Shown: piece by piece, positions 1 through 64,000 of the stretch
How the letters are laid out: every line of letters starts with the position of its first letter
Numbering within the stretch: the stretch's first letter is position 1
Sequence record: NZ_LR134445.1
Strand: one strand, 5' to 3'
DNA from: a plasmid
Length of the DNA stretch: 64,000 nt
Made by a program: the position numbers and the translations under genes
Notes under the pieces: generated by a model
Database searches by the model: none
The model's input: the letters and a program-made list of their open reading frames with translations, nothing else
What the model was told of the DNA's origin: nothing

Positions 1-291
1 GAACTGGTGCAGCGCGCCGGCGAGCGCGAGATCTCCACGCAGAGCGCGCGGCGCGTCGCCGGGCAGATCATGGGCGCCCGGGGCGACCTCCCGCCCGCGC
101 TGCCCGACGGTACCCGGCGCGCCCTGCCCGGCGCGGGGAACGGCACCGGCGGCGCGGGCGCCGGCGCTGCGGGCACCGGCGGTGCGGGCGCGCGACCCGG
201 TGCGGCGCTACCGGACTCGGCGCTGCCCGGCGACGCGCCGAAGGCGTGGAAGCCCGCCCCCGTTCAGCCGCGCGACCACGATGCGAGGTAG
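1..291 (+). CDS. 3' end of an upstream gene (partial, function unknown; Gly/Ala/Pro-rich C-terminal tail)
   Basis: Reading frame is open from base 1 to the stop at 289-291. No recognisable domain in the 96 aa visible. It overlaps the convergent thioesterase gene. Confidence 0.3.
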   Translation, partial: ELVQRAGEREISTQSARRVAGQIMGARGDLPPALPDGTRRALPGAGNGTGGAGAGAAGTGGAGARPGAALPDSALPGDAPKAWKPAPVQPRDHDAR

Positions 292-707
292 GTCTTCTCC
301 TCGTCCGTGAGGCGGCGCAGGCTGCGCTTCTCGATGTCGACGACCGCCATCTGCGTGGTCGCCAGGATCGCCGGCTTCGATTCGGGCGCTGCGTCCTTCG
401 CGCGGACCTCGTAGCCGATGGTGAAGTCGACGCTGCGGTTCGACGCGATGTACATGCCCACCTGCACCGGCGAATCCTCGTGGTACAGCTGCGCTTTGTA
501 CTTGATCGCGACGTCCGCGATGAAGGCGCTCTTGATCAGCGGCGCGTACTTCTCGCCCGCGGAGAGCAGCCACTGGATGCGTGCCTCCTCCAGCAGCGTC
601 ACCATCCGCGCGTGGTTCACGTGGCCCAGCGCGTCCATGTCCGACCAGCGGACGGGAACGTGTGCGGTGAAGGCGAACTCGTACTTTCCGAGGCTCACCG
701 CCGCCAC
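264..707 (-). CDS. acyl-CoA thioesterase, hotdog fold (4HBT/YbgC-like)
   Basis: 147 aa. Motif WSDMDALGHVNHARM is typical of YbgC/4HBT thioesterases. Its start overlaps the stop of the upstream aminotransferase by 13 nt. Confidence 0.8.
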   Translation of the reverse strand: MAAVSLGKYEFAFTAHVPVRWSDMDALGHVNHARMVTLLEEARIQWLLSAGEKYAPLIKSAFIADVAIKYKAQLYHEDSPVQVGMYIASNRSVDFTIGYEVRAKDAAPESKPAILATTQMAVVDIEKRSLRRLTDEEKTYLASWSRG

Positions 708-1788
708 CCCGCGGCGAAGGCGAGGAAGGCGTCGTTCTCCTCGGGCACGGTGACGGTGACGCGGACGCCGGCACTGTCGAAGCCCCGGACCAGCAGGCCC
801 GCCTCGGCGGCGTCGGCGGTGAAGCGCAGGGCGTCGGCGCCCAGGGGGAGCCAGACGAAGTTTGCCTGCGTGTGCGGAACCTCGAATCCGGCCGCCAGCA
901 GTGCGTCCCGGACGCGGGTGCGCTCGGCGACGACGGCCTCGGTGCGGGCGAGCAGCTCGTCGTTGGCGTGCAGCGAGGCGATCGCGGCGGCCTGCGCGGG
1001 CACGCTCACGGAGAAGGGCAGGTGCACCTTGGTGAGGGCGGCGATGAGCTCCGGGTCGGCGATCGCGTAGCCGACGCGCAGGCCCGCGAGGCCGTAGGCC
1101 TTGGAGAAGGTACGCAGCGCGATCACATTGCGGTGCCGAGCGATCAGCGCGGCGCCGTCGATGCGCTCGCCGGTCTGCTCGTTGGCGCGGTGGTACTCGT
1201 AGTAGGCCTCGTCGAGGGCGACGATCACGTGCGGCGGCACCTTCTGCAGGAACGCCTCGAGGGCCTCCTCGGACACCGTCGTGCCCGTCGGGTTGTTCGG
1301 GTTGCAGACGAAGATCAGGCGCGTGCGGTCGGTGATCGCGGCGGCCATCGCGTCGAGGTCGTGCGCGTGGTCCGGCGTGAGCGGAACCTGGACCGGTGTC
1401 GCACCGACGACGCGGGTCACGATCGGGTAGGCCTCGAAGCTGCGCCAGGCGAAGATCACCTCGTCGCCCGGGCGGCAGGTGACCTGCACGAGGTCCTGGC
1501 AGAGCGCGACGGAGCCGCAGCCGGCGTGCAGCTGCTCCTCGGTGGCGCCGGTGAGCTTCGCCAGCTCGGCCTTGAGGGCCACGGCGCCGTTGTCGGGATA
1601 GCGGTTGGCGCTGCGCAGCACCTCCGCGAGGGCGGCGGCGACGGACGGTAGCGGACCGTCGACGATCTCGTTGGAGGCGAGCTTGATCGCGCCGGGCGCG
1701 GACTTCCCCGGCACGTAGGCGGGGAGCGCGTCGAGATCGGAGCGGATGCTCAGCGGCGCGGGGTCGGACGGGTTCACAGTGGCCACCC
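695..1788 (-). CDS. class I/II PLP-dependent aminotransferase, histidinol-phosphate/aromatic aminotransferase family (HisC-like)
   Basis: Long ORF 695..2071, but homology begins at VATVNPSD (GTG at 1786-1788). The Arg-rich extension upstream is an overlap artefact. Aminotransferase motifs present: NPNNPTG, SKAYGLAGLRVGY. Confidence 0.85.
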
Positions 1789-1865
1789 GGCCAGGGTAGT
1801 CCGACGGTCCGCCCCTGGGGGCCACCGAGGCCGGTCGCGTGGACCGGCCCCGGCGGCCAGGGACA

Positions 1866-2051
1866 TCAGTTGCCCGAGAGCTTGTCCTTGAGGGAGTCCG
1901 CGTCGCCCTTGACCTTGTCGGCGAACTCGCCCGCCTTCTCCTTGGCGGCGGCGGTGGCCTGATCGACCTTCTCGCCGGCAGCCGCGGCGGCCTCCTGGGC
2001 GCGGCCCTTGAGCTCCTCGGCCTTGCTCTTCGCGTCGTCTGCGATGCCCAT
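1866..2051 (-). CDS. CsbD-family general stress protein
   Basis: MGIADDAKSKAEELKGRA...DKVKGDADSLKDKLSGN, 61 aa. ATG at 2049-2051. First of two tandem paralogs. Confidence 0.8.
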   Translation of the reverse strand: MGIADDAKSKAEELKGRAQEAAAAAGEKVDQATAAAKEKAGEFADKVKGDADSLKDKLSGN

Positions 2052-2171
2052 GCGTGATCCTTCCGATACACCCGATGTGTTCCCCCGAGGCCGATCCCCG
2101 AGGCTTTGATTGTGCGCTGTCGTGTGCAACTGCGCTGGGTTATCGATTGCGATCACGATGGACCTGCGGTT

Positions 2172-2381
2172 TCAGTTGCCGGAGAGCTTGTCCTTGACGG
2201 CGTCGACGCCCTCCTTGACCTTGTCCGCGGCGTCGGCGATCTTCTCCTTCGCCGCGGCGAGGCCCTGATCCGCCTGGCCCTCGGCCTTGAGATCGTCGTC
2301 GCCCGTGGCCGCGCCAGCGGCCTCCTTGGCACGTCCCTTGAGATCCTCGGCCTTGTTCTTGGCGTCGTCTGCGATGCCCAT
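2172..2381 (-). CDS. CsbD-family general stress protein (tandem paralog)
   Basis: MGIADDAKNKAEDLKGRAKE...KDKLSGN. RBS GAGAGGA lies 7 nt upstream of the ATG at 2381. The ORF track extends to a GTG at 2387. Confidence 0.8.
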   Translation of the reverse strand: MGIADDAKNKAEDLKGRAKEAAGAATGDDDLKAEGQADQGLAAAKEKIADAADKVKEGVDAVKDKLSGN

Positions 2382-2383
2382 GG

Positions 2384-2974
2384 TCACGTCCTCTCGATGG
2401 TTGTTCGATCTTCATCTCGGGGGTGTTCCCCAAGTCTTCTGTCGCCGCGCCGGTCGTTCACCAGGACCTGGAACGCGACGTCGGGTCCGGTCGCGGCGAC
2501 CACGTCGTGGCGGGCGGCCGCCGCGAGGGCGGTGAGCTCGTCGACGGGCGCGCCGGGTGAGATCGCTACGGCCACCCGGATGACGGGCCGGCCCTTCTCG
2601 ATCACGGTCGACGGGCGGGCGCGCCGGATCAGGGGACTGCGCCCCAGGTCGGCGGCGACCGCGTCGGCCACGCGCCCCAGGTCGACGGTGCCGTCACCCG
2701 GGGTGTGCGCGGTGCGCGAGGCGGAGCTGCGCAGGTGCCGGACGAGGAGCCACAGCGCCACGAGCACCAGCACCGCGCCGGCCGCTCCGGTGACGGCGGG
2801 CCACCACGGCTGGTCGGGCAGGCGCACGATCGTCGGGACCGAGACGCGGTCGGCGGCGTCGGCCGCGGTCCGCTGTCCGAGCCGGTCGCCGAGCGCCCAC
2901 AGGCCGCCGCCGAGCAACACCAGCCCGACGAGGCCGGCGAGGATCCGGTCGATGACGCGGGTCGAGCCCTTCAT
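2384..2974 (-). CDS. alkaline-shock response membrane anchor protein (AmaP-like)
   Basis: True start MKGSTRVIDRILAGLVGLVLLGGGLWALG, preceded by GAGGAGGTGG. N-terminal transmembrane helix then a soluble C-terminus. ATGA overlap with the upstream gene. Part of the Asp23 cluster. Confidence 0.5.
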   Translation of the reverse strand: MKGSTRVIDRILAGLVGLVLLGGGLWALGDRLGQRTAADAADRVSVPTIVRLPDQPWWPAVTGAAGAVLVLVALWLLVRHLRSSASRTAHTPGDGTVDLGRVADAVAADLGRSPLIRRARPSTVIEKGRPVIRVAVAISPGAPVDELTALAAAARHDVVAATGPDVAFQVLVNDRRGDRRLGEHPRDEDRTTIERT

Positions 2975-3799
2975 CGGGCCACCTCCTCGGCGCTGCGGCG
3001 GTCGGGGTCGATCCGCCGGTGGAACCAGAGTTCGTCGGAGACGGGGGTGTGGCTGCGCCGGCGCGGCTTCAGTGCGGCGATCAGCAGCACCAGGCCCAGC
3101 ACGATGGCGCCGACCGTCGCGGGCCAGGCCCACCAGGACCACCGCACGTCGTCGGCGATGCGGGGCACCGCGTCGATCCAGCGGCTACCGGCGACCCAGC
3201 CGAGCGAGACCAGGGCGTCGCGGACCGCGATCACGCCGAGCGCGACCAGTGCCAGCAGGAGCGGCACCGTCGCGATGCTCGCGCCGGCGGTGCGCCGCGG
3301 TGCGTGACGGCGCAGGTCCCGGGCCGTGGGAGCGTCGTCGGCCGTGGTGGTGACGGTGCCGGGCGCGTGCGCGGTGCGGGGGCCGGTGCGTTCGTCGCTG
3401 ATCCGGGTGATGTGCACGTGCACCTCCTTCGGGGGCGCGCCCAGGCTGCGGGCGAGCTCGTCGTCGACCGCGGACCGGACCGCCGGCACCAGACGTGCGG
3501 ACTCGAGCGGCCACTGCGCGGCGATCTGCACGTCGACGTCGGTGCGCGCGCGGTCGGCGAAGCGCACGGACGGCAGCTGGCGCGTCGTGAGGCCGCGGAC
3601 CCGCTCGGTGCCGGGCACCGAGAGCGCGGCGTGCTCGACCAACCGTCGGCGCACGCGGTCGTCGATGACGGTGCGGCCCCGGCCGGCGGTGTCGACGGGG
3701 TTCCGGTCGCCGCTGTCGGCTCCGGTCGCCGCAGCGACGGTGTCGGCCGTGACCGCCGCGGCGAGCGGGCCGTCGGGGGTCACCGATTCGGTGGTCATG
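2971..3799 (-). CDS. Asp23-like N-terminal domain fused to a C-terminal transmembrane region (DUF6286-like)
   Basis: Start MTTESVTPDG at 3797-3799. Asp23-like region (TVIDDRVRRRLVEHAAL...VHVHITRI) followed by two predicted TM helices (IATVPLLLALVALGVIAV; WWAWPATVGAIVLGLVLLIAAL). Confidence 0.45.
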
Positions 3800-3800
3800 G

Positions 3801-3986
3801 TCAGCTCCGGTCGCGGCGCCGCAGGGCGGTGAGGTCGATGAGCCCGTCGAGGTGTGCGCCCACGGCCGCGCCGGCGGCGCCGAGAACGATCGCGAGCAGG
3901 AAGCCGACCAGGCCGCCGACCACGACGGCGATCGCCACGAGCAGGCCGATCACGCCTCCCCACACGGTGAAGTGTCCTGGCGTCAT
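3801..3986 (-). CDS. small two-TM membrane protein (DUF2273-like)
   Basis: MTPGHFTVWGGVIGLLVAIAVVVGGLVGFLLAIVLGAAGAAVGAHLDGLIDLTALRRRDRS. ATG at 3984-3986, overlapping the upstream Asp23 stop as ATGA. Confidence 0.6.
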   Translation of the reverse strand: MTPGHFTVWGGVIGLLVAIAVVVGGLVGFLLAIVLGAAGAAVGAHLDGLIDLTALRRRDRS

Positions 3987-4306
3987 GCGGTGAACTCCTT
4001 CGGTGCTGCGGGGCCCTGGTCGGACACCGCGATATCGGATACGACGACGTCCACGGGGACTCCCGCGGCGTCGGAGGCGGCCACGCGAACGCGGTCCGCG
4101 AGGTCGACGAGGTCGAGGTCGCGCCGGAACTCGAGGACGACGGAGACCTGTCCGCCGTCGTCGTCGAGCCGGACGCCGCGCACCGTCCGGCCCGGGAGGT
4201 ACGTGGCGGGGGATCCGGGCCCGCCGGCGTGGACGCCCACGACGCCGTCGATCGCCGTCACTGCGGCGACGACCCCGTCGACCCGGGCGGCACGTGCGGC
4301 GCTCAC
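3983..4306 (-). CDS. Asp23/Gls24-family small protein
   Basis: 107 aa with Asp23-like segments (VRGVRLDDDGGQVSVVLEF; VDVVVSDIAVSD). Translationally coupled in the operon. Confidence 0.55.
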   Translation of the reverse strand: MSAARAARVDGVVAAVTAIDGVVGVHAGGPGSPATYLPGRTVRGVRLDDDGGQVSVVLEFRRDLDLVDLADRVRVAASDAAGVPVDVVVSDIAVSDQGPAAPKEFTA

Positions 4307-4779
4307 TGGACCCGCGACTCCGTCGACGCCTCGCCGGTGGCGACGTCGTCATCGTCGGCGAAGTGGACGTCGTGGACGGTCACGTTGACCTCGGTCACCT
4401 CGAGGCCGGTCATGGACTCGACGGCGTCGATGACGTTGCTGCGGATGCCGGCGGCCAGGTCGTGGATCGCGACGCCGTACTCGGCGACGATCGTCACGTC
4501 GACGGCGGCCTGCCGCTCGCCGACCTCCACGGTGACGCCCTGCGTCAGGTCCGGCGCGCCCGGAAGGGTCTCGCGGATGCGGCCCACGACGCGGGCGGCC
4601 TGGCCGCCGAGGTCGTAGACGCCGTCGACCTCGCGGGCCGCGATGCCGGCGATCTTGGACACGACCACGTCGGCGATGTTGGTGCTGCCGCGCCCGACCT
4701 GCGTCGCGACCGCGGTCCCGGGCTTCGTGGCCGTCGTCTCGTCGGCGGTCGCGGCGGGCTTGGTGGTGGTCGAGGTCAT
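4303..4779 (-). CDS. Asp23/Gls24 family envelope stress response protein
   Basis: Start MTSTTTKPAATAD (ATG 4777-4779), RBS AAGGGAGA. Core NIADVVVSKIAGIAAREVDGVYDLGG...VTVEVGERQAAVDVTIVAEYG is canonical Asp23. Confidence 0.8.
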   Translation of the reverse strand: MTSTTTKPAATADETTATKPGTAVATQVGRGSTNIADVVVSKIAGIAAREVDGVYDLGGQAARVVGRIRETLPGAPDLTQGVTVEVGERQAAVDVTIVAEYGVAIHDLAAGIRSNVIDAVESMTGLEVTEVNVTVHDVHFADDDDVATGEASTESRVQ

Positions 4780-4867
4780 GTTCGGTCTCCCTTGTGTCGA
4801 CTGATGTACCGGGATCCGTTCCGGCACACTGGGTGAGTCGCCGTCTCGCGGAGATCGGCACGCGATT

Positions 4868-5455
4868 GTGACCCATCTCACATTTGGAGGGTGGTTGTTC
4901 GACTCGGAGCTGCTGCCGTCGCTGTCCGACGAGACCCTGACGAGGCGCGCCCAGCGCGGCGACGCCGCGGCCTTCGACGTGCTCGTGCAGCGCCACGCGC
5001 CCGCCCTGCATCGCTTCGTCGCGCGGACGATGCCCGAACGCAGCGACTGCGACGACATCGTGCAGGAATCCCTCATCGCCGCGTGGAAGGCGCTCCCGAG
5101 CTTCGCCTTCCGCTCGACCCTGCGGACGTGGCTGTTCTCGATCGCGGCCCGCAAGACCGCTGACGTGCTGCGTCGCCGCGCCCCCGTCGTCGACTCGGAG
5201 GCCGTCGACGAGGCCGTCGCGCGGGAGCCCGGCCCCGTCGAGAAGGCGACCGACCGGGACTTCCTCGACGCCCTCGCGAGGGAACTGGGACGTCTGCCCT
5301 ACCCGGCCCGTGCGGCGTGGTGGCTCCGCGAGGTCGACGGGCTCTCCATCGCCGAGATCGCGGGCGTCCTGCGGACCACGGAGGGGTCGGTGCGCGGCCA
5401 CCTCCAGCGGACGCGGCAGCGCCTCGCGGACACGCTGGGGGAGTACTGGCCATGA
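4868..5455 (+). CDS. ECF-family RNA polymerase sigma-70 factor
   Basis: Region-2 (DDIVQESLIAAWKALPSF, TWLFSIAARKTAD) and region-4 (LSIAEIAGVLRTTEGSVRGHLQRTRQRL) signatures. Divergent from the Asp23 operon. Confidence 0.9.
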   Translation: MTHLTFGGWLFDSELLPSLSDETLTRRAQRGDAAAFDVLVQRHAPALHRFVARTMPERSDCDDIVQESLIAAWKALPSFAFRSTLRTWLFSIAARKTADVLRRRAPVVDSEAVDEAVAREPGPVEKATDRDFLDALARELGRLPYPARAAWWLREVDGLSIAEIAGVLRTTEGSVRGHLQRTRQRLADTLGEYWP

Positions 5456-6048
5456 GCGATCCGACGCGGCCCGCGGAGGCCGGACCGTTGTGCAATCCGA
5501 CAGGACGTGGTCACACTGGGGGAGCGATGAGTTTCAGGCGAGTGGAGAGTGGCGACGCCGAACCGGCGCAGGCCACCGATTGGATTGCCGACGCGACGCG
5601 TCGGCTCGCCGGGCTGTCCGCACCCGACGGTGAGGGGCCCGAGGTCGACCCGCGCTGGGGCGCGGACGCCATCGACCGGCTGCGTGAGGCCGTCGCCCTG
5701 CAGGTCTCCGCGCTGCCCCGGCGGTCCCGCCCGATCGCGACGGTGCGGCCGGGTGTGGCGGTCACCGAGCTGGCGCTGTCGAAGGCGATCACGGCCGCGC
5801 TCTCCGACACGGCAGCGGCCGAGTCCGCCGCCGTCGCCGATGTCGCGCTGGATCTCACCGGCGACGGGCTGGCCGCAGTGCACGTGCACCTCGTCGCGGT
5901 CGGTGCCGACGGTCGCTCGCGCTCGCTGCTCGACGGTGGCGAACGCCTCCGCGCCCTCACGGCCGACGTCGTGCGGCGCATGGTCGGCACCGCCGACGCG
6001 CGCATCGACCTCACGTGGGAGGACGTGCTCACGCCGGAGCCGATCTAG
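5451..6048 (+). CDS. hypothetical protein co-transcribed with ECF sigma (possible anti-sigma/Asp23-like partner)
   Basis: ATGA overlap with the sigma-factor stop. 199 aa. No zf-HC2 anti-sigma motif. The C-terminal segment (VAVTELALSKAITAALSDTAA...AVHVHLVAV) resembles Asp23-type repeats. Confidence 0.45.
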
Positions 6049-6190
6049 GCGCCGTCGGACCCGTCGCGCGCATCCCGCGCGCGAACGGAGAATGACCAGC
6101 GGTTTTGTGGGTTGCGGAGAGGTTGTGTAATGTAGCTGCTCGGCGGTTGCGCGTGACCCGTAAGGATCGCTCGCGCATCGCGTCCGATTT

Positions 6191-6282
6191 GGAGGCGTGC
6201 CAGAGCGGCCGAATGGGACTCACTGCTAATGAGTTGTCCGGCCAACACCGGACCGGAGGTTCAAATCCTCTCGCCTCCGCCA
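6191..6282 (+). tRNA. tRNA-Ser (anticodon GCT)
   Basis: Cloverleaf GGAGGCG...CGCCTCC-G-CCA with a long variable arm. Anticodon loop CUGCUAA. CCA is encoded. Confidence 0.85.
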
Positions 6283-6320
6283 CGTCGGTCTTCGGACCGG
6301 CGAGAATTGAATATGGGTAT

Positions 6321-6393
6321 GCGCCCGTAGCTCAGTGGATAGAGCATCTGACTACGGATCAGAAGGTCAGGGGTTCGAATCCCTTCGGGCGCA
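6321..6393 (+). tRNA. tRNA-Arg (anticodon ACG)
   Basis: GCGCCCGTAGCTCAGTGGATAGAGCATCTGACTACGGATCAGAAGGTCAGGGGTTCGAATCCCTTCGGGCGCA. 73 nt, ACG in the anticodon loop. Confidence 0.9.
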
Positions 6394-6401
6394 CAGTGAC
6401 G

Positions 6402-6438
6402 GTCAGGGCCGGTTCTCCAGCGGAGAACCGGCCCTGAC
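6402..6438. terminator. 16-bp perfect inverted repeat (bidirectional terminator candidate) between tRNA-Arg and the convergent acyl-CoA synthetase
   Basis: GTCAGGGCCGGTTCTC-cagcg-GAGAACCGGCCCTGAC. No T-tract, as is common in actinobacteria. Confidence 0.5.
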
Positions 6439-6460
6439 TCGTATGGCGCGCGGTGCCGAC

Positions 6461-8103
6461 TCAGCCCTGGATCCGCTGGTGCCTGTCGGCCCACTCCGCG
6501 TCGCGGAGCTGCTTCTTCTGGATCTTCCCGGTCGAGTTGCGGGGGAGTTCGGGGACGACGGCGAAGACCCGCGGCGCCTTGAAGCCGGCGATCCGCTCGC
6601 GGGCGTGCGCGGAGAGTTCCTCCTCGTCGACCGACGACCCCGGCCGCAGGACGACGAAAGCCTTGGGGCGCTCTCCCCACTTCTCGTCGGGGATCCCGAC
6701 GACGGCGACGTCCACCACCGCGGGATGGCTCGCGAGCGCCTGCTCCACCTCGATCGTGGAGATGTTCTCCCCGCCGGAGATGATGACGTCCTTCGCCCGG
6801 TCGAGCAGTTGGACGTAGCCGTTCGGATGCATCACGCCGAGGTCGCCGGAGTGGAACCAGCCGCCGGCGAAGGCCTCGTCCGTGCGCTCGTCGTCGAGGT
6901 AGTAGCCCTTCATGACCATGTTTCCGCGCATCACGATCTCGCCCATCTCCGTGCCGTCCGGCGTGACGTCGACGAGGGCACCGTCGGAACCCGGTTCCGG
7001 GCGGACGACGCGGGCGCGGTCGGCGGTGAGCATGCCGACGCCCTGCCGCGCGAGCAGTCGCGGCAGTTCCTCGGCGGCGACGCCGGACCAGCTCGGGTCC
7101 GGCTCGCAGATCGTGTACGGCCCGTACGTCTCGGTCAGGCCGTAGACGTGGATGAGCTGAACGCCCAGGGCCCGCACCGCCGCGATGAGAGTGGGGCTCG
7201 GGGGCGCGGCCGCGGTGGTGACGGTGAGGACCCGATCCAGCGGGTGCGCCCGCTCGGAGGCGATCAAGAACGACAACACGGTCGGGGCGCCGTTGAGGTG
7301 GGTGATCCCCTCGCCGTCGATGAGCGCCCACATGTCGTCGCCGCGCACGGCGCGCAGGCACACCTGGGTCCCGGCCGCAGCCGCGACCGCCCAGGCGCCG
7401 CACCAGCCGTTGCAGTGGAACATGGGAAGCGTCCACAGGTACTTCGTGTCGATGCCGAAGCCGCTGTGGTGCACGTTGCCGAGGGCCGCGAGATAGGCGC
7501 CCCGGTGGGTGTACATGACGCCCTTCGGCTTCCCGGTGGTACCCGAGGTGTAGTTGATCGAGATCACCGAATCCTCATCGTCCACCTCCCACGGGAGCGG
7601 CGCATTGGAACCGCGGGCGAGCAGATCGGCGTAACTGGTCCCAGCGCCGGTGTACGCGCCGTCCTGCGCGGGCAGTTCGATGACCTCGCGGATCGTGACC
7701 GGCTGCTGATCGGCGAGGGGAGCGAGCAGGGGCGCGTCGCCGAGGAGGATCGCCGCACCGGAATGCCCGCAGATGTAGGCGACTTCGTCGGGCGAGAGGC
7801 GGGTGTTCGTGGCGACGAGCACGCCCCCGGCGAGCGGGACGGCGAAGTGCGCGACGAGGAGTTCGAGCGAGTTCGTCGCGAGGTAGGCCACCCGGTCGCC
7901 GGCCTCGATACCCGACGCGCGCAGAGCGTGCGCGAGGCGTGTGACGTGCGCGGCCAGCTCACGGTAGGTCGACCGGCGGTCGCCGTCCACCACGGCGGCG
8001 TGGTCGGGATGGACCTCCGCGGCGCGGCCGAGGAAGCGCAACGGCGTCAGCGGGGTGTCGAGGCCGGACCGCTGGGAGACGGAGCCGATAAGCGATGCGT
8101 TCA
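6461..8103 (-). CDS. acyl-CoA synthetase (AMP-binding, FadD/medium-chain type)
   Basis: AMP-binding motifs YTSGTTGKPKGV, GYGLTE, TGDLG...DRAKDVIISGGENIS. Start MNASLIG chosen because AAGGAG lies 6 nt upstream. The ORF track extends 10 codons further to 8134. Confidence 0.9.
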
Positions 8104-8130
8104 TGAGGTTCTCCTTGGTGGTTCGAGGCG

Positions 8131-10812
8131 TCAACCGAGCAGCCGGGATTGCCGCACGAGGGCGACGGATTCACCGCGCGTGGAGACGCCGAGTTTGATG
8201 TTGATGTTCTTGAGGTGCCACTTGATCGTGTTGACGGCGACGCACAGCTCGGTGGCGATCCGCGCGTTCGTGTAGCCGCGATCAACGAGTCGGAGGATCT
8301 CGATCTCCCTGGCGGACAGCTGCTTCAGGGCGGGGCTGAGGTTCCGGTTCGCGACGGCCCCGCCGGTCCGGTCGACGAGGTCGGCGAGATAGGTCGCGGG
8401 GATGGCCCCGAGGTCGAGCGCGCCCGCGTGCTCGGTGGGCGACGTCTGGACGCGATGCAGGAGCGCGACCACGTCGGCACCGGCATCGAGGAAGCTGCGG
8501 CGGAGGCCGGCGCGCGCCCCGAGTTCGAGCGCGGGTGCGATGGTGCGAATCGCCTGCTGTACTCGTCCCGCCGCGTGGAGGACGCCCGCCAGGGCGATCC
8601 GCGTCGAGGTCTCCTTGCGCGGGTTACGCACCGGGTCAGTCTTTTCCAGGGCTACCGTCAGCCCAGCCACCGCCGCGGCGTGCCGGCCCTCAGCGCTGTC
8701 CATGATCGCCGCCGCCAGCGTGCGGGCGTGCTCCAGCGCACGCGAGACACCGTCCTGCCGCCCGGTGGGCCGCGGCATGGACTGGACCAGGGCGTGCGCC
8801 CGCCCGAGGTCGCCGTCGTCGACGAGGAACCGGACCCGCTCGAGACTCAGCTCCGCGTGCAATCGCGGCAGTTCCAGGCGCACAGCGGCGTCGCTCCCCT
8901 CTGTGAGGAGGCTCAGTGCCTCGGACCGCGCGCCCCGGGCGTCCCGAATCCGGGCGCGGGTGCGGTAGCTGGCGGACATGAACTCGACCAGTCCGCCGTC
9001 CGAACCCAGGCGCGCGGCCTCCGCCGACAGCCGCTCGGCCTCGTCGACCCGATCCTGTTCGTACTGCAGCTCGGCCAGGAGCGCTGCCGCGAGTTGCGCT
9101 GCGTGCGAGTGGGCACCGGCGGAGTCTCGCGCGGTGGCGAGTGCGCTCCGGAGCAATTCCTCGGCGCGCCTCGTCTTCCACTGCGAGTACGCGGCAACAC
9201 TCGCCAGGCACCGTCCGTAGACGGCGGGGAAACGGCCGGCTGTGAGGTCGTGGAAGGTGCGTGCCCACGCCTGCAGGTCCTCCGCGCGAGCGAACTCCTC
9301 GTCGTGGATCAGCACGACGGTTCGGAGGTTCGCCGCGACCCCGATCACGAACGGGCGGTGTTCGTCCGGCGCTGCGATCGCGCCGCCGACCAGGTGGTCC
9401 ACGGCTGCGGGGCGGTCGGCGAAGACATCGATGCACGCCTGGACGACGTCCGCCTCCACCTCCCGCTGGTGACGATCACCGCCGTCGTCCGGAGCCGTGA
9501 ACGAGTATCGGAGTTGATCCAGGGCGAGTTGCGCCGCGGCCGACCTCTGGAGGAGACAATTGGCCCAGCTCACCGCCATGAGTAGACGCGGCCGATCCCC
9601 GATGGCCCCGGCGGGGAGGCGGTCGATCAGCTGTAGGACAGCTACCATCCGGCTGTCCTCGATGAGCCGCATCGCCTCCCGCTCGACGAGATCGGCCGCG
9701 TCGTCGGCCCTTCCCGCCGCCATCGCGTGGTGGACGGCCTCGCCGATCATTCCGTTCTCGGCGAACCAGTCGGACGCGCGCGCGTGGAGTTCGGCGACAC
9801 GACCAGCGTCGGTCACCGCCAGCCGGCGGCGGAGGAAGTCGGCGAAGAGATGGTGGTACCGGAACCACGTCGCGTCGTCCGCCATCCGGTCGAGGAACAG
9901 ATCCCGGCGCTCCACGTCCTCCAATCGCGCGAGGCCGTCGCGCGAGCCGGTCAACGCGTCCGCGAGTGGGCCGCACACGCGCTCGGGAAGACAGGTCGCG
10001 AGCAGGAAGTCGTGCACGTCCGGGTCGAGTGCGTCCAGCACGTTCTCCGCCAGGAAGTCGCCGACCGCCCGGTGGCCGACCGCGTCGACCGGCGCCTGCG
10101 GATCGCCGCTGCGCAGCGACAGGGCCGCGAGCTTGAGAGCCGCCACCCAGCCGTCCGTCGAACGGATGAGATCCATGGTCGACACCCCGGTATCGGCGCC
10201 GAGCCCGGTGAGGAGAGAGCGTGATTCGTCATCATCGAAACGGAGCTGGGCGCTGTCGATCTCGAGTAGCTCGTCGGTGATCAGCATCCTGCTGAGAGGC
10301 AACCCGGCACGGCTACGACTCGTCACCAACACGCGGAGACCGGAGCCGCCGTTGACGATGAGGTACTCAAGCGCCGACACCGTCTCGCGCGTGGTCACCC
10401 GGTGCCAGTCATCGATGATGAGCAGCACCGGACGGTCCGCCCGTTGCAGTCCGTTGATCAGCGACGTCAGCACGTAGTGCTCCGCGGGGATCCCGACGTC
10501 GTTCAGCATGGCCGACAGATCGCCGACGGCATCGGGCGCGACGCGGCTCACCGCTGCCACGACGTGCGCGAGGAACGACAGCACCGGCTCGTCCCCGTCG
10601 ATGGACAGCCACGCAACGGCGGCCCCGTCGGCCTGGAGGCGTTCGCGCCATTGCGCGGCGAGGGCGCTCTTCCCGAAGCCCGCCGGCGCGTGGACGAGGG
10701 TGAGCCGTACGTCGGCGTGGCGCTCCAGCGTCTGCAGGAGACGAACCCGTGCCACCAACCCGCGCGGCGGAAGCGCCGGGGTGAGGCGGGTGGTGAGTAC
10801 GGATGTGTCCAT
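8131..10812 (-). CDS. LuxR-family transcriptional regulator, large ATP-binding (LAL/MalT-like) type
   Basis: 893 aa. N-terminal P-loop (HAPAGFGKSALAAQW), central TPR-like region, C-terminal LuxR HTH (LSAREIEILRLVDRGYTNARIATELCVAVNTIKWHLKNINIKLGV). Confidence 0.85.
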   Translation of the reverse strand: MDTSVLTTRLTPALPPRGLVARVRLLQTLERHADVRLTLVHAPAGFGKSALAAQWRERLQADGAAVAWLSIDGDEPVLSFLAHVVAAVSRVAPDAVGDLSAMLNDVGIPAEHYVLTSLINGLQRADRPVLLIIDDWHRVTTRETVSALEYLIVNGGSGLRVLVTSRSRAGLPLSRMLITDELLEIDSAQLRFDDDESRSLLTGLGADTGVSTMDLIRSTDGWVAALKLAALSLRSGDPQAPVDAVGHRAVGDFLAENVLDALDPDVHDFLLATCLPERVCGPLADALTGSRDGLARLEDVERRDLFLDRMADDATWFRYHHLFADFLRRRLAVTDAGRVAELHARASDWFAENGMIGEAVHHAMAAGRADDAADLVEREAMRLIEDSRMVAVLQLIDRLPAGAIGDRPRLLMAVSWANCLLQRSAAAQLALDQLRYSFTAPDDGGDRHQREVEADVVQACIDVFADRPAAVDHLVGGAIAAPDEHRPFVIGVAANLRTVVLIHDEEFARAEDLQAWARTFHDLTAGRFPAVYGRCLASVAAYSQWKTRRAEELLRSALATARDSAGAHSHAAQLAAALLAELQYEQDRVDEAERLSAEAARLGSDGGLVEFMSASYRTRARIRDARGARSEALSLLTEGSDAAVRLELPRLHAELSLERVRFLVDDGDLGRAHALVQSMPRPTGRQDGVSRALEHARTLAAAIMDSAEGRHAAAVAGLTVALEKTDPVRNPRKETSTRIALAGVLHAAGRVQQAIRTIAPALELGARAGLRRSFLDAGADVVALLHRVQTSPTEHAGALDLGAIPATYLADLVDRTGGAVANRNLSPALKQLSAREIEILRLVDRGYTNARIATELCVAVNTIKWHLKNINIKLGVSTRGESVALVRQSRLLG

Positions 10813-10919
10813 GGGTTCGGTGGCCTCGCTCCCACTCCTGGTGCGGATGATCGGTCAGGGGCGCCGACGGTACCTGCCTCCGCCGAGGGTAGTCAGGCAC
10901 CGCGGGCGCTCGAGGAGGT

Positions 10920-11873
10920 TCACTCCCAGAGGCGCGGAGTCCAGCCGAGCCGGAATGCGGTGCGCAGATGCTCGCCCACGTCCTCCAATGCGGCGCGCCC
11001 GAAGTCGACGGCACCCGCGAGGTTCGCCGCGAAGGCGTGGATCTGCCCGTCGTACCGCTTGACCTGCGTCGGAACACCGGCGTCGCGCAGCTTCGCGGCG
11101 TACGCCTCGCCCTCGTCGCGGAGCGGGTCGTACTCCGCGGTGACCACCAGGGCGGGAGGGAGGCCGGCGTGGTCCGCGGCTCGGATCGGCGAGGCGCGCC
11201 AGTCGTCGGGGTCGGCGCGGTAGTGCTCGGAGAACCAGTCGAGCAGCGCGGTGGTGAGGAAGTAGCCCTCGCCGTTGTCGCGGGCGGAGTCGGTGTCTCG
11301 GCGGAAATCGGTCGCCGGATAGAGGAGCACCTGTCCCACCAGCTTCGGCCCGCCCTCGTCGCGGAGGGTCAATGCGGTCACTGCGGCGAGGTTGCCGCCC
11401 GCGCTGTCGCCGCCGACCGCGATCCGGTCGGGGTCGATGTTCAGCTCGGCCGCGTGCTCGGCCACCCAGCGGGTGGCGGCCACGGCGTCGTCGACGGCCG
11501 CGGGGAAGGGGGCCTCCGGCGCCTTCCGGTAGTCCACGGAGACCACCACGGCGTGGGCGCGGTTCGCGAACAGGGTGCACGGCCCGTCGACGACGTCGGG
11601 GTCGCCGATGACCCAGCCGCCCCCGTGGAAGTACACGAGCACGGGGAAGGCACCGCTCCCCTTCGGTGTGTAGATCCGGACCGGGATGTCGCCGTCGGGC
11701 CCCGCGGCGACGGTGTCCGTCACCGAGATGACTTCCTCCGCGGGGAGCCCGCACTGGGCCACGACGGCACGGTACGTCGCGCGGGCGTCGGCGACCGGCA
11801 TCTCGTCGAGGGGCGGTAGTCCGGTGTCCGCGACGGCCTGCAACCAAGCCGCGGTCTGCGTGTCGAGTGTCAT
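10920..11873 (-). CDS. alpha/beta-hydrolase esterase/lipase, hormone-sensitive-lipase family
   Basis: HGGGW oxyanion motif, GDSAGG nucleophile elbow, and a conserved DPLRDEG...HAF C-terminal region. Confidence 0.85.
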   Translation of the reverse strand: MTLDTQTAAWLQAVADTGLPPLDEMPVADARATYRAVVAQCGLPAEEVISVTDTVAAGPDGDIPVRIYTPKGSGAFPVLVYFHGGGWVIGDPDVVDGPCTLFANRAHAVVVSVDYRKAPEAPFPAAVDDAVAATRWVAEHAAELNIDPDRIAVGGDSAGGNLAAVTALTLRDEGGPKLVGQVLLYPATDFRRDTDSARDNGEGYFLTTALLDWFSEHYRADPDDWRASPIRAADHAGLPPALVVTAEYDPLRDEGEAYAAKLRDAGVPTQVKRYDGQIHAFAANLAGAVDFGRAALEDVGEHLRTAFRLGWTPRLWE

Positions 11874-11916
11874 GTCGAATCCTCTTCTCGGATGGATGGT
11901 GTGCTGAGCGGAGTGG

Positions 11917-13551
11917 TCAGTCGAAGCGGAAGCCGGCGTAGTCGGCGACTGCCTCGTCGCAGATCCGGCGGTATTCGGGGAAGCCCCCGCACCAGCTGAG
12001 CAGGCCGTTCGGCTTACCGTCGACGTTGGTGCCGGTCCACCAGGAGGCGGTGTCCGGGATGACCGTCATGTTCGAGATGGTGTCGTGCAGGGCGAGGAAT
12101 TCGTCCGCCGCGTCCTGGCGGGTGTCCACGACACGATGGCCCTCGGATTCCATGTGGGCGAGGAAATCGCCGATCCACTCGCCCTGCTGCTCGATCAGGG
12201 TCGGACCGTTGGTGAGGATCGCGGGGTTCTGCGGGCCGCAGTAGTGCAGGAACATGTTCGGGAACCCGGGCACGGTCATCCCGATGTACGTGGCGGGCCG
12301 GTCGGCCCACCGCTCCTGCAGCAGGACCCCGTTCGTGTCGCGGATGTTCATGGAGTACAGCGCACCGGTGTAGGCGTCGAAGCCCGTGGCGAAGAGGATC
12401 ACATCGACCTCGTGCTCGGTGCCGTCCGTCATGCGGATTCCGGTGGAGGTCACTTCGGCGACCGGGTTGTCCTTCATGTCCACGATCGCGACGTTGTCGC
12501 GGTTGAACGCCGCGTAGTACCCGTGCTCGATCGGCGGGCGCTTGCTGACGAACGGCGATGTCGGCGAGAGCCGCTCGGCGAGGGCGGGATCGCGCACGAC
12601 GTTCGCGATCTTCTCGCGGAGGAAGTCGAGGACGAACCCGTTCACCTCGCGGTCGGTGAGGACGTCGGCGAAGCCGGAGAAGGCCGGAGTGAGTCCGCCC
12701 TTCTCCCAGAGCCGCTCGAGCACGTCCCGTCGTTCCTCCGGCGACATCTCGGCACCGATTCCCGCGAAGTCCGGGTAGGGGAAGCCGCCGAAGTTCGCGC
12801 GGGCCTTCTCGAAGATCTCGGGATGGCTGGACTCGATCGCCTTCCAGTCCTCGGCGTCGAGTTCGTGATTGCGCCCGGGGAGGCAGTGGTACGGATTGCG
12901 GGAGAACTCGTAGACCTGGGCCGCGGTGCGGGCCACCACCGGGATGATCTGGACGGCGGTGGCTCCGTTGCCGATGACGGCGACGCGCTTGCCGGTGAAG
13001 TCGATGTCCTGCTCGGGCATCCGCGCGGTGTGGTGCCACTGGCCTTCGAACGTGTCGAGGCCGGGAAACGCGGGCATGTTCGGCGTGCTCAGCACTCCGA
13101 CGGCGGGGATGAAGTACTTGGCGGTCACCGTCCGGCCCGAATCCGTCTCGATCGTCCATCGCCCGGAGGCGGCGTCGAACTGCGCACCGGTCACCTTCGT
13201 CCCGAAAGTGATGTTCCCGCGGAGGCCCTCGCGGTCCGCGACCCACGCGAGGTAGCTCTGGATCTCCGGCTGCGACGGATACCGCTCGCTCCACTTCCAC
13301 TCGGCGAGAAGGTCCGGATTGAAGTAGTCCGAGAAGCTGTAGACGGTGCTGTCGCTGTCGGAGCGCGCGCCGGGGTAGCGGTTCCAGTGCCACGTGCCGC
13401 CCACGTCGGTGCCTGCCTCGAGGCAGCGGGCCGAGAGTCCGAGCTCACGCAGCCGCCGCAGGGTGTACAGGCCTGAGAATCCGGCGCCGACGACGACCGC
13501 ATCGACCGTCTCGATCGCCGCCGGCGTTGTCTCCTGCGCTGTGGTGGTCAT
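11917..13551 (-). CDS. Baeyer-Villiger (type I flavin-containing) monooxygenase
   Basis: FAD Rossmann motif VVGAGFSGL. BVMO fingerprint FEGQWHHTARMP. Second Rossmann motif GNGATAVQ. Start MTTTAQ is supported by GAAGGGAG. Confidence 0.85.
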   Translation of the reverse strand: MTTTAQETTPAAIETVDAVVVGAGFSGLYTLRRLRELGLSARCLEAGTDVGGTWHWNRYPGARSDSDSTVYSFSDYFNPDLLAEWKWSERYPSQPEIQSYLAWVADREGLRGNITFGTKVTGAQFDAASGRWTIETDSGRTVTAKYFIPAVGVLSTPNMPAFPGLDTFEGQWHHTARMPEQDIDFTGKRVAVIGNGATAVQIIPVVARTAAQVYEFSRNPYHCLPGRNHELDAEDWKAIESSHPEIFEKARANFGGFPYPDFAGIGAEMSPEERRDVLERLWEKGGLTPAFSGFADVLTDREVNGFVLDFLREKIANVVRDPALAERLSPTSPFVSKRPPIEHGYYAAFNRDNVAIVDMKDNPVAEVTSTGIRMTDGTEHEVDVILFATGFDAYTGALYSMNIRDTNGVLLQERWADRPATYIGMTVPGFPNMFLHYCGPQNPAILTNGPTLIEQQGEWIGDFLAHMESEGHRVVDTRQDAADEFLALHDTISNMTVIPDTASWWTGTNVDGKPNGLLSWCGGFPEYRRICDEAVADYAGFRFD

Positions 13552-13605
13552 CAGGATCTCCCTTCGTATCCGGCTCTCACTCGCCACCGGCGGCGGCTGC
13601 AGTTA

Positions 13606-13726
13606 GTGACTCCGGTCACACGAATATGGAGTTCGCGGTGCCCCACCTCCCCACCCGTTCGGGTGGTCTTCGGCGGTTCCGGCCCACCCCGCCCGGTGAG
13701 GCGGGGTGGCCCACCCGTTCGGGTGG
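13606..13726. promoter_or_regulatory. array of GC-rich hairpins in the BVMO/ADH divergent intergenic region
   Basis: GTGAC-tccg-GTCAC at 13606-13619. CCACCCGTTCGGGTGG appears twice (13651-13666 and 13711-13726), flanking CCACCCCGCC-cggtga-GGCGGGGTGG (13684-13709). Confidence 0.4.
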
Positions 13727-13793
13727 GGGCGGTCCCGGCGAGCGGCCCTACCGTGCTCGGCGAGTGATGTAGAACACAACGAAAGGGAATCTC

Positions 13794-14834
13794 ATGAAGG
13801 CGCTCAAGCTGACCGGGCCCGGCCGGATCGAACTCCAGGACGTCCCGGTGCCCGACATCGGGCCCGACGAGGTGCTCATCAAGGTCGTCGGCGCCGGGCT
13901 GTGCCATTCGGACCTGCACATCCTCCACCAGGGCGAGGAGTGGCCGTTCTTCGGCACGACGATGGGCCACGAGACGGCGGGCCTCGTCGACGCGGTGGGC
14001 GCCGACGTCCGCGACCTCGCCGTCGGAGAGCCCGTCCTGGTGCGCGCGGTGTGGTCGTGCGGCGAGTGCCGGCCCTGCACGGTCGGGCGAGAGAACGCGT
14101 GCTCGGTCAACGGCAGCCGGAACAAGTTCCCCCTGACCCCGGGGATCGGGGCCGACGGCGGCATGGCCGACTACATCAAGGCCCGGCCGGAGCATATCGA
14201 TCGGCTCGGGGCCGTCGACGTGGCGAGCGCCGCGCCGCTCGCGGACGCGGGACTGACTCCCATGCACGCGATCCGCAGCGTGCGCGATCGCCTCGACGAC
14301 GGGGCGACCGTCGTGGTGATCGGCATCGGCGGGCTCGGACACATGGCCGTGCAGATCCTGCGTGCGACCACATCGGCCCGGATCATCGCCGTGGATGTCG
14401 ATGCCGCGCGCCTCGAGGCCGCGCTGCGCAACGGCGCCGACCGCGCGATCCTCTCCGGGCCGGAAGCCGCGTCGGAGATCCTCGCGGAGAGCGACGGCTA
14501 CGGGGTCGACGCCGTCCTCGACTTCGTGGGCGCCCAGGCCACCGTCGAACTCGCGACCGGCGTGGTCGCTCCGGAGGGGGCGGTCCGCCTCGTCGGACTC
14601 GCCGGTGGTTCGTTCCCGTTCAACGCGAGCCTCGAGGGCGAGGTGCTGCCGTGGGGCGCCAACGTCCAGAGGTCGTACGGCGGAACGCCCGCCGATCAGG
14701 CCGAGGTGCTGGCACTGGTCGCGGACGGCCGGATCGCGGTGGACGTCGTGATGTATCCGCTCGCGGACGCGCAGCGCGCCTTCGACGACCTCGAGGCCGG
14801 GCGAATCACCGGGCGAGCGATTCTCGTTCCCTGA
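13794..14834 (+). CDS. zinc-dependent alcohol dehydrogenase (MDR family)
   Basis: GHETAG, the structural-Zn CGECRPC motif, NAD Rossmann GIGGLGHMAVQ. RBS GAAAGGGA. Confidence 0.9.
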   Translation: MKALKLTGPGRIELQDVPVPDIGPDEVLIKVVGAGLCHSDLHILHQGEEWPFFGTTMGHETAGLVDAVGADVRDLAVGEPVLVRAVWSCGECRPCTVGRENACSVNGSRNKFPLTPGIGADGGMADYIKARPEHIDRLGAVDVASAAPLADAGLTPMHAIRSVRDRLDDGATVVVIGIGGLGHMAVQILRATTSARIIAVDVDAARLEAALRNGADRAILSGPEAASEILAESDGYGVDAVLDFVGAQATVELATGVVAPEGAVRLVGLAGGSFPFNASLEGEVLPWGANVQRSYGGTPADQAEVLALVADGRIAVDVVMYPLADAQRAFDDLEAGRITGRAILVP

Positions 14835-14883
14835 CCCCCGGTGACCGTCTCGCGTTACCGTCGAGGGGACGACGGGAGCGGGC

Positions 14884-15261
14884 ATGGACGAGCGGGTGGA
14901 ATCGACGCAGGCGGCGCGGCAGATGCTGGGCGAGCTGTGGGACGGCAACGGGCCGCTGCTGATCCACCAGAGCGGCGGCTGCTGCGACGGCTCGTCGCCC
15001 ATGGTCTTCACCGTCGACGAGTTCCGCGTGGGCGACGCCAACGTGCGGCTCGGCACCGTCGAGCTCGGGGACGGGCGCGACGTGCCGATCTGGGTGTCGG
15101 ACGGCGAGGCGCGGGTGTGGGAGAGTAGCGTCCTCGTGCTGGACCTCGAACCCGGCCGCGCCGCCGGCTTCTCGCTCGAGGGCGCCACGGGGAAGCGCTT
15201 CGTCTCGCGGGTCCGGATCACGGGCGCCGACGATGCCGCCTGCCCGGTCCCGCAGTCCTGA
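14884..15261 (+). CDS. DUF779 domain protein
   Basis: GGCCDGSSPMVF motif. This family is typically encoded next to alcohol/aldehyde dehydrogenases in actinobacteria. Confidence 0.8.
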   Translation: MDERVESTQAARQMLGELWDGNGPLLIHQSGGCCDGSSPMVFTVDEFRVGDANVRLGTVELGDGRDVPIWVSDGEARVWESSVLVLDLEPGRAAGFSLEGATGKRFVSRVRITGADDAACPVPQS

Positions 15262-15338
15262 GCGAGCGCGACCGGAGGCGCGCGGCTACCGTCGGTCGTG
15301 AGGCGTGCGAATGACACGCCGTCGATGGAGGTGAGGCC

Positions 15339-15749
15339 GTGCCCGAGCAGTACGACATCGACAGCGAGGCATCGATCGCACGCCGGGAGGCCGGCGTGGA
15401 GGTGCTCGAGGGCATCGACGGCGCCGAGGCCAGGACGGTGATCGACGGGCTGGCCGAGGTCAACCCCGCGCTCGCACACCACATCGCGGCATGGGGGTTC
15501 GGCGACGTCTACGCCCGGCCCGGCCTGAACCCGCGCGACCGGCAGCTGGTGACGCTGGGCATTCTGACCGCGCTCGGCGGGACCGAGAACCAGCTGCGAG
15601 TGCACGTGAACACCTCGCTCAACGTGGGTATCACCCGCGAGGAGATCAACGAGGTCCTGCTGCACGCCGCCGTCTACACGGGTTTCCCTCGGGCGATCAA
15701 CGCGACGCTGGTCGCGCGGGACGTGTTCGCGGAGCGCGACGACGCCTGA
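15339..15749 (+). CDS. carboxymuconolactone decarboxylase (CMD/AhpD-like) family protein
   Basis: GTG start with GGAGGTGAGG RBS. CMD-family core LVTLGILTALGGTENQLRVHVNTSLNVGITREEINEVLLHAAVYTGFP. Confidence 0.8.
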   Translation: MPEQYDIDSEASIARREAGVEVLEGIDGAEARTVIDGLAEVNPALAHHIAAWGFGDVYARPGLNPRDRQLVTLGILTALGGTENQLRVHVNTSLNVGITREEINEVLLHAAVYTGFPRAINATLVARDVFAERDDA

Positions 15750-16407
15750 CGGTGTCGGCCAGCCGGCGGTCCCAGCGCGCCCACGACGCGGGCGGGAGGA
15801 GAGCCAGGCCCACGGCGACGCCCGCGATCCCGATCGCGAAACCGGCCGCGGTGTCGGAGAACCAGTGCACGCCCAGGTACAGGCGGCTCGCCGCGACGGC
15901 ACCGATCACCGCCGCGGGGACGACGAGCGCGAGCAGCCGCCGCCGGGCGGCCCAGCCTGCGGAGACGGCCACCGTCGTGGCCAGGAGCAGGGCGGTCGTG
16001 CCCGTGACGTGCCCCGACGGGAAGCCGTAGTCGGTCTCGTTCGCGAGGTGGTCGACGAGCGGTGGGCGCTGTCGGGCGAACGTGTATTTCAGCGCCAGGG
16101 TCGCCGCAGACGCGACCGCCGTACTCCCGAGCACGAAGACCGCGGACGCGGCGGACCGTCGCCACGCGAGGAGCGCAGCGACGAACACGCCGAGCGCGAT
16201 GGTGCCGCCCGGCGAGAAGACGTCAGTGATGAGCCGCATCGCGGTCGTGAGCGCCGTATCGCGGTGCTCGATCATCTCCTCCAGCACCTCGCCGTCGGCC
16301 TCGGTGACGGGGCGCCGGCCGACGAGCAGGCCTAGGGCGACGACGGCGCCGACGAGCGCCACCGCGGCGGCCAGGTAGTACCGGCCGCGCCGGTCGAGAG
16401 TGGGCAT
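15697..16407 (-). CDS. PAP2-family phosphatase (phosphatidic acid phosphatase type 2 fold)
   Basis: KYTFARQRPP, PSGH and SRLYLGVHWFSD motifs, six TM helices. Start taken at MPTLDRR (16405-16407). The Arg-rich N-terminal extension in the ORF track is doubtful. Confidence 0.7.
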   Translation of the reverse strand: MPTLDRRGRYYLAAAVALVGAVVALGLLVGRRPVTEADGEVLEEMIEHRDTALTTAMRLITDVFSPGGTIALGVFVAALLAWRRSAASAVFVLGSTAVASAATLALKYTFARQRPPLVDHLANETDYGFPSGHVTGTTALLLATTVAVSAGWAARRRLLALVVPAAVIGAVAASRLYLGVHWFSDTAAGFAIGIAGVAVGLALLPPASWARWDRRLADTVRRRRAPRTRPARPASR

Positions 16408-16468
16408 CCGACCAGATTGCCCGCGCGAAAGTCGTTCGCGCAACCCAAGACCGGGTAAAGCGCACCTC

Positions 16469-17200
16469 ATGACCAGGGGTGTCGGGGGTAGCGTGGGCGG
16501 GGTGAGGAAGCGACTGAGGCGGGCGCGCGCGGCGCGGCTGCAGCGCGACACCCTGTACGCGGACGTCTCCGAGTGGCAGCCGCCGCTGCCCGAGAAGTAC
16601 CCCTACCGGTGGGTCGCGATCCGCTCCAACGACGGCACCTACCGTGACCGCCGTTTCGCCGCCAATTGGGACACGGTGCGGCGGATGCTCGACGACGGCC
16701 GGCTGGTCGGCGCCATCGTCTACGCCGTGGTCCGTCCCAACTGGGAGGAGACCCTCGCGGTCCACCTGGAGATGCAGGGCGAGGACCGGCCCGACGTGGT
16801 GACCATGGCCGACGCCGAGTCCTGGGGCGGGCAGATCGTCGGCGACCATTCCGACGCCTTCAACCGCTTCACGTGGGGCGCCTCCGACTGGCGCGGCGGC
16901 GGCGCCGACCCGCGGCCCACCCGCTGCATCGGCTACCTCAACCCCAACGACATCGGCATCTGGCCGACGCTGCCCGACATGCCCTTCGTCGTGCCGTCCT
17001 ACGGCGCGCTACCCGAGTTCTCCCGGGCACCGGAACTGGGGCGGCGCTTCGCGATCCACCAGTACACCGACGGCAGCGGTTACGGCGGCGGGCTGCCCGA
17101 GGGCTACGGCCGCGTGCGGTGTGACATGAACGCCGCCAACGGCCTCGACCCGTGGCAGCTCGGCGATCTGCTCGGCACCACCACGATCCCGGTGGACTGA
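16469..17200 (+). CDS. GH25-like muramidase (lysozyme family 25) with no signal peptide
   Basis: N-terminal DVSEWQ catalytic motif, then W.VAIRSNDG and F..NW...R....GRLVGAIVYA blocks typical of GH25. Start MTRGVGG. An alternative ATG exists at 16400. Confidence 0.5.
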   Translation: MTRGVGGSVGGVRKRLRRARAARLQRDTLYADVSEWQPPLPEKYPYRWVAIRSNDGTYRDRRFAANWDTVRRMLDDGRLVGAIVYAVVRPNWEETLAVHLEMQGEDRPDVVTMADAESWGGQIVGDHSDAFNRFTWGASDWRGGGADPRPTRCIGYLNPNDIGIWPTLPDMPFVVPSYGALPEFSRAPELGRRFAIHQYTDGSGYGGGLPEGYGRVRCDMNAANGLDPWQLGDLLGTTTIPVD

Positions 17201-17201
17201 G

Positions 17202-17954
17202 TCAGTCGCCGTACGCGCTGTAGACGGTGTCCGGGAGAGTGGGCAGCCAGCCGTCGACCCACGCGCCGGCGTAGGCCCGGTCGCCGCCGGCGATCAGCTC
17301 GACGACGTGCCCGGGCAACTCCGCGGCGACGAGGGGCAGCAGCCGCAGGCCGTCGTCGCGGTACCGCTGTGCCGCGGCGTCCGAGCTCCAGCCCGTCTCC
17401 CAGTCCAGCTCGCTGTCCCAGATCGCCTGCCACGCCTGCAGTTCGGCCGCGAGGGCCGCGGGCAGGTTCAGGTGCTCGGGCCCGATGTTCCCGTAGGTGG
17501 CCCAGAGGGCGGTGCTGCCGTAGTCGCTCATCAGCCGGACCCACCGCTCGGGCGCCTCGTCGAACTGTCGCACGTCGGTGCCCGCGGGGAGCGGCGTCTC
17601 GCCCGACGGTGACCACCCCGTCGCCCACCCGCCGGCGTAGCCGCGCTCGGCGATCGGCCAGAGGCTGTACTCGATCACGAAGCCGGGCACCTCGACGACC
17701 AGCGCGTCGAGGATCGCGTGCGCCTCACGGGCGTAGTCCGCCTCGGCTTCCGCTGTGCGCCAGCCTTCGCGGCCACCGAGATGGTCGGCCTCCAACAGCG
17801 CCTGCCAGGCGGCGATACGGGTGGCGAGTGCCCCGGAGAGGCCGAGGTCCTCAGCGCTCAGCGGGCGCAGCTGATCCACGCCGACGAGCGGGGGCCGATC
17901 GACGTCGGGCCACACGTGCAGGACGCGGGCTGGAATGAGCGGACTGTCGGGCAT
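17202..17954 (-). CDS. hypothetical protein made of two tandem ~90-aa homologous domains
   Basis: Internal duplication: LSGALATRIAAWQALLEADHLGG...EVPGFVIEYSLW...YAGGWATGW aligns with LPAALAAELQAWQAIWDSELDWETGW...ELPGHVVELIAG...YAGAWVDGW. No known domain recognised. Confidence 0.5.
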   Translation of the reverse strand: MPDSPLIPARVLHVWPDVDRPPLVGVDQLRPLSAEDLGLSGALATRIAAWQALLEADHLGGREGWRTAEAEADYAREAHAILDALVVEVPGFVIEYSLWPIAERGYAGGWATGWSPSGETPLPAGTDVRQFDEAPERWVRLMSDYGSTALWATYGNIGPEHLNLPAALAAELQAWQAIWDSELDWETGWSSDAAAQRYRDDGLRLLPLVAAELPGHVVELIAGGDRAYAGAWVDGWLPTLPDTVYSAYGD

Positions 17955-18023
17955 CCGGCCAGGCTACGCGGGTGGTTGTGCGAACGCATCGACATATGGC
18001 AGGAGTGATGGTAGGAAAATGGT

Positions 18024-18278
18024 ATGAGAACGACCATCGACGGGGCGGGCCGGATCGTGGTGCCGAAGGCGATCCGGGACGCGATGGGGTTGAGCGCGGG
18101 GAGGGCAGTGGACGTGACGTTCGCAGACGGGCGCATCGAGATCGAGGTGGCACCTGTTGAGATCGACATCGTGCCGGGCCACCCGTTTCCGAAGGCCGTA
18201 CCGCGGGAGCCGATTCCGCCACTGACCGACGAGATGGTCCGTCGGACCCTCGAAGAGGTCCGGCAGTGGCCGCGCTAG
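18024..18278 (+). CDS. vapB: VapB-type antitoxin (AbrB/MazE/SpoVT DNA-binding fold)
   Basis: GRIVVPKAIRDAMGLSAGRAVDV swapped-hairpin motif. 84 aa. Overlaps the downstream toxin gene. Confidence 0.8.
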   Translation: MRTTIDGAGRIVVPKAIRDAMGLSAGRAVDVTFADGRIEIEVAPVEIDIVPGHPFPKAVPREPIPPLTDEMVRRTLEEVRQWPR

Positions 18279-18670
18279 CGTGCGACACCAGCGTCCTGCT
18301 TCCGTCGTTGCTGTCCTGGCACCATGCGCACACCAGGTGCGCATTCGCGTTGGCGCAGCAGGAGTTCGCGGTGCCCGCGCATGTGCTGATGGAGACCTTC
18401 AGCGTGCTCACCAGGCTCCCCGAGAATCGTCTCTCGCCGGTGCAGGCCGCCGCGCTCATCGCAGGCGTCGACGCACCCTTGATCGATCTTCCCGCCGCTG
18501 AGCACCGACGGGTGGTGGAGGCCCTGGGGGCGCGCGGAATCGGCGGCGGCGCGACCTACGACGCGCTGGTGGGTGCAACCGCGGCGCACCACGGAATGAC
18601 ACTCCTGACCGCTGACCTGCGGGCGCCGCGCACCTACGAGGCGGTCGGGGCCACCTACCGGACGGTGTGA
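18266..18670 (+). CDS. vapC: VapC-type PIN-domain toxin
   Basis: GTG start overlapping the antitoxin stop. N-terminal CDTSVLL (the conserved Asp) and C-terminal TAD acidic residue. 134 aa. Confidence 0.8.
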   Translation: MAALACDTSVLLPSLLSWHHAHTRCAFALAQQEFAVPAHVLMETFSVLTRLPENRLSPVQAAALIAGVDAPLIDLPAAEHRRVVEALGARGIGGGATYDALVGATAAHHGMTLLTADLRAPRTYEAVGATYRTV

Positions 18671-19072
18671 GGCGGCACCGTCGGGCGGGAACAGCGGACA
18701 GCGGATCGCTCAGTCCGATCTTCGGTGCATGTCGGCGAGGGATCGTTGGCGTGTCGTCGCAGGATTGGACCGAAGATCGGCGGGCGGGCGAGCTCCACAG
18801 AGCTCATCCGGTTGGAGCGAAGTGGCAGCGAAGGCGGGGTATGCGGATCGCGCATCGATCGGTCCCATGAAACAGCTGGAACCTGCGTGTTCGCGGGTAT
18901 GCGTGGGACGCATGGCTTGCGTGAGCAACACGACCCCACACGCCGCCGGCGGCCCGCTGCCCTGCCGGCCGGCCGCGCACCGTCGGGCAGGAGCACCCGG
19001 ACGTGCGAGCGGCGCCGCCCCCGGATGGGGGACGGCGCCGCGGACACCCTCAGGCGTAGCCCGGGCAGGGGA

Positions 19073-20596
19073 TCAGAAGAAGCCCTGCGCACCCGGTGCG
19101 TACGAGACCAGCAGGTTCTTGGTCTGCTGGTAGTGATCGAGCATCATCTTGTGGTTCTCACGGCCGATGCCCGAGTCCTTGTAGCCGCCGAACGCCGCGT
19201 GCGCCGGGTACTGGTGGTAGGTGTTCGTCCAGACGCGGCCGGCCTGGATGTCGCGGCCAGCGCGGTAGGCGACGTCGCCGTTGCGCGACCACACGCCGGC
19301 GCCGAGGCCGTAGCGGGTGTCGTTGGCGATCTCCATCGCGTTGTCGTAGCCGTCGAAGGACGTCACCGCGAGCACCGGGCCGAAGATCTCCTCCTGGAAG
19401 ATCCGCATGTCGTTCGTGCCGGAGAAGATCGTCGGCTGGATGTAGTAGCCGCCCGACAGATCGCCGCCCAGGTCGGCCGCCTCGCCGCCGGTCACCAGGG
19501 TCGCGCCCTCGTTCTTACCGATCTCGATGTACGACAGGATCTTCTCGTGCTGCTCCTTCGAGGCCTGCGCGCCGATCATGGTGTCGGTGTCCAGCGGGTC
19601 GCCCTGGATGATCGACTTGGTGCGGATGGAGCCGAGCTCGAGGAACTCGTCGAAGATCGGCTTCTCCAGCAGCGCGCGCGACGGGCAGGTGCAGACCTCG
19701 CCCTGGTTGAGCGCGAACATCGTGAAGCCCTCGAGGGCCTTGTCCTGGTAGTCGTCGTTCGCGGCCATGACGTCCTTGAAGAAGACGTTCGGGCTCTTGC
19801 CGCCCAGCTCCAGGGTCACGGGGATGAGGTTGTCGGCGGCGTAGCCCGCGATCAGCTTGCCCGTGGTGGTCTCGCCGGTGAAGGCGATCTTGCGGATCCG
19901 CTTCGACGAGGCCAGCGGCTTGCCGGCCTCCAGGCCGAAGCCGTTGACGATGTTCACCACGCCCGCGGGCAGCAGGTCGCCGATGAGCGACCACAGGTAC
20001 AGCACCGACACCGGGGTCTGCTCGGCGGGCTTCAGGACGATCGCGTTGCCGGCGGCCAGCGCGGGCGCCAGCTTCCACACGGCCATGAGGATCGGGAAGT
20101 TCCACGGGATGATCTGGCCGACCACGCCGAGCGGCTCGTGGAAGTGGTACGCGACGGTGTTCTCGTCGATCTCCGAGATCCCGCCCTCCTGGGAGCGCAG
20201 GCACGACGCGAAGTACCGGAAGTGGTCGATGGCGAGGGGGATGTCCGCATTGAGGGTCTCGCGGATCGGCTTGCCGTTGTCCCAGGACTCGGCGAGGGCG
20301 ATCGACTCGAGGTTGGCCTCCATGCGATCGGCGATCTTGAGCAGGATCCCCGCGCGGACGGCCGGCGCGGTCTTGCCCCAGGCGGGGGCGGCCGCGTGCG
20401 CGGCGTCCAGCGCCAGCTCGATGTCCTCGGCGGTGGACCGCGCCACCTCGCAGAAGCCCTGGCCGGTGACCGGGGTGACGTTCTCGAAGTACTGGCCCTT
20501 GACCGGGGCGACCCACTCGCCGCCGATCCAGTTGTCGTAGCGGGACTGGTAGCTCATGAGGGAGCCGGCGGCCCCGGGGCGTGCGTAAACGGTCAT
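19073..20596 (-). CDS. NAD-dependent aldehyde dehydrogenase
   Basis: 507 aa from MTVYARPG (RBS GGAGG 7 nt upstream). ALDH motifs ELGGKSP and the [14 protein letters not shown] catalytic Cys region. The 848-aa ORF in the track is an upstream artefact extension. Confidence 0.9.
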
Positions 20597-20652
20597 GGCG
20601 GACCTCCAGATGAGTGGCGTGATGTCAGTCACATTCCACCCTACGCAGTGAC

Positions 20653-20681
20653 CGTTGCAACAACGTTGCAGTCGGTTGCAG
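20653..20681. promoter_or_regulatory. GTTGCA repeat/palindrome cluster in the aldehyde-dehydrogenase promoter region
   Basis: CGTTGCAACAACGTTGCAGTCGGTTGCAG holds three GTTGCA copies, including the palindrome GTTGCAAC. It lies between the GAF-regulator stop and the ALDH start. Confidence 0.35.
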
Positions 20682-20697
20682 CCCTGATCCGCCCAGG

Positions 20698-21930
20698 TCA
20701 GGCCAGGTCGATCGCGATCGCCGCGAGCCGGCCGTCGGCCTCCGCGCGGGCACGCGCATCGCCGTGCGCGCGCAGCACCCGCCAGCCGTGCTCGTCGTCG
20801 CGCGCGTCGGGGAGGTCGAGCCACCGTCGCAGCAGGCCCAGATCCCGGCTCGCGAGCACGGCCGACCGGAGGCTGCCCGCCAGCTCGGTGCGCAGCCGCG
20901 CGACGCCGGGCGCCCCCGAATTGGGCAGCAGCGGCCCGCGGTAGACCGCGAGGGCGTCCGCGACCCGGCCCGCGCGGATGGCGCGCGCGGCGTCGTCGGC
21001 GTCGGAGGCCAGCGCCCCCAGCAGCCGGTAGGGGCGCGAGCCCAGTAGGTCGGCACCCACCGTCTTGCGCAGCCGCGAGACCTCCGCGCGGACGGTCACG
21101 ACATCGAGGTCGCGCTCGTCGAGCAGCAGCGCCAGGTGGTCGGCGGTCAGGCCCTCGGGGTGCCGCGCGAGCAGCGCGAGGATGTCGGCGTGCCGGCCCG
21201 TGAGCGGCACCTCGCCGCCGTCCTTCTCGAGCACCGGGCGGCCGCCCAGCAGCCGCAGCCGCGGGCCGGCCGCGGGGGCGGGCGGGGTCAGCCGCAGGAT
21301 CGCCAGCTGCCCCTCGACGGCCATCGCCGCGGCCCGCACCAGCGCCAGGGCCTGCGGCGTCGCGACCTCGGGGCCGCCGGTCACGTCGAGCACGCCGATC
21401 GGCGCGCGGGTCACCGGGTCGTGCACCGGGACCGCGGTGCAGTTCCACCGGTGCGCCCGCCGCGCGAAGTGCTCCGACCCGGCGATCTGCACCTCCGTGT
21501 CGAGCGCCAGCGCGGTGCCGGGTGCGTTGGTCCCCGCCGCGGTCTCGCTCCAGTTCGCGCCCGGGATGAAGTTCATCGCGGCGGCCCGGCGGACGGCGGC
21601 ACCGTCGCCCTCCACCCACAGCAGAGTTCCGTCCCGGTCGCCCACGGCCACCATCGCGCCGGCGGAGTCGTCCACGAGGAGCCGCCGGATCACCGGCATC
21701 ACGCCGGACAGGGGGTTCCGGGCGCGCAGGGCGTCGAGCGCGCCGTCGCCCGACGGGGCCTCCCCGTCCGGGTTCACGCCCAGGTCGCGGCTGCGCTGCC
21801 AGCTCTCGGCGATGAGGTGCCGCAACTGGGACGCGCGCAGCGCGGACTCGTCGACCGCACCGTCGACGAACATGCTGTGCAGCCGCGCGGCCGCACCCGC
21901 GGACGCGACGGCGTGGGAACCGGTCACCAT
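20698..21930 (-). CDS. GAF-domain transcriptional regulator (putative aldehyde/alcohol catabolism regulator)
   Basis: Central GAF-like region with a C-terminal winged-helix-like segment ([28 protein letters not shown]). Sits directly upstream of the ALDH gene. Confidence 0.65.
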
Positions 21931-21961
21931 CGTGCTTCCGACGATAGCCCGGAAAGGGCGG

Positions 21962-24007
21962 TCACCAGCCCGGATCGCCCACGATCTGCAGGCTCACGTA
22001 GGACGGCTGCTCGGGACTGAGCAGCACCGTCTGCTTGCCGAACCGGGTCTTCACCAGGTCGGGAACCGTGGCCAGGTAGCGGGGCACGCTGCCGGCGTAG
22101 ACGTCCACGCGCAGGCGATGCCCCTCCTCGAGCACGGCGTCGGTGGGCACCACGTCGACGTCGAGCTCGATCGTCTCGCCCGCCACCACCTGCTGCTTCG
22201 CGGACCAGGTGAGCGGGTGGAAGGCTTCGAGCAGCTCGCCGTCGAGGTCGTAGGTGCTGCGCGCCGGGTCGAGGGCGCGGTTCGAGGCCATGAGGGCGCC
22301 GCCGGAGAGGACCGTCGACGTGCCGTCGGGCGCGACGTCGTTGACGGTGACCGTCCAGATCGCCTCCTCGCCCTCGCACTGTGTCACGAGGTGGACGTTG
22401 ATCGCCCCGCTGAGCTGCACCGGCACACCGGCGGGCGGCGACGTGAAGGAGATCGCGCCGCGCTCCTGCACGCCGGCGTTCTCCAGCGCCGGGACGGCCT
22501 TCGTCAGCCCGGCCAGCACCTGCGTCAGGTCGGGCGAAGCGAGGCCGCGTAGGTCGATCCGCGTGGATGCGGACGCGCGCCGGCGCTCCGGGACGGTCGC
22601 GAGGCCACCGTCGTACTTGGCGTGCGCCGCCGTGCCCGACGGTGCCGGGGTCGCGTAGAGCCGCCGGGTGCGGGCACCCGCGCGGGGGAAGGACTCGCCC
22701 GCGCTCCAGCCGCCGCCCTGCTGCTGCAGCGTGACGGGGCCGTACCGGTCGACGCCGTTGTCGATGCCCTTGAGCCAGCGGTCGTACCAGGCCCGCTCGA
22801 GGACGTCGATGCGCGGCGGCGCCTGCGTGCCGCCGAAGCCGGCGCCCATGTCGAAGTGGTAACCGTCGGTGATCACCATCTGCTTGCGGCCCGCGGGCAG
22901 GTTGAGCCGCGAGTACATGCGCGGCGTGCTGCGGCCGAAGAGGTCGTGCCACCCGCCGAACAGGAACGTCGGGGCGGTGATCGCCTCGATCTTCGCGTTC
23001 CGCTCGGTGAAGTACGGGTTGTCGTTGACGCGGGGATCGCGGCCGGTGAGCACGCCCGTCACCACTGACGAGATCTCCGTCGCCGGCGAGACCAGGCGGC
23101 TGTGCAGCCAGCGGAAGACGTTGCCGTTCACGGTGTCGCGGAGCAGCGTGCGCGGGTTGTACAGCCACTTGAGGGCGTTCACGGCGCCGAGCCACAGCGG
23201 GATGAACACCGACGGGAGGCCGCCGGTGATGTAGATGTCGCGGACGATGTCCTCGCTGCCCTCGATCGCGAAGACCGCGCCCAGCCCCTCGGGCGCGTGC
23301 CCCGCGGCCTGCAACGAGTTGATCGCCGAGTACGACCAGCCACCCATGCCGAGCGTGCCGTCGCACCAGTCCTGCGCACGGGCCCAGCGCAGCACCTCGA
23401 CGGAGTCCAGCTGCTCGCGCGGGCCGAGGATCTGCCACACGCCGTGCGAGGTCCCGGTGCCCCGGACGTCGACGATCACCTGCACGTAGCCGCTGCGCAC
23501 GAGTCGGCGGTTGATGCCGAAGCCCTGGAGCAGGCCGCCCGAGAAGTCGACCGTCCCGCCCGTGAGCGCCTTCGAGGCGTTCGTCAGCGCCGGCCCGACG
23601 AAGGCGGCGTGCGTGGTCTCGTCGATGGCGTCGACGACCATGCGGTTGTACGGGTTGAGGTTGAGGATCGCGGGGTAGGGGCGCTCGACGGGCACCCCGT
23701 CGAGCTCGGCGGGCCGCACGACGGTGGCCCGCAGGACCACCCCGTCGGACATGCGGATGTCGACGTTGCGGTCGATGTGGACCCGCGGGTAGGTGAGCCG
23801 GCCGTCGACGGCCTCGCGCCAGGCGAGCGCGTCGGCGCCGCCGGTGGGATCGCCGAGGGGGAGCGTGTGGTCGACGCGCGGGTGGTGCTCGCCGCCCGAC
23901 GGGGCGGGCAGCGCGGGGCTGCGGTCCCAGAGCGGGATGCGCACGCCGGACAGTCGTGCGTTCGCTCTACCGGATCGGCTGGTCACCATTGCAACCCCTT
24001 CCTTCAA
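21962..24007 (-). CDS. CocE/NonD family hydrolase (S15 X-Pro dipeptidyl-peptidase fold)
   Basis: 681 aa. Nucleophile elbow GMGGWSYSA, conserved VIVDVRGTGTSHG, and a C-terminal beta-sandwich region. Confidence 0.8.
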   Translation of the reverse strand: MKEGVAMVTSRSGRANARLSGVRIPLWDRSPALPAPSGGEHHPRVDHTLPLGDPTGGADALAWREAVDGRLTYPRVHIDRNVDIRMSDGVVLRATVVRPAELDGVPVERPYPAILNLNPYNRMVVDAIDETTHAAFVGPALTNASKALTGGTVDFSGGLLQGFGINRRLVRSGYVQVIVDVRGTGTSHGVWQILGPREQLDSVEVLRWARAQDWCDGTLGMGGWSYSAINSLQAAGHAPEGLGAVFAIEGSEDIVRDIYITGGLPSVFIPLWLGAVNALKWLYNPRTLLRDTVNGNVFRWLHSRLVSPATEISSVVTGVLTGRDPRVNDNPYFTERNAKIEAITAPTFLFGGWHDLFGRSTPRMYSRLNLPAGRKQMVITDGYHFDMGAGFGGTQAPPRIDVLERAWYDRWLKGIDNGVDRYGPVTLQQQGGGWSAGESFPRAGARTRRLYATPAPSGTAAHAKYDGGLATVPERRRASASTRIDLRGLASPDLTQVLAGLTKAVPALENAGVQERGAISFTSPPAGVPVQLSGAINVHLVTQCEGEEAIWTVTVNDVAPDGTSTVLSGGALMASNRALDPARSTYDLDGELLEAFHPLTWSAKQQVVAGETIELDVDVVPTDAVLEEGHRLRVDVYAGSVPRYLATVPDLVKTRFGKQTVLLSPEQPSYVSLQIVGDPGW

Positions 24008-24189
24008 TCGTCAACCTAGAGCACGGGTGACGAACCTCACAAACCGCGGGTGCGGTTGTTGCAGATCCGATGCAGAACAGTTGCATTCCCGGCAGGTCCC
24101 GATCAGCGCGGATGCAGCACCCCACACGCCGCCGGGAGGCCCGATAAGCTCGTTCTCGCAATCGCCCGAGCCACACCCGGAGGTACCCC

Positions 24190-24630
24190 ATGTCGCTGAC
24201 CACCACGCTCCTCGATCCCGCGCGCCAGCCGGCCGTCGTCGCCGACTTCGCGTCGGTCGTCGAAGCCGAGGTGGGGGACAAGAGCGGGCTGTCCGGCACC
24301 GTCATCAAGACCGCGTACTCCGCGGTCAAGAAGGTCTCCCCGAACGTCATCGAGTCGGCGCTGACCAAGCTGCTGCCCGACTTCGCCGCCGCGCTCGACC
24401 CCTTCTGGACCGAGTTCCAGGCCCAGGGCCCCGGCGACTTCGGCCAGTTCCTCGCGGCCCGCGGCGACGCCGTCGGCGACGCGCTGCTCGCCGTCACCGA
24501 CAAGAAGGCCGAGTCCACCAGCCAGCCCGCGCTGCGCAAGGCCTACTCGAGCCTGCGCGGCAAGGCCAAGGAGAACGTCGTCGCGGCGCTGCCCCGCGTC
24601 GGCGCGGCCGTCCAGAAGAACGCCGCCTGA
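24190..24630 (+). CDS. conserved hypothetical protein (actinobacterial, 146 aa)
   Basis: Good RBS (GGAGGTACCCC ATG). Translationally coupled to the downstream RidA gene (ctgatcATG). Confidence 0.5.
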   Translation: MSLTTTLLDPARQPAVVADFASVVEAEVGDKSGLSGTVIKTAYSAVKKVSPNVIESALTKLLPDFAAALDPFWTEFQAQGPGDFGQFLAARGDAVGDALLAVTDKKAESTSQPALRKAYSSLRGKAKENVVAALPRVGAAVQKNAA

Positions 24631-24632
24631 TC

Positions 24633-25025
24633 ATGGGTGAGGTGCAGCTCCACGGCTCGGACCAGCTGACCACGGCGGTCGAGCACGCGTACAGCGCGAC
24701 GGTGCCCGCGGGCGCCACCCTGCACGTCGCCGGCGTCGCCCCGCTCGACCAGGGCGGCACCACCGTCGCCCCGGGCGACGTGCAGGGCCAGGTCCGCGCG
24801 GCCGTCGCGAACCTCCGGGTGATCCTGGGCGAGCGCGGCGCGCAGCTGTCCGACGTCGCCCGGCTCACGGTCTTCGTCGCCGAGCATCTGCAGGTGGACC
24901 TGCAGGTCGCGGGCGAGACGCTGGCCGAGGTCTTCGTGGACCTGCCGCCCGTGTCGATCGTCGGCGTCAGCCGGCTCCGCTACGACGATCAGGTCGTCGA
25001 GCTCGAGGCCGTCGCCGCCCTGTAG
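24633..25025 (+). CDS. RidA/YjgF family reactive-intermediate deaminase
   Basis: 130 aa. YjgF-family C-terminal signature VARLTVFV...PPVSIVGVSRL...VELEAVA. Confidence 0.85.
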   Translation: MGEVQLHGSDQLTTAVEHAYSATVPAGATLHVAGVAPLDQGGTTVAPGDVQGQVRAAVANLRVILGERGAQLSDVARLTVFVAEHLQVDLQVAGETLAEVFVDLPPVSIVGVSRLRYDDQVVELEAVAAL

Positions 25026-25134
25026 CGGGCTCGATGGGCACGCCCCGTGTGAGCGGACGCACAGCGGCTCCGCGGGGCGTCCACCGGCCACAGGGGTTCG
25101 TTCGCGCCCTATGTGAGGAGTTACCGTAGGGGAC

Positions 25135-25749
25135 GTGAGTACCCCTACATCCGCAGACGCAGTGGCCACCGTGATCACCGGCGCGAGCTGGCCCAGGATC
25201 CTCACCTGGCGGTCCGAGGACGGGAACCTCCTCGAGTCGGTGCGCGTGCAGCTCACGGGCGACCGGATCAAGGCCTACGGCCGGATCATCGCGGCCCCGT
25301 CGGCCGAGGGCCCGGCCTTCAACGCCTCGTACGACCTGGTCACCGACGACGAGGGCGTCACCAAGCGGCTCTCCGTGCACGCCCTCACCGAGGCCGGCGA
25401 GGCGCAGGTGACGATCGCGCGCGACGGCGAGAACCACTGGCTCGTGCAGGGCGCGCAGGGCTCCGAGCGCGGCTTCTTCTCCGGTGCGCTCAGCGTCGAC
25501 GTGCTCAAGTCCGCGTTCTTCAACGCCCTCACGATCCGACGGTTCGACCTGCAGAGCCACCCCGAGGAGATCGACGTGCCGGTCGTGTACGTCGACCTGC
25601 CCAGCCTCGCGGTCAAGGAGACGGTCATCAACTACGACGGTGCCGCCGACGGCATCACGGTGATCTCCCCGATCAGCAGCTCGAAGGTGTCCGTCGACGC
25701 CGACGGCTTCATCGTCGACTACCCGGGCCTGTCGAGCCGCGTCGAGTAG
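25135..25749 (+). CDS. hypothetical protein, putative glycolipid-binding-domain family
   Basis: 204 aa. The GTG start sits inside a hairpin (GTAGGGGAC-GTG-AGT-ACCCCTAC). Weak family-level resemblance only. Confidence 0.4.
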   Translation: MSTPTSADAVATVITGASWPRILTWRSEDGNLLESVRVQLTGDRIKAYGRIIAAPSAEGPAFNASYDLVTDDEGVTKRLSVHALTEAGEAQVTIARDGENHWLVQGAQGSERGFFSGALSVDVLKSAFFNALTIRRFDLQSHPEEIDVPVVYVDLPSLAVKETVINYDGAADGITVISPISSSKVSVDADGFIVDYPGLSSRVE

Positions 25750-26709
25750 TCAGTCGAGTGCCGTGACCACGCCCCCGGCGTGGCCGGCCTCGCGCAGCGC
25801 CCGCTGCCACCCCGCCCCGTCGAGCACGGGGGAGAACGGGGTGCGGCGGGCGTTCTCGTACCTCCGGCGCGCCGCGTAGCCGCGCTCGGTGATCGCGCCG
25901 ACGGTGCCCCGTTCGGCGAGCTCCGCCCGCGCGGCCCGCAGTTCCGCGATGGTGTCGTCGAGCGCGTCGAGGAGTGCCGGGGCGTTCGCCTCGCACATCG
26001 CGTTCACCAGCGACGGGGCCGTGCCCGCCACGCGCGTGACGTCGCGGAAGCTGCTCGCGGCCAGCGAGAGGGCCAGCTGCTTCGCGGCCGGGTCGAGCTC
26101 GGCGGTGATCGCGACGGCCTCGGCCACCACGTGCACGGAGTGCGAGATCCGCGCGACGGCAGCGTCGTGCTCGGTGGATCCCGCGGGCACGATGGCCGCC
26201 CCGCAGTCCAGCCCGACGCTCGCGGCGAGGCGCCAGGCGTCCGCCGGGGTCTCGTCGTCGGCGGTGACCACCCAGGTCGCGCCGTCGAACAGCGCGGCGT
26301 CGGTGGCCTCCCAGCCGGAGAAGGCGGTCCCGGCCATCGGGTGGCCGCCCGCGTACCGCCCCGTCAGGCCGGCGGCGGCGACCCGCCGCGCGACGTCGCC
26401 CTTGACGCTCACCGCGTCGGTCAGCCAGGCGTTCGGGGCGTGCTCCGCGACGGCGGCGAGCACCCCGTCGAGCGCGGGGACGGGCACCGCGACCACGACG
26501 ACGTGCCCGCCCTCCTCCGCGCGACGCAGGGTCGCGGCGAGGTCCGACGAGGCGTCGAAGCCGGCGGCTCCGGCGTCGTCGACGGCGGCGGCCGAGCGGT
26601 TCCAGCCGTAGGCGGGGCGTCCCGTGCGGCCGAGGGCGCGGAGGATCGATCCGCCGATCAGGCCGAGGCCGAGGACGCACACGGGGACGCCGGAATGAGG
26701 TGTGGACAC
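25750..26709 (-). CDS. tyrA: prephenate dehydrogenase
   Basis: N-terminal NAD Rossmann VCVLGLGLIGGS, the conserved GGHPMAG region and a prephenate-binding helical domain. Confidence 0.85.
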   Translation of the reverse strand: MSTPHSGVPVCVLGLGLIGGSILRALGRTGRPAYGWNRSAAAVDDAGAAGFDASSDLAATLRRAEEGGHVVVVAVPVPALDGVLAAVAEHAPNAWLTDAVSVKGDVARRVAAAGLTGRYAGGHPMAGTAFSGWEATDAALFDGATWVVTADDETPADAWRLAASVGLDCGAAIVPAGSTEHDAAVARISHSVHVVAEAVAITAELDPAAKQLALSLAASSFRDVTRVAGTAPSLVNAMCEANAPALLDALDDTIAELRAARAELAERGTVGAITERGYAARRRYENARRTPFSPVLDGAGWQRALREAGHAGGVVTALD

Positions 26710-26788
26710 CCCGCTAGCGTTCCACAGCGGTGTGAGGAAGCCGTATGAGACGTGTCGCGGACGCGCGTTTACGGATACGGTTCAACAC

Positions 26789-27307
26789 ATGGCCGCAGAG
26801 ACCTCACCGGAGCGTTACGACGACACCGACGGCTACGCCGTGGCCGTGATCCGCGGGGAGACCGCCTGGACGGTGCACCTGCTCGACCCCGGGGCCCTCG
26901 GCAGTATCGCCAAGGCCGAGCAGGAGCTCAAGGCGCTGCGCGCGACCGGCGCCGTGATCGGGCTGCTCAACGTGGACGACGAGTACTTCGTCATCGTGCG
27001 GCCCGGCCCGTCGGGCACGCGGCTGTTGCTCTCCGACGCGACCGCCGCCGTCTTCGACGAACTCGCCGTGCAGGCGCTGGATCGGCTCGACGTCGACGTG
27101 CCGGACATCGACCCCGAGGAGATCGAGGACACCGACCCGTGGCCCGAGGGCGACCTCGGCATCCTCGGTGATCTCGGCCTCGGCGAGCAGGAGCTGAGCG
27201 TGCTGCTCGCCGACCCGGATCTCTACCCCGACGAGCAGCTCCAGGTGATCGCGGAGCGCCTCCGGTTCGACGCCGAGCTGGGCGTGATCCTCGACGCGCT
27301 GGGCTAG
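26789..27307 (+). CDS. tRNA adenosine deaminase-associated protein
   Basis: Acidic protein directly upstream of tadA, with its stop overlapping the tadA start, as in mycobacteria (Rv3753c/Rv3752c arrangement). Start taken at MAAETSPERY; an alternative start is at 26702. Confidence 0.6.
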   Translation: MAAETSPERYDDTDGYAVAVIRGETAWTVHLLDPGALGSIAKAEQELKALRATGAVIGLLNVDDEYFVIVRPGPSGTRLLLSDATAAVFDELAVQALDRLDVDVPDIDPEEIEDTDPWPEGDLGILGDLGLGEQELSVLLADPDLYPDEQLQVIAERLRFDAELGVILDALG

Positions 27308-27771
27308 TGGCGCTGCTGGACGCCGAGCGCACGGCGATGGGCTTCGCGCTCGAGGCCGCGCGGCTCGCGGGCCCCGACGACGTGCCGGTCGGTGCTGCGG
27401 TGATCGGGCCCGACGGTGCCGTGCTCGCGCTCGCCGGGAACCGTCGGGAGCAGCTCGGCGACCCGACCGCCCACGCCGAGATCCTCGCGATCCGCGAGGC
27501 GGCCGCGACGTTCGGCGACGGCTGGCGGCTCGAGGGCTGCACCCTGGCCGTCACCCTGGAGCCCTGCGCCATGTGCGCCGGGGCGCTGGTCTCGGCCCGC
27601 ATCGGCCACCTCGTCTTCGGCGCCTTCGAGCCCAAGACCGGCGCGGTCGGCTCGGTGTGGGACGTGGTCCGCGACCCCCGCGTCACCCACCGGGTCACCG
27701 TGCGCGGCGGCGTCCGGGAGGCCGAGTGTGCCGCGCTGCTGCACGACTTCTTCCGGCCGCACCGCTCCTGA
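27307..27771 (+). CDS. tadA: tRNA-specific adenosine deaminase
   Basis: CDA zinc motifs HAEILAI and PCAMCAGA. GTG start overlapping the upstream stop. Confidence 0.9.
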   Translation: MALLDAERTAMGFALEAARLAGPDDVPVGAAVIGPDGAVLALAGNRREQLGDPTAHAEILAIREAAATFGDGWRLEGCTLAVTLEPCAMCAGALVSARIGHLVFGAFEPKTGAVGSVWDVVRDPRVTHRVTVRGGVREAECAALLHDFFRPHRS

Positions 27772-27817
27772 CCTGCCGATTTAACGCCTGAGTCGTCTTC
27801 CGGTAAAGTTTCGCGAC

Positions 27818-27905
27818 GGTGGCGTGTCCGAGCGGCCGAAGGTGCAGCACTCGAAATGCTGTGTGCGGTAACCCCGTACCGAGGGTTCAAATCCCTCCGC
27901 CACCG
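27818..27905 (+). tRNA. tRNA-Ser (anticodon CGA)
   Basis: GGTGGCG...CGCCACC-G acceptor stem. Anticodon loop CUCGAAA. Long variable arm. No encoded CCA. Confidence 0.85.
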
Positions 27906-28570
27906 CTGAGAGAGACCCTCTCCGACCCCGGTCGGAGGGGGTCTTTCCCGTTCCGGGCCCGGGTGCCCGGCGTGCGGCGCCGCGGGGTTCGCCGCAGCCA
28001 CCACTCGCAGAAGCCGATCGCGATCAGCCAGCTCGGCCACGCGACGATCGCCGGCCCCCACGAGTCCATGAAGGACTCCGGCACCCCGGCGGCGTCGAGG
28101 ACGAGGAACGAGATCGGGCCCAGGATCCGGTTGATGATCACCGAGTACATGAGCGCCGCGCTGCGCAGCATCCAGCGACGGTGGGCCGCCACGTCGCCGC
28201 CGACGATCGCCCGCACACCGAGCGCCGTGAACAGCAGCATCAGCGAGCCCAGCGTCACGTTGGACGCGGCGTTGACCGGCCCGAACGGCGTCACCGTGCC
28301 GATCGCGATGGCCGCGAGCCCGACGGGCAGCGCGCACGCGACGTAGATCCGGCCCGCGATCCAGTGGTACTTCGCGAACCAGCGGCGGCCCAGCTGCACC
28401 AGCCCGGCGAGCATCGCGACGGAGCCGAGCAGGATGTGCCCGACGAGCAGCCCGTAGTACCAGTTCGGCTGGTCGTCGAGCGGCACCCGGCTGCCGCCCG
28501 TGAGGTATGGGGGAAGGGAGTAGGCGAGGAAGACGAGCACCAGCAGGGCGCCCACCAGCAGTTTCTTCAT
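27887..28570 (-). CDS. DUF2306-like integral membrane protein
   Basis: Multi-TM protein (MKKLLVGALLVLVFLAY...). The Arg-rich C-terminal tail of the ORF overlaps the terminator and the 3' end of tRNA-Ser, so the true stop is uncertain. Confidence 0.6.
   Translation of the reverse strand: MKKLLVGALLVLVFLAYSLPPYLTGGSRVPLDDQPNWYYGLLVGHILLGSVAMLAGLVQLGRRWFAKYHWIAGRIYVACALPVGLAAIAIGTVTPFGPVNAASNVTLGSLMLLFTALGVRAIVGGDVAAHRRWMLRSAALMYSVIINRILGPISFLVLDAAGVPESFMDSWGPAIVAWPSWLIAIGFCEWWLRRTPRRRTPGTRARNGKDPLRPGSERVSLSGGGGI
27912..27946 (+). terminator. intrinsic terminator hairpin after tRNA-Ser(CGA)
   Basis: GACCCTCTCCGACC-ccgg-GTCGGAGGGGGTC followed by TTT. Confidence 0.5.
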
Positions 28571-28681
28571 GCGGGAAACGCTAGGGACGGAGCCCGCGGC
28601 GGAGGATCACCCGCGCGGGTGGACCTGCGTAGTCCGCACGGGTGAGGCACCATGATCCGGGGTTCTTTTCAGGAGGAAACG

Positions 28682-29518
28682 ATGAACGACGACGGTGCCT
28701 GGGGCGCGCCCGCCCTCGACCTGCCGCGGTACCTGGAGCGCGTCGGCCTGAGCGACCCGCCGACGCCCGACCTCACCGGCCTGTCCGCGCTGGTCCGGGC
28801 GCACGCGACCACCCTGCCGTGGGAGAACTTCGACGCCGTCCGGGGTGTCCCGGGCGAGCTCACCGTCGACGCCCTGCAGCGGCGGATGATCGACGGCCGC
28901 CGCGGCTACGGCTGTACGGGCCACGTCCCGCTGCTCGCCGCGGTCCTGCAGCGCACGGGCTTCCGGTTCGGCGCCGCGTCCGGGCGGGTTCTGGTCGACG
29001 GCCGCCCGTCGGCGAGCACGCACGCCCTGCTCGTCGTGGAGGTCGACGGTGCGCCGCACCTCGCGGAGGTCGGCTTCGGCGCCGTCCCGCTCGCGCCGCT
29101 CCGGCTGGAGAGCGGCCTGGAGCAGGACGCCGGCGGCTGGCGCTACCGGCTCACCGCCGAGACCGTCGGCTTCGGCGAGGAGTGGCGGCTCGACTTCCTC
29201 GACCCGAGCTCGGGGCAGTGGCGGCCCCAGTACCGGTTCGCGCTCACCGACCGCACGTGGTCCGACCTGCGGATGACGAACTTCTACGTGGCGACCTCGC
29301 CGCACTCGCCGTTCCGCGGGCGGCTCATGGCCGTGGTCAACCGGCCCGGTGAGCGGCGCGTCCTCACGCGCGACGCGGTGATCACGACCCGCCCCGACGG
29401 GGGCAAGGAGTCCGTGCCGTACGCGGCGGCGGACCGTCGGGCGATCCTCGCCGAGACCTTCGCGATCGACCTGCCCGAGGGCGAGGCCGCCGCGCTCGCG
29501 GCCGTCAGTGGGAGCTGA
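28682..29518 (+). CDS. nat: arylamine N-acetyltransferase
   Basis: Catalytic-Cys motif RRGYGCTGH and a conserved C-terminal region. Start MNDDGAW carries an AGGAGG RBS 5 nt upstream. Confidence 0.85.
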   Translation: MNDDGAWGAPALDLPRYLERVGLSDPPTPDLTGLSALVRAHATTLPWENFDAVRGVPGELTVDALQRRMIDGRRGYGCTGHVPLLAAVLQRTGFRFGAASGRVLVDGRPSASTHALLVVEVDGAPHLAEVGFGAVPLAPLRLESGLEQDAGGWRYRLTAETVGFGEEWRLDFLDPSSGQWRPQYRFALTDRTWSDLRMTNFYVATSPHSPFRGRLMAVVNRPGERRVLTRDAVITTRPDGGKESVPYAAADRRAILAETFAIDLPEGEAAALAAVSGS

Positions 29519-29900
29519 AGAAGCCGATCGCCTTGTCGCCGCTGTCGCAGCGCGCGAGCATGCCGGGGGTCTGCGGGAACGTGCAGTTCCAGCCCTCGAC
29601 GGTGGCGGGCTTCGCCATCGCGATCTGCGGTCCGAAGGCGTTGGCGACGCGCATGGCCTCGGCGCAGTCGACCTTCGTGGTGCCCAGCGCGTGCACGTAC
29701 AGGGCGCCGTCGGGGCCGCGGGTCTGCCCGCACATCTCGGCGCGGGTCTCGGCCACCGTCGTCGTGGCCGACGGTGCGCCGGACGGCGCGGGGCTCGCGG
29801 CCGGGTCGGAGGAACTGCCGCAGCCCGCGAGGAGCAGGCCGCACACTGTTGCAGTTGCGACGGCTGTGACAGGCGTTGCGAAGTGCTGAAATGCGGTCAT
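29505..29900 (-). CDS. hypothetical lipoprotein
   Basis: Start MTAFQHF. Signal peptide with lipobox LLAGC. 131 aa. Confidence 0.5.
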   Translation of the reverse strand: MTAFQHFATPVTAVATATVCGLLLAGCGSSSDPAASPAPSGAPSATTTVAETRAEMCGQTRGPDGALYVHALGTTKVDCAEAMRVANAFGPQIAMAKPATVEGWNCTFPQTPGMLARCDSGDKAIGFFSSH

Positions 29901-30052
29901 GCCCTGCACGCTACCCGCGAACTGGTGATGAGCCTCACAAAAGTGCCGGTCAGCGACATTATTGCGGGCGGCAACGATCGGTACACTCGACAGCGACCCG
30001 TATCGCGCAGCCCGTCGCGCCTCGACGACCTGGAGTGACTCGCATGGCACTG

Positions 30053-33000
30053 TTCCTGTACCGGCTGGGGAGGTTCGCCTACCTCAACCGCTTCAAAGTC
30101 ATCGTGGCGTGGCTGCTGATCTTCGCCGGCATGCTCACCGGCGGCGCGCTTCTCAAGGGCGCCACGGTCGACAACTTCTCCCTGCCGGGTCTTCCCTCGG
30201 CGAAGGCGACGGACATCGTCTCCGAGAACTTCGGCGACAGCGGCGGCGACCCGTTCACCACCGCCTCGGCGACCATCGTCTTCCACACCAAGGACGGCAA
30301 GCTCACCGATCCGGCGGCCGCGGCGGGCATCGACCGCACGATCGCCGACCTCAAGAACCTCACCAAGGACCAGGACGGCCGTCAGGTCTCCGTGGTCCAG
30401 GATCCGGAGCTCCTGCACAACCCGACGGGCAAGCTGGACACCGACGCGCTGACGCCGGAGCAGCGCTCGAAGCTCGAGGCGGTCGCGGCGCAGGGCAAGG
30501 ACATCGCGTCGACCAAGACGCAGGCGCAGAAGGACGCCGACGCGGCGGCCACCTCGTCGGTGAGCCCCGACGGCAAGACCGCCAAGATCACGGTCGACTT
30601 CGTCGGCAAGGTCACGGAGCTGCCGGACACCCTGTCCGAGGACATCAAGAAGGCCCGCGAGGCCGGCGAGGCCGCGTCGAACGGCACGCTGCAGGTCGAG
30701 GCCGACGGTTCCGCCGCCCGCGGTGCCGAGGACATGGGCATGACCAGCGAGATCATCGGCATGATCGTCGCGGCGATCGTCCTGATCATCACCTTCGCCT
30801 CGCTCGTCGCCTGGGGCCTGCCGCTGCTGAACGCGATCATCGCGGTCCCGGTGGCCATCGGCGGCGTCATGATCGCCTCGCACTTCATCGAGCTCGGCAC
30901 CTTCCCCACGGTCCTGACCTCGATGATCGGCCTGGCCGTCACCATCGACTACGCGCTGTTCATCGTGTCCCGGTACCGGCACGAACTGCGGCGCCTCGGC
31001 GCCACCACCAAGGAGCAGCGGGCCGAGGCCGCGGGCATCGCCGTCGGCACCGCCGGCACCGCCGTGATCTTCGCCGGCCTGACGGTGATCATCGCGCTCG
31101 CCGCGCTCGCCTTCATCGGCATGGACTTCCTCGGTCAGATGGGCGTCGCCGCCGCGTGGGGCGTGTTCATCGCCGTCATCGTGGCGCTGACGCTGCTCCC
31201 GGCCCTGCTGGGCCTGTTCGGCTCCAAGGTCTTCGCCGGCCGGGTCAAGGGCCTGCATCCGCAGGACACGGACCAGGGCGAGGGCCGCGTCGCCAACGGC
31301 CTGCGCTGGGCCAACCTGGTCAAGAAGGTTCCCGTCGTGACCCTCGTCGCGGGCGTCGCCATCCTCGGCATCCTCGCCATCCCGATGAAGGACATGAAGA
31401 CCGCCCTGCCCGGCTCGGGCATGAGCGAGAAGAGCACGTCGGAGCGCCAGGCCTACGACCTCATCTCCGACGCCTGGGGCAAGGGCGCCAACGGCACCCT
31501 CCTCGTCGCGGTCGACGGTGCCGGGGCCCAGCCGAACCAGCGCCTGGGCGCCTACAAGCAGATCGTCGACCAGCTCAACACCAACCCCAACATCGCGCCG
31601 CTCATCGCGAACGCGCAGCTCGCCCAACTCGCGCAGGACAACAAGGCCGCCACCATCATGGTGACGCCCAAGTCCGGCCCGAACGACGACGACACCAAGA
31701 CGCTGGTCACCAAGCTCCGCACCATGACCAACGGTGACGCCGGCACGAAGGCGCGGCTCGGCGTGGACCTCGGCGTCGCGGGCAGCACGGCCATCGAGAT
31801 GGACATCTCGGAGAAACTCGGCGACGCGCTGTGGATCTACCTCGGAATCGTCGTGGGTCTGGCGTTCCTGCTGCTGCTCGTCGCCTTCCGCTCGATCCTG
31901 GTGCCGCTCACCGCGGTTCTGGGCTTCCTGCTGTCCGTCGTCGCCACGTTCGGCGTCACCTCCGCGATCTTCACCGACGGTGCCCTCGGCCTCATCGACA
32001 ACACGCAGCCGCTGGTCTCGTTCCTGCCGATCTTCCTGATCGGCATCGTCTTCGGCCTCGCGATGGACTACCAGGTCTTCCTCGTCTCCCGGATGCGCGA
32101 GGAGTTCGTGCACACCGGCGACGCCACACAGTCCGTGGTGACGGGCGTGCAGTACGGCGCCCGTGTGGTGACCGCCGCTGCGATCATCATGATCTCGGTC
32201 TTCGCCTCGTTCATCCTCAACGAGCAGGTCTTCATCAAGGAGATCGGCTTCGGCCTCGCCGCGGCCGTGCTGCTCGACGCCTTCGTCGTGCGGATGGTCC
32301 TGATCCCGTCGGTGATGATGCTGCTCGGCAAGTGGGCGTGGTGGCTGCCGAAGTGGCTCGACAAGATCCTGCCGAACGTCGACATCGAGGGCGAGGCGCT
32401 CGTCGCCCAGCTCGGCCGCGGCGACGCGAACGCCGATACCGCCGCGATCCCCGCGCCGATCACGGCCGAGATCCCGGTGCCCACCGAGCAGCTCGTGGCC
32501 GCCGGTGCGACCGATGTCCACGCCCGCGGCAAGGCGCGCGTCGAGCACGCCGGCGTGAACGGCCACACCAACGGCACCACCAACGGTGCCGCCCACGGTG
32601 CCGAGCTCCCGACGGCCGCCCCGACGGTGCCCGTGCCGCTGCCCCTCGGCAAGGACGACGAGCACGTCACGGAGCAGGCACCGGTGTACGCGGACACGGA
32701 GCAGGTCGCCACGGCGGAGGCGGACGCGGCGGAGGCCGGCGCACCGGACACCGCCGAGTACCCGGTCGCGCGTCCGGGCGTCCCGCGCCCCGACCAGACC
32801 GCGACGGGCCCGATCCGCCCGCGCGACCGGACCCGCGACGAGATCGCGCAGCTGCGCGAGCAGAACAAGGCGATCGCGGCGGAGCTCAGCGCGCTGCGCT
32901 CTGACTACCGGTCGATGGCCAGCCGCACGCGACTGCAGAGCGAGCACATCAGCGATCCCACGCGGTTCGAGATCGAGGGTCGCCTCGAGGGGCCCGACGG

Positions 33001-34216
33001 TCCGCTCGGCCGCGCCGGCCGGCTGCTCACGCCGCACGGCGAGATGCTCACCCCCGCGTTCATCCCCGTCGGCACCAAGGCGACGGTGAAGACCGTACTG
33101 CCCGAGGCGGTCTCGGAGCTGGGCGCGCAGGCGGTGCTGGCGAACGCCTACCACCTGTACCTGCAGCCCGGACCGGAGATCGTGGAGCAGGCCGGCGGCC
33201 TCGGCGCGTTCATGAACTGGGACGGTCCCACCTTCACCGATTCCGGTGGCTTCCAGGTGATGTCGCTCGGGTCGGGGTTCAAGAAGGTCATCGACATGAC
33301 CGGCGGCGAGGAACTGCAGGGCGACGACGCGATCGCCGAGGGCAAGGACCGTCTCTCCCGCGTCGACGACGACGGCGTGACCTTCCTCAGCCACCTCGAC
33401 GGCACCGAGCACCGGTTCACTCCGGAGCGGTCGATGCAGATCCAGCACCAGCTCGGCGCCGACGTGATCTTCGCGTTCGACGAGCTGACCACCCTGCACA
33501 ACACCCGCGCGTACCAGGTGGAGTCGCTGGAGCGGACCCGCCTGTGGGCGCGGCGCTGCCTCTCCGAGCACAACTGGCTCACCGCGCAGCGGCACGATGC
33601 GATCTCGCTGTGGGGCGTCGTGCAGGGCGCGCAGTACGAGGACCTGCGCCGCAAGGCCGCCCGCGACCTGCGGGCGCTGAGCGAGGAGGACCGGTTCTCC
33701 GGCGGCCTCGGCTTCGGCGGCTACGGCATCGGCGGGGCGCTGGAGAAGGCGAACCTGTCGACCATCGTGCGCTGGGTGAACCAGGAGCTCGAGGAGGACA
33801 AGCCGAAGCACCTGCTGGGCATCTCCGAGCCGGACGACATCTTCGCCGCGGTGGAGCAGGGCATCGACACGTTCGACTGCGTCTCCCCGTCGCGGGTGGC
33901 CCGCAACGGCGCGATCTACTCGCTCGACGGCCGCTACAACGTGACCAATTCGCGGTTCAAGACGGACTTCCGCCCGCTGGACCCGGACACGCAGAACTAC
34001 ACCTCGCAGTACACCCGCGCGTACATCCATCACCTGTTCAAGGCGAAGGAGGGCCTCGCGGCCACGCTGTGCACCATCCATAACGAGCAGTTCGTCGTCT
34101 CCCTGGTCGCGAAGATCCGGCAGTCGATGATCGACGGGACGTACTGGGACTTCAAGGAGGAGTTCCTGGGGCGCTACTACAAGGGCACCCAGCAGCACCT
34201 CGCCAAGTCCGACTAG
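30053..34216 (+). CDS. single ORF encoding an MMPL-family (RND) transporter fused through a ~180-aa low-complexity linker to a queuine/guanine tRNA-ribosyltransferase (Tgt)-like domain
   Basis: Start MALFLYRLGRFAYLNRF with 12 TM helices. The canonical MmpL C-terminal motif WWLPKWLDKILPNVDIEGE lies near 32400. No in-frame stop follows. The Ala/Pro/Thr-rich linker has high GC3. A complete Tgt fold follows: LLTPHGEMLTPAFIPVGTKATVK, FTDSGGFQV, LGADVIFAFDEL, GYGIGGALE, GIDTFDCVSPSRVARNG. Confidence 0.7.
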   Translation, partial: FLYRLGRFAYLNRFKVIVAWLLIFAGMLTGGALLKGATVDNFSLPGLPSAKATDIVSENFGDSGGDPFTTASATIVFHTKDGKLTDPAAAAGIDRTIADLKNLTKDQDGRQVSVVQDPELLHNPTGKLDTDALTPEQRSKLEAVAAQGKDIASTKTQAQKDADAAATSSVSPDGKTAKITVDFVGKVTELPDTLSEDIKKAREAGEAASNGTLQVEADGSAARGAEDMGMTSEIIGMIVAAIVLIITFASLVAWGLPLLNAIIAVPVAIGGVMIASHFIELGTFPTVLTSMIGLAVTIDYALFIVSRYRHELRRLGATTKEQRAEAAGIAVGTAGTAVIFAGLTVIIALAALAFIGMDFLGQMGVAAAWGVFIAVIVALTLLPALLGLFGSKVFAGRVKGLHPQDTDQGEGRVANGLRWANLVKKVPVVTLVAGVAILGILAIPMKDMKTALPGSGMSEKSTSERQAYDLISDAWGKGANGTLLVAVDGAGAQPNQRLGAYKQIVDQLNTNPNIAPLIANAQLAQLAQDNKAATIMVTPKSGPNDDDTKTLVTKLRTMTNGDAGTKARLGVDLGVAGSTAIEMDISEKLGDALWIYLGIVVGLAFLLLLVAFRSILVPLTAVLGFLLSVVATFGVTSAIFTDGALGLIDNTQPLVSFLPIFLIGIVFGLAMDYQVFLVSRMREEFVHTGDATQSVVTGVQYGARVVTAAAIIMISVFASFILNEQVFIKEIGFGLAAAVLLDAFVVRMVLIPSVMMLLGKWAWWLPKWLDKILPNVDIEGEALVAQLGRGDANADTAAIPAPITAEIPVPTEQLVAAGATDVHARGKARVEHAGVNGHTNGTTNGAAHGAELPTAAPTVPVPLPLGKDDEHVTEQAPVYADTEQVATAEADAAEAGAPDTAEYPVARPGVPRPDQTATGPIRPRDRTRDEIAQLREQNKAIAAELSALRSDYRSMASRTRLQSEHISDPTRFEIEGRLEGPDGPLGRAGRLLTPHGEMLTPAFIPVGTKATVKTVLPEAVSELGAQAVLANAYHLYLQPGPEIVEQAGGLGAFMNWDGPTFTDSGGFQVMSLGSGFKKVIDMTGGEELQGDDAIAEGKDRLSRVDDDGVTFLSHLDGTEHRFTPERSMQIQHQLGADVIFAFDELTTLHNTRAYQVESLERTRLWARRCLSEHNWLTAQRHDAISLWGVVQGAQYEDLRRKAARDLRALSEEDRFSGGLGFGGYGIGGALEKANLSTIVRWVNQELEEDKPKHLLGISEPDDIFAAVEQGIDTFDCVSPSRVARNGAIYSLDGRYNVTNSRFKTDFRPLDPDTQNYTSQYTRAYIHHLFKAKEGLAATLCTIHNEQFVVSLVAKIRQSMIDGTYWDFKEEFLGRYYKGTQQHLAKSD
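32918..34216 (+). other. tgt: Tgt-like domain within the fused ORF (possible internal start MASRTRLQ), lacking the Zn-binding cysteines
   Basis: The bacterial Tgt zinc site [22 protein letters not shown] is PLDPDTQNYTSQYTRAYIHHL here (Cys to Thr, Asn, Ser). Catalytic Asp residues are retained. An in-frame ATG at 32918 lies 11 nt after an out-of-frame TGA. Confidence 0.6.
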
Positions 34217-34250
34217 CGCGGCGGGGCGGGGCCGGCCGTAGGATTCGGAC

Positions 34251-35240
34251 ATGTCCCACGTGGTGGCGCTGCCCGTCTGCGACGGGATGACGATGCTCGA
34301 GTACGGCACCGTGCTGGAGGCGCTCAGCTTCGAGTGGAACGACCTCCCCTCGCTCGGCTACGACGTGCGCGGCTGCGGGCCGGCCGACGGGGTGCGGACG
34401 CTCGGCGGCGCGGTGCTGCGGCCGGCGTACGGACTGGACGAGATCGCGGGCGCCGACACCGTCATCATCACGGCCGTGTCGGACCCGCGGACCGATTCGA
34501 ACCCGGAGTGGCACGAGCCGCTGCGCGCGGCTGCGGCGAACGGCGCGCGGATCGTCTCGATCTGCACGGGTGCCTTCGCGCTCGCGGCGGCCGGCCTGCT
34601 CGACGGCCGGCGGGCCACGACGCACTGGCGCCACGCGGGCCTCCTGCAGTTCCGCTTCCCGCGGGTGCACGTCACGCCCTCGGAGCTCTACATCCAGGAC
34701 GGCCCGGTGCTCACCGGTGCGGGCTCCGCGGCGGGCCTGGACCTGTGCCTGCACCTGATCCGCTCCGATCACGGGGCCGGCACCGCGAATGAGGTGGCCC
34801 GCCGCCTCGTCGTCGCGCCGCACCGCGACGGCGATCAGTCGCAGTTCGTCAACATCGACACCCTGCGGCCCGACATGGACAAGCGCTTCGCCGACTTCCT
34901 GCAGGGTCTCGCGCACGGCATCGGCGGCGTCAAGGGGCTCGACGACATGGCGGCCCGCGCGGGCGTCTCCCGCCGCACCCTGCACCGCCGGTTCCGGCAG
35001 TACACCGGCGTCGCACCGCTGGAATGGCTGATGCGGCAACGGGTCTACCGCGCCATGCGGTTGTTGGAGACGACGAACGACTCCGTCACGGCGATCACCG
35101 GCCGCGCGGGTTTCGACGCCGAGGAGACGCTGCGCTACCACTTCAAGCGGCAGACCGGCCTCGCTCCCACCGCCTACCGTGAGCGCTTCCGCGGCAGCGA
35201 CGTGGGGCGCAGCTCCGCCCGGACGGTGGCCGGATCTTGA
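34251..35240 (+). CDS. GlxA-family transcriptional regulator (DJ-1/PfpI domain plus AraC HTH)
   Basis: N-terminal class-I glutamine-amidotransferase-like (DJ-1) fold (IVSICTGAFALAAAGLLDG). C-terminal AraC dual HTH. Confidence 0.85.
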   Translation: MSHVVALPVCDGMTMLEYGTVLEALSFEWNDLPSLGYDVRGCGPADGVRTLGGAVLRPAYGLDEIAGADTVIITAVSDPRTDSNPEWHEPLRAAAANGARIVSICTGAFALAAAGLLDGRRATTHWRHAGLLQFRFPRVHVTPSELYIQDGPVLTGAGSAAGLDLCLHLIRSDHGAGTANEVARRLVVAPHRDGDQSQFVNIDTLRPDMDKRFADFLQGLAHGIGGVKGLDDMAARAGVSRRTLHRRFRQYTGVAPLEWLMRQRVYRAMRLLETTNDSVTAITGRAGFDAEETLRYHFKRQTGLAPTAYRERFRGSDVGRSSARTVAGS

Positions 35241-35501
35241 GGAATTCCGGCACCGCACACCTGGGCGGCGCGGCGCGGCCCGGATAGCGTTTCGGACATG
35301 AGGATTCAGCAGATGAGGAAGGTCTTCGGCGGCACCCGGGCGGCCCCGACGACGAACCGGACCCTGGGATGGCTGCGGGAGTTCGCCTCCGGTGTCGCGG
35401 CGGGCAACCTCGTCCGGCACGGCGCCGGCGTGCCCGGCGCGCACGACTCGCGGATCTGCGAGCGGCCGCGGCTGGGCCCCGCTCCCGCTGGGCGGCACGC
35501 C

Positions 35502-36359
35502 TCAGAGCGGTAGCGTCCAGGGCTCGCGCGGCAGCCGCGCGGGGTCGAAGTCGTCGAGCATCTCGCGCGGCGTGCGACCGCGCAGCCCCAGGCTCGCGGC
35601 CAACTCGGGGAGCACCACCGCCGGCCCGCCGCGCTCGGCGAGGGTGACGGCACCGTCGCGCTTCGCGAGCCGGACGCCGGTGGGCCCCAGCACCATCGGC
35701 ACGTGGGCGTAGGTCGGAGGCGCCCCGCCGAGGAGGGTCGTCAGGTACGCCTGGCGGGGCGCGGAGGAGAGCAGGTCGTCGCCGCGCACCACCTGGTCGA
35801 CACCCTGCGCGGCGTCGTCGACCACCACGGCCAGGTTGTAGGCGTACGTCCCGTCGCCCCGTCGCAGCACGACATCGTCCACGGCACCGGTGTACTCGCC
35901 GTGCAGCAGATCCGTCACGGTGAACGACGGGACCGTCGCGCGCAGGCGCACCGCCGCCGGCCGCTCCCGCCGCCGGACCACCCGCTCGGCCTCCGTGAGG
36001 TCGCGGCAGGTGCCCGGGTACGCGCCCTCCGGCGCGTGCGGCGCCGACGGTGCGGCGAGGATCTCCCGCCGCGTGCAGTAGCACTCGTAGACGTCGAGCC
36101 GCTCCAGCGCCGCCGCGTAGCGTGCGGTTCGCTCCGACTGCCGCACCGTCTCGCCGTCCCAGTCCAGGCCCAGCGCGGCGAGGTCGGCGAGCTGTCGCGC
36201 CTCGGCACCGTCGGCCGTGCGGCCGGTGTCCAGGTCCTCGACGCGCATCAGGAAGTCCCGCCCCGTCGAGCGGGCGAAGAGCCAGGCGAGCAGGGCTGTC
36301 CGCAGGTTGCCCACGTGCAGGTCGCCCGACGGGCTCGGCGCGTACCGTCCAGCTGTCAC
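35502..36359 (-). CDS. gluQ: glutamyl-Q tRNA(Asp) synthetase
   Basis: Truncated GluRS catalytic domain: [23 protein letters not shown] (HIGH-class motif) and [11 protein letters not shown]. About 285 aa with no anticodon-binding domain. Confidence 0.85.
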
Positions 36360-36368
36360 CGCCCCAGC

Positions 36369-37319
36369 TTACGAGCGCGCGCGGGAGAGATTGTCGGCCC
36401 AGCGGGCCAGGTGGGCCGTCAGCTCCGCGGGCGCGACGACGGTGACCTCGGCGTCGAGGACGGCGATCGCCATCGCGGGCCAGTCCAGGGAATCGGCCTC
36501 CATCCGCACGACGGTGCCGTCCGGCACCTCCTCGAGGCGCGCGTACCGGCCGATGAGCGGGCGCACGTGCTCGACGGGCGCGGCCACGCGGAACTCGATC
36601 CGATGGGCGGGCGCGCGCTGGCCGACGGACGCGCGCACGTAGGCGGCGGCGTCCTCGGCGGGGAGGTCGCGCGGCCGGAACCGCACGCCCGTGCTCGACG
36701 GTCCGCTGATCCGGTCGAGCCGGAAGCTGCGCCAGTCGTGGCGGTACAGGTCGTAGGCGACGAGGTACCAGCGGCGCCCGAGCGGCACGAGCCGCATCGG
36801 CTCGGCCAGGCGGTCGGTGCGCGCCCCGTCGGCGGCCGTGTAGCCGAACTCGATCCGCTCTTCCGCCCGGCACGCCTCCGCGAGGCCGGTGAGGACCCGC
36901 GGGTCGACGGCGGGCCCGCCGGTCAGGACGGCTGGTTGGGTGACGGCGCCCAACGCCTCGACGCGCTTGCGCAGCCGCGGCGGCATCACCGCGGCCACCT
37001 TGCCCAGCGCGCGCACCGAGGTCTCGGCGATGCCCGCGATCCCGCCCTGCGCCGCGGTCTGCAGGCCGACGGCGATCGCCACCGCCTCCTCGTCGTCGAG
37101 GACCAGCGGCGGTAGTGCGGCGCCGGCGGCCAGCTGATAGCCGCCGTCGACGCCGCGGGACGCGGAGACGGGGTAGCCGAGGTCGCGCAGGCGCTCGATG
37201 TCGCGCCGCAGGGTGCGCACCGACACCTCGAGCCGGTCGGCCAGCTCGGAGCCCGGCCAGTAGCGGTGGGTCTGCAGGAGGGACAGCAGCCGCAGGGTTC
37301 GAGAGCTCGTGTTCGCCAT
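36369..37319 (-). CDS. YafY-family transcriptional regulator (HTH plus WYL domain)
   Basis: N-terminal HTH (RTLRLLSLLQTHRYWPGSELADRLEVSVRTLRRDIERL). WYL-type motif (RRWYLVAYDLYRHDWRSFRLDRI). Divergent from the DinB/ligase/primase operon. Confidence 0.8.
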   Translation of the reverse strand: MANTSSRTLRLLSLLQTHRYWPGSELADRLEVSVRTLRRDIERLRDLGYPVSASRGVDGGYQLAAGAALPPLVLDDEEAVAIAVGLQTAAQGGIAGIAETSVRALGKVAAVMPPRLRKRVEALGAVTQPAVLTGGPAVDPRVLTGLAEACRAEERIEFGYTAADGARTDRLAEPMRLVPLGRRWYLVAYDLYRHDWRSFRLDRISGPSSTGVRFRPRDLPAEDAAAYVRASVGQRAPAHRIEFRVAAPVEHVRPLIGRYARLEEVPDGTVVRMEADSLDWPAMAIAVLDAEVTVVAPAELTAHLARWADNLSRARS

Positions 37320-37382
37320 GTTTTCCAGTGTGTTCTGCATTAAGGACAGAAACTGACACTAATACCTCATAGCCTTCTTCAC

Positions 37383-37913
37383 ATGACCGAGACACAGACC
37401 ATCTCCGCCGAACGCAACGACATCCTCAGCCTCCTCGCCGAGCGCCGCCACTTCTTGCGTTTCACCGCACAGGGCCTGACCGACGAGCAGGCCAACACCC
37501 GCAGCACCGTCAGTGAGCTGACCGTGGGCGGCCTCATCAAGCACGTCACCGAGGTCGAGAAGGGATGGCAGGACTTCGCCGTCGGCAGGCCGCACGCCAC
37601 CGCCGACATCGACTTCGACAACCCCACCCCCGAGCAGATCGCCGCCTTCCAGGACACCTTCCGGCTGGCGGAGGGCGAGACCCTGGAGGGCGTGCTCGCC
37701 GAGCACGAACGGGTCGCGGCCGCCACCGATGAGCTGGTGCGCACGCTCGACCTCGACGTCGCCTACGAGCTGCCGGAGGCGCCCTGGCAGCCGCCCGGCG
37801 TCTTCTGGACCGTCCGCCGCGTCTTCCTGCACATCGCAGGCGAGACGGCCCACCACTCCGGGCACGCCGACATCATCCGCGAGACCATCGACGGCCAGAA
37901 GAGCATGGGCTGA
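37383..37913 (+). CDS. DinB/DUF664-family protein (mycothiol-dependent-isomerase N-terminal-like four-helix bundle)
   Basis: DinB_2/DUF664 signature with the conserved His triad region (HVTEVEKGW; HIAGETAHHSGHADIIRE). Confidence 0.75.
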   Translation: MTETQTISAERNDILSLLAERRHFLRFTAQGLTDEQANTRSTVSELTVGGLIKHVTEVEKGWQDFAVGRPHATADIDFDNPTPEQIAAFQDTFRLAEGETLEGVLAEHERVAAATDELVRTLDLDVAYELPEAPWQPPGVFWTVRRVFLHIAGETAHHSGHADIIRETIDGQKSMG

Positions 37914-37994
37914 ACGACCCTCGGGAGCGGGGCCTCGCGGTGGCGGGGTCCCGCTTACGGCCTTTTGGTCGGTGTCCGCGCCTAGGATCGAGGC

Positions 37995-39023
37995 GTGGAC
38001 CTCCCCGTGAACCCGCCGCTCGACCCGATGCTCGCCAAGGCCGCGAAAGCAGTGCCCGGCGAGGGCTACTCCCACGAGCCGAAGTGGGACGGCTTCCGCG
38101 CGCTGATCTTCCGCGACGGCGACGAGGTCTTCATCGGCTCCCGCAGCGGCAAGGACCTCGGCCGCTACTTCCCCGAGGTCGTCGCCGCGGCCCGGGCCGA
38201 GCTCCCCGAGCGCTGCGTGCTCGACGGGGAGATCGCCGTCGCCGTGCACCGCGAGGGCCGCAAGCGGCTCGACTGGGAATCGCTCTCCGCCCGCATCCAC
38301 CCCGCCGAGTCGCGCATCACGAAGCTCTCGGAGGAGACCCCGGCGATCTTCATCGGCTTCGACGCGATCGCCATGGCCGACGTGGATCTCACCGGTAAGC
38401 CCTTCAGCGCGCGCCGTCAGGTGCTCGTCTCCGCCTACGCCGGCACCGGGACCTGCAAGATCAGCCGCGTCACCACCGATGCGGATGCCGCCGCCGATTG
38501 GTTCGAGCGGTTCGAGGGAGCCGGGCTCGACGGGGTGATCTCCAAGCGGGTCGACGGGCACTACCTGCCCGGCAAGCGGGAGATGATCAAGGTCAAGCAC
38601 GCCCGCACGGGCGAGGCCGTGGTCATCGGGTACCGCCCGCACAAGTCGCAGCCGAACGCCGTCGGCTCGGTGTTGCTCGGTCTCTACCAGGACGGGCAGC
38701 TGCTGCCGATCGGCGGCATCGGTGCCTTCACCGCCGCCAAGCGGGAGGAGTACCTGCAGCTCCTCGAGCCCATGCGTACCGCCGACTCCGTGCAGGGCGA
38801 GCCCAACCGCTGGGCCACCCCGGAGAAGACGGGGGAGTGGGTGCCCGTGCGCCCCGAGCTGGTCGTCGAGTTCGACTACGACCAGATGGAGGGCATGCGC
38901 CTGCGGCACACCGCCAAGTTCAAGCGCTGGCGCCCCGACCGCGAACCGTCGAGCTGCGGCTACGACCAGCTCGAGGTCCCCGTCAACTACGACCTCGACG
39001 ACGTCCTGCAGGAGGGGGAGTGA
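37995..39023 (+). CDS. ATP-dependent DNA ligase (LigC/LigD ligase-domain type)
   Basis: Adenylation motif I EPKWDGFR (KxDG). N-terminus MDLPVNPPLDPMLAK is typical of mycobacterial LigC/LigD ligase domains. OB-fold C-terminus. Confidence 0.85.
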   Translation: MDLPVNPPLDPMLAKAAKAVPGEGYSHEPKWDGFRALIFRDGDEVFIGSRSGKDLGRYFPEVVAAARAELPERCVLDGEIAVAVHREGRKRLDWESLSARIHPAESRITKLSEETPAIFIGFDAIAMADVDLTGKPFSARRQVLVSAYAGTGTCKISRVTTDADAAADWFERFEGAGLDGVISKRVDGHYLPGKREMIKVKHARTGEAVVIGYRPHKSQPNAVGSVLLGLYQDGQLLPIGGIGAFTAAKREEYLQLLEPMRTADSVQGEPNRWATPEKTGEWVPVRPELVVEFDYDQMEGMRLRHTAKFKRWRPDREPSSCGYDQLEVPVNYDLDDVLQEGE

Positions 39024-40111
39024 TGGCCAAGGCCCCGGCAGCCGAGGTGATCGTCCCCGGGCCCGACGGTGACCGCCCCGTTCGGGTCTCGAGCCCCGAC
39101 CGGATCATCTACCCCGCCACCGACCTCACGCCAGAGGTGTCCAAACTTCAGGTGGCGCAGTACTTCGCCGCCGTCGGCGAGCCGCTGCTCGCGGCCATCG
39201 GTGACCGCCCCACCGCGCTCGAACGCTGGCCCGGCGGAGTCCATCCCGGCGGCCGGCTCGCGCAGGGCCCGCAGGACAAGGACGCCGACGGCTTCTACCA
39301 GAAGCGGATGATGAAGGGCGCGCCCGAGTACGCGCAGACGGTGCGCATCGCCTTCCCGTCCGGCCGCCCCGCCGACGAGCTGTGCCCCTCCGAGATCGCC
39401 ATCCCGGTGTGGTGTGCGCAGATGGGCACCATCACCTTCCATCCGTGGCCGGTGCGCAGCGCCGATGTCGACCATCCCGACGAGCTGCGGATCGATCTCG
39501 ATCCCCAGCCGGGCACCGACTTCCACGACGCGGTCCGCGTCGCGGGCATCGCCCGTGAGCTGGCGGACGACCTCGGCCTGCGGGCGTACTGCAAGACCTC
39601 CGGCAACCGTGGCGTGCACGTCTTCATCCGCATCGCGCCGCGCTGGGACTTCGTGGACGTGAGGCACGCCGCGATCGCGTTCGGCCGCGAGCTGGAGAAG
39701 CGCGACAGCGGCGTCACCACCGCGTGGTGGAAGGAGGAGCGGGGGGAGCGGATCTTCGTGGACTACAACCAGAACAGCCGCGACCGCACCATCGCCTCCG
39801 CATGGTCGCTGCGCGCCGTGCAGGGCGCCACCGTCTCCACCCCGCTCACCTGGGATCAGCTGGCGGAGCTGAAGGACCCGCACGAGCTCAACCTGTTCAC
39901 CGTGCCCGAGCGCCTCGCCGACGGGAATCCGTGGGCCGACATCGACGAGGTCGCGCACGACCTCACACCCCTGTTGGATCTGTGGGAGCAACACCCCGTC
40001 GAGCTGAACTACCCGCCCGACTACCCGAAGATGCCCGGCGAGCCTCCGCGCGTGCAGCCCAGCAAGAAGGTCGCCGAGCACTGGGACGCCGAGGGCAACC
40101 GCATCGAGTAG
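39023..40111 (+). CDS. LigD-type primase-polymerase (PolDom/Prim-Pol) protein
   Basis: Overlaps the ligase stop as TGATG. Archaeo-eukaryotic-primase hallmark KTSGNRGVHV, and FVDYNQN. Confidence 0.85.
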   Translation: MAKAPAAEVIVPGPDGDRPVRVSSPDRIIYPATDLTPEVSKLQVAQYFAAVGEPLLAAIGDRPTALERWPGGVHPGGRLAQGPQDKDADGFYQKRMMKGAPEYAQTVRIAFPSGRPADELCPSEIAIPVWCAQMGTITFHPWPVRSADVDHPDELRIDLDPQPGTDFHDAVRVAGIARELADDLGLRAYCKTSGNRGVHVFIRIAPRWDFVDVRHAAIAFGRELEKRDSGVTTAWWKEERGERIFVDYNQNSRDRTIASAWSLRAVQGATVSTPLTWDQLAELKDPHELNLFTVPERLADGNPWADIDEVAHDLTPLLDLWEQHPVELNYPPDYPKMPGEPPRVQPSKKVAEHWDAEGNRIE

Positions 40112-40159
40112 CCGATCACCGTCCACGCGCGGTTCACGGAGGTCTGGTAAGCACAGGGC

Positions 40160-41683
40160 ATGCGTTCGAACCGCCGCCTTGCCGTTGCCCTCGTCGCCGT
40201 CCTCGCGGGCGGTGCGCTCGCCGCCTGCTCCTCGGGCGGGGGCGAGGACGCCGCGAAGCTCGATCTGAAGACCGGCACGAACTCGCCGCTCACCATCACC
40301 GCGGCGCAGCTCGCCGGACTGGCGCAGGGCGGCGCGGTCGTCGACGTCAAGCCCACTCCCGACGGCACCGTCGAGGCCGCGAAGGGCGGCGCCCTCGTCT
40401 TCAAGCCCAAGGCCGGGTTCACCGGCTCGGTGCAGCTCAAGGCCGTCGTCTCGCCGGCGGTCGCACTGTACTCGTCGAACATCCCGCCGCTCGCCACCGT
40501 CGGCGGCGTCTCCATCGACGGCAGCGGCTACGGCTCGTCGTGGACGCCGGTCCCGGGCGCTCCCGGCGAGTTCTACGGCTTGACCGACCGCGGCCCCAAC
40601 GTCGACGGCCCGAACAAGGACGAGAAGGTCGCGGCCACCCCCGACTTCACCCCGCAGATCGGCCGGTTCAAGCTCGAGGACGGCGCCGCGGTGCTGCAGA
40701 GCGTCATCACGCTCAAGGGGCGCGACGGCCGCCCGCTCAACGGCCGGAACGACACCGCCGCGCCCACGGGCGAGAAAATGCTCGACCTCGACGGCGTCGA
40801 ACTCCGGCCCACCGACCACGGCATCGACTCCGAGGGCCTCGTCGCTCTGCCCGACGGTTCCTTCTGGGTCTCCGACGAGTACGGCCCCTTCCTCATCCAC
40901 TTCGACGCCAACGGCCAGGAGCTCGAGCGACTCCTCCCGGGGAAGGGCCTGCCCGAGGTTCTCAAGAGCCGCACGCCCAACCAGGGCATGGAGGGCCTGA
41001 CGGTGACGCCCGACGGCAAGCGGCTGGTGGGAATCATGCAGTCCGCCTTGAACGTTCCCGGTCTGAGCGGCAGCGCCAAGGAGGTGCCCGTCACCCGCAT
41101 CGTCGCGATCGACCTCGCCACCAAGGCCGTCCAGCAGTACGCCTACCTCCTCGACAACCCGAAGGACACCAAGAAGGCCGTCTCCGAGATCACCGCGATC
41201 TCCGACACCGAGTTCCTCGTCGACGAGCGCGACGGGAAGGCCGCGCCCAAGGCGAACAAGACGATCTACCGGATCAGCCTCGACGGCGCGACCCCGCTCG
41301 GCGAGCAGAACCCCGAGACCATCGCCGGCGTGACCGGCACCGCGGAGGCGGAGACCGCGCTCAAGGGCGCGGGCATCACACCGGTCCGCAAGACGGTGGC
41401 CCTCGACCTCAGCGGCCTCGTCGACAAGCTCAACCCCGCCGGGAAGTTCTTCGGCCACGACAAGGTGGAGGGCCTCGCCTCGCCCGACGGGGGCAAGACC
41501 CTGTTCATCGCCAACGACAGCGACTTCGGCCTGGCCGGCATCGCGGGGCCGAAGACGCCGTTCCAGCTCAAGGCGAAGGTCCTCGCCAACGGCCTGCAGG
41601 ACAGCCTCGAAGTGCTCAAGGTCGACACCACCAAGCTGAACGAGCCCACCGCTGAGCGGACGATCACCGTCACCGTCGGGTGA
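40160..41683 (+). CDS. secreted lipoprotein of the esterase-like-activity-of-phytase family
   Basis: Lipobox LAACSS. Beta-propeller-like repeats (GLTDRGPN, SEGLVALPDGSFWVSDEYGP, DKVEGLASPDGGKTLFIANDSDFG). Confidence 0.65.
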   Translation: MRSNRRLAVALVAVLAGGALAACSSGGGEDAAKLDLKTGTNSPLTITAAQLAGLAQGGAVVDVKPTPDGTVEAAKGGALVFKPKAGFTGSVQLKAVVSPAVALYSSNIPPLATVGGVSIDGSGYGSSWTPVPGAPGEFYGLTDRGPNVDGPNKDEKVAATPDFTPQIGRFKLEDGAAVLQSVITLKGRDGRPLNGRNDTAAPTGEKMLDLDGVELRPTDHGIDSEGLVALPDGSFWVSDEYGPFLIHFDANGQELERLLPGKGLPEVLKSRTPNQGMEGLTVTPDGKRLVGIMQSALNVPGLSGSAKEVPVTRIVAIDLATKAVQQYAYLLDNPKDTKKAVSEITAISDTEFLVDERDGKAAPKANKTIYRISLDGATPLGEQNPETIAGVTGTAEAETALKGAGITPVRKTVALDLSGLVDKLNPAGKFFGHDKVEGLASPDGGKTLFIANDSDFGLAGIAGPKTPFQLKAKVLANGLQDSLEVLKVDTTKLNEPTAERTITVTVG

Positions 41684-41723
41684 CGCGACCCGGCGGACCC
41701 AGCCGGAGACTAATTCACTCTTG

Positions 41724-41735
41724 ACTTATATAAGT
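41724..41735. promoter_or_regulatory. perfect 12-bp palindrome ACTTATATAAGT (candidate ArsR operator) inside an AT-rich promoter island
   Basis: CTTGACTTATATAAGTTGAGGGTGAAATACT lies directly upstream of the arsR start. A -35-like TTGACT overlaps the palindrome. Confidence 0.4.
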
Positions 41736-41757
41736 TGAGGGTGAAATACTCGATCTC

Positions 41758-42108
41758 GTGCACGCCTTCGACATTCTCGGTGACCCCGTTCGACGCCACC
41801 TGATCGAGCTCCTCGCTCGCGGTGAGCTCTCGGCGGGGGAGCTGAGCGATGACGTGCGTGCGCGCTTCGGCATCAGCCAGCCCGCGGTCTCCCAGCACCT
41901 GAAGGTGCTCCGGGAGGCGGGGTTCGTCACCGTCCGGCCGGAGGGCACGCGCCGCCTGTACGCGGTGCAACCCGAGCCGCTGCGGGAGGTCGACGACTGG
42001 CTGGTCCCGTTCCGGCACTTCTGGGAGCCCAAGCTGTGGGCCCTGGGGACGGAGATCTCGCGCGGCAAGAAGGCGCGCCGAACGGCTACCGAGAAGGACG
42101 AACAATGA
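41758..42108 (+). CDS. ArsR/SmtB-family transcriptional regulator
   Basis: HTH LSAGELSDDVRARFGISQPAVSQHLKVLREAGFV. Stop overlaps the downstream start as ATGA. Confidence 0.85.
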   Translation: MHAFDILGDPVRRHLIELLARGELSAGELSDDVRARFGISQPAVSQHLKVLREAGFVTVRPEGTRRLYAVQPEPLREVDDWLVPFRHFWEPKLWALGTEISRGKKARRTATEKDEQ

Positions 42109-42746
42109 CGTACGACATCGACGATCTCGCTGCGGCCCAGCCCGCAGCGGTCACCCGGCGCGCCGAGGTGCGCGACAGCGGCGAGGGGGACGTGTACGTC
42201 TCCGGCTCGCTCAGCCAGACCTACCCCACCGACGTCGCCGACCTCTGGGACGCGGTCACCAGCGCTGAGCGTCTTCCCCGTTGGTTCGCCCCCGTCCACG
42301 GCGATCTCGCCCTCGGCGGCCGCTTCCAGGTGGAGGGCAACGCCGGCGGCACGGTCCTCGAGTGCGACGCCCCGCGCCGCTACCTCGTCTCGTGGGAGAT
42401 CATGGGCGGCGCCTCGCAGGTCGAGGTCGTCGTCGAGCCCGACGGTGACGGCGCCCGCCTCACGCTCACCCACTCGGGCGAGAACGTGCGGGACTTCTAC
42501 GAGCAGTTCGGCCCCGGCGCCACGGGCGTCGGCTGGGATCTCGCGTTCCTCGGCTTGAACGCGCTCCTCACCACCGGGCAGGACCGCCCCGAGGACGCCG
42601 AGGCGTTCTTCGCGACGCCCGCGGCCAAGAACCTCGTCGCGGCGGCGGCGAAGGCGTGGGCCGAGGCCACGATCGCCGCCGGCGTGCCCGCGGATCAGGC
42701 GAACGCGCAGGGCGAGCGCACCGCCGCCTTCTTCGCGGGAGAGTAG
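42105..42746 (+). CDS. SRPBCC-family protein (AHSA1/activator-of-Hsp90-ATPase-like)
   Basis: A typical ArsR partner. START/Bet v1-like fold motifs (ERLPRWFAP, RYLVSWE). Confidence 0.7.
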   Translation: MTYDIDDLAAAQPAAVTRRAEVRDSGEGDVYVSGSLSQTYPTDVADLWDAVTSAERLPRWFAPVHGDLALGGRFQVEGNAGGTVLECDAPRRYLVSWEIMGGASQVEVVVEPDGDGARLTLTHSGENVRDFYEQFGPGATGVGWDLAFLGLNALLTTGQDRPEDAEAFFATPAAKNLVAAAAKAWAEATIAAGVPADQANAQGERTAAFFAGE

Positions 42747-42750
42747 CCGC

Positions 42751-44274
42751 TCAGGCCGCGGCGGCGGCCACCACCGGCTCGTCCGCGGCGGGCTCGACCG
42801 CCTCGGGCTTCTCCTCGGTCGCCGCCGGAGACGTGGTCTTCTCGGCCGCGCTCGCGGCGGGTGCGGACGTCTCCTCCGCGCTCGTCTCCTCCGCCGCCGT
42901 GCCGGGCGCGACCGGTTCGGTCGCACCCGCCGGCCCGCTCGGCTCGACGGTGCCGGTCGGCGCGGCCGGTGCAGTCGTCGGGGACGGATCGGACTGCGGC
43001 TCCGTGGTCTTCGGCTCCGCGGTCTTCACGAGCTGCAGCACCGGCGCCTGCTCCTGCGTCGTCTGCGGCGCGGAGGTCTCCGTGGTCTTCGGGGCGGTCG
43101 TATCCGCGGCGTCGGTCGTCGCCGGGGCGGCGGGCTTGGGCGCGAGGAACTTCGACGCGTCGCCCGTGCCGGTCGCGGCCTGCCCGACACCCTGCACAGC
43201 GGCGCCGATCAGGTCCACGCCGAGGCGCAGCGGGTCGAGCACGGGGAACAGCCCGAAGGGACTGGCCGCGCCGTAATCGCGACGGTCGTAACCGGTCTCG
43301 ATGAGCACGCGCGCCACCGGCGAGACCAGATCGACGAAGGGCGTCACCAGTCCGGTGGTGCCCGTGGCCTTGCCGAGATCGAGCAGCGGCAGCATGAGCG
43401 GGAGGATCTTCGCCGGCAGTGTCACGTAGCGGGTGTCGCCGCTCACCTGGCAGTAGGTGCCGGCGGAGCAGTTCGCGGTGGCGGCCTCGACGGCCGCGCG
43501 GACCTCGTCCGGGGTGTAGCCGATCGGCGTGGCCGACGGATCGTCGGAGCCCTTGGGGGTCAGCATCTTCCCGTGCACGTACCAGAACCCGGCGAGTGCG
43601 TTGGCCGTCGCGAGCAGGTTGGCCGGGTACTTGGGGAAGTCGGTGACGCCGTCGTACTGGAAGCCCACGTCAGTGGTGTTGACGGGGCGGGTAGGGGTGC
43701 CCGTGTTCGTGGGCGTGCCCGGGCCGAAGGTCACATCGAGGATCGGGGTGTGGCCGAGGAACGACGGCCGGGTGAAGAACCCGCCGTTGGGGCGGCTCGC
43801 GTTGCCGATGAGCACGAAGGAGACGTTGTCGGGGACGCCGCCGTTCTCGGCCAGCTGCTTCTTCACCGCCGTGACCACCGTGCCGCCCTGGGAGTACCCG
43901 AAGATCACGATCGGGGAGTCCTTGTCGGCGGCGGCGTACTGCTCGTTCAGGCTGGTGACGCCGCTCGCCACAGAGTCGTCCCACTTCGCACCCTCGAGCC
44001 CGCCCCAGCCGGAGAGCGGGATCGGCCAGAACTCGGCAATGTAGGGCACGGGCTTCGCGACGCAGGCGGTCGCGCCGCACGCGCCCGTGGGCTGCACGTA
44101 GTAGCCGATGACGTTCTCCTGGTACCCCGTCACCTTCGACGGATCCTTGGTCCCCGTCCCGGGGACGACGAGCACCGTCGTGGCCGCCCAGGCGACTGCG
44201 GACGTGAAGGTGAGGGCGATCGCACCGAACAGTGCGACCAGGACGTAGCCGAGCTTGCGGGCGGTTTCGCGCAT
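42751..44274 (-). CDS. PE-PPE-domain protein (serine-hydrolase fold) with a Pro/Thr/Ala/Glu-rich C-terminal tail
   Basis: Start MRETARKLGYVLVAL (signal/anchor). GYSQGG nucleophile motif of the PE-PPE (PF08237) domain. About 150 aa of low-complexity tail. Confidence 0.7.
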   Translation of the reverse strand: MRETARKLGYVLVALFGAIALTFTSAVAWAATTVLVVPGTGTKDPSKVTGYQENVIGYYVQPTGACGATACVAKPVPYIAEFWPIPLSGWGGLEGAKWDDSVASGVTSLNEQYAAADKDSPIVIFGYSQGGTVVTAVKKQLAENGGVPDNVSFVLIGNASRPNGGFFTRPSFLGHTPILDVTFGPGTPTNTGTPTRPVNTTDVGFQYDGVTDFPKYPANLLATANALAGFWYVHGKMLTPKGSDDPSATPIGYTPDEVRAAVEAATANCSAGTYCQVSGDTRYVTLPAKILPLMLPLLDLGKATGTTGLVTPFVDLVSPVARVLIETGYDRRDYGAASPFGLFPVLDPLRLGVDLIGAAVQGVGQAATGTGDASKFLAPKPAAPATTDAADTTAPKTTETSAPQTTQEQAPVLQLVKTAEPKTTEPQSDPSPTTAPAAPTGTVEPSGPAGATEPVAPGTAAEETSAEETSAPAASAAEKTTSPAATEEKPEAVEPAADEPVVAAAAA

Positions 44275-44358
44275 GACGGTGCGACCTCTCGTGTTCAGGT
44301 TGCGCTCAGTTTCGCACGACTCGTCTCGTTGTGCTTGCGAACTCAATCGGCGCGGGGG

Positions 44359-45201
44359 CTACCGCCCGGCGGCGGCCAGGACGCGCTCCGCGCGGTCGGG
44401 GAGCAGGTGCCCCGCACCGGGCAGCAGGGTGACCGCGTCGTCGCCGAAGACGGCCCGCGCGTGCGCGGCGGCCCGCGGACCGTCGAGCATCTTGTCCCGG
44501 TCGCCGAACGCGGCGGTGACCGGCGCGGTGATGCCGGACAGGGCCTCGTCGGCGAAGACGGGTAGGCCGTCGGTGCGCGGCCGGAAGGCCCGGAACGTGA
44601 GGTCGCTGAACGCGGCGAGGTCGCGCTCGAGGCCCGGCTCGTCCGACGGCGTCCAGCCCGTGAAGTAGCGCATCGCGGCGCGCCGGCCGGGCGCGCCCAG
44701 CAGGCTCAGCAGGCCCGCGACCAGGAGCGGGGCCGTCCGGCGCGGCCCGAGACCGCCCGGCACGAGCAGGCCCAGCGACCGCACGCGCGACGGGTGCTCG
44801 GTGGCGTAGTCCAGGGCGACCCAGCCGCCGAGCGACTCGCCGATCACCGCGGCGCGCGGCGCGCCCAGGGCGTCGGTCACGCCCGCGAGCCAGGCGGCGT
44901 GCGCCCCGGGCTCCAGCGGCAGCCGTTCGACGACGGTGCCGCCCGGCTCGCCGGGGAGGTCCAGGGCGTGCACGCGATGGGACTGCGCCAGCAGGGGGAT
45001 CTCCGTCGCCCAGTTCAGCGACGTGCCGCCCGAGCCGTGCAGGAGCACGACCGTGGGCGCACCGTCGGGCCCGGCGCTGAGGACGTGCGTCCCGTCGACG
45101 ACGGTGCGCTCCACGTCCGGCAGGTGCGCCGACAGCAGCCGGTCGTACTCCTCGCGCACCGCGCGGCCACCCTCGTCGTTGCGGAATCGGTCGTCGGTCA
45201 T
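44359..45201 (-). CDS. alpha/beta hydrolase
   Basis: Start MTDDRF with a GAGGGGG RBS. HGSGG oxyanion motif, GESLGG nucleophile elbow, and a C-terminal GAGH catalytic His. Confidence 0.8.
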   Translation of the reverse strand: MTDDRFRNDEGGRAVREEYDRLLSAHLPDVERTVVDGTHVLSAGPDGAPTVVLLHGSGGTSLNWATEIPLLAQSHRVHALDLPGEPGGTVVERLPLEPGAHAAWLAGVTDALGAPRAAVIGESLGGWVALDYATEHPSRVRSLGLLVPGGLGPRRTAPLLVAGLLSLLGAPGRRAAMRYFTGWTPSDEPGLERDLAAFSDLTFRAFRPRTDGLPVFADEALSGITAPVTAAFGDRDKMLDGPRAAAHARAVFGDDAVTLLPGAGHLLPDRAERVLAAAGR

Positions 45202-45286
45202 CGCGCCCCCTCGTTCCGGTTCAGTCTGGCAGGCGCGAAGACCCCGGGGCGAGGCGCGACCGTGGTCTACTGGTCGCGTGTTCGAG

Positions 45287-45727
45287 ATGGAGCGCGACCC
45301 GGCGATCGTGGAGCTCGACCGCTTCGTTCCGCGAGCCCCGGCAACGGTCTGGCGCGCCCTCACCGAGCCCGACATCGTGGAGCAGTGGCTGGTGCGGTCC
45401 GTCGGGCTCCGGCCCGCGGAGGGCACGACGTTCATCCTGGAGATCCCGTCGGACCCGCCGGGGGAGGTGTCCTGCGAAGTCATCAACGCCGTTCCCGCCG
45501 AGCGCTTCACGCACAGCTACACCGACCTCCGCGCCCCGCGTCCGGCGCGGTGGATCGTGGATTGGCGGCTGGTCCCGGAGGGCAAGGGCACCCGCGTCGT
45601 GATGACCATGTCGGGTTTCGACGCCGGCGACCGCAAGCAGATGTTCGCCCGCAACGCCGTGGAACGCGGCTACCGCAACACGCTGATCCCCAAGCTGGCC
45701 GACGCCGCCCTAGCGCTCGACGTCTGA
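45287..45727 (+). CDS. SRPBCC-family protein (polyketide-cyclase/AHSA1-like)
   Basis: 146 aa. WRALTEPDIVEQW motif and the Bet v1-like fold. Confidence 0.65.
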   Translation: MERDPAIVELDRFVPRAPATVWRALTEPDIVEQWLVRSVGLRPAEGTTFILEIPSDPPGEVSCEVINAVPAERFTHSYTDLRAPRPARWIVDWRLVPEGKGTRVVMTMSGFDAGDRKQMFARNAVERGYRNTLIPKLADAALALDV

Positions 45728-45788
45728 CCGACGCCCCGCGGATACAGGAACGGCCCGTGACCAACAGAGCTGGTCACGGGCCGTTCCG

Positions 45789-45877
45789 TGGCGGAGGATA
45801 GGGGATTTGAACCCCTGAGGGCTATTAACCCAACCCGCGTTCCAGGCGAGCGCCATAGGCCACTAGGCGAATCCTCC
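45789..45877 (-). tRNA. tRNA-Ser (anticodon GGA)
   Basis: Reverse complement reads GGAGGATTCGCCTAGTGGCCTATGGCGCTCGCCTGGAACGCGGG...GGGGTTCAAATCCCCTATCCTCCGCCA. Long variable arm. CCA is encoded. Confidence 0.8.
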
Positions 45878-45937
45878 GTGGACCACTGTAGACGAAGGCC
45901 CCCGTCGACCCAAACCAGCCCGGACCCGTATAGTGGT

Positions 45938-47354
<1,417 letters not shown>

Positions 47355-47382
47355 GGCGCGCCTGAGCAGGAGGATCGCGCCG

Positions 47383-48687
47383 GTGGCGGACGAGAACAGC
47401 CGGCGGTTCCCCCGGCAGTGGTGGGTGCTGGCCCTCTTCGCGGTGTCCGCGGGCGTGGCGGTGTGGCAGCAGTTCGTGCGGATCCCGTTCTCCACGCCGA
47501 TGTACGGGCTCTTCCACAACCAGATCGACGCCGAGGTCTACCGCAAGGGCGGGGAGATCGTCGCGCACGGGGGCGACGGGCTGTACGACGGTCCGCTGCT
47601 CAACGGCATCCTGCCCTTCACCTACACCCCGTTCGCGGGCGTGCTGTTCGTGCCGCTGAGCTGGATGTCGACCGACGTGCTGCGGTGGGTGTGGTCGATC
47701 GCGGTGCTGCTCGCGCTCCTCGCCTGCATCCTCATCGCCTTCCGGCTCGTCGGCTTCGTGCGCGACGGCCGCGTGTGGTTCGCGGCGATCTGCCTCACGC
47801 TGGTCGCGACGGTCCTCGAGCCCGTCCGCACGACCCTCTGGTTCGGCCAGATCAACGTCTTCCTGATGCTGCTCCTGCTGTGGGACCTCGGCCGCCCCGC
47901 GGGGTCGCGGTTCAAGGGCTTCAGCATCGGCATCGCCGCGGGCATCAAGCTCACCCCGCTCTTCTTCCTCGCCTACCTCGTCGTCACGCGGCAGTGGCGC
48001 GAGGCCCGCACGGCCCTCGCGACCCTGGCCGGCACCGTCGTGATCGGTTTCCTGGTGATCCCGCAGGAGTCGTGGCAGTACTGGTCGGGCACGTTCCTCG
48101 ACGCGAATCGCGTCGGCGAGCCCAACCAGGTCGGCAACCAGTCCATCAACGGCCTCATCGCCTTCCTGACCAACGCGGAGAAGCCGTCGACGGTCGTCTG
48201 GCTTGCGGTCGCCGTCCCGGCCGCGCTCGCGGGCCTCGCCATCGCGGCCTGGGCGTTCCGGCGCGGCGTGGTCCTGCTCGCGGTCACCGTCGTGGGGCTC
48301 ACGGCCTGCGCGGTCTCGCCCTTCTCGTGGGGCCACCACTGGGTGTGGATCGTGCCGCTCCTGGTCCTCCTCCTCGCCCTGGCGATGCTGACCGACGACC
48401 CGCGCCGGCGGGTGCTCGCGCTGCTCGCGGCGGCCGGTCTCGTTGCGGCGACCTTCATCTGGGTCACCTACTTCCCGACGCTGCAGCCCACCGGGGTCGA
48501 GGACGTCCACGACACGTACGCGATCGGCATCTTCCTGCGGCCGATGGACAACCCCGTGCTCAAGGCCCTCGCGGGCGGCGTCTACGTGTGGATCTTCGTC
48601 GCGACCCTGATCGGGTCGGCCTGGTACCTGCGGAGTACGGACGGGTCCGTGCCGGCGAGCGCGGAGCCGGCCGGCCGTGCAGCCTGA
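47383..48687 (+). CDS. glycosyltransferase family 87 (DUF2029) polyprenol-dependent mannosyltransferase-like membrane protein
   Basis: About 11 TM helices and the conserved GT87/PimE-like motifs IAAGIKLTPLFF and GQINVFLM. Confidence 0.7.
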   Translation: MADENSRRFPRQWWVLALFAVSAGVAVWQQFVRIPFSTPMYGLFHNQIDAEVYRKGGEIVAHGGDGLYDGPLLNGILPFTYTPFAGVLFVPLSWMSTDVLRWVWSIAVLLALLACILIAFRLVGFVRDGRVWFAAICLTLVATVLEPVRTTLWFGQINVFLMLLLLWDLGRPAGSRFKGFSIGIAAGIKLTPLFFLAYLVVTRQWREARTALATLAGTVVIGFLVIPQESWQYWSGTFLDANRVGEPNQVGNQSINGLIAFLTNAEKPSTVVWLAVAVPAALAGLAIAAWAFRRGVVLLAVTVVGLTACAVSPFSWGHHWVWIVPLLVLLLALAMLTDDPRRRVLALLAAAGLVAATFIWVTYFPTLQPTGVEDVHDTYAIGIFLRPMDNPVLKALAGGVYVWIFVATLIGSAWYLRSTDGSVPASAEPAGRAA

Positions 48688-49900
48688 CCGGGTCGACGAC
48701 GACCGCCGCCTCCTCGCCTACCTCGGCGCCGCGATGATCGCGGGCGGCCAGCCCGTGCACGAGGTCGAGGACGAGCTCAAGAGCGTCGCCACCGCCATGG
48801 GGCATCCACTGGCGCAGATCGGGGCCACGCCCACCGGGCTCACCCTGGGCCTCGAACCCGGTGCCGCCGCCACGTTCGAGTCCGTCGACGGGCCGATGCG
48901 GCTCGACCAGTCGGCCGTCGTCGCTGACGTCCGACGGGGCCTCGTCGCACGAACCCTCTCGGTCGACGAGGCCTTCGCCCGCCTCGGCACCCTGCGCTCG
49001 CTGCCGCACCACTACCCGCAGTGGGTGCAGGACGTGTCGTGGCCGGTCATCGCCATCGGCATCGCGATGCTGCTGCAGCCCGGGTGGCCCAACATCCTCG
49101 CGGCGGCCATCGGCGGCGTGGTGGTGATGCTGCTGGTCAAGCTCGCGGGCCGCGTGCGGCTCGCCGCGACGCTGCTGCCGACGATCGCCGCGTTCACGGT
49201 GGGCGCGGGGGTCTTCGCCGCCGCGCAGGCGGGGTGGCTCGACGGTCCGCTGCGCACCCTCCTCGCGCCGCTCGCGGTGCTCCTCCCGGGCGCGCTGATG
49301 GTGACCGGCATGTCGGAGCTCGCCGCGGGCGCGATGGTCGCGGGCAGCGCTCGCCTCACCTTCGGCACGGTGCAGCTGCTGATGTTCTCGCTCGGCATCC
49401 TCGCCGCGACGACGGCGCTGGGCGTCGGGCCGGAGCTGCTGGTCAACGAGCGCGTGAATCAGCTGGGCTGGTGGGGCCCGCCCGTGGGCCTCGCACTGAT
49501 CTGCGTGGGGGTGTGCCTCAACGAGGGCGCCTCGATGCGGTTGCTTCCGGCGATCGGCCTCGTGGTCGCGGCGGCGTTCGGCGCGCAGATCGCCGGGCAG
49601 CACGTCTCCGGCGCGGTGCTCGGCGGCTTCTTCGGCGCGATCGCGGGCAGCCTCGGCGCCTCGCTGGTGGCCTACCTGCGGCCGCAGTTGCCGCGCCTCG
49701 TGGTCTTCCTGCCGGCGTTCTGGGTGCTCGTGCCCGGCAGTCTCGGGCTGCTGTCGGTCACGTCGGTGGGGATCGACCCGGAGCAGGGCGCGCGCACCGT
49801 CGTGGACGTGGCCGCCGTGATCTGCGCGCTCGCGCTCGGCCTGCTGTTCGGTTCGGCGCTGGCGCAGGCGGTGATCGGTCGCGCGGAACGGGTTCGTTAG
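48677..49900 (+). CDS. threonine/serine exporter (ThrE) family protein
   Basis: Cytosolic N-terminal DUF1212-like part followed by a 10-TM DUF3815-like part. Overlaps the upstream gene by 11 nt. Confidence 0.7.
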
Positions 49901-49955
49901 CGACGATCACGGGAAGTTCACCCGCGCATCCATACATGTTCACATGCGCATGTTT

Positions 49956-51435
49956 CGCTGCAGCAATGACGAATCTCGGTAGGGGCAAGGCCCGGACGGC
50001 GCTGGCCGTCAGTGCGGTGGCGGTTCTCGGTGTGGTCGCCGCGTGCGGCAGCAACGACAGCGGTCCCGGCACGTCCGGCGACACCGCGGCGAAGGTGGAG
50101 ATCAACCGCCAGGCGGCCGGTGATATCACCACCCACGGCGGCGCCAAGCGGCTCGCCGGCGACCAGACGCAGGCGATCGCCGACTCGATCCAGCGCTCCA
50201 CGGCCAAGAACGTGATCCTCGTGATCGGCGACGGCACCGCCAACCAGGAGCTCACGCTGGCCCGCGACTACGAGTGGGGCGCGGGCGGGAAGATCCCCGG
50301 CATCGACGAGCTGCCGCTCTCGGGCGACTACACCACCTACGCGCTCGACAAGACCACCAAGAAGCCCGACTACACCACCGATTCCGCGGCCTCCGGCTCC
50401 GCCTGGGCCACCGGCACCAAGACCTACAACGGGGCCGTCGGCGTCGACGTGAACGGCAAGCCGCAGCGCTCGATCCTCGAGATCGCCAAGGCCAACGGCC
50501 GCAAGACGGGCAACGTCACCACCACCGAGCTGCAGGACGCCACCCCGGCCGTGCAGGTCGCGCACGTGTCCCAGCGCAAGTGCTACGGCCCCGTCGCCAC
50601 CAAGGAGAAGTGCAGCTCCGACGCGCTCGAGAACGGCGGACTCGGGTCCATCACCGAGCAGCTGATCGCGGCCCGCGCCGACGTCACCCTCGGCGGCGGC
50701 TGGAAGACCTTCCAGGAGACCGCGACCGCCGGTCAGTACAACGGCAAGACGCTCGAGGTGCAGGCCAAGGAACGCGGCTACCGGATCGTGCGGTCGGGCT
50801 CCGAGCTCGACGCCGTCTCCACCGCGAGTCAGGACGAGCCGGTGCTCGGCGTCTTCGCCGACGGCAACCTGCCGCGCGTGTGGGACAAGGCCACCGCCAC
50901 CAAGGAGGGCGGTAGGGAGCCGGCCGTCACCTGCGCGCCCAACCCCGCCTTCGGCGCCACCCCGAAGCTCGCGTCGATGACGAAGAAGGCCATCGACCTG
51001 CTCAAGGGCGACAAGGGCTTCTTCCTCCAGGTCGAGTCCGGCTCCGTCGACAAGGCCAACCACGACGCCGACCCCTGCGGCCAGATCGGCGAGACGGTGC
51101 AGCTGTCCGAGGCCGTCTCCGCGGCGCTCGACTTCGCCAAGCAGGACAAGGACACCCTCGTCATCGTGACGGGCGACCACGCCCACACCAGCCAGATCAT
51201 CGAGGCGGGCACCGTCACCCCCGGCCTCACCCGGACGCTGAACACCAAGGACGGCGGCGTGCTCACCGTCAACTACGGCACGTCGCTCGACCCGGGCGAG
51301 GAGCAGCACACCGGCGGCCAGGTCCGCATCGCCGCCTACGGTCCCGGCGCCGCCAACGTCGTGGGGCTGACGGACCAGACCGACCCGTTCTTCTACATCA
51401 CCGACGTGCTCGGCCTGGATCGCGAGAAGAAGTAG
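49956..51435 (+). CDS. alkaline phosphatase (PhoA family) lipoprotein
   Basis: Lipobox VVAACGS. Active-site [12 protein letters not shown] (nucleophilic Ser). Metal-site motifs [17 protein letters not shown] and [13 protein letters not shown]. Start not certain; an alternative is at 49926. Confidence 0.85.
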
Positions 51436-51551
51436 GCGGGTGGGGCCGTTCGGCCATCACGACGTGCTCGGCCTGGATCGCGACAAGAAGTAGGCGGGTG
51501 GGGCCGTTCGGCCATCACGACGTGCTCGGCCCGGATTGCGACAAGAAGTAG
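51396..51551. repeat. 58-bp direct tandem repeat (about 2.7 copies), MIRU-like, overlapping the phosphatase stop codon
   Basis: Unit GCGGGTGGGGCCGTTCGGCCATCACGACGTGCTCGGCCTGGATCGCGACAAGAAGTAG. Full copies at 51436-51493 and 51494-51551 differ by 2 nt. A partial copy forms the last 13 codons of the gene. Every copy ends in AAGAAGTAG. Confidence 0.75.
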
Positions 51552-51677
51552 CCCCTATCCGCGCCGCAGTGGCCCGGGCCGGTTCCGGGCCGCTGCTCTC
51601 GGCTTTCGCCCTTCTCCGCCGACGGTCCGCCCGCTACCGTGGGGTGCAGACGCAAACGTCGGAGGGGGAGGGCCCGC

Positions 51678-52259
51678 ATGTATCCGATCGCCGCACCGCC
51701 GGTGCCACGCATCTATCGCGCGCTCGCGCTGATCCAGGCGTTGATCGCCGCGCTCACCCTGGTGGGCCTCGTGATCTGGTGGATGGCGTCGTACTCGTCG
51801 ATGGGGGACGACTACGACGACGATCTCGGCTTCGGCGGGATGATGTTCATCCTGCTCGCGCCCACGCTGATCCAAGTGGCGCTCCTGTTCGTGCCGCTCA
51901 TCGGCCTCGCGGTCTTCGTGGCGCGCGGTTCCCTCCCGGCCCGCGTCGCCAGCTGCTGCATCTGGGGTGTGCTCATGCTGCTGGGTCTCGTCGCGGTGCA
52001 GGTGCACCCCGCCTACGTCCTGGTGCTGTTCGTCGCGCTGTGCATGCTGCTCGCGCTGTCGTTCGCCGACCGCCTCGGCGGCGCACGCCCGGCCGGACCG
52101 CCGGTGCCGGGACCGGGCGGGTTCGCGCCCCCGCCGCCTTACCCGACGGGGCAGTTCCCTGCGGTCCCGCCGCACCCGACCGGCCAGTTCCCTGTCGATC
52201 CGCCGCACCCGTCGGGCCAGTTCCCCGCGGTCCCGCCGCAGGAGGACACGCGGCTGTGA
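51678..52259 (+). CDS. hypothetical membrane protein with a C-terminal Pro-rich triple repeat
   Basis: Start MYPIAAPP. Four TM helices. C-terminus PPYPTGQFPAVPPHPTGQFPVDPPHPSGQFPAVPP carries three near-identical PPHPxGQFP units. Confidence 0.5.
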   Translation: MYPIAAPPVPRIYRALALIQALIAALTLVGLVIWWMASYSSMGDDYDDDLGFGGMMFILLAPTLIQVALLFVPLIGLAVFVARGSLPARVASCCIWGVLMLLGLVAVQVHPAYVLVLFVALCMLLALSFADRLGGARPAGPPVPGPGGFAPPPPYPTGQFPAVPPHPTGQFPVDPPHPSGQFPAVPPQEDTRL

Positions 52260-52336
52260 CGGGACCGTCCGGCGGGCGCGCGGACGGTGTCGGAGCGAGC
52301 TGCGCCGCTGTCGGACCCTGCCGGTAGCCTGGCACC

Positions 52337-54664
52337 GTGGCTCTCTACCGCAAGTACCGTCCAGCGACGTTCGCCGAGGTCGTGGGGCAGGAGCACGTCA
52401 CCGAGCCGCTGAGCACCGCGTTGGATTCCGGGCGGGTGAACCATGCCTACCTGTTCTCCGGCCCGCGCGGCTGCGGCAAGACGTCGTCGGCCCGCATCCT
52501 GGCCCGCTCGCTGAACTGCGAGCAGGGCCCCACCAGCACGCCGTGCGGCGTCTGCAACTCCTGCGTCGCGCTCGCCCCGGGCGGTCCGGGCAACCTCGAC
52601 GTCACCGAGATGGACGCTGCCAGCCACGGCGGCGTGGACGACGCACGTGAGCTGCGCGACCGCGCGTTCTACGCGCCCGCCGAGTCGCGCTACCGCGTCT
52701 TCATCGTCGACGAGGCGCACATGGTCACCCCGCAGGGCTTCAACGCGCTGCTGAAGATCGTCGAGGAGCCTCCGGAGCACCTCATCTTCATCTTCGCCAC
52801 CACGGAGCCGGAGAAGGTGCTCACCACCATCCGCTCCCGCACGCACCACTACCCGTTCCGGCTGCTCGCGCCGAACGTCATGCGGCCGCTGCTGGAGAAG
52901 ATCACGGGCGCCGAGCACGTCTCGGTCGAGCCGCAGGTGTACCCCCTGGTCATCCGCGCGGGCGGCGGTTCGCCGCGTGACTCGCTGTCGATCATGGACC
53001 AGCTCCTGGCCGGCGCCGGGCCCGAGGGCGTCACCTACCAGCGAGCCCTCGGGCTGCTCGGTGTCACCGACACCGCGCTCATCGACGCCGCCGTCGACGC
53101 GCTGGCCTCCGCGGACGGCGCGGCCCTGTTCGGCGCCGTCGAGCGGGTGATGGAGGCCGGGCACGACCCCCGCCGGTTCGCCACCGACCTGCTCGAACGC
53201 CTCCGCGACCTGATCCTCTTGCACACTGTCCCCGACGCCGCCGACCGCGGCCTCATCGACGTGCCGCAGGACGTGCTCGAGACCATGCGCGGGGAGGCCG
53301 CGAAGCTCGGCCTCGCCACCCTCACGCGCTGCGCCGAGGTCACGCACGCCTCGCTCGCCGAGATGCGCGGCGCCACCTCACCGCGCCTGCTGCTCGAGGT
53401 CATGTGCGCCCGCATGCTGCTCCCCGCCGCGGACGAGTCGCAGGCCGCACTGCTGCAGCGCATCGAGGCGCTGGAGCGCCGGCCCGCAGGTGCCCCCGTC
53501 GACGGTGCCGTCCCCGCCGCCGCGGCACCCGTCGCCGCGCCCGCAGCGCCCACGGGTGGCGGCGCTCCGCAGTCCGACGGTCCGCCGTCGCGTTTCGTCC
53601 GGCCCAGCCAGCGCCAGGCAGAGGCCGCCGCCGAGCCGGCCGCTGCGGCCGCTCCCGCCCCTCCGGCTCCGCCCGCGCCGACGCCGCAGCCGGTCGCTCC
53701 CGAGCCGGCGGCGCCCGCCGTCACCCCGCCCGTGCAGCCCGCCGCGGTCGCGGAACCCGCGTCGGAGGCCGTGGTCGCGGAGCCCGAACCGCGGGCCGCC
53801 CCGGCCGAGCCGGAGCCCGTCGCCCCGGCCGCCGAGCCGGCCGCCCCGGCCGAGCCGGAGCGCCCCATCGAATCGGAGCCGGTGCTCCACCGGCCCGAGC
53901 CGGACCCGGAACCCGTTGCGCCCCCGCGCCCGGCCGAGCCCGTCGCCCCGGCCCCTGCGGCCCCGGAGCGTGCCGCTGCGCCGGAGCCCGCGGCGCCCGC
54001 CGTCACCCCGCCCGTGCAGCCCGCCGCGGTCGCGGAACCCGCGGCCCCGGCGCCGTCCGGCCCCTCCGTGGAGGAGGTCCGCACGGCCTGGCCCAAGGTC
54101 CTCCGGGCGGTCAAGGACCGCAGCACGGTGACTTTCGCCCTCATGCCGAACGTGCAGGTGCTCGGCCTCGCCGGAGACGTTCTGCACCTCGCGCTGCCGA
54201 TCCCCGCCCTGCTCAGCCGGTTCAGCGATCAGCAGCATGTCGGCAACTTGCGGGACGCGGTCCGCGAGGTCTTCGGGACGCAGTGGAACGTCGAGGTCGG
54301 CGACGGCAGCGGCGCCCGCGCGCAAGGGGCGCCCGCCGCCGCGCCCGCGCAGCAGCAGCGCCCCGCCGCCGAGCCGAAGAAGGCGCCGCCCACGTTCGAG
54401 CGGCGCAGCCGTGCAGGCGATCAGCGGCCGGACCCGCGGCCGGCGGGCCGGGAGAACCGCGCACCGTCGCACCACGACGACATCCCGCTGCCGCCCGAGC
54501 CGGACCCCGAGCCGGCACCGGTCGAGGAGGTCTCCGAGGAGGAGATGATCGACGCGGCGCACCGCGAGGACGCCGTCTCCGGCGGCACCACCGCCCCGCG
54601 CCGCGACCCGGACGAGATCGCCCTCGAGCTCCTCAAGAACGAACTCGGCGCCCGCCCCATCTGA
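52337..54664 (+). CDS. dnaX: DNA polymerase III subunits gamma/tau
   Basis: MALYRKYRPATFAEVVGQEHV, Walker A GPRGCGKTS, clamp-loader boxes. Long Pro/Ala-rich tau linker with the internal repeats PEPAAPAVTPPVQPAAVAEPA. Confidence 0.95.
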   Translation: MALYRKYRPATFAEVVGQEHVTEPLSTALDSGRVNHAYLFSGPRGCGKTSSARILARSLNCEQGPTSTPCGVCNSCVALAPGGPGNLDVTEMDAASHGGVDDARELRDRAFYAPAESRYRVFIVDEAHMVTPQGFNALLKIVEEPPEHLIFIFATTEPEKVLTTIRSRTHHYPFRLLAPNVMRPLLEKITGAEHVSVEPQVYPLVIRAGGGSPRDSLSIMDQLLAGAGPEGVTYQRALGLLGVTDTALIDAAVDALASADGAALFGAVERVMEAGHDPRRFATDLLERLRDLILLHTVPDAADRGLIDVPQDVLETMRGEAAKLGLATLTRCAEVTHASLAEMRGATSPRLLLEVMCARMLLPAADESQAALLQRIEALERRPAGAPVDGAVPAAAAPVAAPAAPTGGGAPQSDGPPSRFVRPSQRQAEAAAEPAAAAAPAPPAPPAPTPQPVAPEPAAPAVTPPVQPAAVAEPASEAVVAEPEPRAAPAEPEPVAPAAEPAAPAEPERPIESEPVLHRPEPDPEPVAPPRPAEPVAPAPAAPERAAAPEPAAPAVTPPVQPAAVAEPAAPAPSGPSVEEVRTAWPKVLRAVKDRSTVTFALMPNVQVLGLAGDVLHLALPIPALLSRFSDQQHVGNLRDAVREVFGTQWNVEVGDGSGARAQGAPAAAPAQQQRPAAEPKKAPPTFERRSRAGDQRPDPRPAGRENRAPSHHDDIPLPPEPDPEPAPVEEVSEEEMIDAAHREDAVSGGTTAPRRDPDEIALELLKNELGARPI

Positions 54665-54694
54665 TCGGGGCGAGCGCCGGATTCGGGCGTTGTC

Positions 54695-55996
54695 CTAGGC
54701 GTCCCACCACGGGCGCAGCGGCAGGTCGCCGGCACCGCCCTTCTCGTCGAGCTTCACCGCGAGCACCTGGTGCAGCTGGACGACGTTGCGCTCGAAGCCG
54801 AGTCGCGAGCCGGCCATGTACAGGCCCCACACGCGGGCGGTGCCCAGGCCGACCTCCGCGACGGCCTCGTCCCAGTTCGCGACGAGGTTGCGGCACCAGG
54901 CGGCCAACGTGAGGGCGTAGTGCTCACGGAGGTTCTCCTCGTGCCGCACCTCCATCCCGCCGATGTCCTGGATCGCGGCGATCACCCGGCCGGAGCCGGT
55001 GAGCTCCCCGTCGGGGAAGACGTACCGGTCGATGAACTGGCCGCCCTTGCCCGACAGTTTGTTGTCATGCCGCGTGATCGTGTGGTTCAGCAGCAGCCCA
55101 CCGGTCTTCAGCTTCTCGCGCAGCGACGTGAAGTACGACGGATAGTTGTGCACGCCGATGTGCTCGGTGAGCCCGATCGAGCTGATCGCGTCGAAGTCGC
55201 CCTCGGGCACGTCGCGGTAGTCGCTGTAGCGGACCTCGGCGAACTCGCCCAGGCCCTCGGCCTCGATCGCGGCCTGCGCCCACTCCGCCTGCTCCTTGGA
55301 CAGCGTCGCGCCGATGACGTGCACGCCGCGGCGGGCCGCGAAGCGCACCATGCCGCCCCAGCCGCAGCCGACGTCCAGCAGCCGGTCGCCCGGCTTCAGG
55401 CGGAGCTTCTCGAAGACGAGGCGGTACTTGTTCTCCTGCGCCTCCTCCAGCGTCGCGTCGGCGTCCGGGTAGCACGCGCAGGTGTAGGTCATCGACGGGC
55501 CGAGCACCAGCTCGTAGAACCGGTTGGAGACGTCGTAGTGGTGGTGGATCGCGTCGGCGTCGCGGGCCTTGCTGTGCCGCAACCCCTCCGCGATGCGCCG
55601 CCAACGCGGGATCGCCTCCTGCGGCGGCGGGGCGATCGGGATCATGTGCTCGGCACCCACCGAGCGGGCGATCTGTGCGATGAGCCGTGGGCCCGGCTTG
55701 GCGAACTTCAGATCGTCGGACAGGGCCCGGAGCGCCTCGTACGGATCTCCCGGCGGCGCGCCGGTCAGTTCCAGGTCGCCGGCGATGTAGGCGCGGGCGA
55801 GGCCCATGTCGCCGGGTGCCGTGGCGAGGTAGGTCGTTCCGCGCGGGGTGAGCAGGTCGAGGCCGTAGGGCGCGTCGTCCGGTCCGGCCGACGAGCCGTC
55901 GTAGGCCTTCACCCGGATGGCGAGTTTCCCGCCCGCCACCTTCTCGATGATCTCGGCGAGGCTGAGCTTGGGGAGATGCTCAGTGGATCGCGTCAA
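54695..55996 (-). CDS. SAM-dependent methyltransferase of the cyclopropane-fatty-acyl-phospholipid synthase family (10-methylene-fatty-acid forming, BfaB/TmsB-like)
   Basis: SAM motif LLDVGCGWGG and the CFA-synthase C-terminal region. TTG start with GGAGG 7 nt upstream. The track's Ser/Thr-rich N-terminal extension has no RBS and is unlikely. Confidence 0.8.
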   Translation of the reverse strand: MTRSTEHLPKLSLAEIIEKVAGGKLAIRVKAYDGSSAGPDDAPYGLDLLTPRGTTYLATAPGDMGLARAYIAGDLELTGAPPGDPYEALRALSDDLKFAKPGPRLIAQIARSVGAEHMIPIAPPPQEAIPRWRRIAEGLRHSKARDADAIHHHYDVSNRFYELVLGPSMTYTCACYPDADATLEEAQENKYRLVFEKLRLKPGDRLLDVGCGWGGMVRFAARRGVHVIGATLSKEQAEWAQAAIEAEGLGEFAEVRYSDYRDVPEGDFDAISSIGLTEHIGVHNYPSYFTSLREKLKTGGLLLNHTITRHDNKLSGKGGQFIDRYVFPDGELTGSGRVIAAIQDIGGMEVRHEENLREHYALTLAAWCRNLVANWDEAVAEVGLGTARVWGLYMAGSRLGFERNVVQLHQVLAVKLDEKGGAGDLPLRPWWDA

Positions 55997-55997
55997 T

Positions 55998-57449
55998 TCA
56001 CTGCCTCCTGACTGTCTTGTCGTACAGCCCCAGCAGGCGATCCTCCGGGTCGTAGCGGGACTTGTACTTCTCCAAGTGGGTTCCGCCGTAGAGCTCGTCG
56101 AATTCGGCGCGCTCGTAGAAGGACTCGGAGTACAGGGACTTGTGTCCACCGAGCTCCGACACCTTCTCCTCGATCAGGCGGTTCGCCCGGCCCTCGATCT
56201 GGCCGGGTTGCTTCGGGACCGCGGACCAGAAACCGACGTTGACGTAGGTCTCGCGGGGTTCCAACGGGTACAGCGGCCACGGGCGGTCCGGATCGGCGCC
56301 GTGCGGCAGCGGCTCGCGCAACCGCAACGGGCACAGCCAGATCGGCTCGATGGGGATCTCGTCCAGGAACCATTCGAGGAAGTCGACGGTCTCGTCGATG
56401 TGCACCTCGATGTCCTGCACCACACGCTCGCCGGGCGGCTCGCCCTTGCGTGCGGACAGCCGGTCGCCGATGTCCCAGCGGCGGTCCAGCGCCACGAGCT
56501 TCCAGTAGAAGCTGCTGCGCAGCAGGTGTTTCGGCCACAGGCGTCGCACCTTCGGGTTCTGCGCGCCGAAGGCGCGCGAGCACCAGAACCAGTCCGTGTC
56601 CCACCGCCACAAGTAGTCGTGCGTGGTGAGGCGGTCGCGCTTCACCCCGTCGTCGTGCTGGATCGACCGGTAGTAGATCGCGCGGTCGGTGTAGTCGCTG
56701 AGCGGCCCCGGTTCGTCGGTCTTACGACCGAGGACGAGGTAGGACTCCGTGGCGGAGAAGACCACCCCGTCGAGGTAGTCGACGGGCTCGCCCTGGTACT
56801 CCCGTGCATCGACGATGGCCGCCATCGACTCCTGCAGGTCGTCGAGCGTGTGGAAGCGCACGTGCCGCAGTTCGACGTACCGCGCGACGGGCTCCAGTTC
56901 GACGGTCAGCCTCGTCGAATAGCCCAGCGTGCCGTACGAATTGGGGAAGCCGAAGAACAGCTCCGCATCGGGCCCGTCGGGGGAGGCCGTCACCACCTCG
57001 CCGCTGCCGGTGAGGATGTCCATGGACAGCACGGCCTCGTGCGGCAGGCCGGCCCGGAAGGAGCTGGATTCGATGCCCATGCCGCTGACGGCGCCCCCGA
57101 GGGTGATGGTCTTGAGCTGGGGCACCACCGTCGGGGCGAGCCCGAAGGGGAGCGTCGCCGCGACCAGGTCCTCGTAGGTGCACATGCCGCCGACATCCGC
57201 GGTGCGGGCCTCGGGGTCGATCGAGATGACCGATGCCAGGCCGGAGACGTCGAGCCCGGGGGCGTCGGTGGCCGCACGGGCGCGGAACAGGTTGGAGGTC
57301 TTCTTGGCCAGGCGGACCCGCGCGTTCGGCGGGATGGCGCGATAGCTGTCGCGCAGCCTCGCGAGGCCCTCCTGGTAGGCGGCTTCGCCTGCGATCGGGA
57401 CCGTCGACGGGGTTCGCGCCGGCGTTACGTTGCGAGCACTCACGATCAC
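55998..57449 (-). CDS. FAD-binding oxidoreductase (PCMH-type FAD domain; BfaA/TmsA-like partner of the methyltransferase)
   Basis: FAD_binding_4-like region (KTITLGGAVSGMGIESSSFRAGLPHEAV). Ends immediately upstream of the methyltransferase start, an operon arrangement. Confidence 0.7.
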   Translation of the reverse strand: MIVSARNVTPARTPSTVPIAGEAAYQEGLARLRDSYRAIPPNARVRLAKKTSNLFRARAATDAPGLDVSGLASVISIDPEARTADVGGMCTYEDLVAATLPFGLAPTVVPQLKTITLGGAVSGMGIESSSFRAGLPHEAVLSMDILTGSGEVVTASPDGPDAELFFGFPNSYGTLGYSTRLTVELEPVARYVELRHVRFHTLDDLQESMAAIVDAREYQGEPVDYLDGVVFSATESYLVLGRKTDEPGPLSDYTDRAIYYRSIQHDDGVKRDRLTTHDYLWRWDTDWFWCSRAFGAQNPKVRRLWPKHLLRSSFYWKLVALDRRWDIGDRLSARKGEPPGERVVQDIEVHIDETVDFLEWFLDEIPIEPIWLCPLRLREPLPHGADPDRPWPLYPLEPRETYVNVGFWSAVPKQPGQIEGRANRLIEEKVSELGGHKSLYSESFYERAEFDELYGGTHLEKYKSRYDPEDRLLGLYDKTVRRQ

Positions 57450-57586
57450 CGACGCTATACCTCTCGGGCGCGACGCGCGCGGGCCGTTACCGATTGGTTA
57501 GGCTGGCATCGAACCCGTCGGCGGTGCCGACACCCAGGCCTCCGACCTCCTCGGGGGCACCGATACTCAGAGGATCGAAGTACGTT

Positions 57587-58034
57587 GGCCCAGGTAACCG
57601 CCACAAAGTCCATCACCATCGCCGCCGCGCCCGAGAAGGTCCTGGCGGCCATCGCGGACTACACCCGCCGCGCCGAGATCCTGCCCCCGAACTACCGCGA
57701 GTACCGCGTGATCGAGGGCGGCCAGGGCTCGGGCACCGTCGCCGAGTGGATCCTGCAGGCCACCGAGAAGCGCTCGCGCGACGTGCGCGCCACCGTCACC
57801 GTCGACGGTGCGACCGTGACCGAGACCGACGCGAACAGCTCGATGGTCACCACGTACCGCGCCGTCGCCGCCGACAGCGCGGGCGACGCGACCACCGCCA
57901 CCATCACCACCACGTGGCAGGGCGCCGGCGGCATCGGCGGCTTCTTCGAGAAGACCTTCGCGCCCAAGGGCCTCGGCCGCATCTACGACGAGCTGCTCAC
58001 CAACCTCAAGGTGCAGGTCGAGTCCAACGGCTAG
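57587..58034 (+). CDS. SRPBCC-family protein (polyketide cyclase/dehydrase-like)
   Basis: About 148 aa. Start uncertain (putative TTG). Bet v1-like motifs. Confidence 0.5.
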
Positions 58035-58182
58035 GCGACCCCGCCGGCACCGCGGCGCGCCCGTCGCGCCGCTGCCGCTACGCGACGGGGTCGACCCGAC
58101 GCGGCTCGTCATCGCCGAGGAGGAGGCCGGGCGCACGCTCGGCGACGTCCTGGAGGCCCGGTTCCCGGGCACCGCGGAGTAC

Positions 58183-59010
58183 GTGGCGCGGGAGAGCGCG
58201 GCCGGGGCCGTCCTGAGCTCCGACGGTGCCCGCCTCGCCCCGTCGACGATCGTGACCGCCCGGCAGGCGGTGTGGATGTACCGCGAGCTGCCCGACGAGA
58301 TCGACGTGCCGTTCGCGATGCCGGTCCTGTACGAGGACGAGCGGATCGTCGTCGTGGACAAGCCGCACTTCCTCGCGACGATGCCGCGCGGCGCGCGCGT
58401 CGTGCAGAGCGCCCTCGTGCGGCTGCGCCGCGAGCTCGGCGAACCGCTGCTCTCGCCCGCGCACCGGCTCGACCGGCTCACCGCCGGCGTGCTGCTGTTC
58501 ACCCGCGACCCGGCGGTGCGCGGCGCCTACCAGCAGCTCTTCGCCACCGGGCGGGCACGCAAGGAGTACGCGGCGCTCGCCCCGCTGCGCGCCGGTCTCG
58601 AGCTGCCGGTGGTCGTGGAGTCCCGCATCGAGAAGACGCCCGGCATCATGCGCGCCTACGAGGTCGACGGCCCGGTGAACGCGCGCTCCCACGTCGAGCT
58701 GGAGGCCGAGGTCCCGGGCGGGCGGGGCGGCACCGTCGGGCGGTACCGGTTGCGCCCGGAGACGGGCAAGACCCACCAGCTCCGCCTGCACATGTCGGGC
58801 CTGGGGGTGCCGATCCTGGGCGACCCGCTGTACCCGGAGCCGCGGGAGTTCGTGGACGGCGACTTCTCCGACCCGCTGCGCCTGCTGGCGCGCACGCTCG
58901 CCTTCGCCGACCCGGTGGACGGCACCGAGCGTGAATACGTGAGCGGGCGGGAACTGGCGGTCGTGAATGCGGCGGCTCCGTGCATCAGCGAGCCGGATGT
59001 GGCTTCGTAG
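58183..59010 (+). CDS. RluA-family pseudouridine synthase
   Basis: Catalytic motif HRLDRLTAGVLLFTRD and the conserved KEYAALA and GKTHQLRLHMSGLGVPILGD blocks. GTG start. The region upstream (GRTLGDVLEARFPG) looks S4-like but no in-frame start was found for it. Confidence 0.85.
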   Translation: MARESAAGAVLSSDGARLAPSTIVTARQAVWMYRELPDEIDVPFAMPVLYEDERIVVVDKPHFLATMPRGARVVQSALVRLRRELGEPLLSPAHRLDRLTAGVLLFTRDPAVRGAYQQLFATGRARKEYAALAPLRAGLELPVVVESRIEKTPGIMRAYEVDGPVNARSHVELEAEVPGGRGGTVGRYRLRPETGKTHQLRLHMSGLGVPILGDPLYPEPREFVDGDFSDPLRLLARTLAFADPVDGTEREYVSGRELAVVNAAAPCISEPDVAS

Positions 59011-59034
59011 CCCCGAATTCGGCAGGTTTCACGA

Positions 59035-59919
59035 CTAGCGCGTCGCAGGAGAGCCCAGGTACGCGGCGAGCCCCGCGGCGATCGCATCGGCGAGCCGCTG
59101 CTGACCGTCGGCGGATTCGAGCATCTTCGCCTCGGTCGCGTCCCGGAGGTTACCCGCCTCGACCAGCACCGACGGCACCGTCGCGAGGTTGAGCCCGGCC
59201 AGGTCGGAGCGCGGGTAGAGGCCGCCCGAGCCGATGTAGGAGGCGGGGGTGAAGCCGCCCGCCACGAGCGCGTCGCGCATCTTCGCGGCGTACGCGGGGC
59301 TCGCGGTCTGTTGCGCGGGGTTGAGCGGCGGCGAGGAGAGATTCACGTGAAACCCTCGGTTACCGGGGGCGGAGCCGTCGGCGTGAATGCTCACGGCGGC
59401 GTCGGCGCCCCACGAGTTGGCGGCCGCTGCGCGGGCGTCGATGCAGGACGCGACCGAGGTGTCGTCGTTGCGGGAGAGCATCACCTGCGCGCCTGCGGCG
59501 GTGAGCGCCTGGTAGAGCTTGTACGCCACGGCGTAGTTGAAGGTGTGCTCGGGCACGCCGTTCACGCTGGTCGTTCCGGTGGTCTGGCAGGGCTTGGTGC
59601 CGCCGCGGCCGGTGGGGACCTGCTTGTTGATCGAGGCGTCGTTCGCGCCGTTGTGGCCGGGATCGACGAAGATCTTCTTCCCGGTCAGCGCGCCTGCGGC
59701 GAGCGGCGCCGCGTTGTTCACGAGGGCGGGCCCGGCGGGCGATAGGCTGGAGGGTGCGGCCGCGTTCCGCTGCTGTCCGGCGTCACCGATGGTGCAGCCG
59801 GACAGGACCAGTGCGGGGAGCATGGTCGCGGCGAGGAGGGTGGAACGGCGGTTCGTCACGGATCGCACTGTACCGCCCCAACCGGCACAGTGGTAACACA
59901 AGTAACACGAATCAGACAT
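59035..59919 (-). CDS. N-acetylmuramoyl-L-alanine amidase (Amidase_3 family, Ami1-like) lipoprotein
   Basis: Lipobox LVLSGC. Amidase_3 zinc-binding motifs (FVDPGHNG; VSIHADG). Start may be internal to the ORF shown. Confidence 0.85.
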   Translation of the reverse strand: MSDSCYLCYHCAGWGGTVRSVTNRRSTLLAATMLPALVLSGCTIGDAGQQRNAAAPSSLSPAGPALVNNAAPLAAGALTGKKIFVDPGHNGANDASINKQVPTGRGGTKPCQTTGTTSVNGVPEHTFNYAVAYKLYQALTAAGAQVMLSRNDDTSVASCIDARAAAANSWGADAAVSIHADGSAPGNRGFHVNLSSPPLNPAQQTASPAYAAKMRDALVAGGFTPASYIGSGGLYPRSDLAGLNLATVPSVLVEAGNLRDATEAKMLESADGQQRLADAIAAGLAAYLGSPATR

Positions 59920-59951
59920 AGCGGGTCACCTGACCGGCGGAGGGAGACGGC

Positions 59952-60260
59952 ATGCAGCCCGGAGGCTCGATGGAAGACCTGATGGCTCAGGTCGGCGCGA
60001 TGCAGCAGCAGCTCATGGCGGCGCAGCAGGAACTCGCGGTGACGACGGTCGAGGGCCAGGCCGGTGGCGGCCTCGTCACGGTCACCGGCACCGGCGACGG
60101 CCAGGTGAAGTCGGTGACCATCGACCCCAAGGTGGTCGACCCGGAGGACGTCGAGACCCTGCAGGACCTGGTCCTGGGTGCGCTCTCGAACCTGGCGGAC
60201 AACACCGCCGCCATCGCGCAGCAGAAGATGGGTCCGCTGGCCGGCGGCCTGCCCTTCTGA
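59952..60260 (+). CDS. ybaB: YbaB/EbfC-family nucleoid-associated protein
   Basis: 102 aa. [11 protein letters not shown]...[19 protein letters not shown] signature. Located upstream of recR. Confidence 0.9.
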
Positions 60261-60270
60261 CGGTCCGCCC

Positions 60271-60924
60271 GTGTACGAAGGACCCGTTCAGGAGCTGATC
60301 GACGAGTTGGCCAAGCTCCCGGGGGTGGGGCCGCGCGGTGCTCAGCGCATCGCGTTCCACCTCCTGGGGGTGCAGCCCACCGACATCGATCGGCTCACGA
60401 ACGCGCTCACCCGCGTGCGCAACGACGTGCGGTACTGCGAGGTGTGCGGCAACGTCTCCGCCGAGACCCGGTGCCGGATCTGCTCCGATCCGCGCCGCGA
60501 CGCCTCCAAGATCTGCGTGGTCGAGGAGGCCAAGGACGTCCAGGCCGTCGAGCGCACCCGCGAGTACCGCGGCCTCTATCACGTGCTCGGCGGCGCGTTG
60601 AACCCGATCAAATCGGTCGGCCCCGACAAGCTGCGGATCCGTGAGTTGCTCGTCCGCCTCGGCACGTCGGTCGACGGGGTCGACGTCGACGAGGTGATCA
60701 TCGCGACCGACCCGAACACCGAGGGCGAGGCCACAGCGGCCTTCCTCGTGCGGATGCTCAAGGACTTCCCCGGCCTCACCGTCACGCGCCCCGCCGCGGG
60801 CCTGCCGATGGGTGCGGAGCTCGAGTTCGCCGACGAGCTGACCCTCGGCCGCGCCATGAGCGGCCGTCGGTCCCTGTCCGAGCCGCCGCGCGTGCTCGAG
60901 GAGTTCCCGCCCGCGGGCGGGTGA
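60271..60924 (+). CDS. recR: recombination protein RecR
   Basis: GTG start. HhH motif ([17 protein letters not shown]), C4 zinc finger ([16 protein letters not shown]), Toprim domain ([10 protein letters not shown]...[17 protein letters not shown]). Confidence 0.9.
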
Positions 60925-60927
60925 GGT

Positions 60928-61476
60928 ATGGAGGCCCCCGAACTGCTGGCCCGGCTGGGCGGCGCCGAGGGCATCGTCGCGATCGACGGTCCGTCCGGCG
61001 CCGGCAAGTCGACGTACGCGCAGCGCCTCGTCGGCGATCTCCGGGCCGACGGTGCCCGCGTCGCCCTGATCCGCACGGACCACTACGCCACCTGGGACGA
61101 CCCGGTCTCGTGGTGGCCGCAGCTCGTCGCCGAGGTGATCGATCCGCTGGTGCGCGGCCGCGACGCCTTCTACCGCCCCATGGTGTGGCGCGACGGCGTA
61201 CCGACTCCCGGGGAGGAGCTGCGGGTGCCGCGCGCCTCGCTCATCGTCGTCGAGGGCGTCTCGAGCGCCCGCCGCTCGTTCGCCGACCGCTTGTCGCTGG
61301 GGCTCTGGCTGGACGGCGGCACCGCCGAGCAGCGGCTCGAGCGGGCCGTCGCGCGCGACGGTGAGGAGTCGCGGGCCGAGCTGGTGCGCTGGCAGGAGTT
61401 CGAGCGCGGCTGGTTCGCGGTCGACGGGACGCGCGAGCGCTGCGTCGTCGTCGAGCCCCGGTCGGTCGGGGCCTAG
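60928..61476 (+). CDS. P-loop NTPase (uridine/nucleoside-kinase-like)
   Basis: Walker A GPSGAGKST and a Walker-B-like LIVVEGV. 182 aa. Confidence 0.6.
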   Translation: MEAPELLARLGGAEGIVAIDGPSGAGKSTYAQRLVGDLRADGARVALIRTDHYATWDDPVSWWPQLVAEVIDPLVRGRDAFYRPMVWRDGVPTPGEELRVPRASLIVVEGVSSARRSFADRLSLGLWLDGGTAEQRLERAVARDGEESRAELVRWQEFERGWFAVDGTRERCVVVEPRSVGA

Positions 61477-61508
61477 AACCTGTCGGTGCCGTGTGGCACC
61501 GTCGGGGC

Positions 61509-62105
61509 ATGGCAGACCCGTCCTACGACGCGGCCCTCAAGGCCGATATTCAGCACTACTTGGATCGGGCGCGCGACGCGCTGCTCTGGAAGGTCGAGGG
61601 TCTCGGCGAGTACGACCTGCGGCGCCCGCTCACGCCCACGGGCACCAACCTCCTAGGCCTGGTCAAGCATTGCGCGATGGTGGACTCCGGCTATCTCGGC
61701 GGCTGCTTCGGCCGGCCGTTCACGCATCCGCACCTCCCCGATCCGGAGTCACCCGATTACGTCCCGGACGACGACCTGTGGGTCCGCGCCGACGAGCCGA
61801 CCGCGGCGATCGTCGACCTGTTCACGCGAGCTCGCGCGCATGCCACCGCGACCCTCACCGAGCTCCCGCTCACCGCGACGGGCGTCGTACCGTGGTGGGG
61901 CGAGCGCGGCCGGGCGGTCACCCTGCACCGGCTCGCGATGCACACCTTCTACGACCTCGACCGGCACGCCAGCCAGGCCGATATCGTCCGCGAGAGCATC
62001 GACGGTGCCGCCGGCCTGCAGCCCGGCAACAGCAACCTCCCCGACGGCGTCGACTGGACCGCGTACCGCGCGAAGGTCGAGGCCGCTGCGCGGGCCGCGG
62101 AATAG
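61509..62105 (+). CDS. DinB/DUF664-family protein
   Basis: Start MADPSYD. Conserved His-containing helices (LVKHCAMVDSGY; TLHRLAMHTFYDLDRHASQADIVRE). Confidence 0.65.
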   Translation: MADPSYDAALKADIQHYLDRARDALLWKVEGLGEYDLRRPLTPTGTNLLGLVKHCAMVDSGYLGGCFGRPFTHPHLPDPESPDYVPDDDLWVRADEPTAAIVDLFTRARAHATATLTELPLTATGVVPWWGERGRAVTLHRLAMHTFYDLDRHASQADIVRESIDGAAGLQPGNSNLPDGVDWTAYRAKVEAAARAAE

Positions 62106-62114
62106 AATCGAGCC

Positions 62115-62603
62115 ATGCGCCTGCGCGACCATCCGATCGTCGAGGTCTCCCGGAAGCTCCCCTGCTCGCCGGAGGAGGCGTGGCGCCTCGTCACGGACAT
62201 CACGCTCCCCACGCGGGCCGAGGGGGAACTGCAGCGCGCCGAATGGCTCGACGGTGCCGACGGCGTCGCAGTCGGCGCGCGGTTCCGCGGCCACAACGCC
62301 GACCCCGAGATCGGCGAGTGGTTCACCGAGCCCGAGGTCACCGAGGTCGAGGACGGGCGGCGTTGGGTCTGGCGGGTGGGTCCGGCCGGTGATCCGTTGG
62401 CCACCTGGGGATTCGAGGTCGAGCCCGCGGAGGGCGGCGCGCTGGTGCGGCAGTGGGCCCGTGCGGGAACGGGGACGTCGCCGCTGAGCGAGTACATCGC
62501 GCAGCACCCGGAGCAGGAGGCGCAGATCATCGACTTCCGCCTCGGCCTCTGGCGCGACTACATGGAGGCCAACCTCGATCTCCTCGCGCGGGAAGTGGGC
62601 TGA
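62115..62603 (+). CDS. SRPBCC-family protein
   Basis: 162 aa. Bet v1-like fold motifs. Stop is 1 nt before the ogt start. Confidence 0.6.
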   Translation: MRLRDHPIVEVSRKLPCSPEEAWRLVTDITLPTRAEGELQRAEWLDGADGVAVGARFRGHNADPEIGEWFTEPEVTEVEDGRRWVWRVGPAGDPLATWGFEVEPAEGGALVRQWARAGTGTSPLSEYIAQHPEQEAQIIDFRLGLWRDYMEANLDLLAREVG

Positions 62604-62604
62604 C

Positions 62605-63129
62605 GTGCCCGCCGGGTTCGCCCTCTTCGACACCGCGGTCGGGCGGTGCGGGATCGCCTGGGGCACCGACGGTGCCGTGACCGCCGTTCGGCTGCCGGAG
62701 GACTCCGACGAGGCCACCGCGCAGCACCTCGGCGGTGGCGAAGCACCCTCCGAACCGCCGGAGTCGGTCGCGCGAGTGATCGCGGCCGTGGTCGCCCTGG
62801 TCTCCGGCGCGAACCTCGACGACGACCTCGCCTGGGTTTCGCTGGACATGCAGGGGCTCACCGATTTTCAGCGCGCCGTGTACGACGTCGCGCGGCGGAT
62901 CCCGCCCGGCTCCACCCGGACCTACGGCGAGATCGCCACGGAGATCGGCCTCCCCGGCTCCGCCCGTGCGGTCGGCCGGGCGTTGGGCGAGAACCCCTTC
63001 CCGCCGGTCGTGCCCTGCCACCGCGTGACCGCGGCGAACGGCCGCACCGGCGGCTTCTCCGCCGGCGGCGGCGTCACCACCAAGATGCGCCTCCTCGCGA
63101 CCGAACAGGCGGTTCTGGGGCTCTGGTGA
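62605..63129 (+). CDS. ogt: methylated-DNA--protein-cysteine methyltransferase
   Basis: Active-site PCHRV. HTH segment RTYGEIATEIGLPGSARAVGRALGENP. GTG start. Confidence 0.85.
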   Translation: MPAGFALFDTAVGRCGIAWGTDGAVTAVRLPEDSDEATAQHLGGGEAPSEPPESVARVIAAVVALVSGANLDDDLAWVSLDMQGLTDFQRAVYDVARRIPPGSTRTYGEIATEIGLPGSARAVGRALGENPFPPVVPCHRVTAANGRTGGFSAGGGVTTKMRLLATEQAVLGLW

Positions 63130-63339
63130 CTACTCCGCGCCTGGCGAGACCACAGTGAGCCCCTCGACCTCGGCTGCGTCGCGAAGGCGCTTGTCGTCCG
63201 TGACGAACGCGCTGATCTGATCGCGGATGCTGATAGCTGACGCCAAATGCTCTCGGGCGAGCACGTCGCTGATGACGGCTTCCAGGAGTTCCACGAGTGC
63301 CCGCTGAACCGGGCAGACGAAGCCATGCGTCGCGCGCAT
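63130..63339 (-). CDS. small ORF resembling the C-terminal half of a PIN/VapC-like domain (possible remnant)
   Basis: 69 aa. ...IRDQISAFVTDDKRLRDAAEVEGLTVV resembles a PIN C-terminal strand-helix. No partner antitoxin and no N-terminal catalytic Asp were seen. Confidence 0.25.
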   Translation of the reverse strand: MRATHGFVCPVQRALVELLEAVISDVLAREHLASAISIRDQISAFVTDDKRLRDAAEVEGLTVVSPGAE

Positions 63340-63411
63340 GGCTTCGCGCGGAGAGACACCTGTTCCGCAGGCCGGGCCGACCGCGCGTGAACCCGGACAG
63401 CCCCGCCGGTC

Positions 63412-64000
63412 CTACTTCCGGAGGCGCTCGCGCCGGAGCAGCTCCACGTCCGGCAGGTCCAACGGCTCCAGCGACCGCCCGGTCGCGCGGGACAGGAGGT
63501 GGTCGGCCAGCTCGGGGTTCCGGGCGAGCGCGGGGCCGTGCATGTACGTGCCGAGCACGCTGCCCTGGACGACACCGTCGACCGGCGAGCCGGCGCCGTT
63601 GCCCGTGCCCCGGACCACGCGCATCAGCGGCGCGGCGTCCGGGCCGAGAGCCGAACCGCCGCGGTGGTTCTCGAAGCCCGTGAGCGGCTGCGTGAGCCCG
63701 TCGACCAGCGGCACGCCCTCGATCTCGCCGATCGAACGGGTGGCCTGGGGAGTGGTGGTGAGGTCGAAGAGCGAGATGCCGTCCACGCGCTCGCCCTCGG
63801 AGGTCTCGTACCAGTGGCCGAGCACCTGGATCGCGGCGCAGATCGCGAGCACCGGCGCGCCCTTCGCCGCGGCCTCCTGCATGCCCGGGTACTGCGTGAG
63901 GTGGCGGGTGGCGAGCCGCTGCGCGTAGTCCTCGGCGCCGCCCAGCGTGTAGATGTCGCACGACGCGGGCACCGGATCGGCCAGCGTGATCGGCAGCACC
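63412..64000 (-). CDS. CobQ/GatD-like type 1 glutamine amidotransferase (lipid II isoglutaminyl synthase GatD homolog), 5'-truncated by the window edge
   Basis: Catalytic Cys in PVLAICAAIQVLG and the conserved YMHGPAL His region. The ORF continues beyond base 64000. Rv3713-like synteny next to recR. Confidence 0.7.
   Translation of the reverse strand, partial: VLPITLADPVPASCDIYTLGGAEDYAQRLATRHLTQYPGMQEAAAKGAPVLAICAAIQVLGHWYETSEGERVDGISLFDLTTTPQATRSIGEIEGVPLVDGLTQPLTGFENHRGGSALGPDAAPLMRVVRGTGNGAGSPVDGVVQGSVLGTYMHGPALARNPELADHLLSRATGRSLEPLDLPDVELLRRERLRK

Follow-up and report, generated by a model that had tools for sequence, protein, structure and literature searches.

An MMPL transporter and a tRNA-guanosine transglycosylase domain in one translated frame in Tsukamurella

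Does the long frame in the middle of this locus encode a single protein that joins a membrane transporter to a tRNA-modifying enzyme, and if so, what might such a protein do? We scanned the window, which is the whole stretch of 64,000 nucleotides analysed here, and found an uninterrupted plus-strand frame from 29876 to 34216. The sequence-only reading had placed an MmpL transporter and a complete Tgt in this one frame, as ORF, Pfam and TIGR00430 results confirm. The frame that it described was indeed uninterrupted, but its start (30053, 1388 codons) is the fourth codon of the gene. The true start is ATG 30044 (MALFLYRLG), preceded by 8 nt by a Shine-Dalgarno-like GGAG (30032–30035, plus strand). 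The complete mmpL–linker–zipper–tgt gene thus spans 30044–34216 on the plus strand, with 1390 codons and a stop, and its 1390-aa product is 100% identical to the database protein P0001.

One frame from transporter to Tgt

The antisense strand of this ~70% GC DNA also carries an open frame, of 1470 aa (29897–34309), so that the absence of stops alone has little weight. The case for a translated fusion is instead carried by GC3, indel phase and dN/dS. In each 120-nt window from 31853 to 33592, linker included, GC3 was 0.90–1.00 in the ORF frame, whereas the two other frames gave 0.26–0.85 and both contained stops. The junction, measured in 15 loci as the stretch between the DIEGE and DPTRF motifs, zipper included, was 480–609 nt long, with 10 distinct lengths that were each a multiple of 3. 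Together with the dN/dS values given below, these results agree with the earlier proposal that the linker is translated in the ORF frame. The MMPL–Tgt fusion is therefore confirmed as genuine and translated through the linker in one frame.

The transporter part comprises residues 1–784 (30044–32395, plus strand). PF03176 (MMPL) matched with 293.9 bits in two stretches, representing two MMPL repeats. The hydrophobic clusters follow a 1+5+1+5-like layout, and each hydrophobic half carries a 'DY' motif (D299/Y300 and D672/Y673, numbered from codon 4), both pairs being invariant among 11 aligned fusions. The part closes with the motif WWLPKWLDKILPNVDIEGE, which ends at nt 32395 with no stop after it, as had been read from the sequence for a position near 32400. 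The nearest solved structure is that of MmpL3 (E=1.5e-48), the trehalose monomycolate exporter, which has the same two-repeat architecture. The alignment stops at about residue 779, the same place at which the hydrophobic region ends, and it is here that a long disordered C-terminal extension begins. In published MmpL3 structures the tail is cytoplasmic; it is also disordered but has no enzyme domain, whereas that of the window protein ends in Tgt. With NF052608 the window protein scored 212.8 bits, below the cut-off of 1400, so that it is not an MmpL3 orthologue.

The Tgt (tRNA guanosine(34) transglycosylase) domain occupies residues 971–1390 (32954–34213, plus strand). It matched Pfam TGT (PF01702) with 379.3 bits, the NCBIfam Tgt equivalog TIGR00430 with 377–381 bits (cut-off 306.75) and Z. 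mobilis Tgt structures with E~1e-88, and its AF2 model has a pLDDT of mostly 85–97. No catalytic or dimer hot-spot residue is missing, and equivalents of D102, S103, D156, Q203, G229, G230, D280 and H349 are present, while the zinc cysteines C318, C320 and C323 have no equivalents. With 67–78% identity to stand-alone actinobacterial Tgt, the domain is, judged by its residues, an ordinary actinobacterial orthologue and looks competent.

Tsukamurella also has Tgt paralogues of its own that are catalytically dead, carry the same zipper and sit on MFS and second-class MMPL transporters. Since they retain dimer-interface residues, they can be set beside the eukaryotic QTRT1/QTRT2 heterodimer, although a Tsukamurella heterodimer would be conjecture. 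QTRT1/QTRT2, which is reported to be associated with the mitochondrial outer membrane, shares a Tgt-family catalytic unit with the fusion; it is peripheral, whereas the Tsukamurella Tgt is fused to a transporter, and QTRT2 keeps the zinc site that the fusion Tgt lacks.

Between the two domains, residues 785–930 (32396–32833, plus strand) form a variable, disordered and presumably cytoplasmic linker of ~146 aa that is rich in Ala (21%), Pro (12%) and Thr (11%), with an AF2 pLDDT of 30–38. Close pairs gave a dN/dS of 0.22–0.28 for this linker, and distant pairs one of about 1. Then follows a conserved pre-Tgt helix with a leucine zipper of four heptads (32825–32941, plus strand). AF2 models residues 928–966 as one helix, whose pLDDT climbs from ~53 at the beginning to 75–92. 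The zipper core, EIAQLREQNKAIAAELSALRSDYRSM, lies at nt 32840–32917, with I-N-L-Y at the a positions and L-I-L-M at the d positions; the heptad register and the core Asn are kept in 22 proteins. At a dN/dS of 0.02–0.13, compared with 0.07–0.22 for Tgt, constraint on the zipper is on par with that on Tgt.

Neighbouring genes and origin

The fusion is specific to Tsukamurella, and sister genera have both genes neighbouring but separate. In Jongsikchunia (L017) and Williamsia (L018–20, 22, 24–26), mmpL lies directly upstream of tgt in a different frame and ends at its own stop ~20 codons past the DIEGE motif; a spacer of 60–120 nt with a promoter-like motif follows, and tgt then starts from GTG. 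Unlike in Tsukamurella, neither the long linker nor the zipper is present. The Tgt proteins are orthologous to that of the fusion (75–78% identity, with 45–49% for MMPL), and the gene order lipoprotein – mmpL – tgt – gluQ is common to all three genera. The promoter-like motif is conserved before stand-alone tgt in 19 loci and absent from the Tsukamurella linkers. From these separate adjacent genes, the fusion most likely arose when mmpL lost its stop codon and the spacer and the promoter-like motif of tgt disappeared.

A convergent gene 1.3 kb downstream (35502–36359, minus strand) encodes GluQRS, the tRNA glutamyl-Q(34) synthetase (NF004315, 311 bits against 250; TIGR03838, 299 bits against 276.7). 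Present downstream of tgt in 72/80 related loci, it provides a functional context that ties the locus to queuosine. A small gene that diverges from the fusion gene (29505–29900, minus strand) encodes a predicted lipoprotein, whose translated N-terminus resembles a signal peptide with a lipobox (…LLLAGCGSS); profile searches returned no family match. Its homologues occur in 70/80 loci: in Tsukamurella and Williamsia they lie upstream of mmpL and diverge from it, and in Gordonia they immediately precede tgt. The Tgt of Gordonia is of the same Zn-less kind but has no MMPL adjoining, and in Rhodococcoides the MMPL gene is 3.7 kb away. The Gordonia arrangement indicates that the association is lineage-restricted and not needed for Tgt function.

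Proposed function of the fusion

The sequence-only reading was wrong to consider such a coupling undescribed, as fusions are found in Yuan et al. 2024 (Epigenomes 8:16, PMC11130926), UniProt and NCBI. That article describes fusions of MMPL and TGT as 'unique to different Tsukamurella species', proposes them as candidate queuosine-precursor transporters, names Tpau_4044 (UniProt D5UNC0, 1382 aa) and includes in Table S1 a 1390-aa protein from T. tyrosinosolvens. These proteins share family and architecture with the window protein, with nothing essential different; T. paurometabola P0008 (1382 aa), aligned over 100% of the query, has 79% identity. In the passages of the article that we consulted, we found no mention of an origin from an adjacent gene pair, of the linker and leucine zipper, of the loss of the zinc site, or of the dead, zipper-carrying paralogues that only Tsukamurella has on MFS and second-class MMPL transporters and their catalytic status.

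We lean towards a reading in which the MmpL3-like MMPL part, disordered tail, zipper and complete Tgt make up a tethered Tgt pair, a candidate for coupled uptake and insertion of a base. The MmpL C-terminus is probably cytoplasmic, which would tether Tgt to the membrane on its inner side. Judged by its sequence, the zipper, which has a buried Asn, would most likely pair two tethered Tgt domains, and this pairing would matter because only the homodimer of Tgt is active (bioRxiv 10.1101/2020.09.01.277731). The paired Tgt would exchange G34 of tRNA Asp, Asn, His and Tyr for a 7-deazaguanine base, after which the adjoining GluQRS would modify Q-tRNA(Asp). The MMPL part would handle the salvaged base, as Yuan et al. 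2024 (PMC11130926) hypothesized. This base would most likely be queuine, since Actinomycetota are predicted queuine salvagers, and uptake and insertion would be coupled at the membrane.

According to PMC11130926, independent transporter–TGT fusions exist with QPTR, MFS and MMPL, and MMPL ranked high in an analysis of TGT gene neighbourhoods across bacteria. QPTR (YhhQ/COG1738)–TGT fusions, which serve there as evidence linking transport and base insertion, resemble the Tsukamurella protein in joining a membrane transporter to a bacterial Tgt. However, QPTR has an unrelated fold and is an experimentally established preQ0/preQ1 importer, whereas MMPL is RND-type and its import function is hypothetical.

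A less probable but serious alternative is a real fusion without functional coupling, in which MMPL exports a lipid or another envelope compound and Tgt, attached by stop loss between neighbouring genes, functions as an ordinary Tgt whose membrane tether is incidental. The MMPL part is most like MmpL3-type exporters and, to our knowledge, RND/MMPL proteins of known function are exporters. The variable linker is weakly constrained, and the gene adjacency is absent in Gordonia and interrupted in Rhodococcoides. Ahead of the fusion gene, a search for Rfam elements, preQ1 riboswitches included, found none. Moreover, PMC11130926 reports that Corynebacterium propinquum MmpL did not restore preQ0/preQ1 uptake in E. 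coli; expression problems were not ruled out by its authors, and the reported tests were of preQ0 and preQ1, with queuine not among them. The exporter precedent, this negative test, the lack of a riboswitch and the Gordonia loci without MMPL were all counted against transport coupling. On the other hand, the frame has been kept genus-wide despite many linker indels, the fusion has gained a zipper under strong constraint, and MMPL–TGT neighbourhoods are reported as enriched across bacteria. In addition, duplicates of the zipper–Tgt module sit on other transporters, which is hard to square with a purely neutral accident.

Free Tgt and integrity of the frame

We consider it unlikely that the locus works mainly as two proteins, with a free Tgt of ~430 aa made from a start near 32915 or by linker cleavage and read-through being minor. 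RefSeq does annotate a stand-alone Tgt of 414–436 aa in several Tsukamurella species, the in-frame ATG (Met958) that NCBI takes as its start is present (32915–32917, plus strand), and the disordered linker is potentially protease-sensitive. Initiation that is leaderless or lacks a Shine-Dalgarno sequence is also common in Mycobacteriales. The sequence-only reading, which had raised internal initiation, was right about this ATG and an out-of-frame TGA (32902–32904), but placed the ATG at 32918, and its proposal is now weakened. No purine-rich Shine-Dalgarno sequence precedes ATG 32915, and neither a sigma-70-like promoter for an internal start nor the promoter-like motif of stand-alone tgt was found. 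The Met958 codon is ACG in L016 and encodes Ile in P0009, and the starts picked by NCBI vary among species, so that it is probably not a conserved start. Synonymous divergence is not reduced in the helix (dS 0.25–0.93, against 0.29–0.60 for Tgt), which gives no indication of a hidden nucleotide element. The zipper lies upstream of this ATG, yet it is strongly constrained at the protein level, which is only sensible if it is translated with Tgt. Finally, as no stop intervenes, each ribosome translating mmpL must yield the fused ~148-kDa protein. Under the tethered-pair reading, some additional free Tgt may arise by internal initiation or proteolytic release.

That a hidden indel in assembly or sequencing joins two separate genes is so improbable as to be refuted for practical purposes: the two frame breaks within the linker of L013 (Tsukamurella sp. 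PLM1, complete genome) speak for it, but the frame is intact in 14 independent assemblies of different species, linker indels keep phase and GC3 is continuous. The earlier rejection of a hidden frameshift accordingly stands, with dN/dS in agreement, and comparison of orthologous loci found Tsukamurella not to be uniformly two-gene, the MMPL→Tgt frame being continuous in 14/16 species loci. The three frame segments of L013 combine to give the intact protein P0005 of an independent assembly, which makes L013 an exception, either a recent pseudogene or the result of an error in sequencing. Both PF03176 and PF01702 are present in nine database clusters, at 67–100% identity.

Reading frame and conservation of the MMPL–Tgt fusion

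The fusion gene lies on the + strand in an uninterrupted frame that spans 29876..34216. Its start was placed at ATG 30044 (MALFLYRLG), with a GGAG sequence 8 nt upstream, giving a product of 1390 residues that is identical to the database protein P0001. The sequence-only reading had recognised this frame as real and single, and the start it gave, 30053, corresponds to the fourth codon. The internal in-frame ATG that it pointed out exists as well, at 32915–32917 rather than 32918, with the out-of-frame TGA at 32902–32904. These corrections are small offsets, and the remainder of its description stands as given. In the product, Pfam recognised MMPL in two stretches (PF03176, 293.9 bits) together with a complete TGT domain (PF01702, 379.3 bits).

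In DNA of ~70% G+C an open frame alone is weak proof of a gene, because an antisense frame of 1470 codons (29897-34309, − strand) covers the whole fusion gene. This antisense frame is a high-GC artefact, lying opposite a gene whose own-frame GC3 is ~0.95. Across the junction between the two domains, GC3 in the frame of the fusion was 0.90–1.00 in every 120-nt window, and the other two frames, with GC3 of 0.26–0.85, contained stops.

Nine clusters in which both Pfam domains occur were returned by a whole-protein search; their identity is 67–100% at 100% coverage, and T. spumae, T. serpentis and T. paurometabola are among them. A locus scan with one genome per species yielded 16 Tsukamurella loci, of which 14 have their MMPL and Tgt matches within a single stop-free frame. 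One of the other two ends at a contig edge. The second, from Tsukamurella sp. PLM1 (L013, NZ_AP025688.1), changes frame through two 1-nt shifts inside the linker (locus positions ~8570-8900) relative to the fusion protein P0005. Its protein is readable across three frames, the pieces reproducing the intact P0005 from an independent assembly; either this complete genome contains a sequencing error here, or the gene is a recent pseudogene.

The junction, measured from the end of the MMPL motif to the start of the Tgt domain, takes 10 different lengths (480–609 nt) in 15 fused loci, all of them multiples of three. When the junction was aligned freely at the nucleotide level, 30 of the 36 distinct gap runs were also multiples of three. 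Segment-wise dN/dS (Nei-Gojobori) was 0.24–0.44 for MMPL and 0.07–0.22 for Tgt. The variable linker gave 0.22–0.28 for close pairs and ~1 for distant pairs, where the alignment is unreliable, and the ~40-residue segment preceding Tgt gave 0.02–0.13, the one exception being about 0.6 in comparison with L016, the most distant Tsukamurella locus.

The in-frame lengths and the dN/dS values across species thus indicate that the frame of the fusion is translated and selected. A hidden frameshift or an assembly error, against which the sequence-only reading had already argued, is ruled out by the 14 species assemblies, the phase of the linker lengths and GC3. The comparison of orthologous loci that it had proposed found the fusion kept in 14/16 Tsukamurella loci and separate genes in Jongsikchunia and Williamsia. 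By sequence comparison, then, the fusion is real, genus-wide and under selection. Outside the two Tsukamurella-type classes, no MMPL–Tgt fusion appeared in the top 150 matches among 1.84 billion representatives, and none of non-Tsukamurella type was among the listed matches of the whole-protein database search.

RefSeq records a stand-alone Tgt of 414–436 aa in Tsukamurella (P0121–P0125, P0513–P0516), starting at or near Met958 with a choice of start that varies between species; other annotators call a fusion of 1382–1394 aa. This splitting of fused genes hides the architecture from routine annotation. An internally initiated, stand-alone Tgt had also been suggested from the sequence and found no support here. 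ATG 32915 is preceded by no purine-rich Shine-Dalgarno sequence and is not conserved (ACG in L016, Ile in the fusion protein P0009), a search of 29400–34600 gave no sigma-70-like site, and synonymous divergence (dS) in the helix preceding Tgt is no lower than in Tgt itself. The strongly constrained zipper, moreover, lies upstream of this ATG. As there is no stop upstream, the fused protein must be produced; judging from the sequence, free Tgt through internal initiation or proteolytic release is possible.

Architecture of the fusion protein

Residues 1–784 constitute the MMPL transporter. It comprises two MMPL repeats, in each of which a periplasmic domain precedes a hydrophobic bundle, consistent with the 12-TM plan of the family, and has hydrophobic clusters at residues ~17–43, 230–399, 423–452 and 591–766. 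Among solved structures MmpL3 is the closest (E=1.5e-48); both halves align to it, and the alignment stops at ~residue 779, where the hydrophobic region ends. The Asp-Tyr proton-relay pairs, which sit in TM4 and TM10 of MmpL3, are represented by the motifs IDYALF and MDYQVF, and D299/Y300 and D672/Y673 are invariant in 11/11 aligned fusions. The likeness to MmpL3 is one of size and fold class only: as an orthologue of this trehalose monomycolate exporter (NF052608) the protein was rejected, scoring 212.8 bits against a cut-off of 1400.

The transporter is followed by an Ala-, Pro- and Thr-rich linker (residues 785–930) that was modelled as disordered (pLDDT 30–38). The AF2 model of linker and Tgt, which the sequence-only reading had suggested making, then shows a single long helix at residues ~928–966, its pLDDT rising from ~53 at the start to 75–92. 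The helix core, EIAQLREQNKAIAAELSALRSDYRSM, forms a clean heptad with I/L-N-L-Y at the a positions and L-I/L/M-L-M/I/L at the d positions, and its core Asn is invariant in 22/22 proteins matching the helix pattern. The heptad pattern together with the invariant Asn is a leucine-zipper signature.

The Tgt domain (residues 971–1390) spans profile positions 11–364 (of 368) of the equivalog TIGR00430 and scores 377–381 bits, where the cut-off is 306.75. Compared with Z. mobilis Tgt, whose numbering we use, it keeps D102, S103, D156, Q203, G229, G230, D280 and H349. We take D280 to be the catalytic Asp nucleophile, D102 the general acid/base, and D156, Q203 and G229/G230 the base-binding residues. 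The dimer hot-spot residues F92, Y326, Y330 and H333 are likewise kept (F, Y, Y and H in the window). They belong to the aromatic cluster of the homodimer interface (F92, W/Y/F326, Y330, H333) defined for Tgt, an enzyme active only as a homodimer (bioRxiv 10.1101/2020.09.01.277731).

The structural zinc site (CxCxxC…H; C318, C320, C323 and H349) is not preserved, since the three Cys are replaced (…LDPDTQNYTSQYTRAY…) and only H349 is kept. This motif region lies at 34004-34075 of the window, CxCxxC being changed to, for example, T-Q-N-Y-T-S, as also seen in the database proteins P0126, P0135 and P0152. Gordonia, Williamsia and Jongsikchunia, whose Tgt is stand-alone, lack the cysteines as well (82/120 relatives), and the Tgt of Rhodococcus and Mycobacterium keeps CDCYTC. 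As it is common to stand-alone relatives, the loss characterises this clade of the orthologue and was not brought about by the fusion. Structural study of a bacterial Tgt clade free of zinc may be worthwhile.

The preQ1-type pocket (C158 and L231-A232-V233-G234-E235) also differs, with L in place of C158 and A-L-E-K-A in place of L-A-V-G-E. This change is present in all six actinobacterial Tgt examined, Zn-containing ones included, and is compatible with a preference for some other base, for instance queuine, the one predicted for Actinomycetota. All the actinobacterial Tgt examined also have the insertion of ~25 residues found in the Tgt domain. The domain is closest to stand-alone Tgt proteins of 405–440 aa (67–78% identity) and looks like an ordinary orthologue. 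A diverged, neofunctionalised Tgt is ruled out, given that the loss of the Zn cysteines, the ALEK pocket and the insertion of 25 aa all recur in stand-alone actinobacterial Tgt. Base exchange on tRNA G34 is predicted, with indirect support from the adjoining, syntenic GluQRS.

Locus, neighbours and origin

The flanks of the locus are conserved, with a divergent small lipoprotein gene in 70/80 loci and a convergent GluQRS gene in 72/80. The small predicted lipoprotein (29505-29900, − strand) matches no family and is the divergent neighbour upstream of mmpL in Tsukamurella and Williamsia; in Gordonia its gene abuts tgt directly. GluQRS, the tRNA glutamyl-Q(34) synthetase (35502-36359, − strand; NF004315, 311 bits against 250), is encoded 1.3 kb from the fusion gene and convergent with it, and its position downstream of tgt in those 72 loci extends over five genera. 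Among 24 neighbouring proteins scanned, GluQRS was the only queuosine gene product, with no queA, queC/D/E/F, queG/H, yhhQ or similar gene near the locus. Further off, the window encodes a tRNA adenosine deaminase-associated protein (26702-27307, + strand; TIGR03941, 171 bits) upstream of an 88-nt tRNA gene (27818-27905, + strand), and the ORF between them, at 27307–27771, may be tadA.

In Jongsikchunia (L017) and in Williamsia (L018–20, 22, 24–26), mmpL lies directly upstream of tgt and shares 45–49% identity. The separate mmpL of these loci is in another frame and has its own stop ~20 codons past the '…LPNVDIEGE' motif, and a spacer of 60–120 nt follows before tgt begins with GTG. In other Williamsia 0.7–2 kb separate the MMPL gene from tgt, in Rhodococcoides 3.7 kb, and the Gordonia neighbourhood has no such gene. 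The simplest history suggested by these arrangements is that Tsukamurella, Williamsia and Jongsikchunia descend from a shared ancestor with an adjacent mmpL–tgt pair, and that the Tsukamurella lineage would then have lost the stop and the spacer and gained the long linker and the zipper.

In 19 loci stand-alone tgt is preceded by a conserved motif, G[GC]GA[AG]GATGC..CGGTGAG, whose end coincides with the GTG start (8929-8947 in the Williamsia locus L019; the remaining 18 are Williamsia/Gordonia loci as well), and a TTT(T)G-rich element lies ~20 nt further upstream. The motif probably represents a –10-like element of a promoter for leaderless tgt mRNA. The motif was absent from all Tsukamurella linkers when up to 4 mismatches were allowed.

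One locus of the scan, L023 (NZ_JNYV01000002.1, labelled Kitasatospora arboriphila NRRL B-24581), has a layout and identities nearly equal to those of Williamsia muralis (L021, L022): MMPL lies at 4604–6880 against 4606–6882, and Tgt shares 77% identity with the query. Mislabelling or contamination of the record is probable.

Possible queuosine-precursor transport and the pseudo-Tgt paralogues

The fusion had been thought undescribed. The Tsukamurella MMPL–Tgt fusion is in fact already known, in the literature as well as in databases. A search for transporter–bTGT fusions (Yuan et al. 2024, Epigenomes 8:16, PMC11130926) found, besides QPTR–TGT, two types 'unique to different Tsukamurella species', an MFS fusion (Tpau_0550, D5USC3) and an MMPL fusion (Tpau_4044, D5UNC0). 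Its Table S1 gives MMPL–TGT proteins of 1382–1383 aa in T. paurometabola, 1398 aa in T. pulmonis and 1390 aa in T. tyrosinosolvens, the last having the same length as the window protein. MMPL also obtained a high score in the TGT gene-neighbourhood analysis of that paper, and most Actinomycetota are predicted there to be queuine salvagers because they are without QueDECF, QueA and QueG/H. Beyond this paper, our search for later literature linking MmpL and queuosine returned none, only one unrelated paper.

One polypeptide carries a transporter, a disordered tether, a zipper and a catalytically complete Tgt. The tail of the transporter would be cytoplasmic; MmpL3 structures have a cytoplasmic tail. 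The zipper would pair two tethered Tgt domains into an obligatory dimer, in which Tgt would exchange G34 for a 7-deazaguanine base, and GluQRS would then glutamylate Q in tRNA-Asp. The MMPL part may deliver the salvaged base, as hypothesised in PMC11130926. We consider the structural part of this mechanism highly probable and the mechanism overall slightly favoured; transport coupling by the MMPL part is put forward tentatively, with somewhat more doubt than belief.

A criterion for queuosine-precursor transporters, a class that comprises QPTR/YhhQ, QueT/QrtT and the MFS/UPS/HlyIII cases of PMC11130926, is fusion or clustering with tgt or further Q genes. Delivery of a base by the MMPL part agrees with this linkage, MMPL being fused to Tgt in Tsukamurella and adjoining it in Williamsia and Jongsikchunia, with gluQ nearby. 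Against it stands a published test in which the MmpL of Corynebacterium propinquum, expressed in E. coli ΔqueD ΔQPTR, gave no preQ0 or preQ1 uptake; the authors considered expression problems possible (PMC11130926). Furthermore, characterised RND/MMPL proteins are exporters, Gordonia has the same Tgt but no adjacent MMPL, and no riboswitch lies upstream of the fusion gene: a search for preQ1-riboswitches or other cis-regulatory RNAs (Rfam, E ≤ 1, over 27000–37000) gave only a tRNA. Control by preQ1-riboswitches is common, not universal, for QueT and QPTR genes. E. coli Tgt is not known to use queuine, so the published assay was unable to detect queuine transport. PMC11130926 reports no queuine test of the C. 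propinquum MmpL.

A Tgt covalently tied to a transporter, as recognised in 2024, is the strongest genomic hint available on queuine uptake in Actinomycetota, for which dependence on salvage is predicted. Import or hand-over of queuine by MMPL, if true, would be an unusual role for RND/MMPL proteins, an export family and a drug-target family in mycobacteria. The present analysis adds evidence of genus-wide selection on the fusion, separate-gene ancestors as natural controls, and a constrained leucine zipper, which is mechanistically sensible for a dimer-only enzyme. The remaining interest lies in the putative transport link and in a family of modules combining the zipper with pseudo-Tgt.

A profile of divergent Tgt-like proteins retrieved Tsukamurella members only (P0011, P0022, P0242, P0248, P0250, P0388–P0397, P0501 and P0505), none of them encoded within the window. 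The zipper recurs in these paralogues, as do two motifs specific to Tsukamurella, AEHNW and GGLGFGGY. Of the catalytic and base-binding residues D156, Q203 and S103 are gone, whereas the dimer hot-spot persists (Y330, H333 and W95 kept). They include full-length fusions to DHA2-type MFS transporters (P0501, which is D5USC3, 1062 aa; P0505, 1037 aa) and a second MMPL class fused to divergent Tgt (P0011, P0022, P0242). We found neither their dead status nor the shared zipper mentioned in PMC11130926.

Judged by its residues, the Tgt of the window MMPL fusion would be the sole catalytically competent one within this zipper-Tgt family. One could imagine a family of zipper-Tgt modules attached to the cytoplasmic tails of efflux-type transporters, forming zipper-driven membrane heterodimers of a catalytic and a pseudo-subunit that link queuosine modification of tRNA with transporter activity in either direction, an idea that we regard as unlikely. 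Such catalytic/pseudo-Tgt heterodimers, if they exist, may correspond in bacteria to the eukaryotic QTRT1/QTRT2 pair. The pseudo-Tgt fusions of the MFS class and of the second MMPL class are also split in RefSeq.

Follow-up and report, generated by a model that had tools for sequence, protein, structure and literature searches.

A probably zinc-independent Tgt domain at the C-terminus of a Tsukamurella MMPL-TGT fusion

The described counterpart of the protein analysed here, Tpau_4044 (D5UNC0) of Tsukamurella paurometabola, was flagged as a candidate Q-precursor transporter fused to bTGT (Epigenomes 2024, PMC11130926). The Tsukamurella proteins appear in that paper without experiment; its text contains no occurrence of "zinc", nor does it point out that the active site of the MFS-fused paralogue is degenerate. 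In most Actinomycetota and Mycobacteriales tgt alone is kept (PMC11130926; PMC11570991). In the literature we found neither a biochemically characterised actinobacterial Tgt nor a report of a zinc-free site in these enzymes; the zinc-free site is thus apparently unreported, while the MMPL-TGT fusion itself is already published. For E. coli TGT, Chong, Garcia and co-workers reportedly found (Biochemistry, 1995) that mutations of the zinc ligands abolish both zinc binding and activity. The naive expectation is therefore that loss of the site inactivates the enzyme, which counts against reading a domain without it as active.

The window, a stretch of 64,000 nucleotides from the plasmid record NZ_LR134445.1, contains an orthologue of Tpau_4044 at 30044..34216 on the plus strand, the strand of all parts of the fusion given below. 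The gene is a single, stop-free open reading frame for 1,390 amino acids, with GGAG 9 nt upstream of its ATG at 30044. Its product is 100% identical to a 1,390-residue protein of the T. tyrosinosolvens cluster (P0121) and 80% identical over the full length to D5UNC0 (P0128). The N-terminal part is an RND-type MMPL membrane transporter domain of about 785 residues (30044..32400; PF03176, E=2.1e-87, in two stretches). A crude hydrophobicity scan located ten hydrophobic 20-residue segments between its residues 16 and 724, and unfused MMPL homologues of about 780 residues are 46-50% identical. Next comes a linker of low complexity in which Ala, Pro, Thr and Glu abound (32401..32830). It evolves fast (dN/dS about 0.8, many indels) yet leaves the frame open in all Tsukamurella fusions examined, whose full lengths are 1348-1394 residues. 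A pre-TGT helix (32831..32914; dN/dS 0-0.4) with a leucine-zipper-like heptad pattern (I..L...N..I...L..L) connects the linker to the TGT catalytic domain of 433 residues (32915..34213; PF01702, E=2.7e-113; TIGR00430). The E, L, N, AAEL, L and YR of this helix are invariant across MMPL-TGT and MFS-TGT fusions. The prediction shows the stretch as one long helix with a moderate pLDDT (72-82), in a model that is otherwise poor.

Some assemblies annotate the TGT domain as a stand-alone Tgt. An earlier note on this DNA let the domain start at 32918, whereas the Met with which the stand-alone version begins lies one codon earlier, at 32915; this internal Met is not conserved, and no Shine-Dalgarno sequence precedes it. 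Because, in addition, the frame is kept throughout and the pre-TGT helix is shared by the paralogues, the fusion, which the note had overlooked, is real, and the domain is its conserved tail. Transporter and enzyme may be functionally coupled. Against import of a precursor speaks that transporters of the MMPL/RND and DHA2-type MFS families usually work as exporters. When tested in E. coli, an MmpL of Corynebacterium propinquum failed to import preQ1 (PMC11130926).

In the TGT domain, Cys318, Cys320 and Cys323 (Z. mobilis numbering) are replaced, in agreement with the earlier note, by Thr, Asn and Ser; a one-residue deletion accompanies the change. A phmmer alignment with the solved Z. mobilis TGT pairs 'PLDSECHCAVCQKWSRAYIHHL...TEHN' of the latter with the former zinc knuckle of the query, PLDPDTQNYTSQYTRAYIHHL (33974..34036), and its TIHN, leaving a one-residue gap in NYT-SQYT. 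A MAFFT alignment of 246 homologues with the Z. mobilis and E. coli references assigns C318 to T, C320 to N, C323 to gap/Ser and H349 to H. The replacing codons are 33989-33991 (Thr), 33995-33997 (Asn) and 34004-34006 (Ser), and the Tyr, Tyr and His of the dimer interface come after them. Since no other CxC or CxxC lies near the former site, the cysteine loss is not a misalignment; moreover, the pattern [TIMVL]-x-N-[YF]-[TSA]-[ST] recurs in 83 of the 120 closest homologues. The zinc-site His is also kept, but the note had placed it in HHL. The fourth ligand corresponds to the His (34079-34081) of the CTIHNEQ motif (34070..34090), equivalent to Z. mobilis His349; both sites retain their His.

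The 83 Cys-less sequences, from Tsukamurella, Gordonia, Williamsia and Jongsikchunia, form one clade. Throughout this clade the Asn at the position of Cys320 and the Ser/Thr at that of Cys323 are invariant, the first ligand position holds Thr, Ile, Leu, Val or Met, and the fourth-ligand His is strictly kept, as it is in the degenerate MFS-TGT paralogue. The retention of this His, together with an HH pair and several acidic residues close by, would suit a metal still bound through remodelled ligands, for example His389 with His372/His373 or nearby Asp/Glu. We consider such a site improbable: Thr, Asn and Ser coordinate zinc poorly, the residues at the first position do not fit a ligand role, and in other lineages without the site the His is gone too (Ile in Devosia; Asn, Gln or Ala elsewhere). 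We therefore prefer a domain without bound metal.

Outside the former zinc site the domain looks like a divergent, catalytically competent Tgt, as had been suggested. It scores 377-381 bits with the Tgt equivalog model TIGR00430 (cut-off 306.75). In the MAFFT alignment D102, S103, D156, Q203, G229, G230 and D280 are all kept. The FTDSGGFQV motif (33233..33259) contains the equivalent of Asp102 (33239-33241) and GIDTFDCV (33860..33883) that of the nucleophile Asp280 (33875-33877), both invariant in alignment A1, so that the aspartates are intact as claimed. The two pocket changes noted earlier, DEC to DEL and GGLAVGE to GGALEKA, are present as well. FAFDELTT (33470..33493) retains the equivalent of Asp156 (33479-33481) and has Leu (33485-33487) at the position of Cys158. 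In GGALEKA (33731..33751) Gly229 and Gly230 are kept, and the pocket loop after them is three residues shorter than that of GGLAVGE(GQD). Residues G273, G274, A275 and K278 of this motif are invariant in alignment A1, and for L276 and E277 conservation is 90% or higher; the placing of Glu235 against the shortened loop is ambiguous in an alignment without coordinates. A clade-specific insertion of about 25 residues (SLGSGFKKVIDM...RVDDDG; 33263..33376) occupies the loop after the catalytic Asp and is absent from Z. mobilis. Its K124, V125 and M128 are invariant in alignment A1, and AlphaFold2 assigns low pLDDT to residues 112-145. For the whole TGT domain the AlphaFold2 model reaches a pLDDT of 82.8 and a pTM of 0.85, with a pLDDT of 90-96 in the former zinc subdomain (residues 331-400). 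Its comparison with Z. mobilis TGT by Foldseek resulted in a TM of 0.92 and an rmsd of about 2.1 Å; in the model the fold is thus retained. K52, F92, Y330, H333 and E339 of the dimer interface are present.

The loss of the zinc site is not decay, because the Cys-less sequences form a single clade, dN/dS is low and the confident model of the zinc subdomain matches Z. mobilis TGT. By the Nei-Gojobori method dN/dS of the TGT domain is 0.10 and 0.22-0.25, values that are rough in a genome of ~95% GC3. About 20 other catalytically intact Tgt clusters, Devosia among them, have lost the zinc site independently, which, judged from these comparisons, shows that the site is dispensable in evolution. The earlier note had implied a link between zinc loss and altered specificity. 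The sister group of the Cys-less clade, however, comprises 37 zinc-site-bearing sequences (66-71% identical to the query) that combine CxCxxC with DEL and GGALEK, which argues that the pocket change is the older of two separate events.

A non-catalytic TGT domain, serving the transporter as a ligand-binding or regulatory module, or a gene in early decay, would accord with the reportedly essential site in E. coli, with the fusion to a transporter and with a clearly degenerate paralogue in the same genus. This is quite unlikely given the invariant catalytic and base-recognition residues, the score above the equivalog cut-off, the purifying selection, and stand-alone orthologues in Gordonia and Williamsia with an identical zinc-free motif. 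The paralogue, an MFS-TGT fusion, is likewise zinc-free; its active site is degenerate and the post-Asp insertion is deleted. A second paralogue therefore exists in the genus, but not the second canonical tgt for which the note had proposed a search. The window-type TGT is the only catalytically intact one of the two tgt-family genes counted in T. paurometabola, where GluQRS is retained.

The gluQ gene, encoding the glutamyl-Q tRNA(Asp) synthetase GluQRS that acts on Q34, lies 1.3 kb downstream of the fusion gene on the minus strand (35502..36359; NF004315, 311 bits against 250; TIGR03838, 299 bits against 276.7). In each of the four Tsukamurella loci examined it adjoins tgt, and in Rhodococcoides, Williamsia and Gordonia it lies within 2-8 kb of it. 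Within the 64 kb window we found neither further Q genes nor a preQ1 riboswitch. The published table for T. paurometabola, from which the absence of Q genes is taken (the present genome was covered over the 64 kb window), gives tgt=2 and queA, queG/H and queCDEF=0 with the label 'q salvage' (PMC10570037 Suppl. S4). A tgt without these genes but with GluQRS favours direct insertion of queuine, and queuine salvage is the best-supported of the options raised earlier. Queuine-inserting TGTs have the signature GG[LS][AS]G (PMC11570991), which GGALEK does not fit; the specificity predicted here therefore rests on gene context and not on a recognised motif.

Alternatively, an active enzyme could insert preQ1 (or preQ0), which would then not be modified further. 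Such an end point has been suggested, with preQ1, for Bartonella henselae, an organism with tgt only (PMC11570991, PMC11130926). The lack of the queuine signature and a sister Rhodococcoides cluster with a Vut_1/QPTR transporter, of a family known for preQ0/preQ1 uptake, point in the same direction. On the other hand, the domain lacks both elements that keep queuine out of Z. mobilis TGT, Cys158 and the Val233 segment, and GluQRS, conserved next to tgt, depends on the cyclopentenediol of queuosine. We regard preQ1 as an unlikely end product. Still less can be said for action on DNA or on another substrate that is not tRNA. With the DpdA model the domain reaches 16.7 bits (cut-off 200), and the window holds no dpd, restriction or DNA-modification neighbours, an unrelated LigC/primase pair apart. 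N70, R286, R289 and K52, which we take to be tRNA-contacting positions of Z. mobilis TGT, are kept, and GluQRS is linked. DpdA-like action is thus very improbable, with a general precedent only in TGT paralogues recruited to DNA modification (PMC5699537).

Based on these results and the model, the zinc-free tail of the 1,390-residue Tsukamurella fusion probably represents a well-known enzyme in a form that works without zinc. We think it fairly likely that the whole is a functional, zinc-free Tgt on a membrane-anchored MMPL fusion of Tsukamurella, the species being most likely T. tyrosinosolvens, and that it most likely inserts salvaged queuine. The TGT would form the cytoplasmic C-terminal domain. 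The change from the CxCxxC knuckle to a one-residue-shorter polar/hydrophobic turn, [TIMVL]-x-N-Y-T-[ST], would date to the ancestor shared by Tsukamurella, Gordonia, Williamsia and Jongsikchunia, with F233W, M380G, F410Y, H365Q and D268G as candidate compensating substitutions elsewhere; zinc subdomain fold and dimer interface would have been kept despite this loss. Catalysis would be unchanged: an Asp of the Asp280 type would serve as nucleophile and one of the Asp102 type as general acid/base, while Asp156, Gln203 and Gly230 would recognise the base. Queuine would most likely be inserted directly into tRNA-Asp, -Asn, -His and -Tyr, and the shortened GGALEK loop, in which the Val233 region is missing, together with Leu in place of Cys158 may provide room for this larger base.

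The architecture equals that of Tpau_4044/D5UNC0. With bacterial Tgt (Z. mobilis, E. coli; TIGR00430, PF01702) the query shares the fold, both catalytic Asp, the residues that recognise guanine and most of those at the dimer interface. It differs in the missing Cys3 zinc knuckle, Leu for Cys158, the shorter loop after GG, the insertion past the catalytic Asp, and the fusion to an MMPL transporter via linker and heptad helix. The queuine-inserting TGTs (human QTRT1, Chlamydia trachomatis bTGT) are alike in a genome with tgt but without queA, queG/H and queCDEF and in the absence of Cys158 and Val233, and unlike in their GG[LS][AS]G pocket; QTRT1, moreover, keeps its zinc site (PMC5699537 Fig. 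2 legend). The MFS-TGT paralogue resembles QTRT2, the non-catalytic eukaryotic subunit, in a degraded active site, a conserved dimerisation region and a coexisting catalytic paralogue, and by this analogy might conceivably heterodimerise. Unlike QTRT2, it is bacterial, zinc-free, MFS-fused and the product of an independent, genus-specific duplication. As in zinc-independent paralogues such as DksA2 and C-minus ribosomal proteins (reviewed in PMC11672702), a structural zinc site built on Cys has given way to other residues and the function is, here by prediction, kept. Those proteins, however, are extra, Zur-regulated paralogues beside a zinc form, whereas no other catalytic copy accompanies the zinc-free form described here, which is fixed clade-wide.

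The TGT domain of the window (433 residues, 32915–34213) is a bacterial Tgt by profile, fold and catalytic residues, yet it lacks the features of the structural zinc site and of the preQ1 pocket. It scores 377–381 bits against the bacterial Tgt equivalog model TIGR00430 (cut-off 306.75), and a phmmer search of PDB chains aligned it with Z. mobilis TGT at E ~1e-88. Residues were compared in a MAFFT alignment of the domain with 246 homologues and the Z. mobilis and E. coli enzymes. The Z. mobilis numbering, used for the residues that follow, matches the printed PDB alignment. Asp102, Ser103, Asp156, Gln203, Gly229, Gly230 and the nucleophile Asp280 are kept and invariant in the clade, and Tyr106 is replaced by Phe, as in E. 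coli. These alignments bear out all sequence statements of the earlier note, which had described a Tgt-like domain with intact catalytic aspartates and without the zinc-binding cysteines. The loop following the catalytic aspartate carries an insertion of about 25 residues (33263–33376), which is conserved across the actinobacterial clade with an invariant Lys-Val and Met and may contact tRNA.

Other branches of the superfamily fit far less well. The archaeosine TGT model (TgtA, TIGR00432) yielded 102–108 bits against a cut-off of 350, and the C-terminal C1/C2/PUA part of TgtA is absent, the window protein ending 40 residues after the subdomain. A DpdA-like action on DNA, put forward in the earlier note as one option, is not supported: the domain scores 16.7 bits against the DpdA model NF041059 (cut-off 200), and dpd genes are lacking nearby.

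In the zinc site Cys318, Cys320 and Cys323 are replaced by Thr, Asn and Ser, together with a one-residue deletion. Three independent alignments agree on this assignment and no cysteine is found nearby, so that a misalignment of the motif is ruled out. The site's histidine had been described as retained, which is correct; the zinc ligand, however, is His349 of the sequence TIHN. This residue, and not a histidine of the HHL motif, is the crystallographic fourth ligand; both are present in the window protein.

The loss is shared by many relatives. The 120 closest database proteins (~65–97% identity to the query) divide into 83 without the cysteine triad and 37 with CxCxxC. The Cys-less proteins have a conserved motif of their own, [TIMVL]-x-N-[YF]-[TSA]-[ST]-Q-Y, with an invariant Asn at the position of Cys320 and an invariant Ser/Thr at that of Cys323. 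In a neighbour-joining tree all 83 fall into one clade (Tsukamurella, Gordonia, Williamsia, Jongsikchunia), which points to a single ancestral loss of the zinc site. The sister group consists of zinc-bearing enzymes of Rhodococcoides, Rhodococcus, Mycolicibacterium and Sediminivirga. Substitutions that became fixed along with the loss include F233W, D268G, H365Q, M380G and F410Y, which are candidates for compensatory changes.

An AlphaFold2 model of the TGT domain (66-sequence alignment) reached a pLDDT of 82.8 and a pTM of 0.85. The former zinc subdomain (residues 331–400) is predicted with a pLDDT of 90–96; low values are confined to the termini, residues 55–58 and the clade-specific insertion (residues 112–145). 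A Foldseek superposition with Z. mobilis TGT gave a TM-score of 0.92 and an r.m.s.d. of ~2.1 Å, in keeping with the fold of a TIM-barrel plus C-terminal subdomain. Of the predicted dimer-interface residues, only Trp326 differs, being Tyr here; Lys52, Phe92, Tyr330, His333 and Glu339 are unchanged. Pseudogene-like decay, which in combination with a second canonical tgt had been named as a possible refutation, is ruled out by the selection estimates together with the invariant catalytic residues and the conservation of the motif throughout the clade. The dN/dS values of the domain (Nei-Gojobori), rough at this GC3, are 0.10 against T. ocularis and 0.22–0.25 against Tsukamurella sp. 8F.

Zinc-site loss extends beyond this clade. 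Among the 115 catalytically intact representatives of 50%-identity clusters that lie closest to the query, 23 are missing two or more of the cysteines. These comprise one truncated sequence, the degenerate MFS-type paralogue and approximately 21 bona fide cases. A Devosia cluster of 358 members (P0314) lacks the knuckle and has a canonical DEC/GGLAVGE pocket, and about 20 further representatives without the knuckle include the homologues P0261, P0274, P0290, P0317, P0335 and P0355. In these independent lineages the catalytic motifs are intact, and often so is the canonical pocket. In P0274 a His-rich sequence, GHHHEH, occupies the place of the Cys3 knuckle. That a whole actinobacterial clade and some 20 other lineages retain the catalytic residues without the Cys3 knuckle shows that evolution can dispense with the zinc site.

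A zinc-binding subdomain has been described for bacterial, eukaryotic and archaeal tRNA TGTs, and a phage DpdA lacking two of the four zinc ligands is the sole exception of this kind mentioned (PMC5699537). Our literature search found no published natural zinc-less tRNA TGT, and the word zinc is absent from the two most relevant salvage papers. The observation is real and non-trivial; neither the zinc-free site nor its repeated appearance among Tgt lineages seems to have been reported. In Shigella, TGT has long been studied as a drug target, and the dimer interface is formed by the zinc subdomain. The zinc-free clades are natural templates for asking how subdomain and dimer hold together without the metal. 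They also raise the question whether, as with DksA2, the loss of zinc is an adaptive response to scarce zinc or to oxidative stress.

The substrate pocket has changed separately. The alignment confirmed the differences noted earlier: Cys158 is replaced by Leu (DEL), and GGLAVGE reads GGALEKA, in a loop three residues shorter, so that the preQ1-type pocket (Cys158; Leu231-Ala232-Val233-Gly234-Glu235) is absent from the window TGT. DEL and GGALEK are equally present in the zinc-bearing sister enzymes, which makes the pocket change older than, and independent of, the loss of zinc. Whether the annotation 'Tgt' masks functional diversity is a further question raised by these enzymes.

With respect to the substrate, the genomic context is informative. 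A gene for GluQRS lies at 35502–36359 on the minus strand (NF004315, 311 bits, cut-off 250); it adjoins tgt in each of the four Tsukamurella loci that were inspected, and lies close to tgt in other genera. GluQRS attaches glutamate to the Q34 cyclopentenediol of tRNA-Asp. A gene for it at this place argues that tRNA is the substrate and full queuosine the product. Based indirectly on this conserved neighbour, the enzyme is predicted to exchange G34 in tRNA-Asp, -Asn, -His and -Tyr for a 7-deazaguanine. A Pfam search of about 50 ORFs in the 64 kb window detected no other queuosine genes (queA, queG/queH, queCDEF), and upstream of the gene neither a preQ1 riboswitch nor another known RNA came up, whether the cut-off was the gathering threshold or E<=5. 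The remainder of the window is likewise devoid of a preQ1 riboswitch. A published COG table (PMC10570037 Suppl. S4) lists two tgt genes and no queA, queG/H or queCDEF for T. paurometabola, which is labelled 'q salvage'; Gordonia and Corynebacterium share this gene pattern. Most Actinomycetota and Mycobacteriales have kept only tgt (PMC11130926; PMC11570991). Given the GluQRS linkage, the lack of other queuosine genes in the window and the published tables, direct insertion of queuine is the best-supported prediction for the window TGT. The pocket motif counts against it: GG[LS][AS]G has been reported as the signature of queuine-inserting TGTs (PMC11570991), whereas the window enzyme has GGALEK. 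That Tsukamurella salvages queuine is already a known prediction; the present results refine such queuosine-salvage predictions for Mycobacteriales.

The TGT domain is only one part of its gene product. It is enclosed by a single long ORF (29876–34216, plus strand) whose N-terminal part belongs to the MMPL transporter family (Pfam PF03176, E=2.1e-87) and whose residues 1045–1435 match the TGT family (PF01702, E=2.7e-113). The start codon is the ATG at 30044, with a GGAG 9 nt upstream, and the resulting product of 1,390 aa is 100% identical to P0121, a homologue from the T. tyrosinosolvens cluster. This polypeptide combining PF03176 and PF01702 is orthologous to Tpau_4044 of T. paurometabola (P0128, UniProt D5UNC0). 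MMPL and TGT also share a single reading frame in T. ocularis, Tsukamurella sp. 8F and T. soli, and full-length fusions of 1348–1394 aa are recorded for T. paurometabola, T. spumae, T. serpentis and others. In a locus of T. soli (L005:3760-7281) only ~750 residues of the MMPL part share the TGT frame, its N-terminal part lying in another, and the NCBI entry (P0130) is marked 'partial'; the break reflects a frameshift or else an error in the sequence.

A separate Tgt gene sharing the MMPL frame by chance is conceivable in GC-rich DNA, and PGAP does call a stand-alone 433-aa 'Tgt'. The start methionine of that call, however, is Thr or Ile in two species, and no Shine-Dalgarno sequence was found before it. 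The linker has a dN/dS of ~0.8 and many indels, with the frame open in all Tsukamurella fusions examined. The 28 residues upstream of the internal methionine (32831–32914) form a conserved heptad helix, I..L...N..[IL]...L..L. This helix is absent from the stand-alone Tgt of Gordonia or Rhodococcoides and is common to MMPL-TGT and to a second Tsukamurella paralogue, MFS-TGT, where it was seen just upstream of the TGT-like domain (T. soli, L007) with the same a/d heptad and core Asn. The neutral-like in-frame linker, the unconserved methionine, the missing Shine-Dalgarno sequence and the shared helix argue that the fusion is made as one protein, and the open frame and the protein-level conservation upstream likewise led us to reject the chance overlap. 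For the helix call we used a second AlphaFold2 prediction, which covered helix and TGT together, drew on an 18-sequence alignment and was poor overall (pLDDT 56). The helix may be a dimerising zipper.

The fusion derives from an older operon, as judged by two relatives. In Williamsia soli MMPL and tgt are separate neighbours with a gap of 52 nt. Rhodococcoides kroppenstedtii, a species of the zinc-bearing sister group, has the order MMPL-ABC-ABC-TGT, with QPTR(Vut_1)-RDD-GluQRS on the opposite strand (L008, 32-9754), an apparent queuosine-salvage cluster in which the two ABC proteins are half-transporters. An RDD protein is found near tgt in Williamsia too. The MMPL-TGT fusion itself is already published: Tpau_4044 and the MFS-TGT Tpau_0550 were named as candidate transporters of queuosine precursors, and no import of preQ1 by a Corynebacterium MmpL was seen in E. 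coli (PMC11130926). Its annotation is inconsistent between assemblies, a point we flag for several Tsukamurella genomes. Three loci (L001:5003-8000, L005:2812-6000, L006:2954-6000) have only the final 419–436 residues annotated, as 'Tgt', and leave the 3-kb MMPL part of the ORF without a called gene; other Tsukamurella records annotate the whole fusion of ~1,390 aa.

The window has a GC content of ~72% and represents core chromosome, with dnaX, recR and SRP RNA. An antisense ORF of 1,470 codons (29897–34309, minus strand) overlaps the whole fusion; its third-position GC is unfit for coding and we regard it as a GC-rich shadow. A few kb upstream of the fusion lie a gene for a tRNA adenosine deaminase-associated protein (TIGR03941, 26699–27304, plus strand) and a tRNA-Ser (27818–27906). 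In T. ocularis the TIGR03941 protein is followed by a TadA-like deaminase, another tRNA-modification locus. Downstream are an ATP-dependent DNA ligase (37995–39023, plus strand) and a LigD-type primase-polymerase gene (~39023–40150, plus strand), the latter identified by synteny with T. ocularis. Both genes are found after gluQ as a conserved pair in Tsukamurella and have no bearing on the zinc site.

The second Tsukamurella TGT is fused to a DHA2-type MFS transporter (Tpau_0550 type) and is included in the two tgt genes of the COG table. It is represented by a protein of 1,067 aa in T. soli (L007, 4033-7236), by P0562 and P0563 in T. tyrosinosolvens and by the further members P0423–P0431. In the neighbour-joining tree it forms a long branch beside the Tsukamurella Tgt, and it is likewise zinc-free. 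It has lost Asp156, Gln203, Gly229, Lys52, Phe92 and the 35-residue insertion after the catalytic aspartate, and keeps Asp280, Tyr330, His333, Glu339, the Asn at the Cys320 position and His349. Its best-conserved region is the former zinc subdomain, which is 61% identical to that of the window protein; the remaining TGT segments, apart from the insertion and the C-terminal helix, reach 39–50%. Against the Tgt equivalog model it remains below the cut-off (294 vs 306.75). With these active-site losses and this score, it is no canonical back-up, and the second canonical tgt considered in the earlier note turns out to be a degenerate paralogue. Within the window a tblastn search finds the window gene alone. 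Of the two Tsukamurella Tgt paralogues found, it is the only one that is catalytically intact.

The two Tsukamurella fusions are a candidate bacterial pair of a catalytic and a non-catalytic TGT. One could picture, although we consider it unlikely, a membrane-tethered, zinc-free heterodimer of catalytic MMPL-TGT and degenerate MFS-TGT, held together by the conserved former zinc subdomain and the shared zipper-like helix. If it existed, transport of queuine across the mycomembrane-bearing envelope would be physically coupled to its insertion into tRNA. With its degenerate active site and the retained dimer residues Tyr330, His333 and Glu339, MFS-TGT resembles the non-catalytic partner QTRT2 of eukaryotes and might by analogy play such a role; the pair would then be an independent bacterial analogue of QTRT1/QTRT2.
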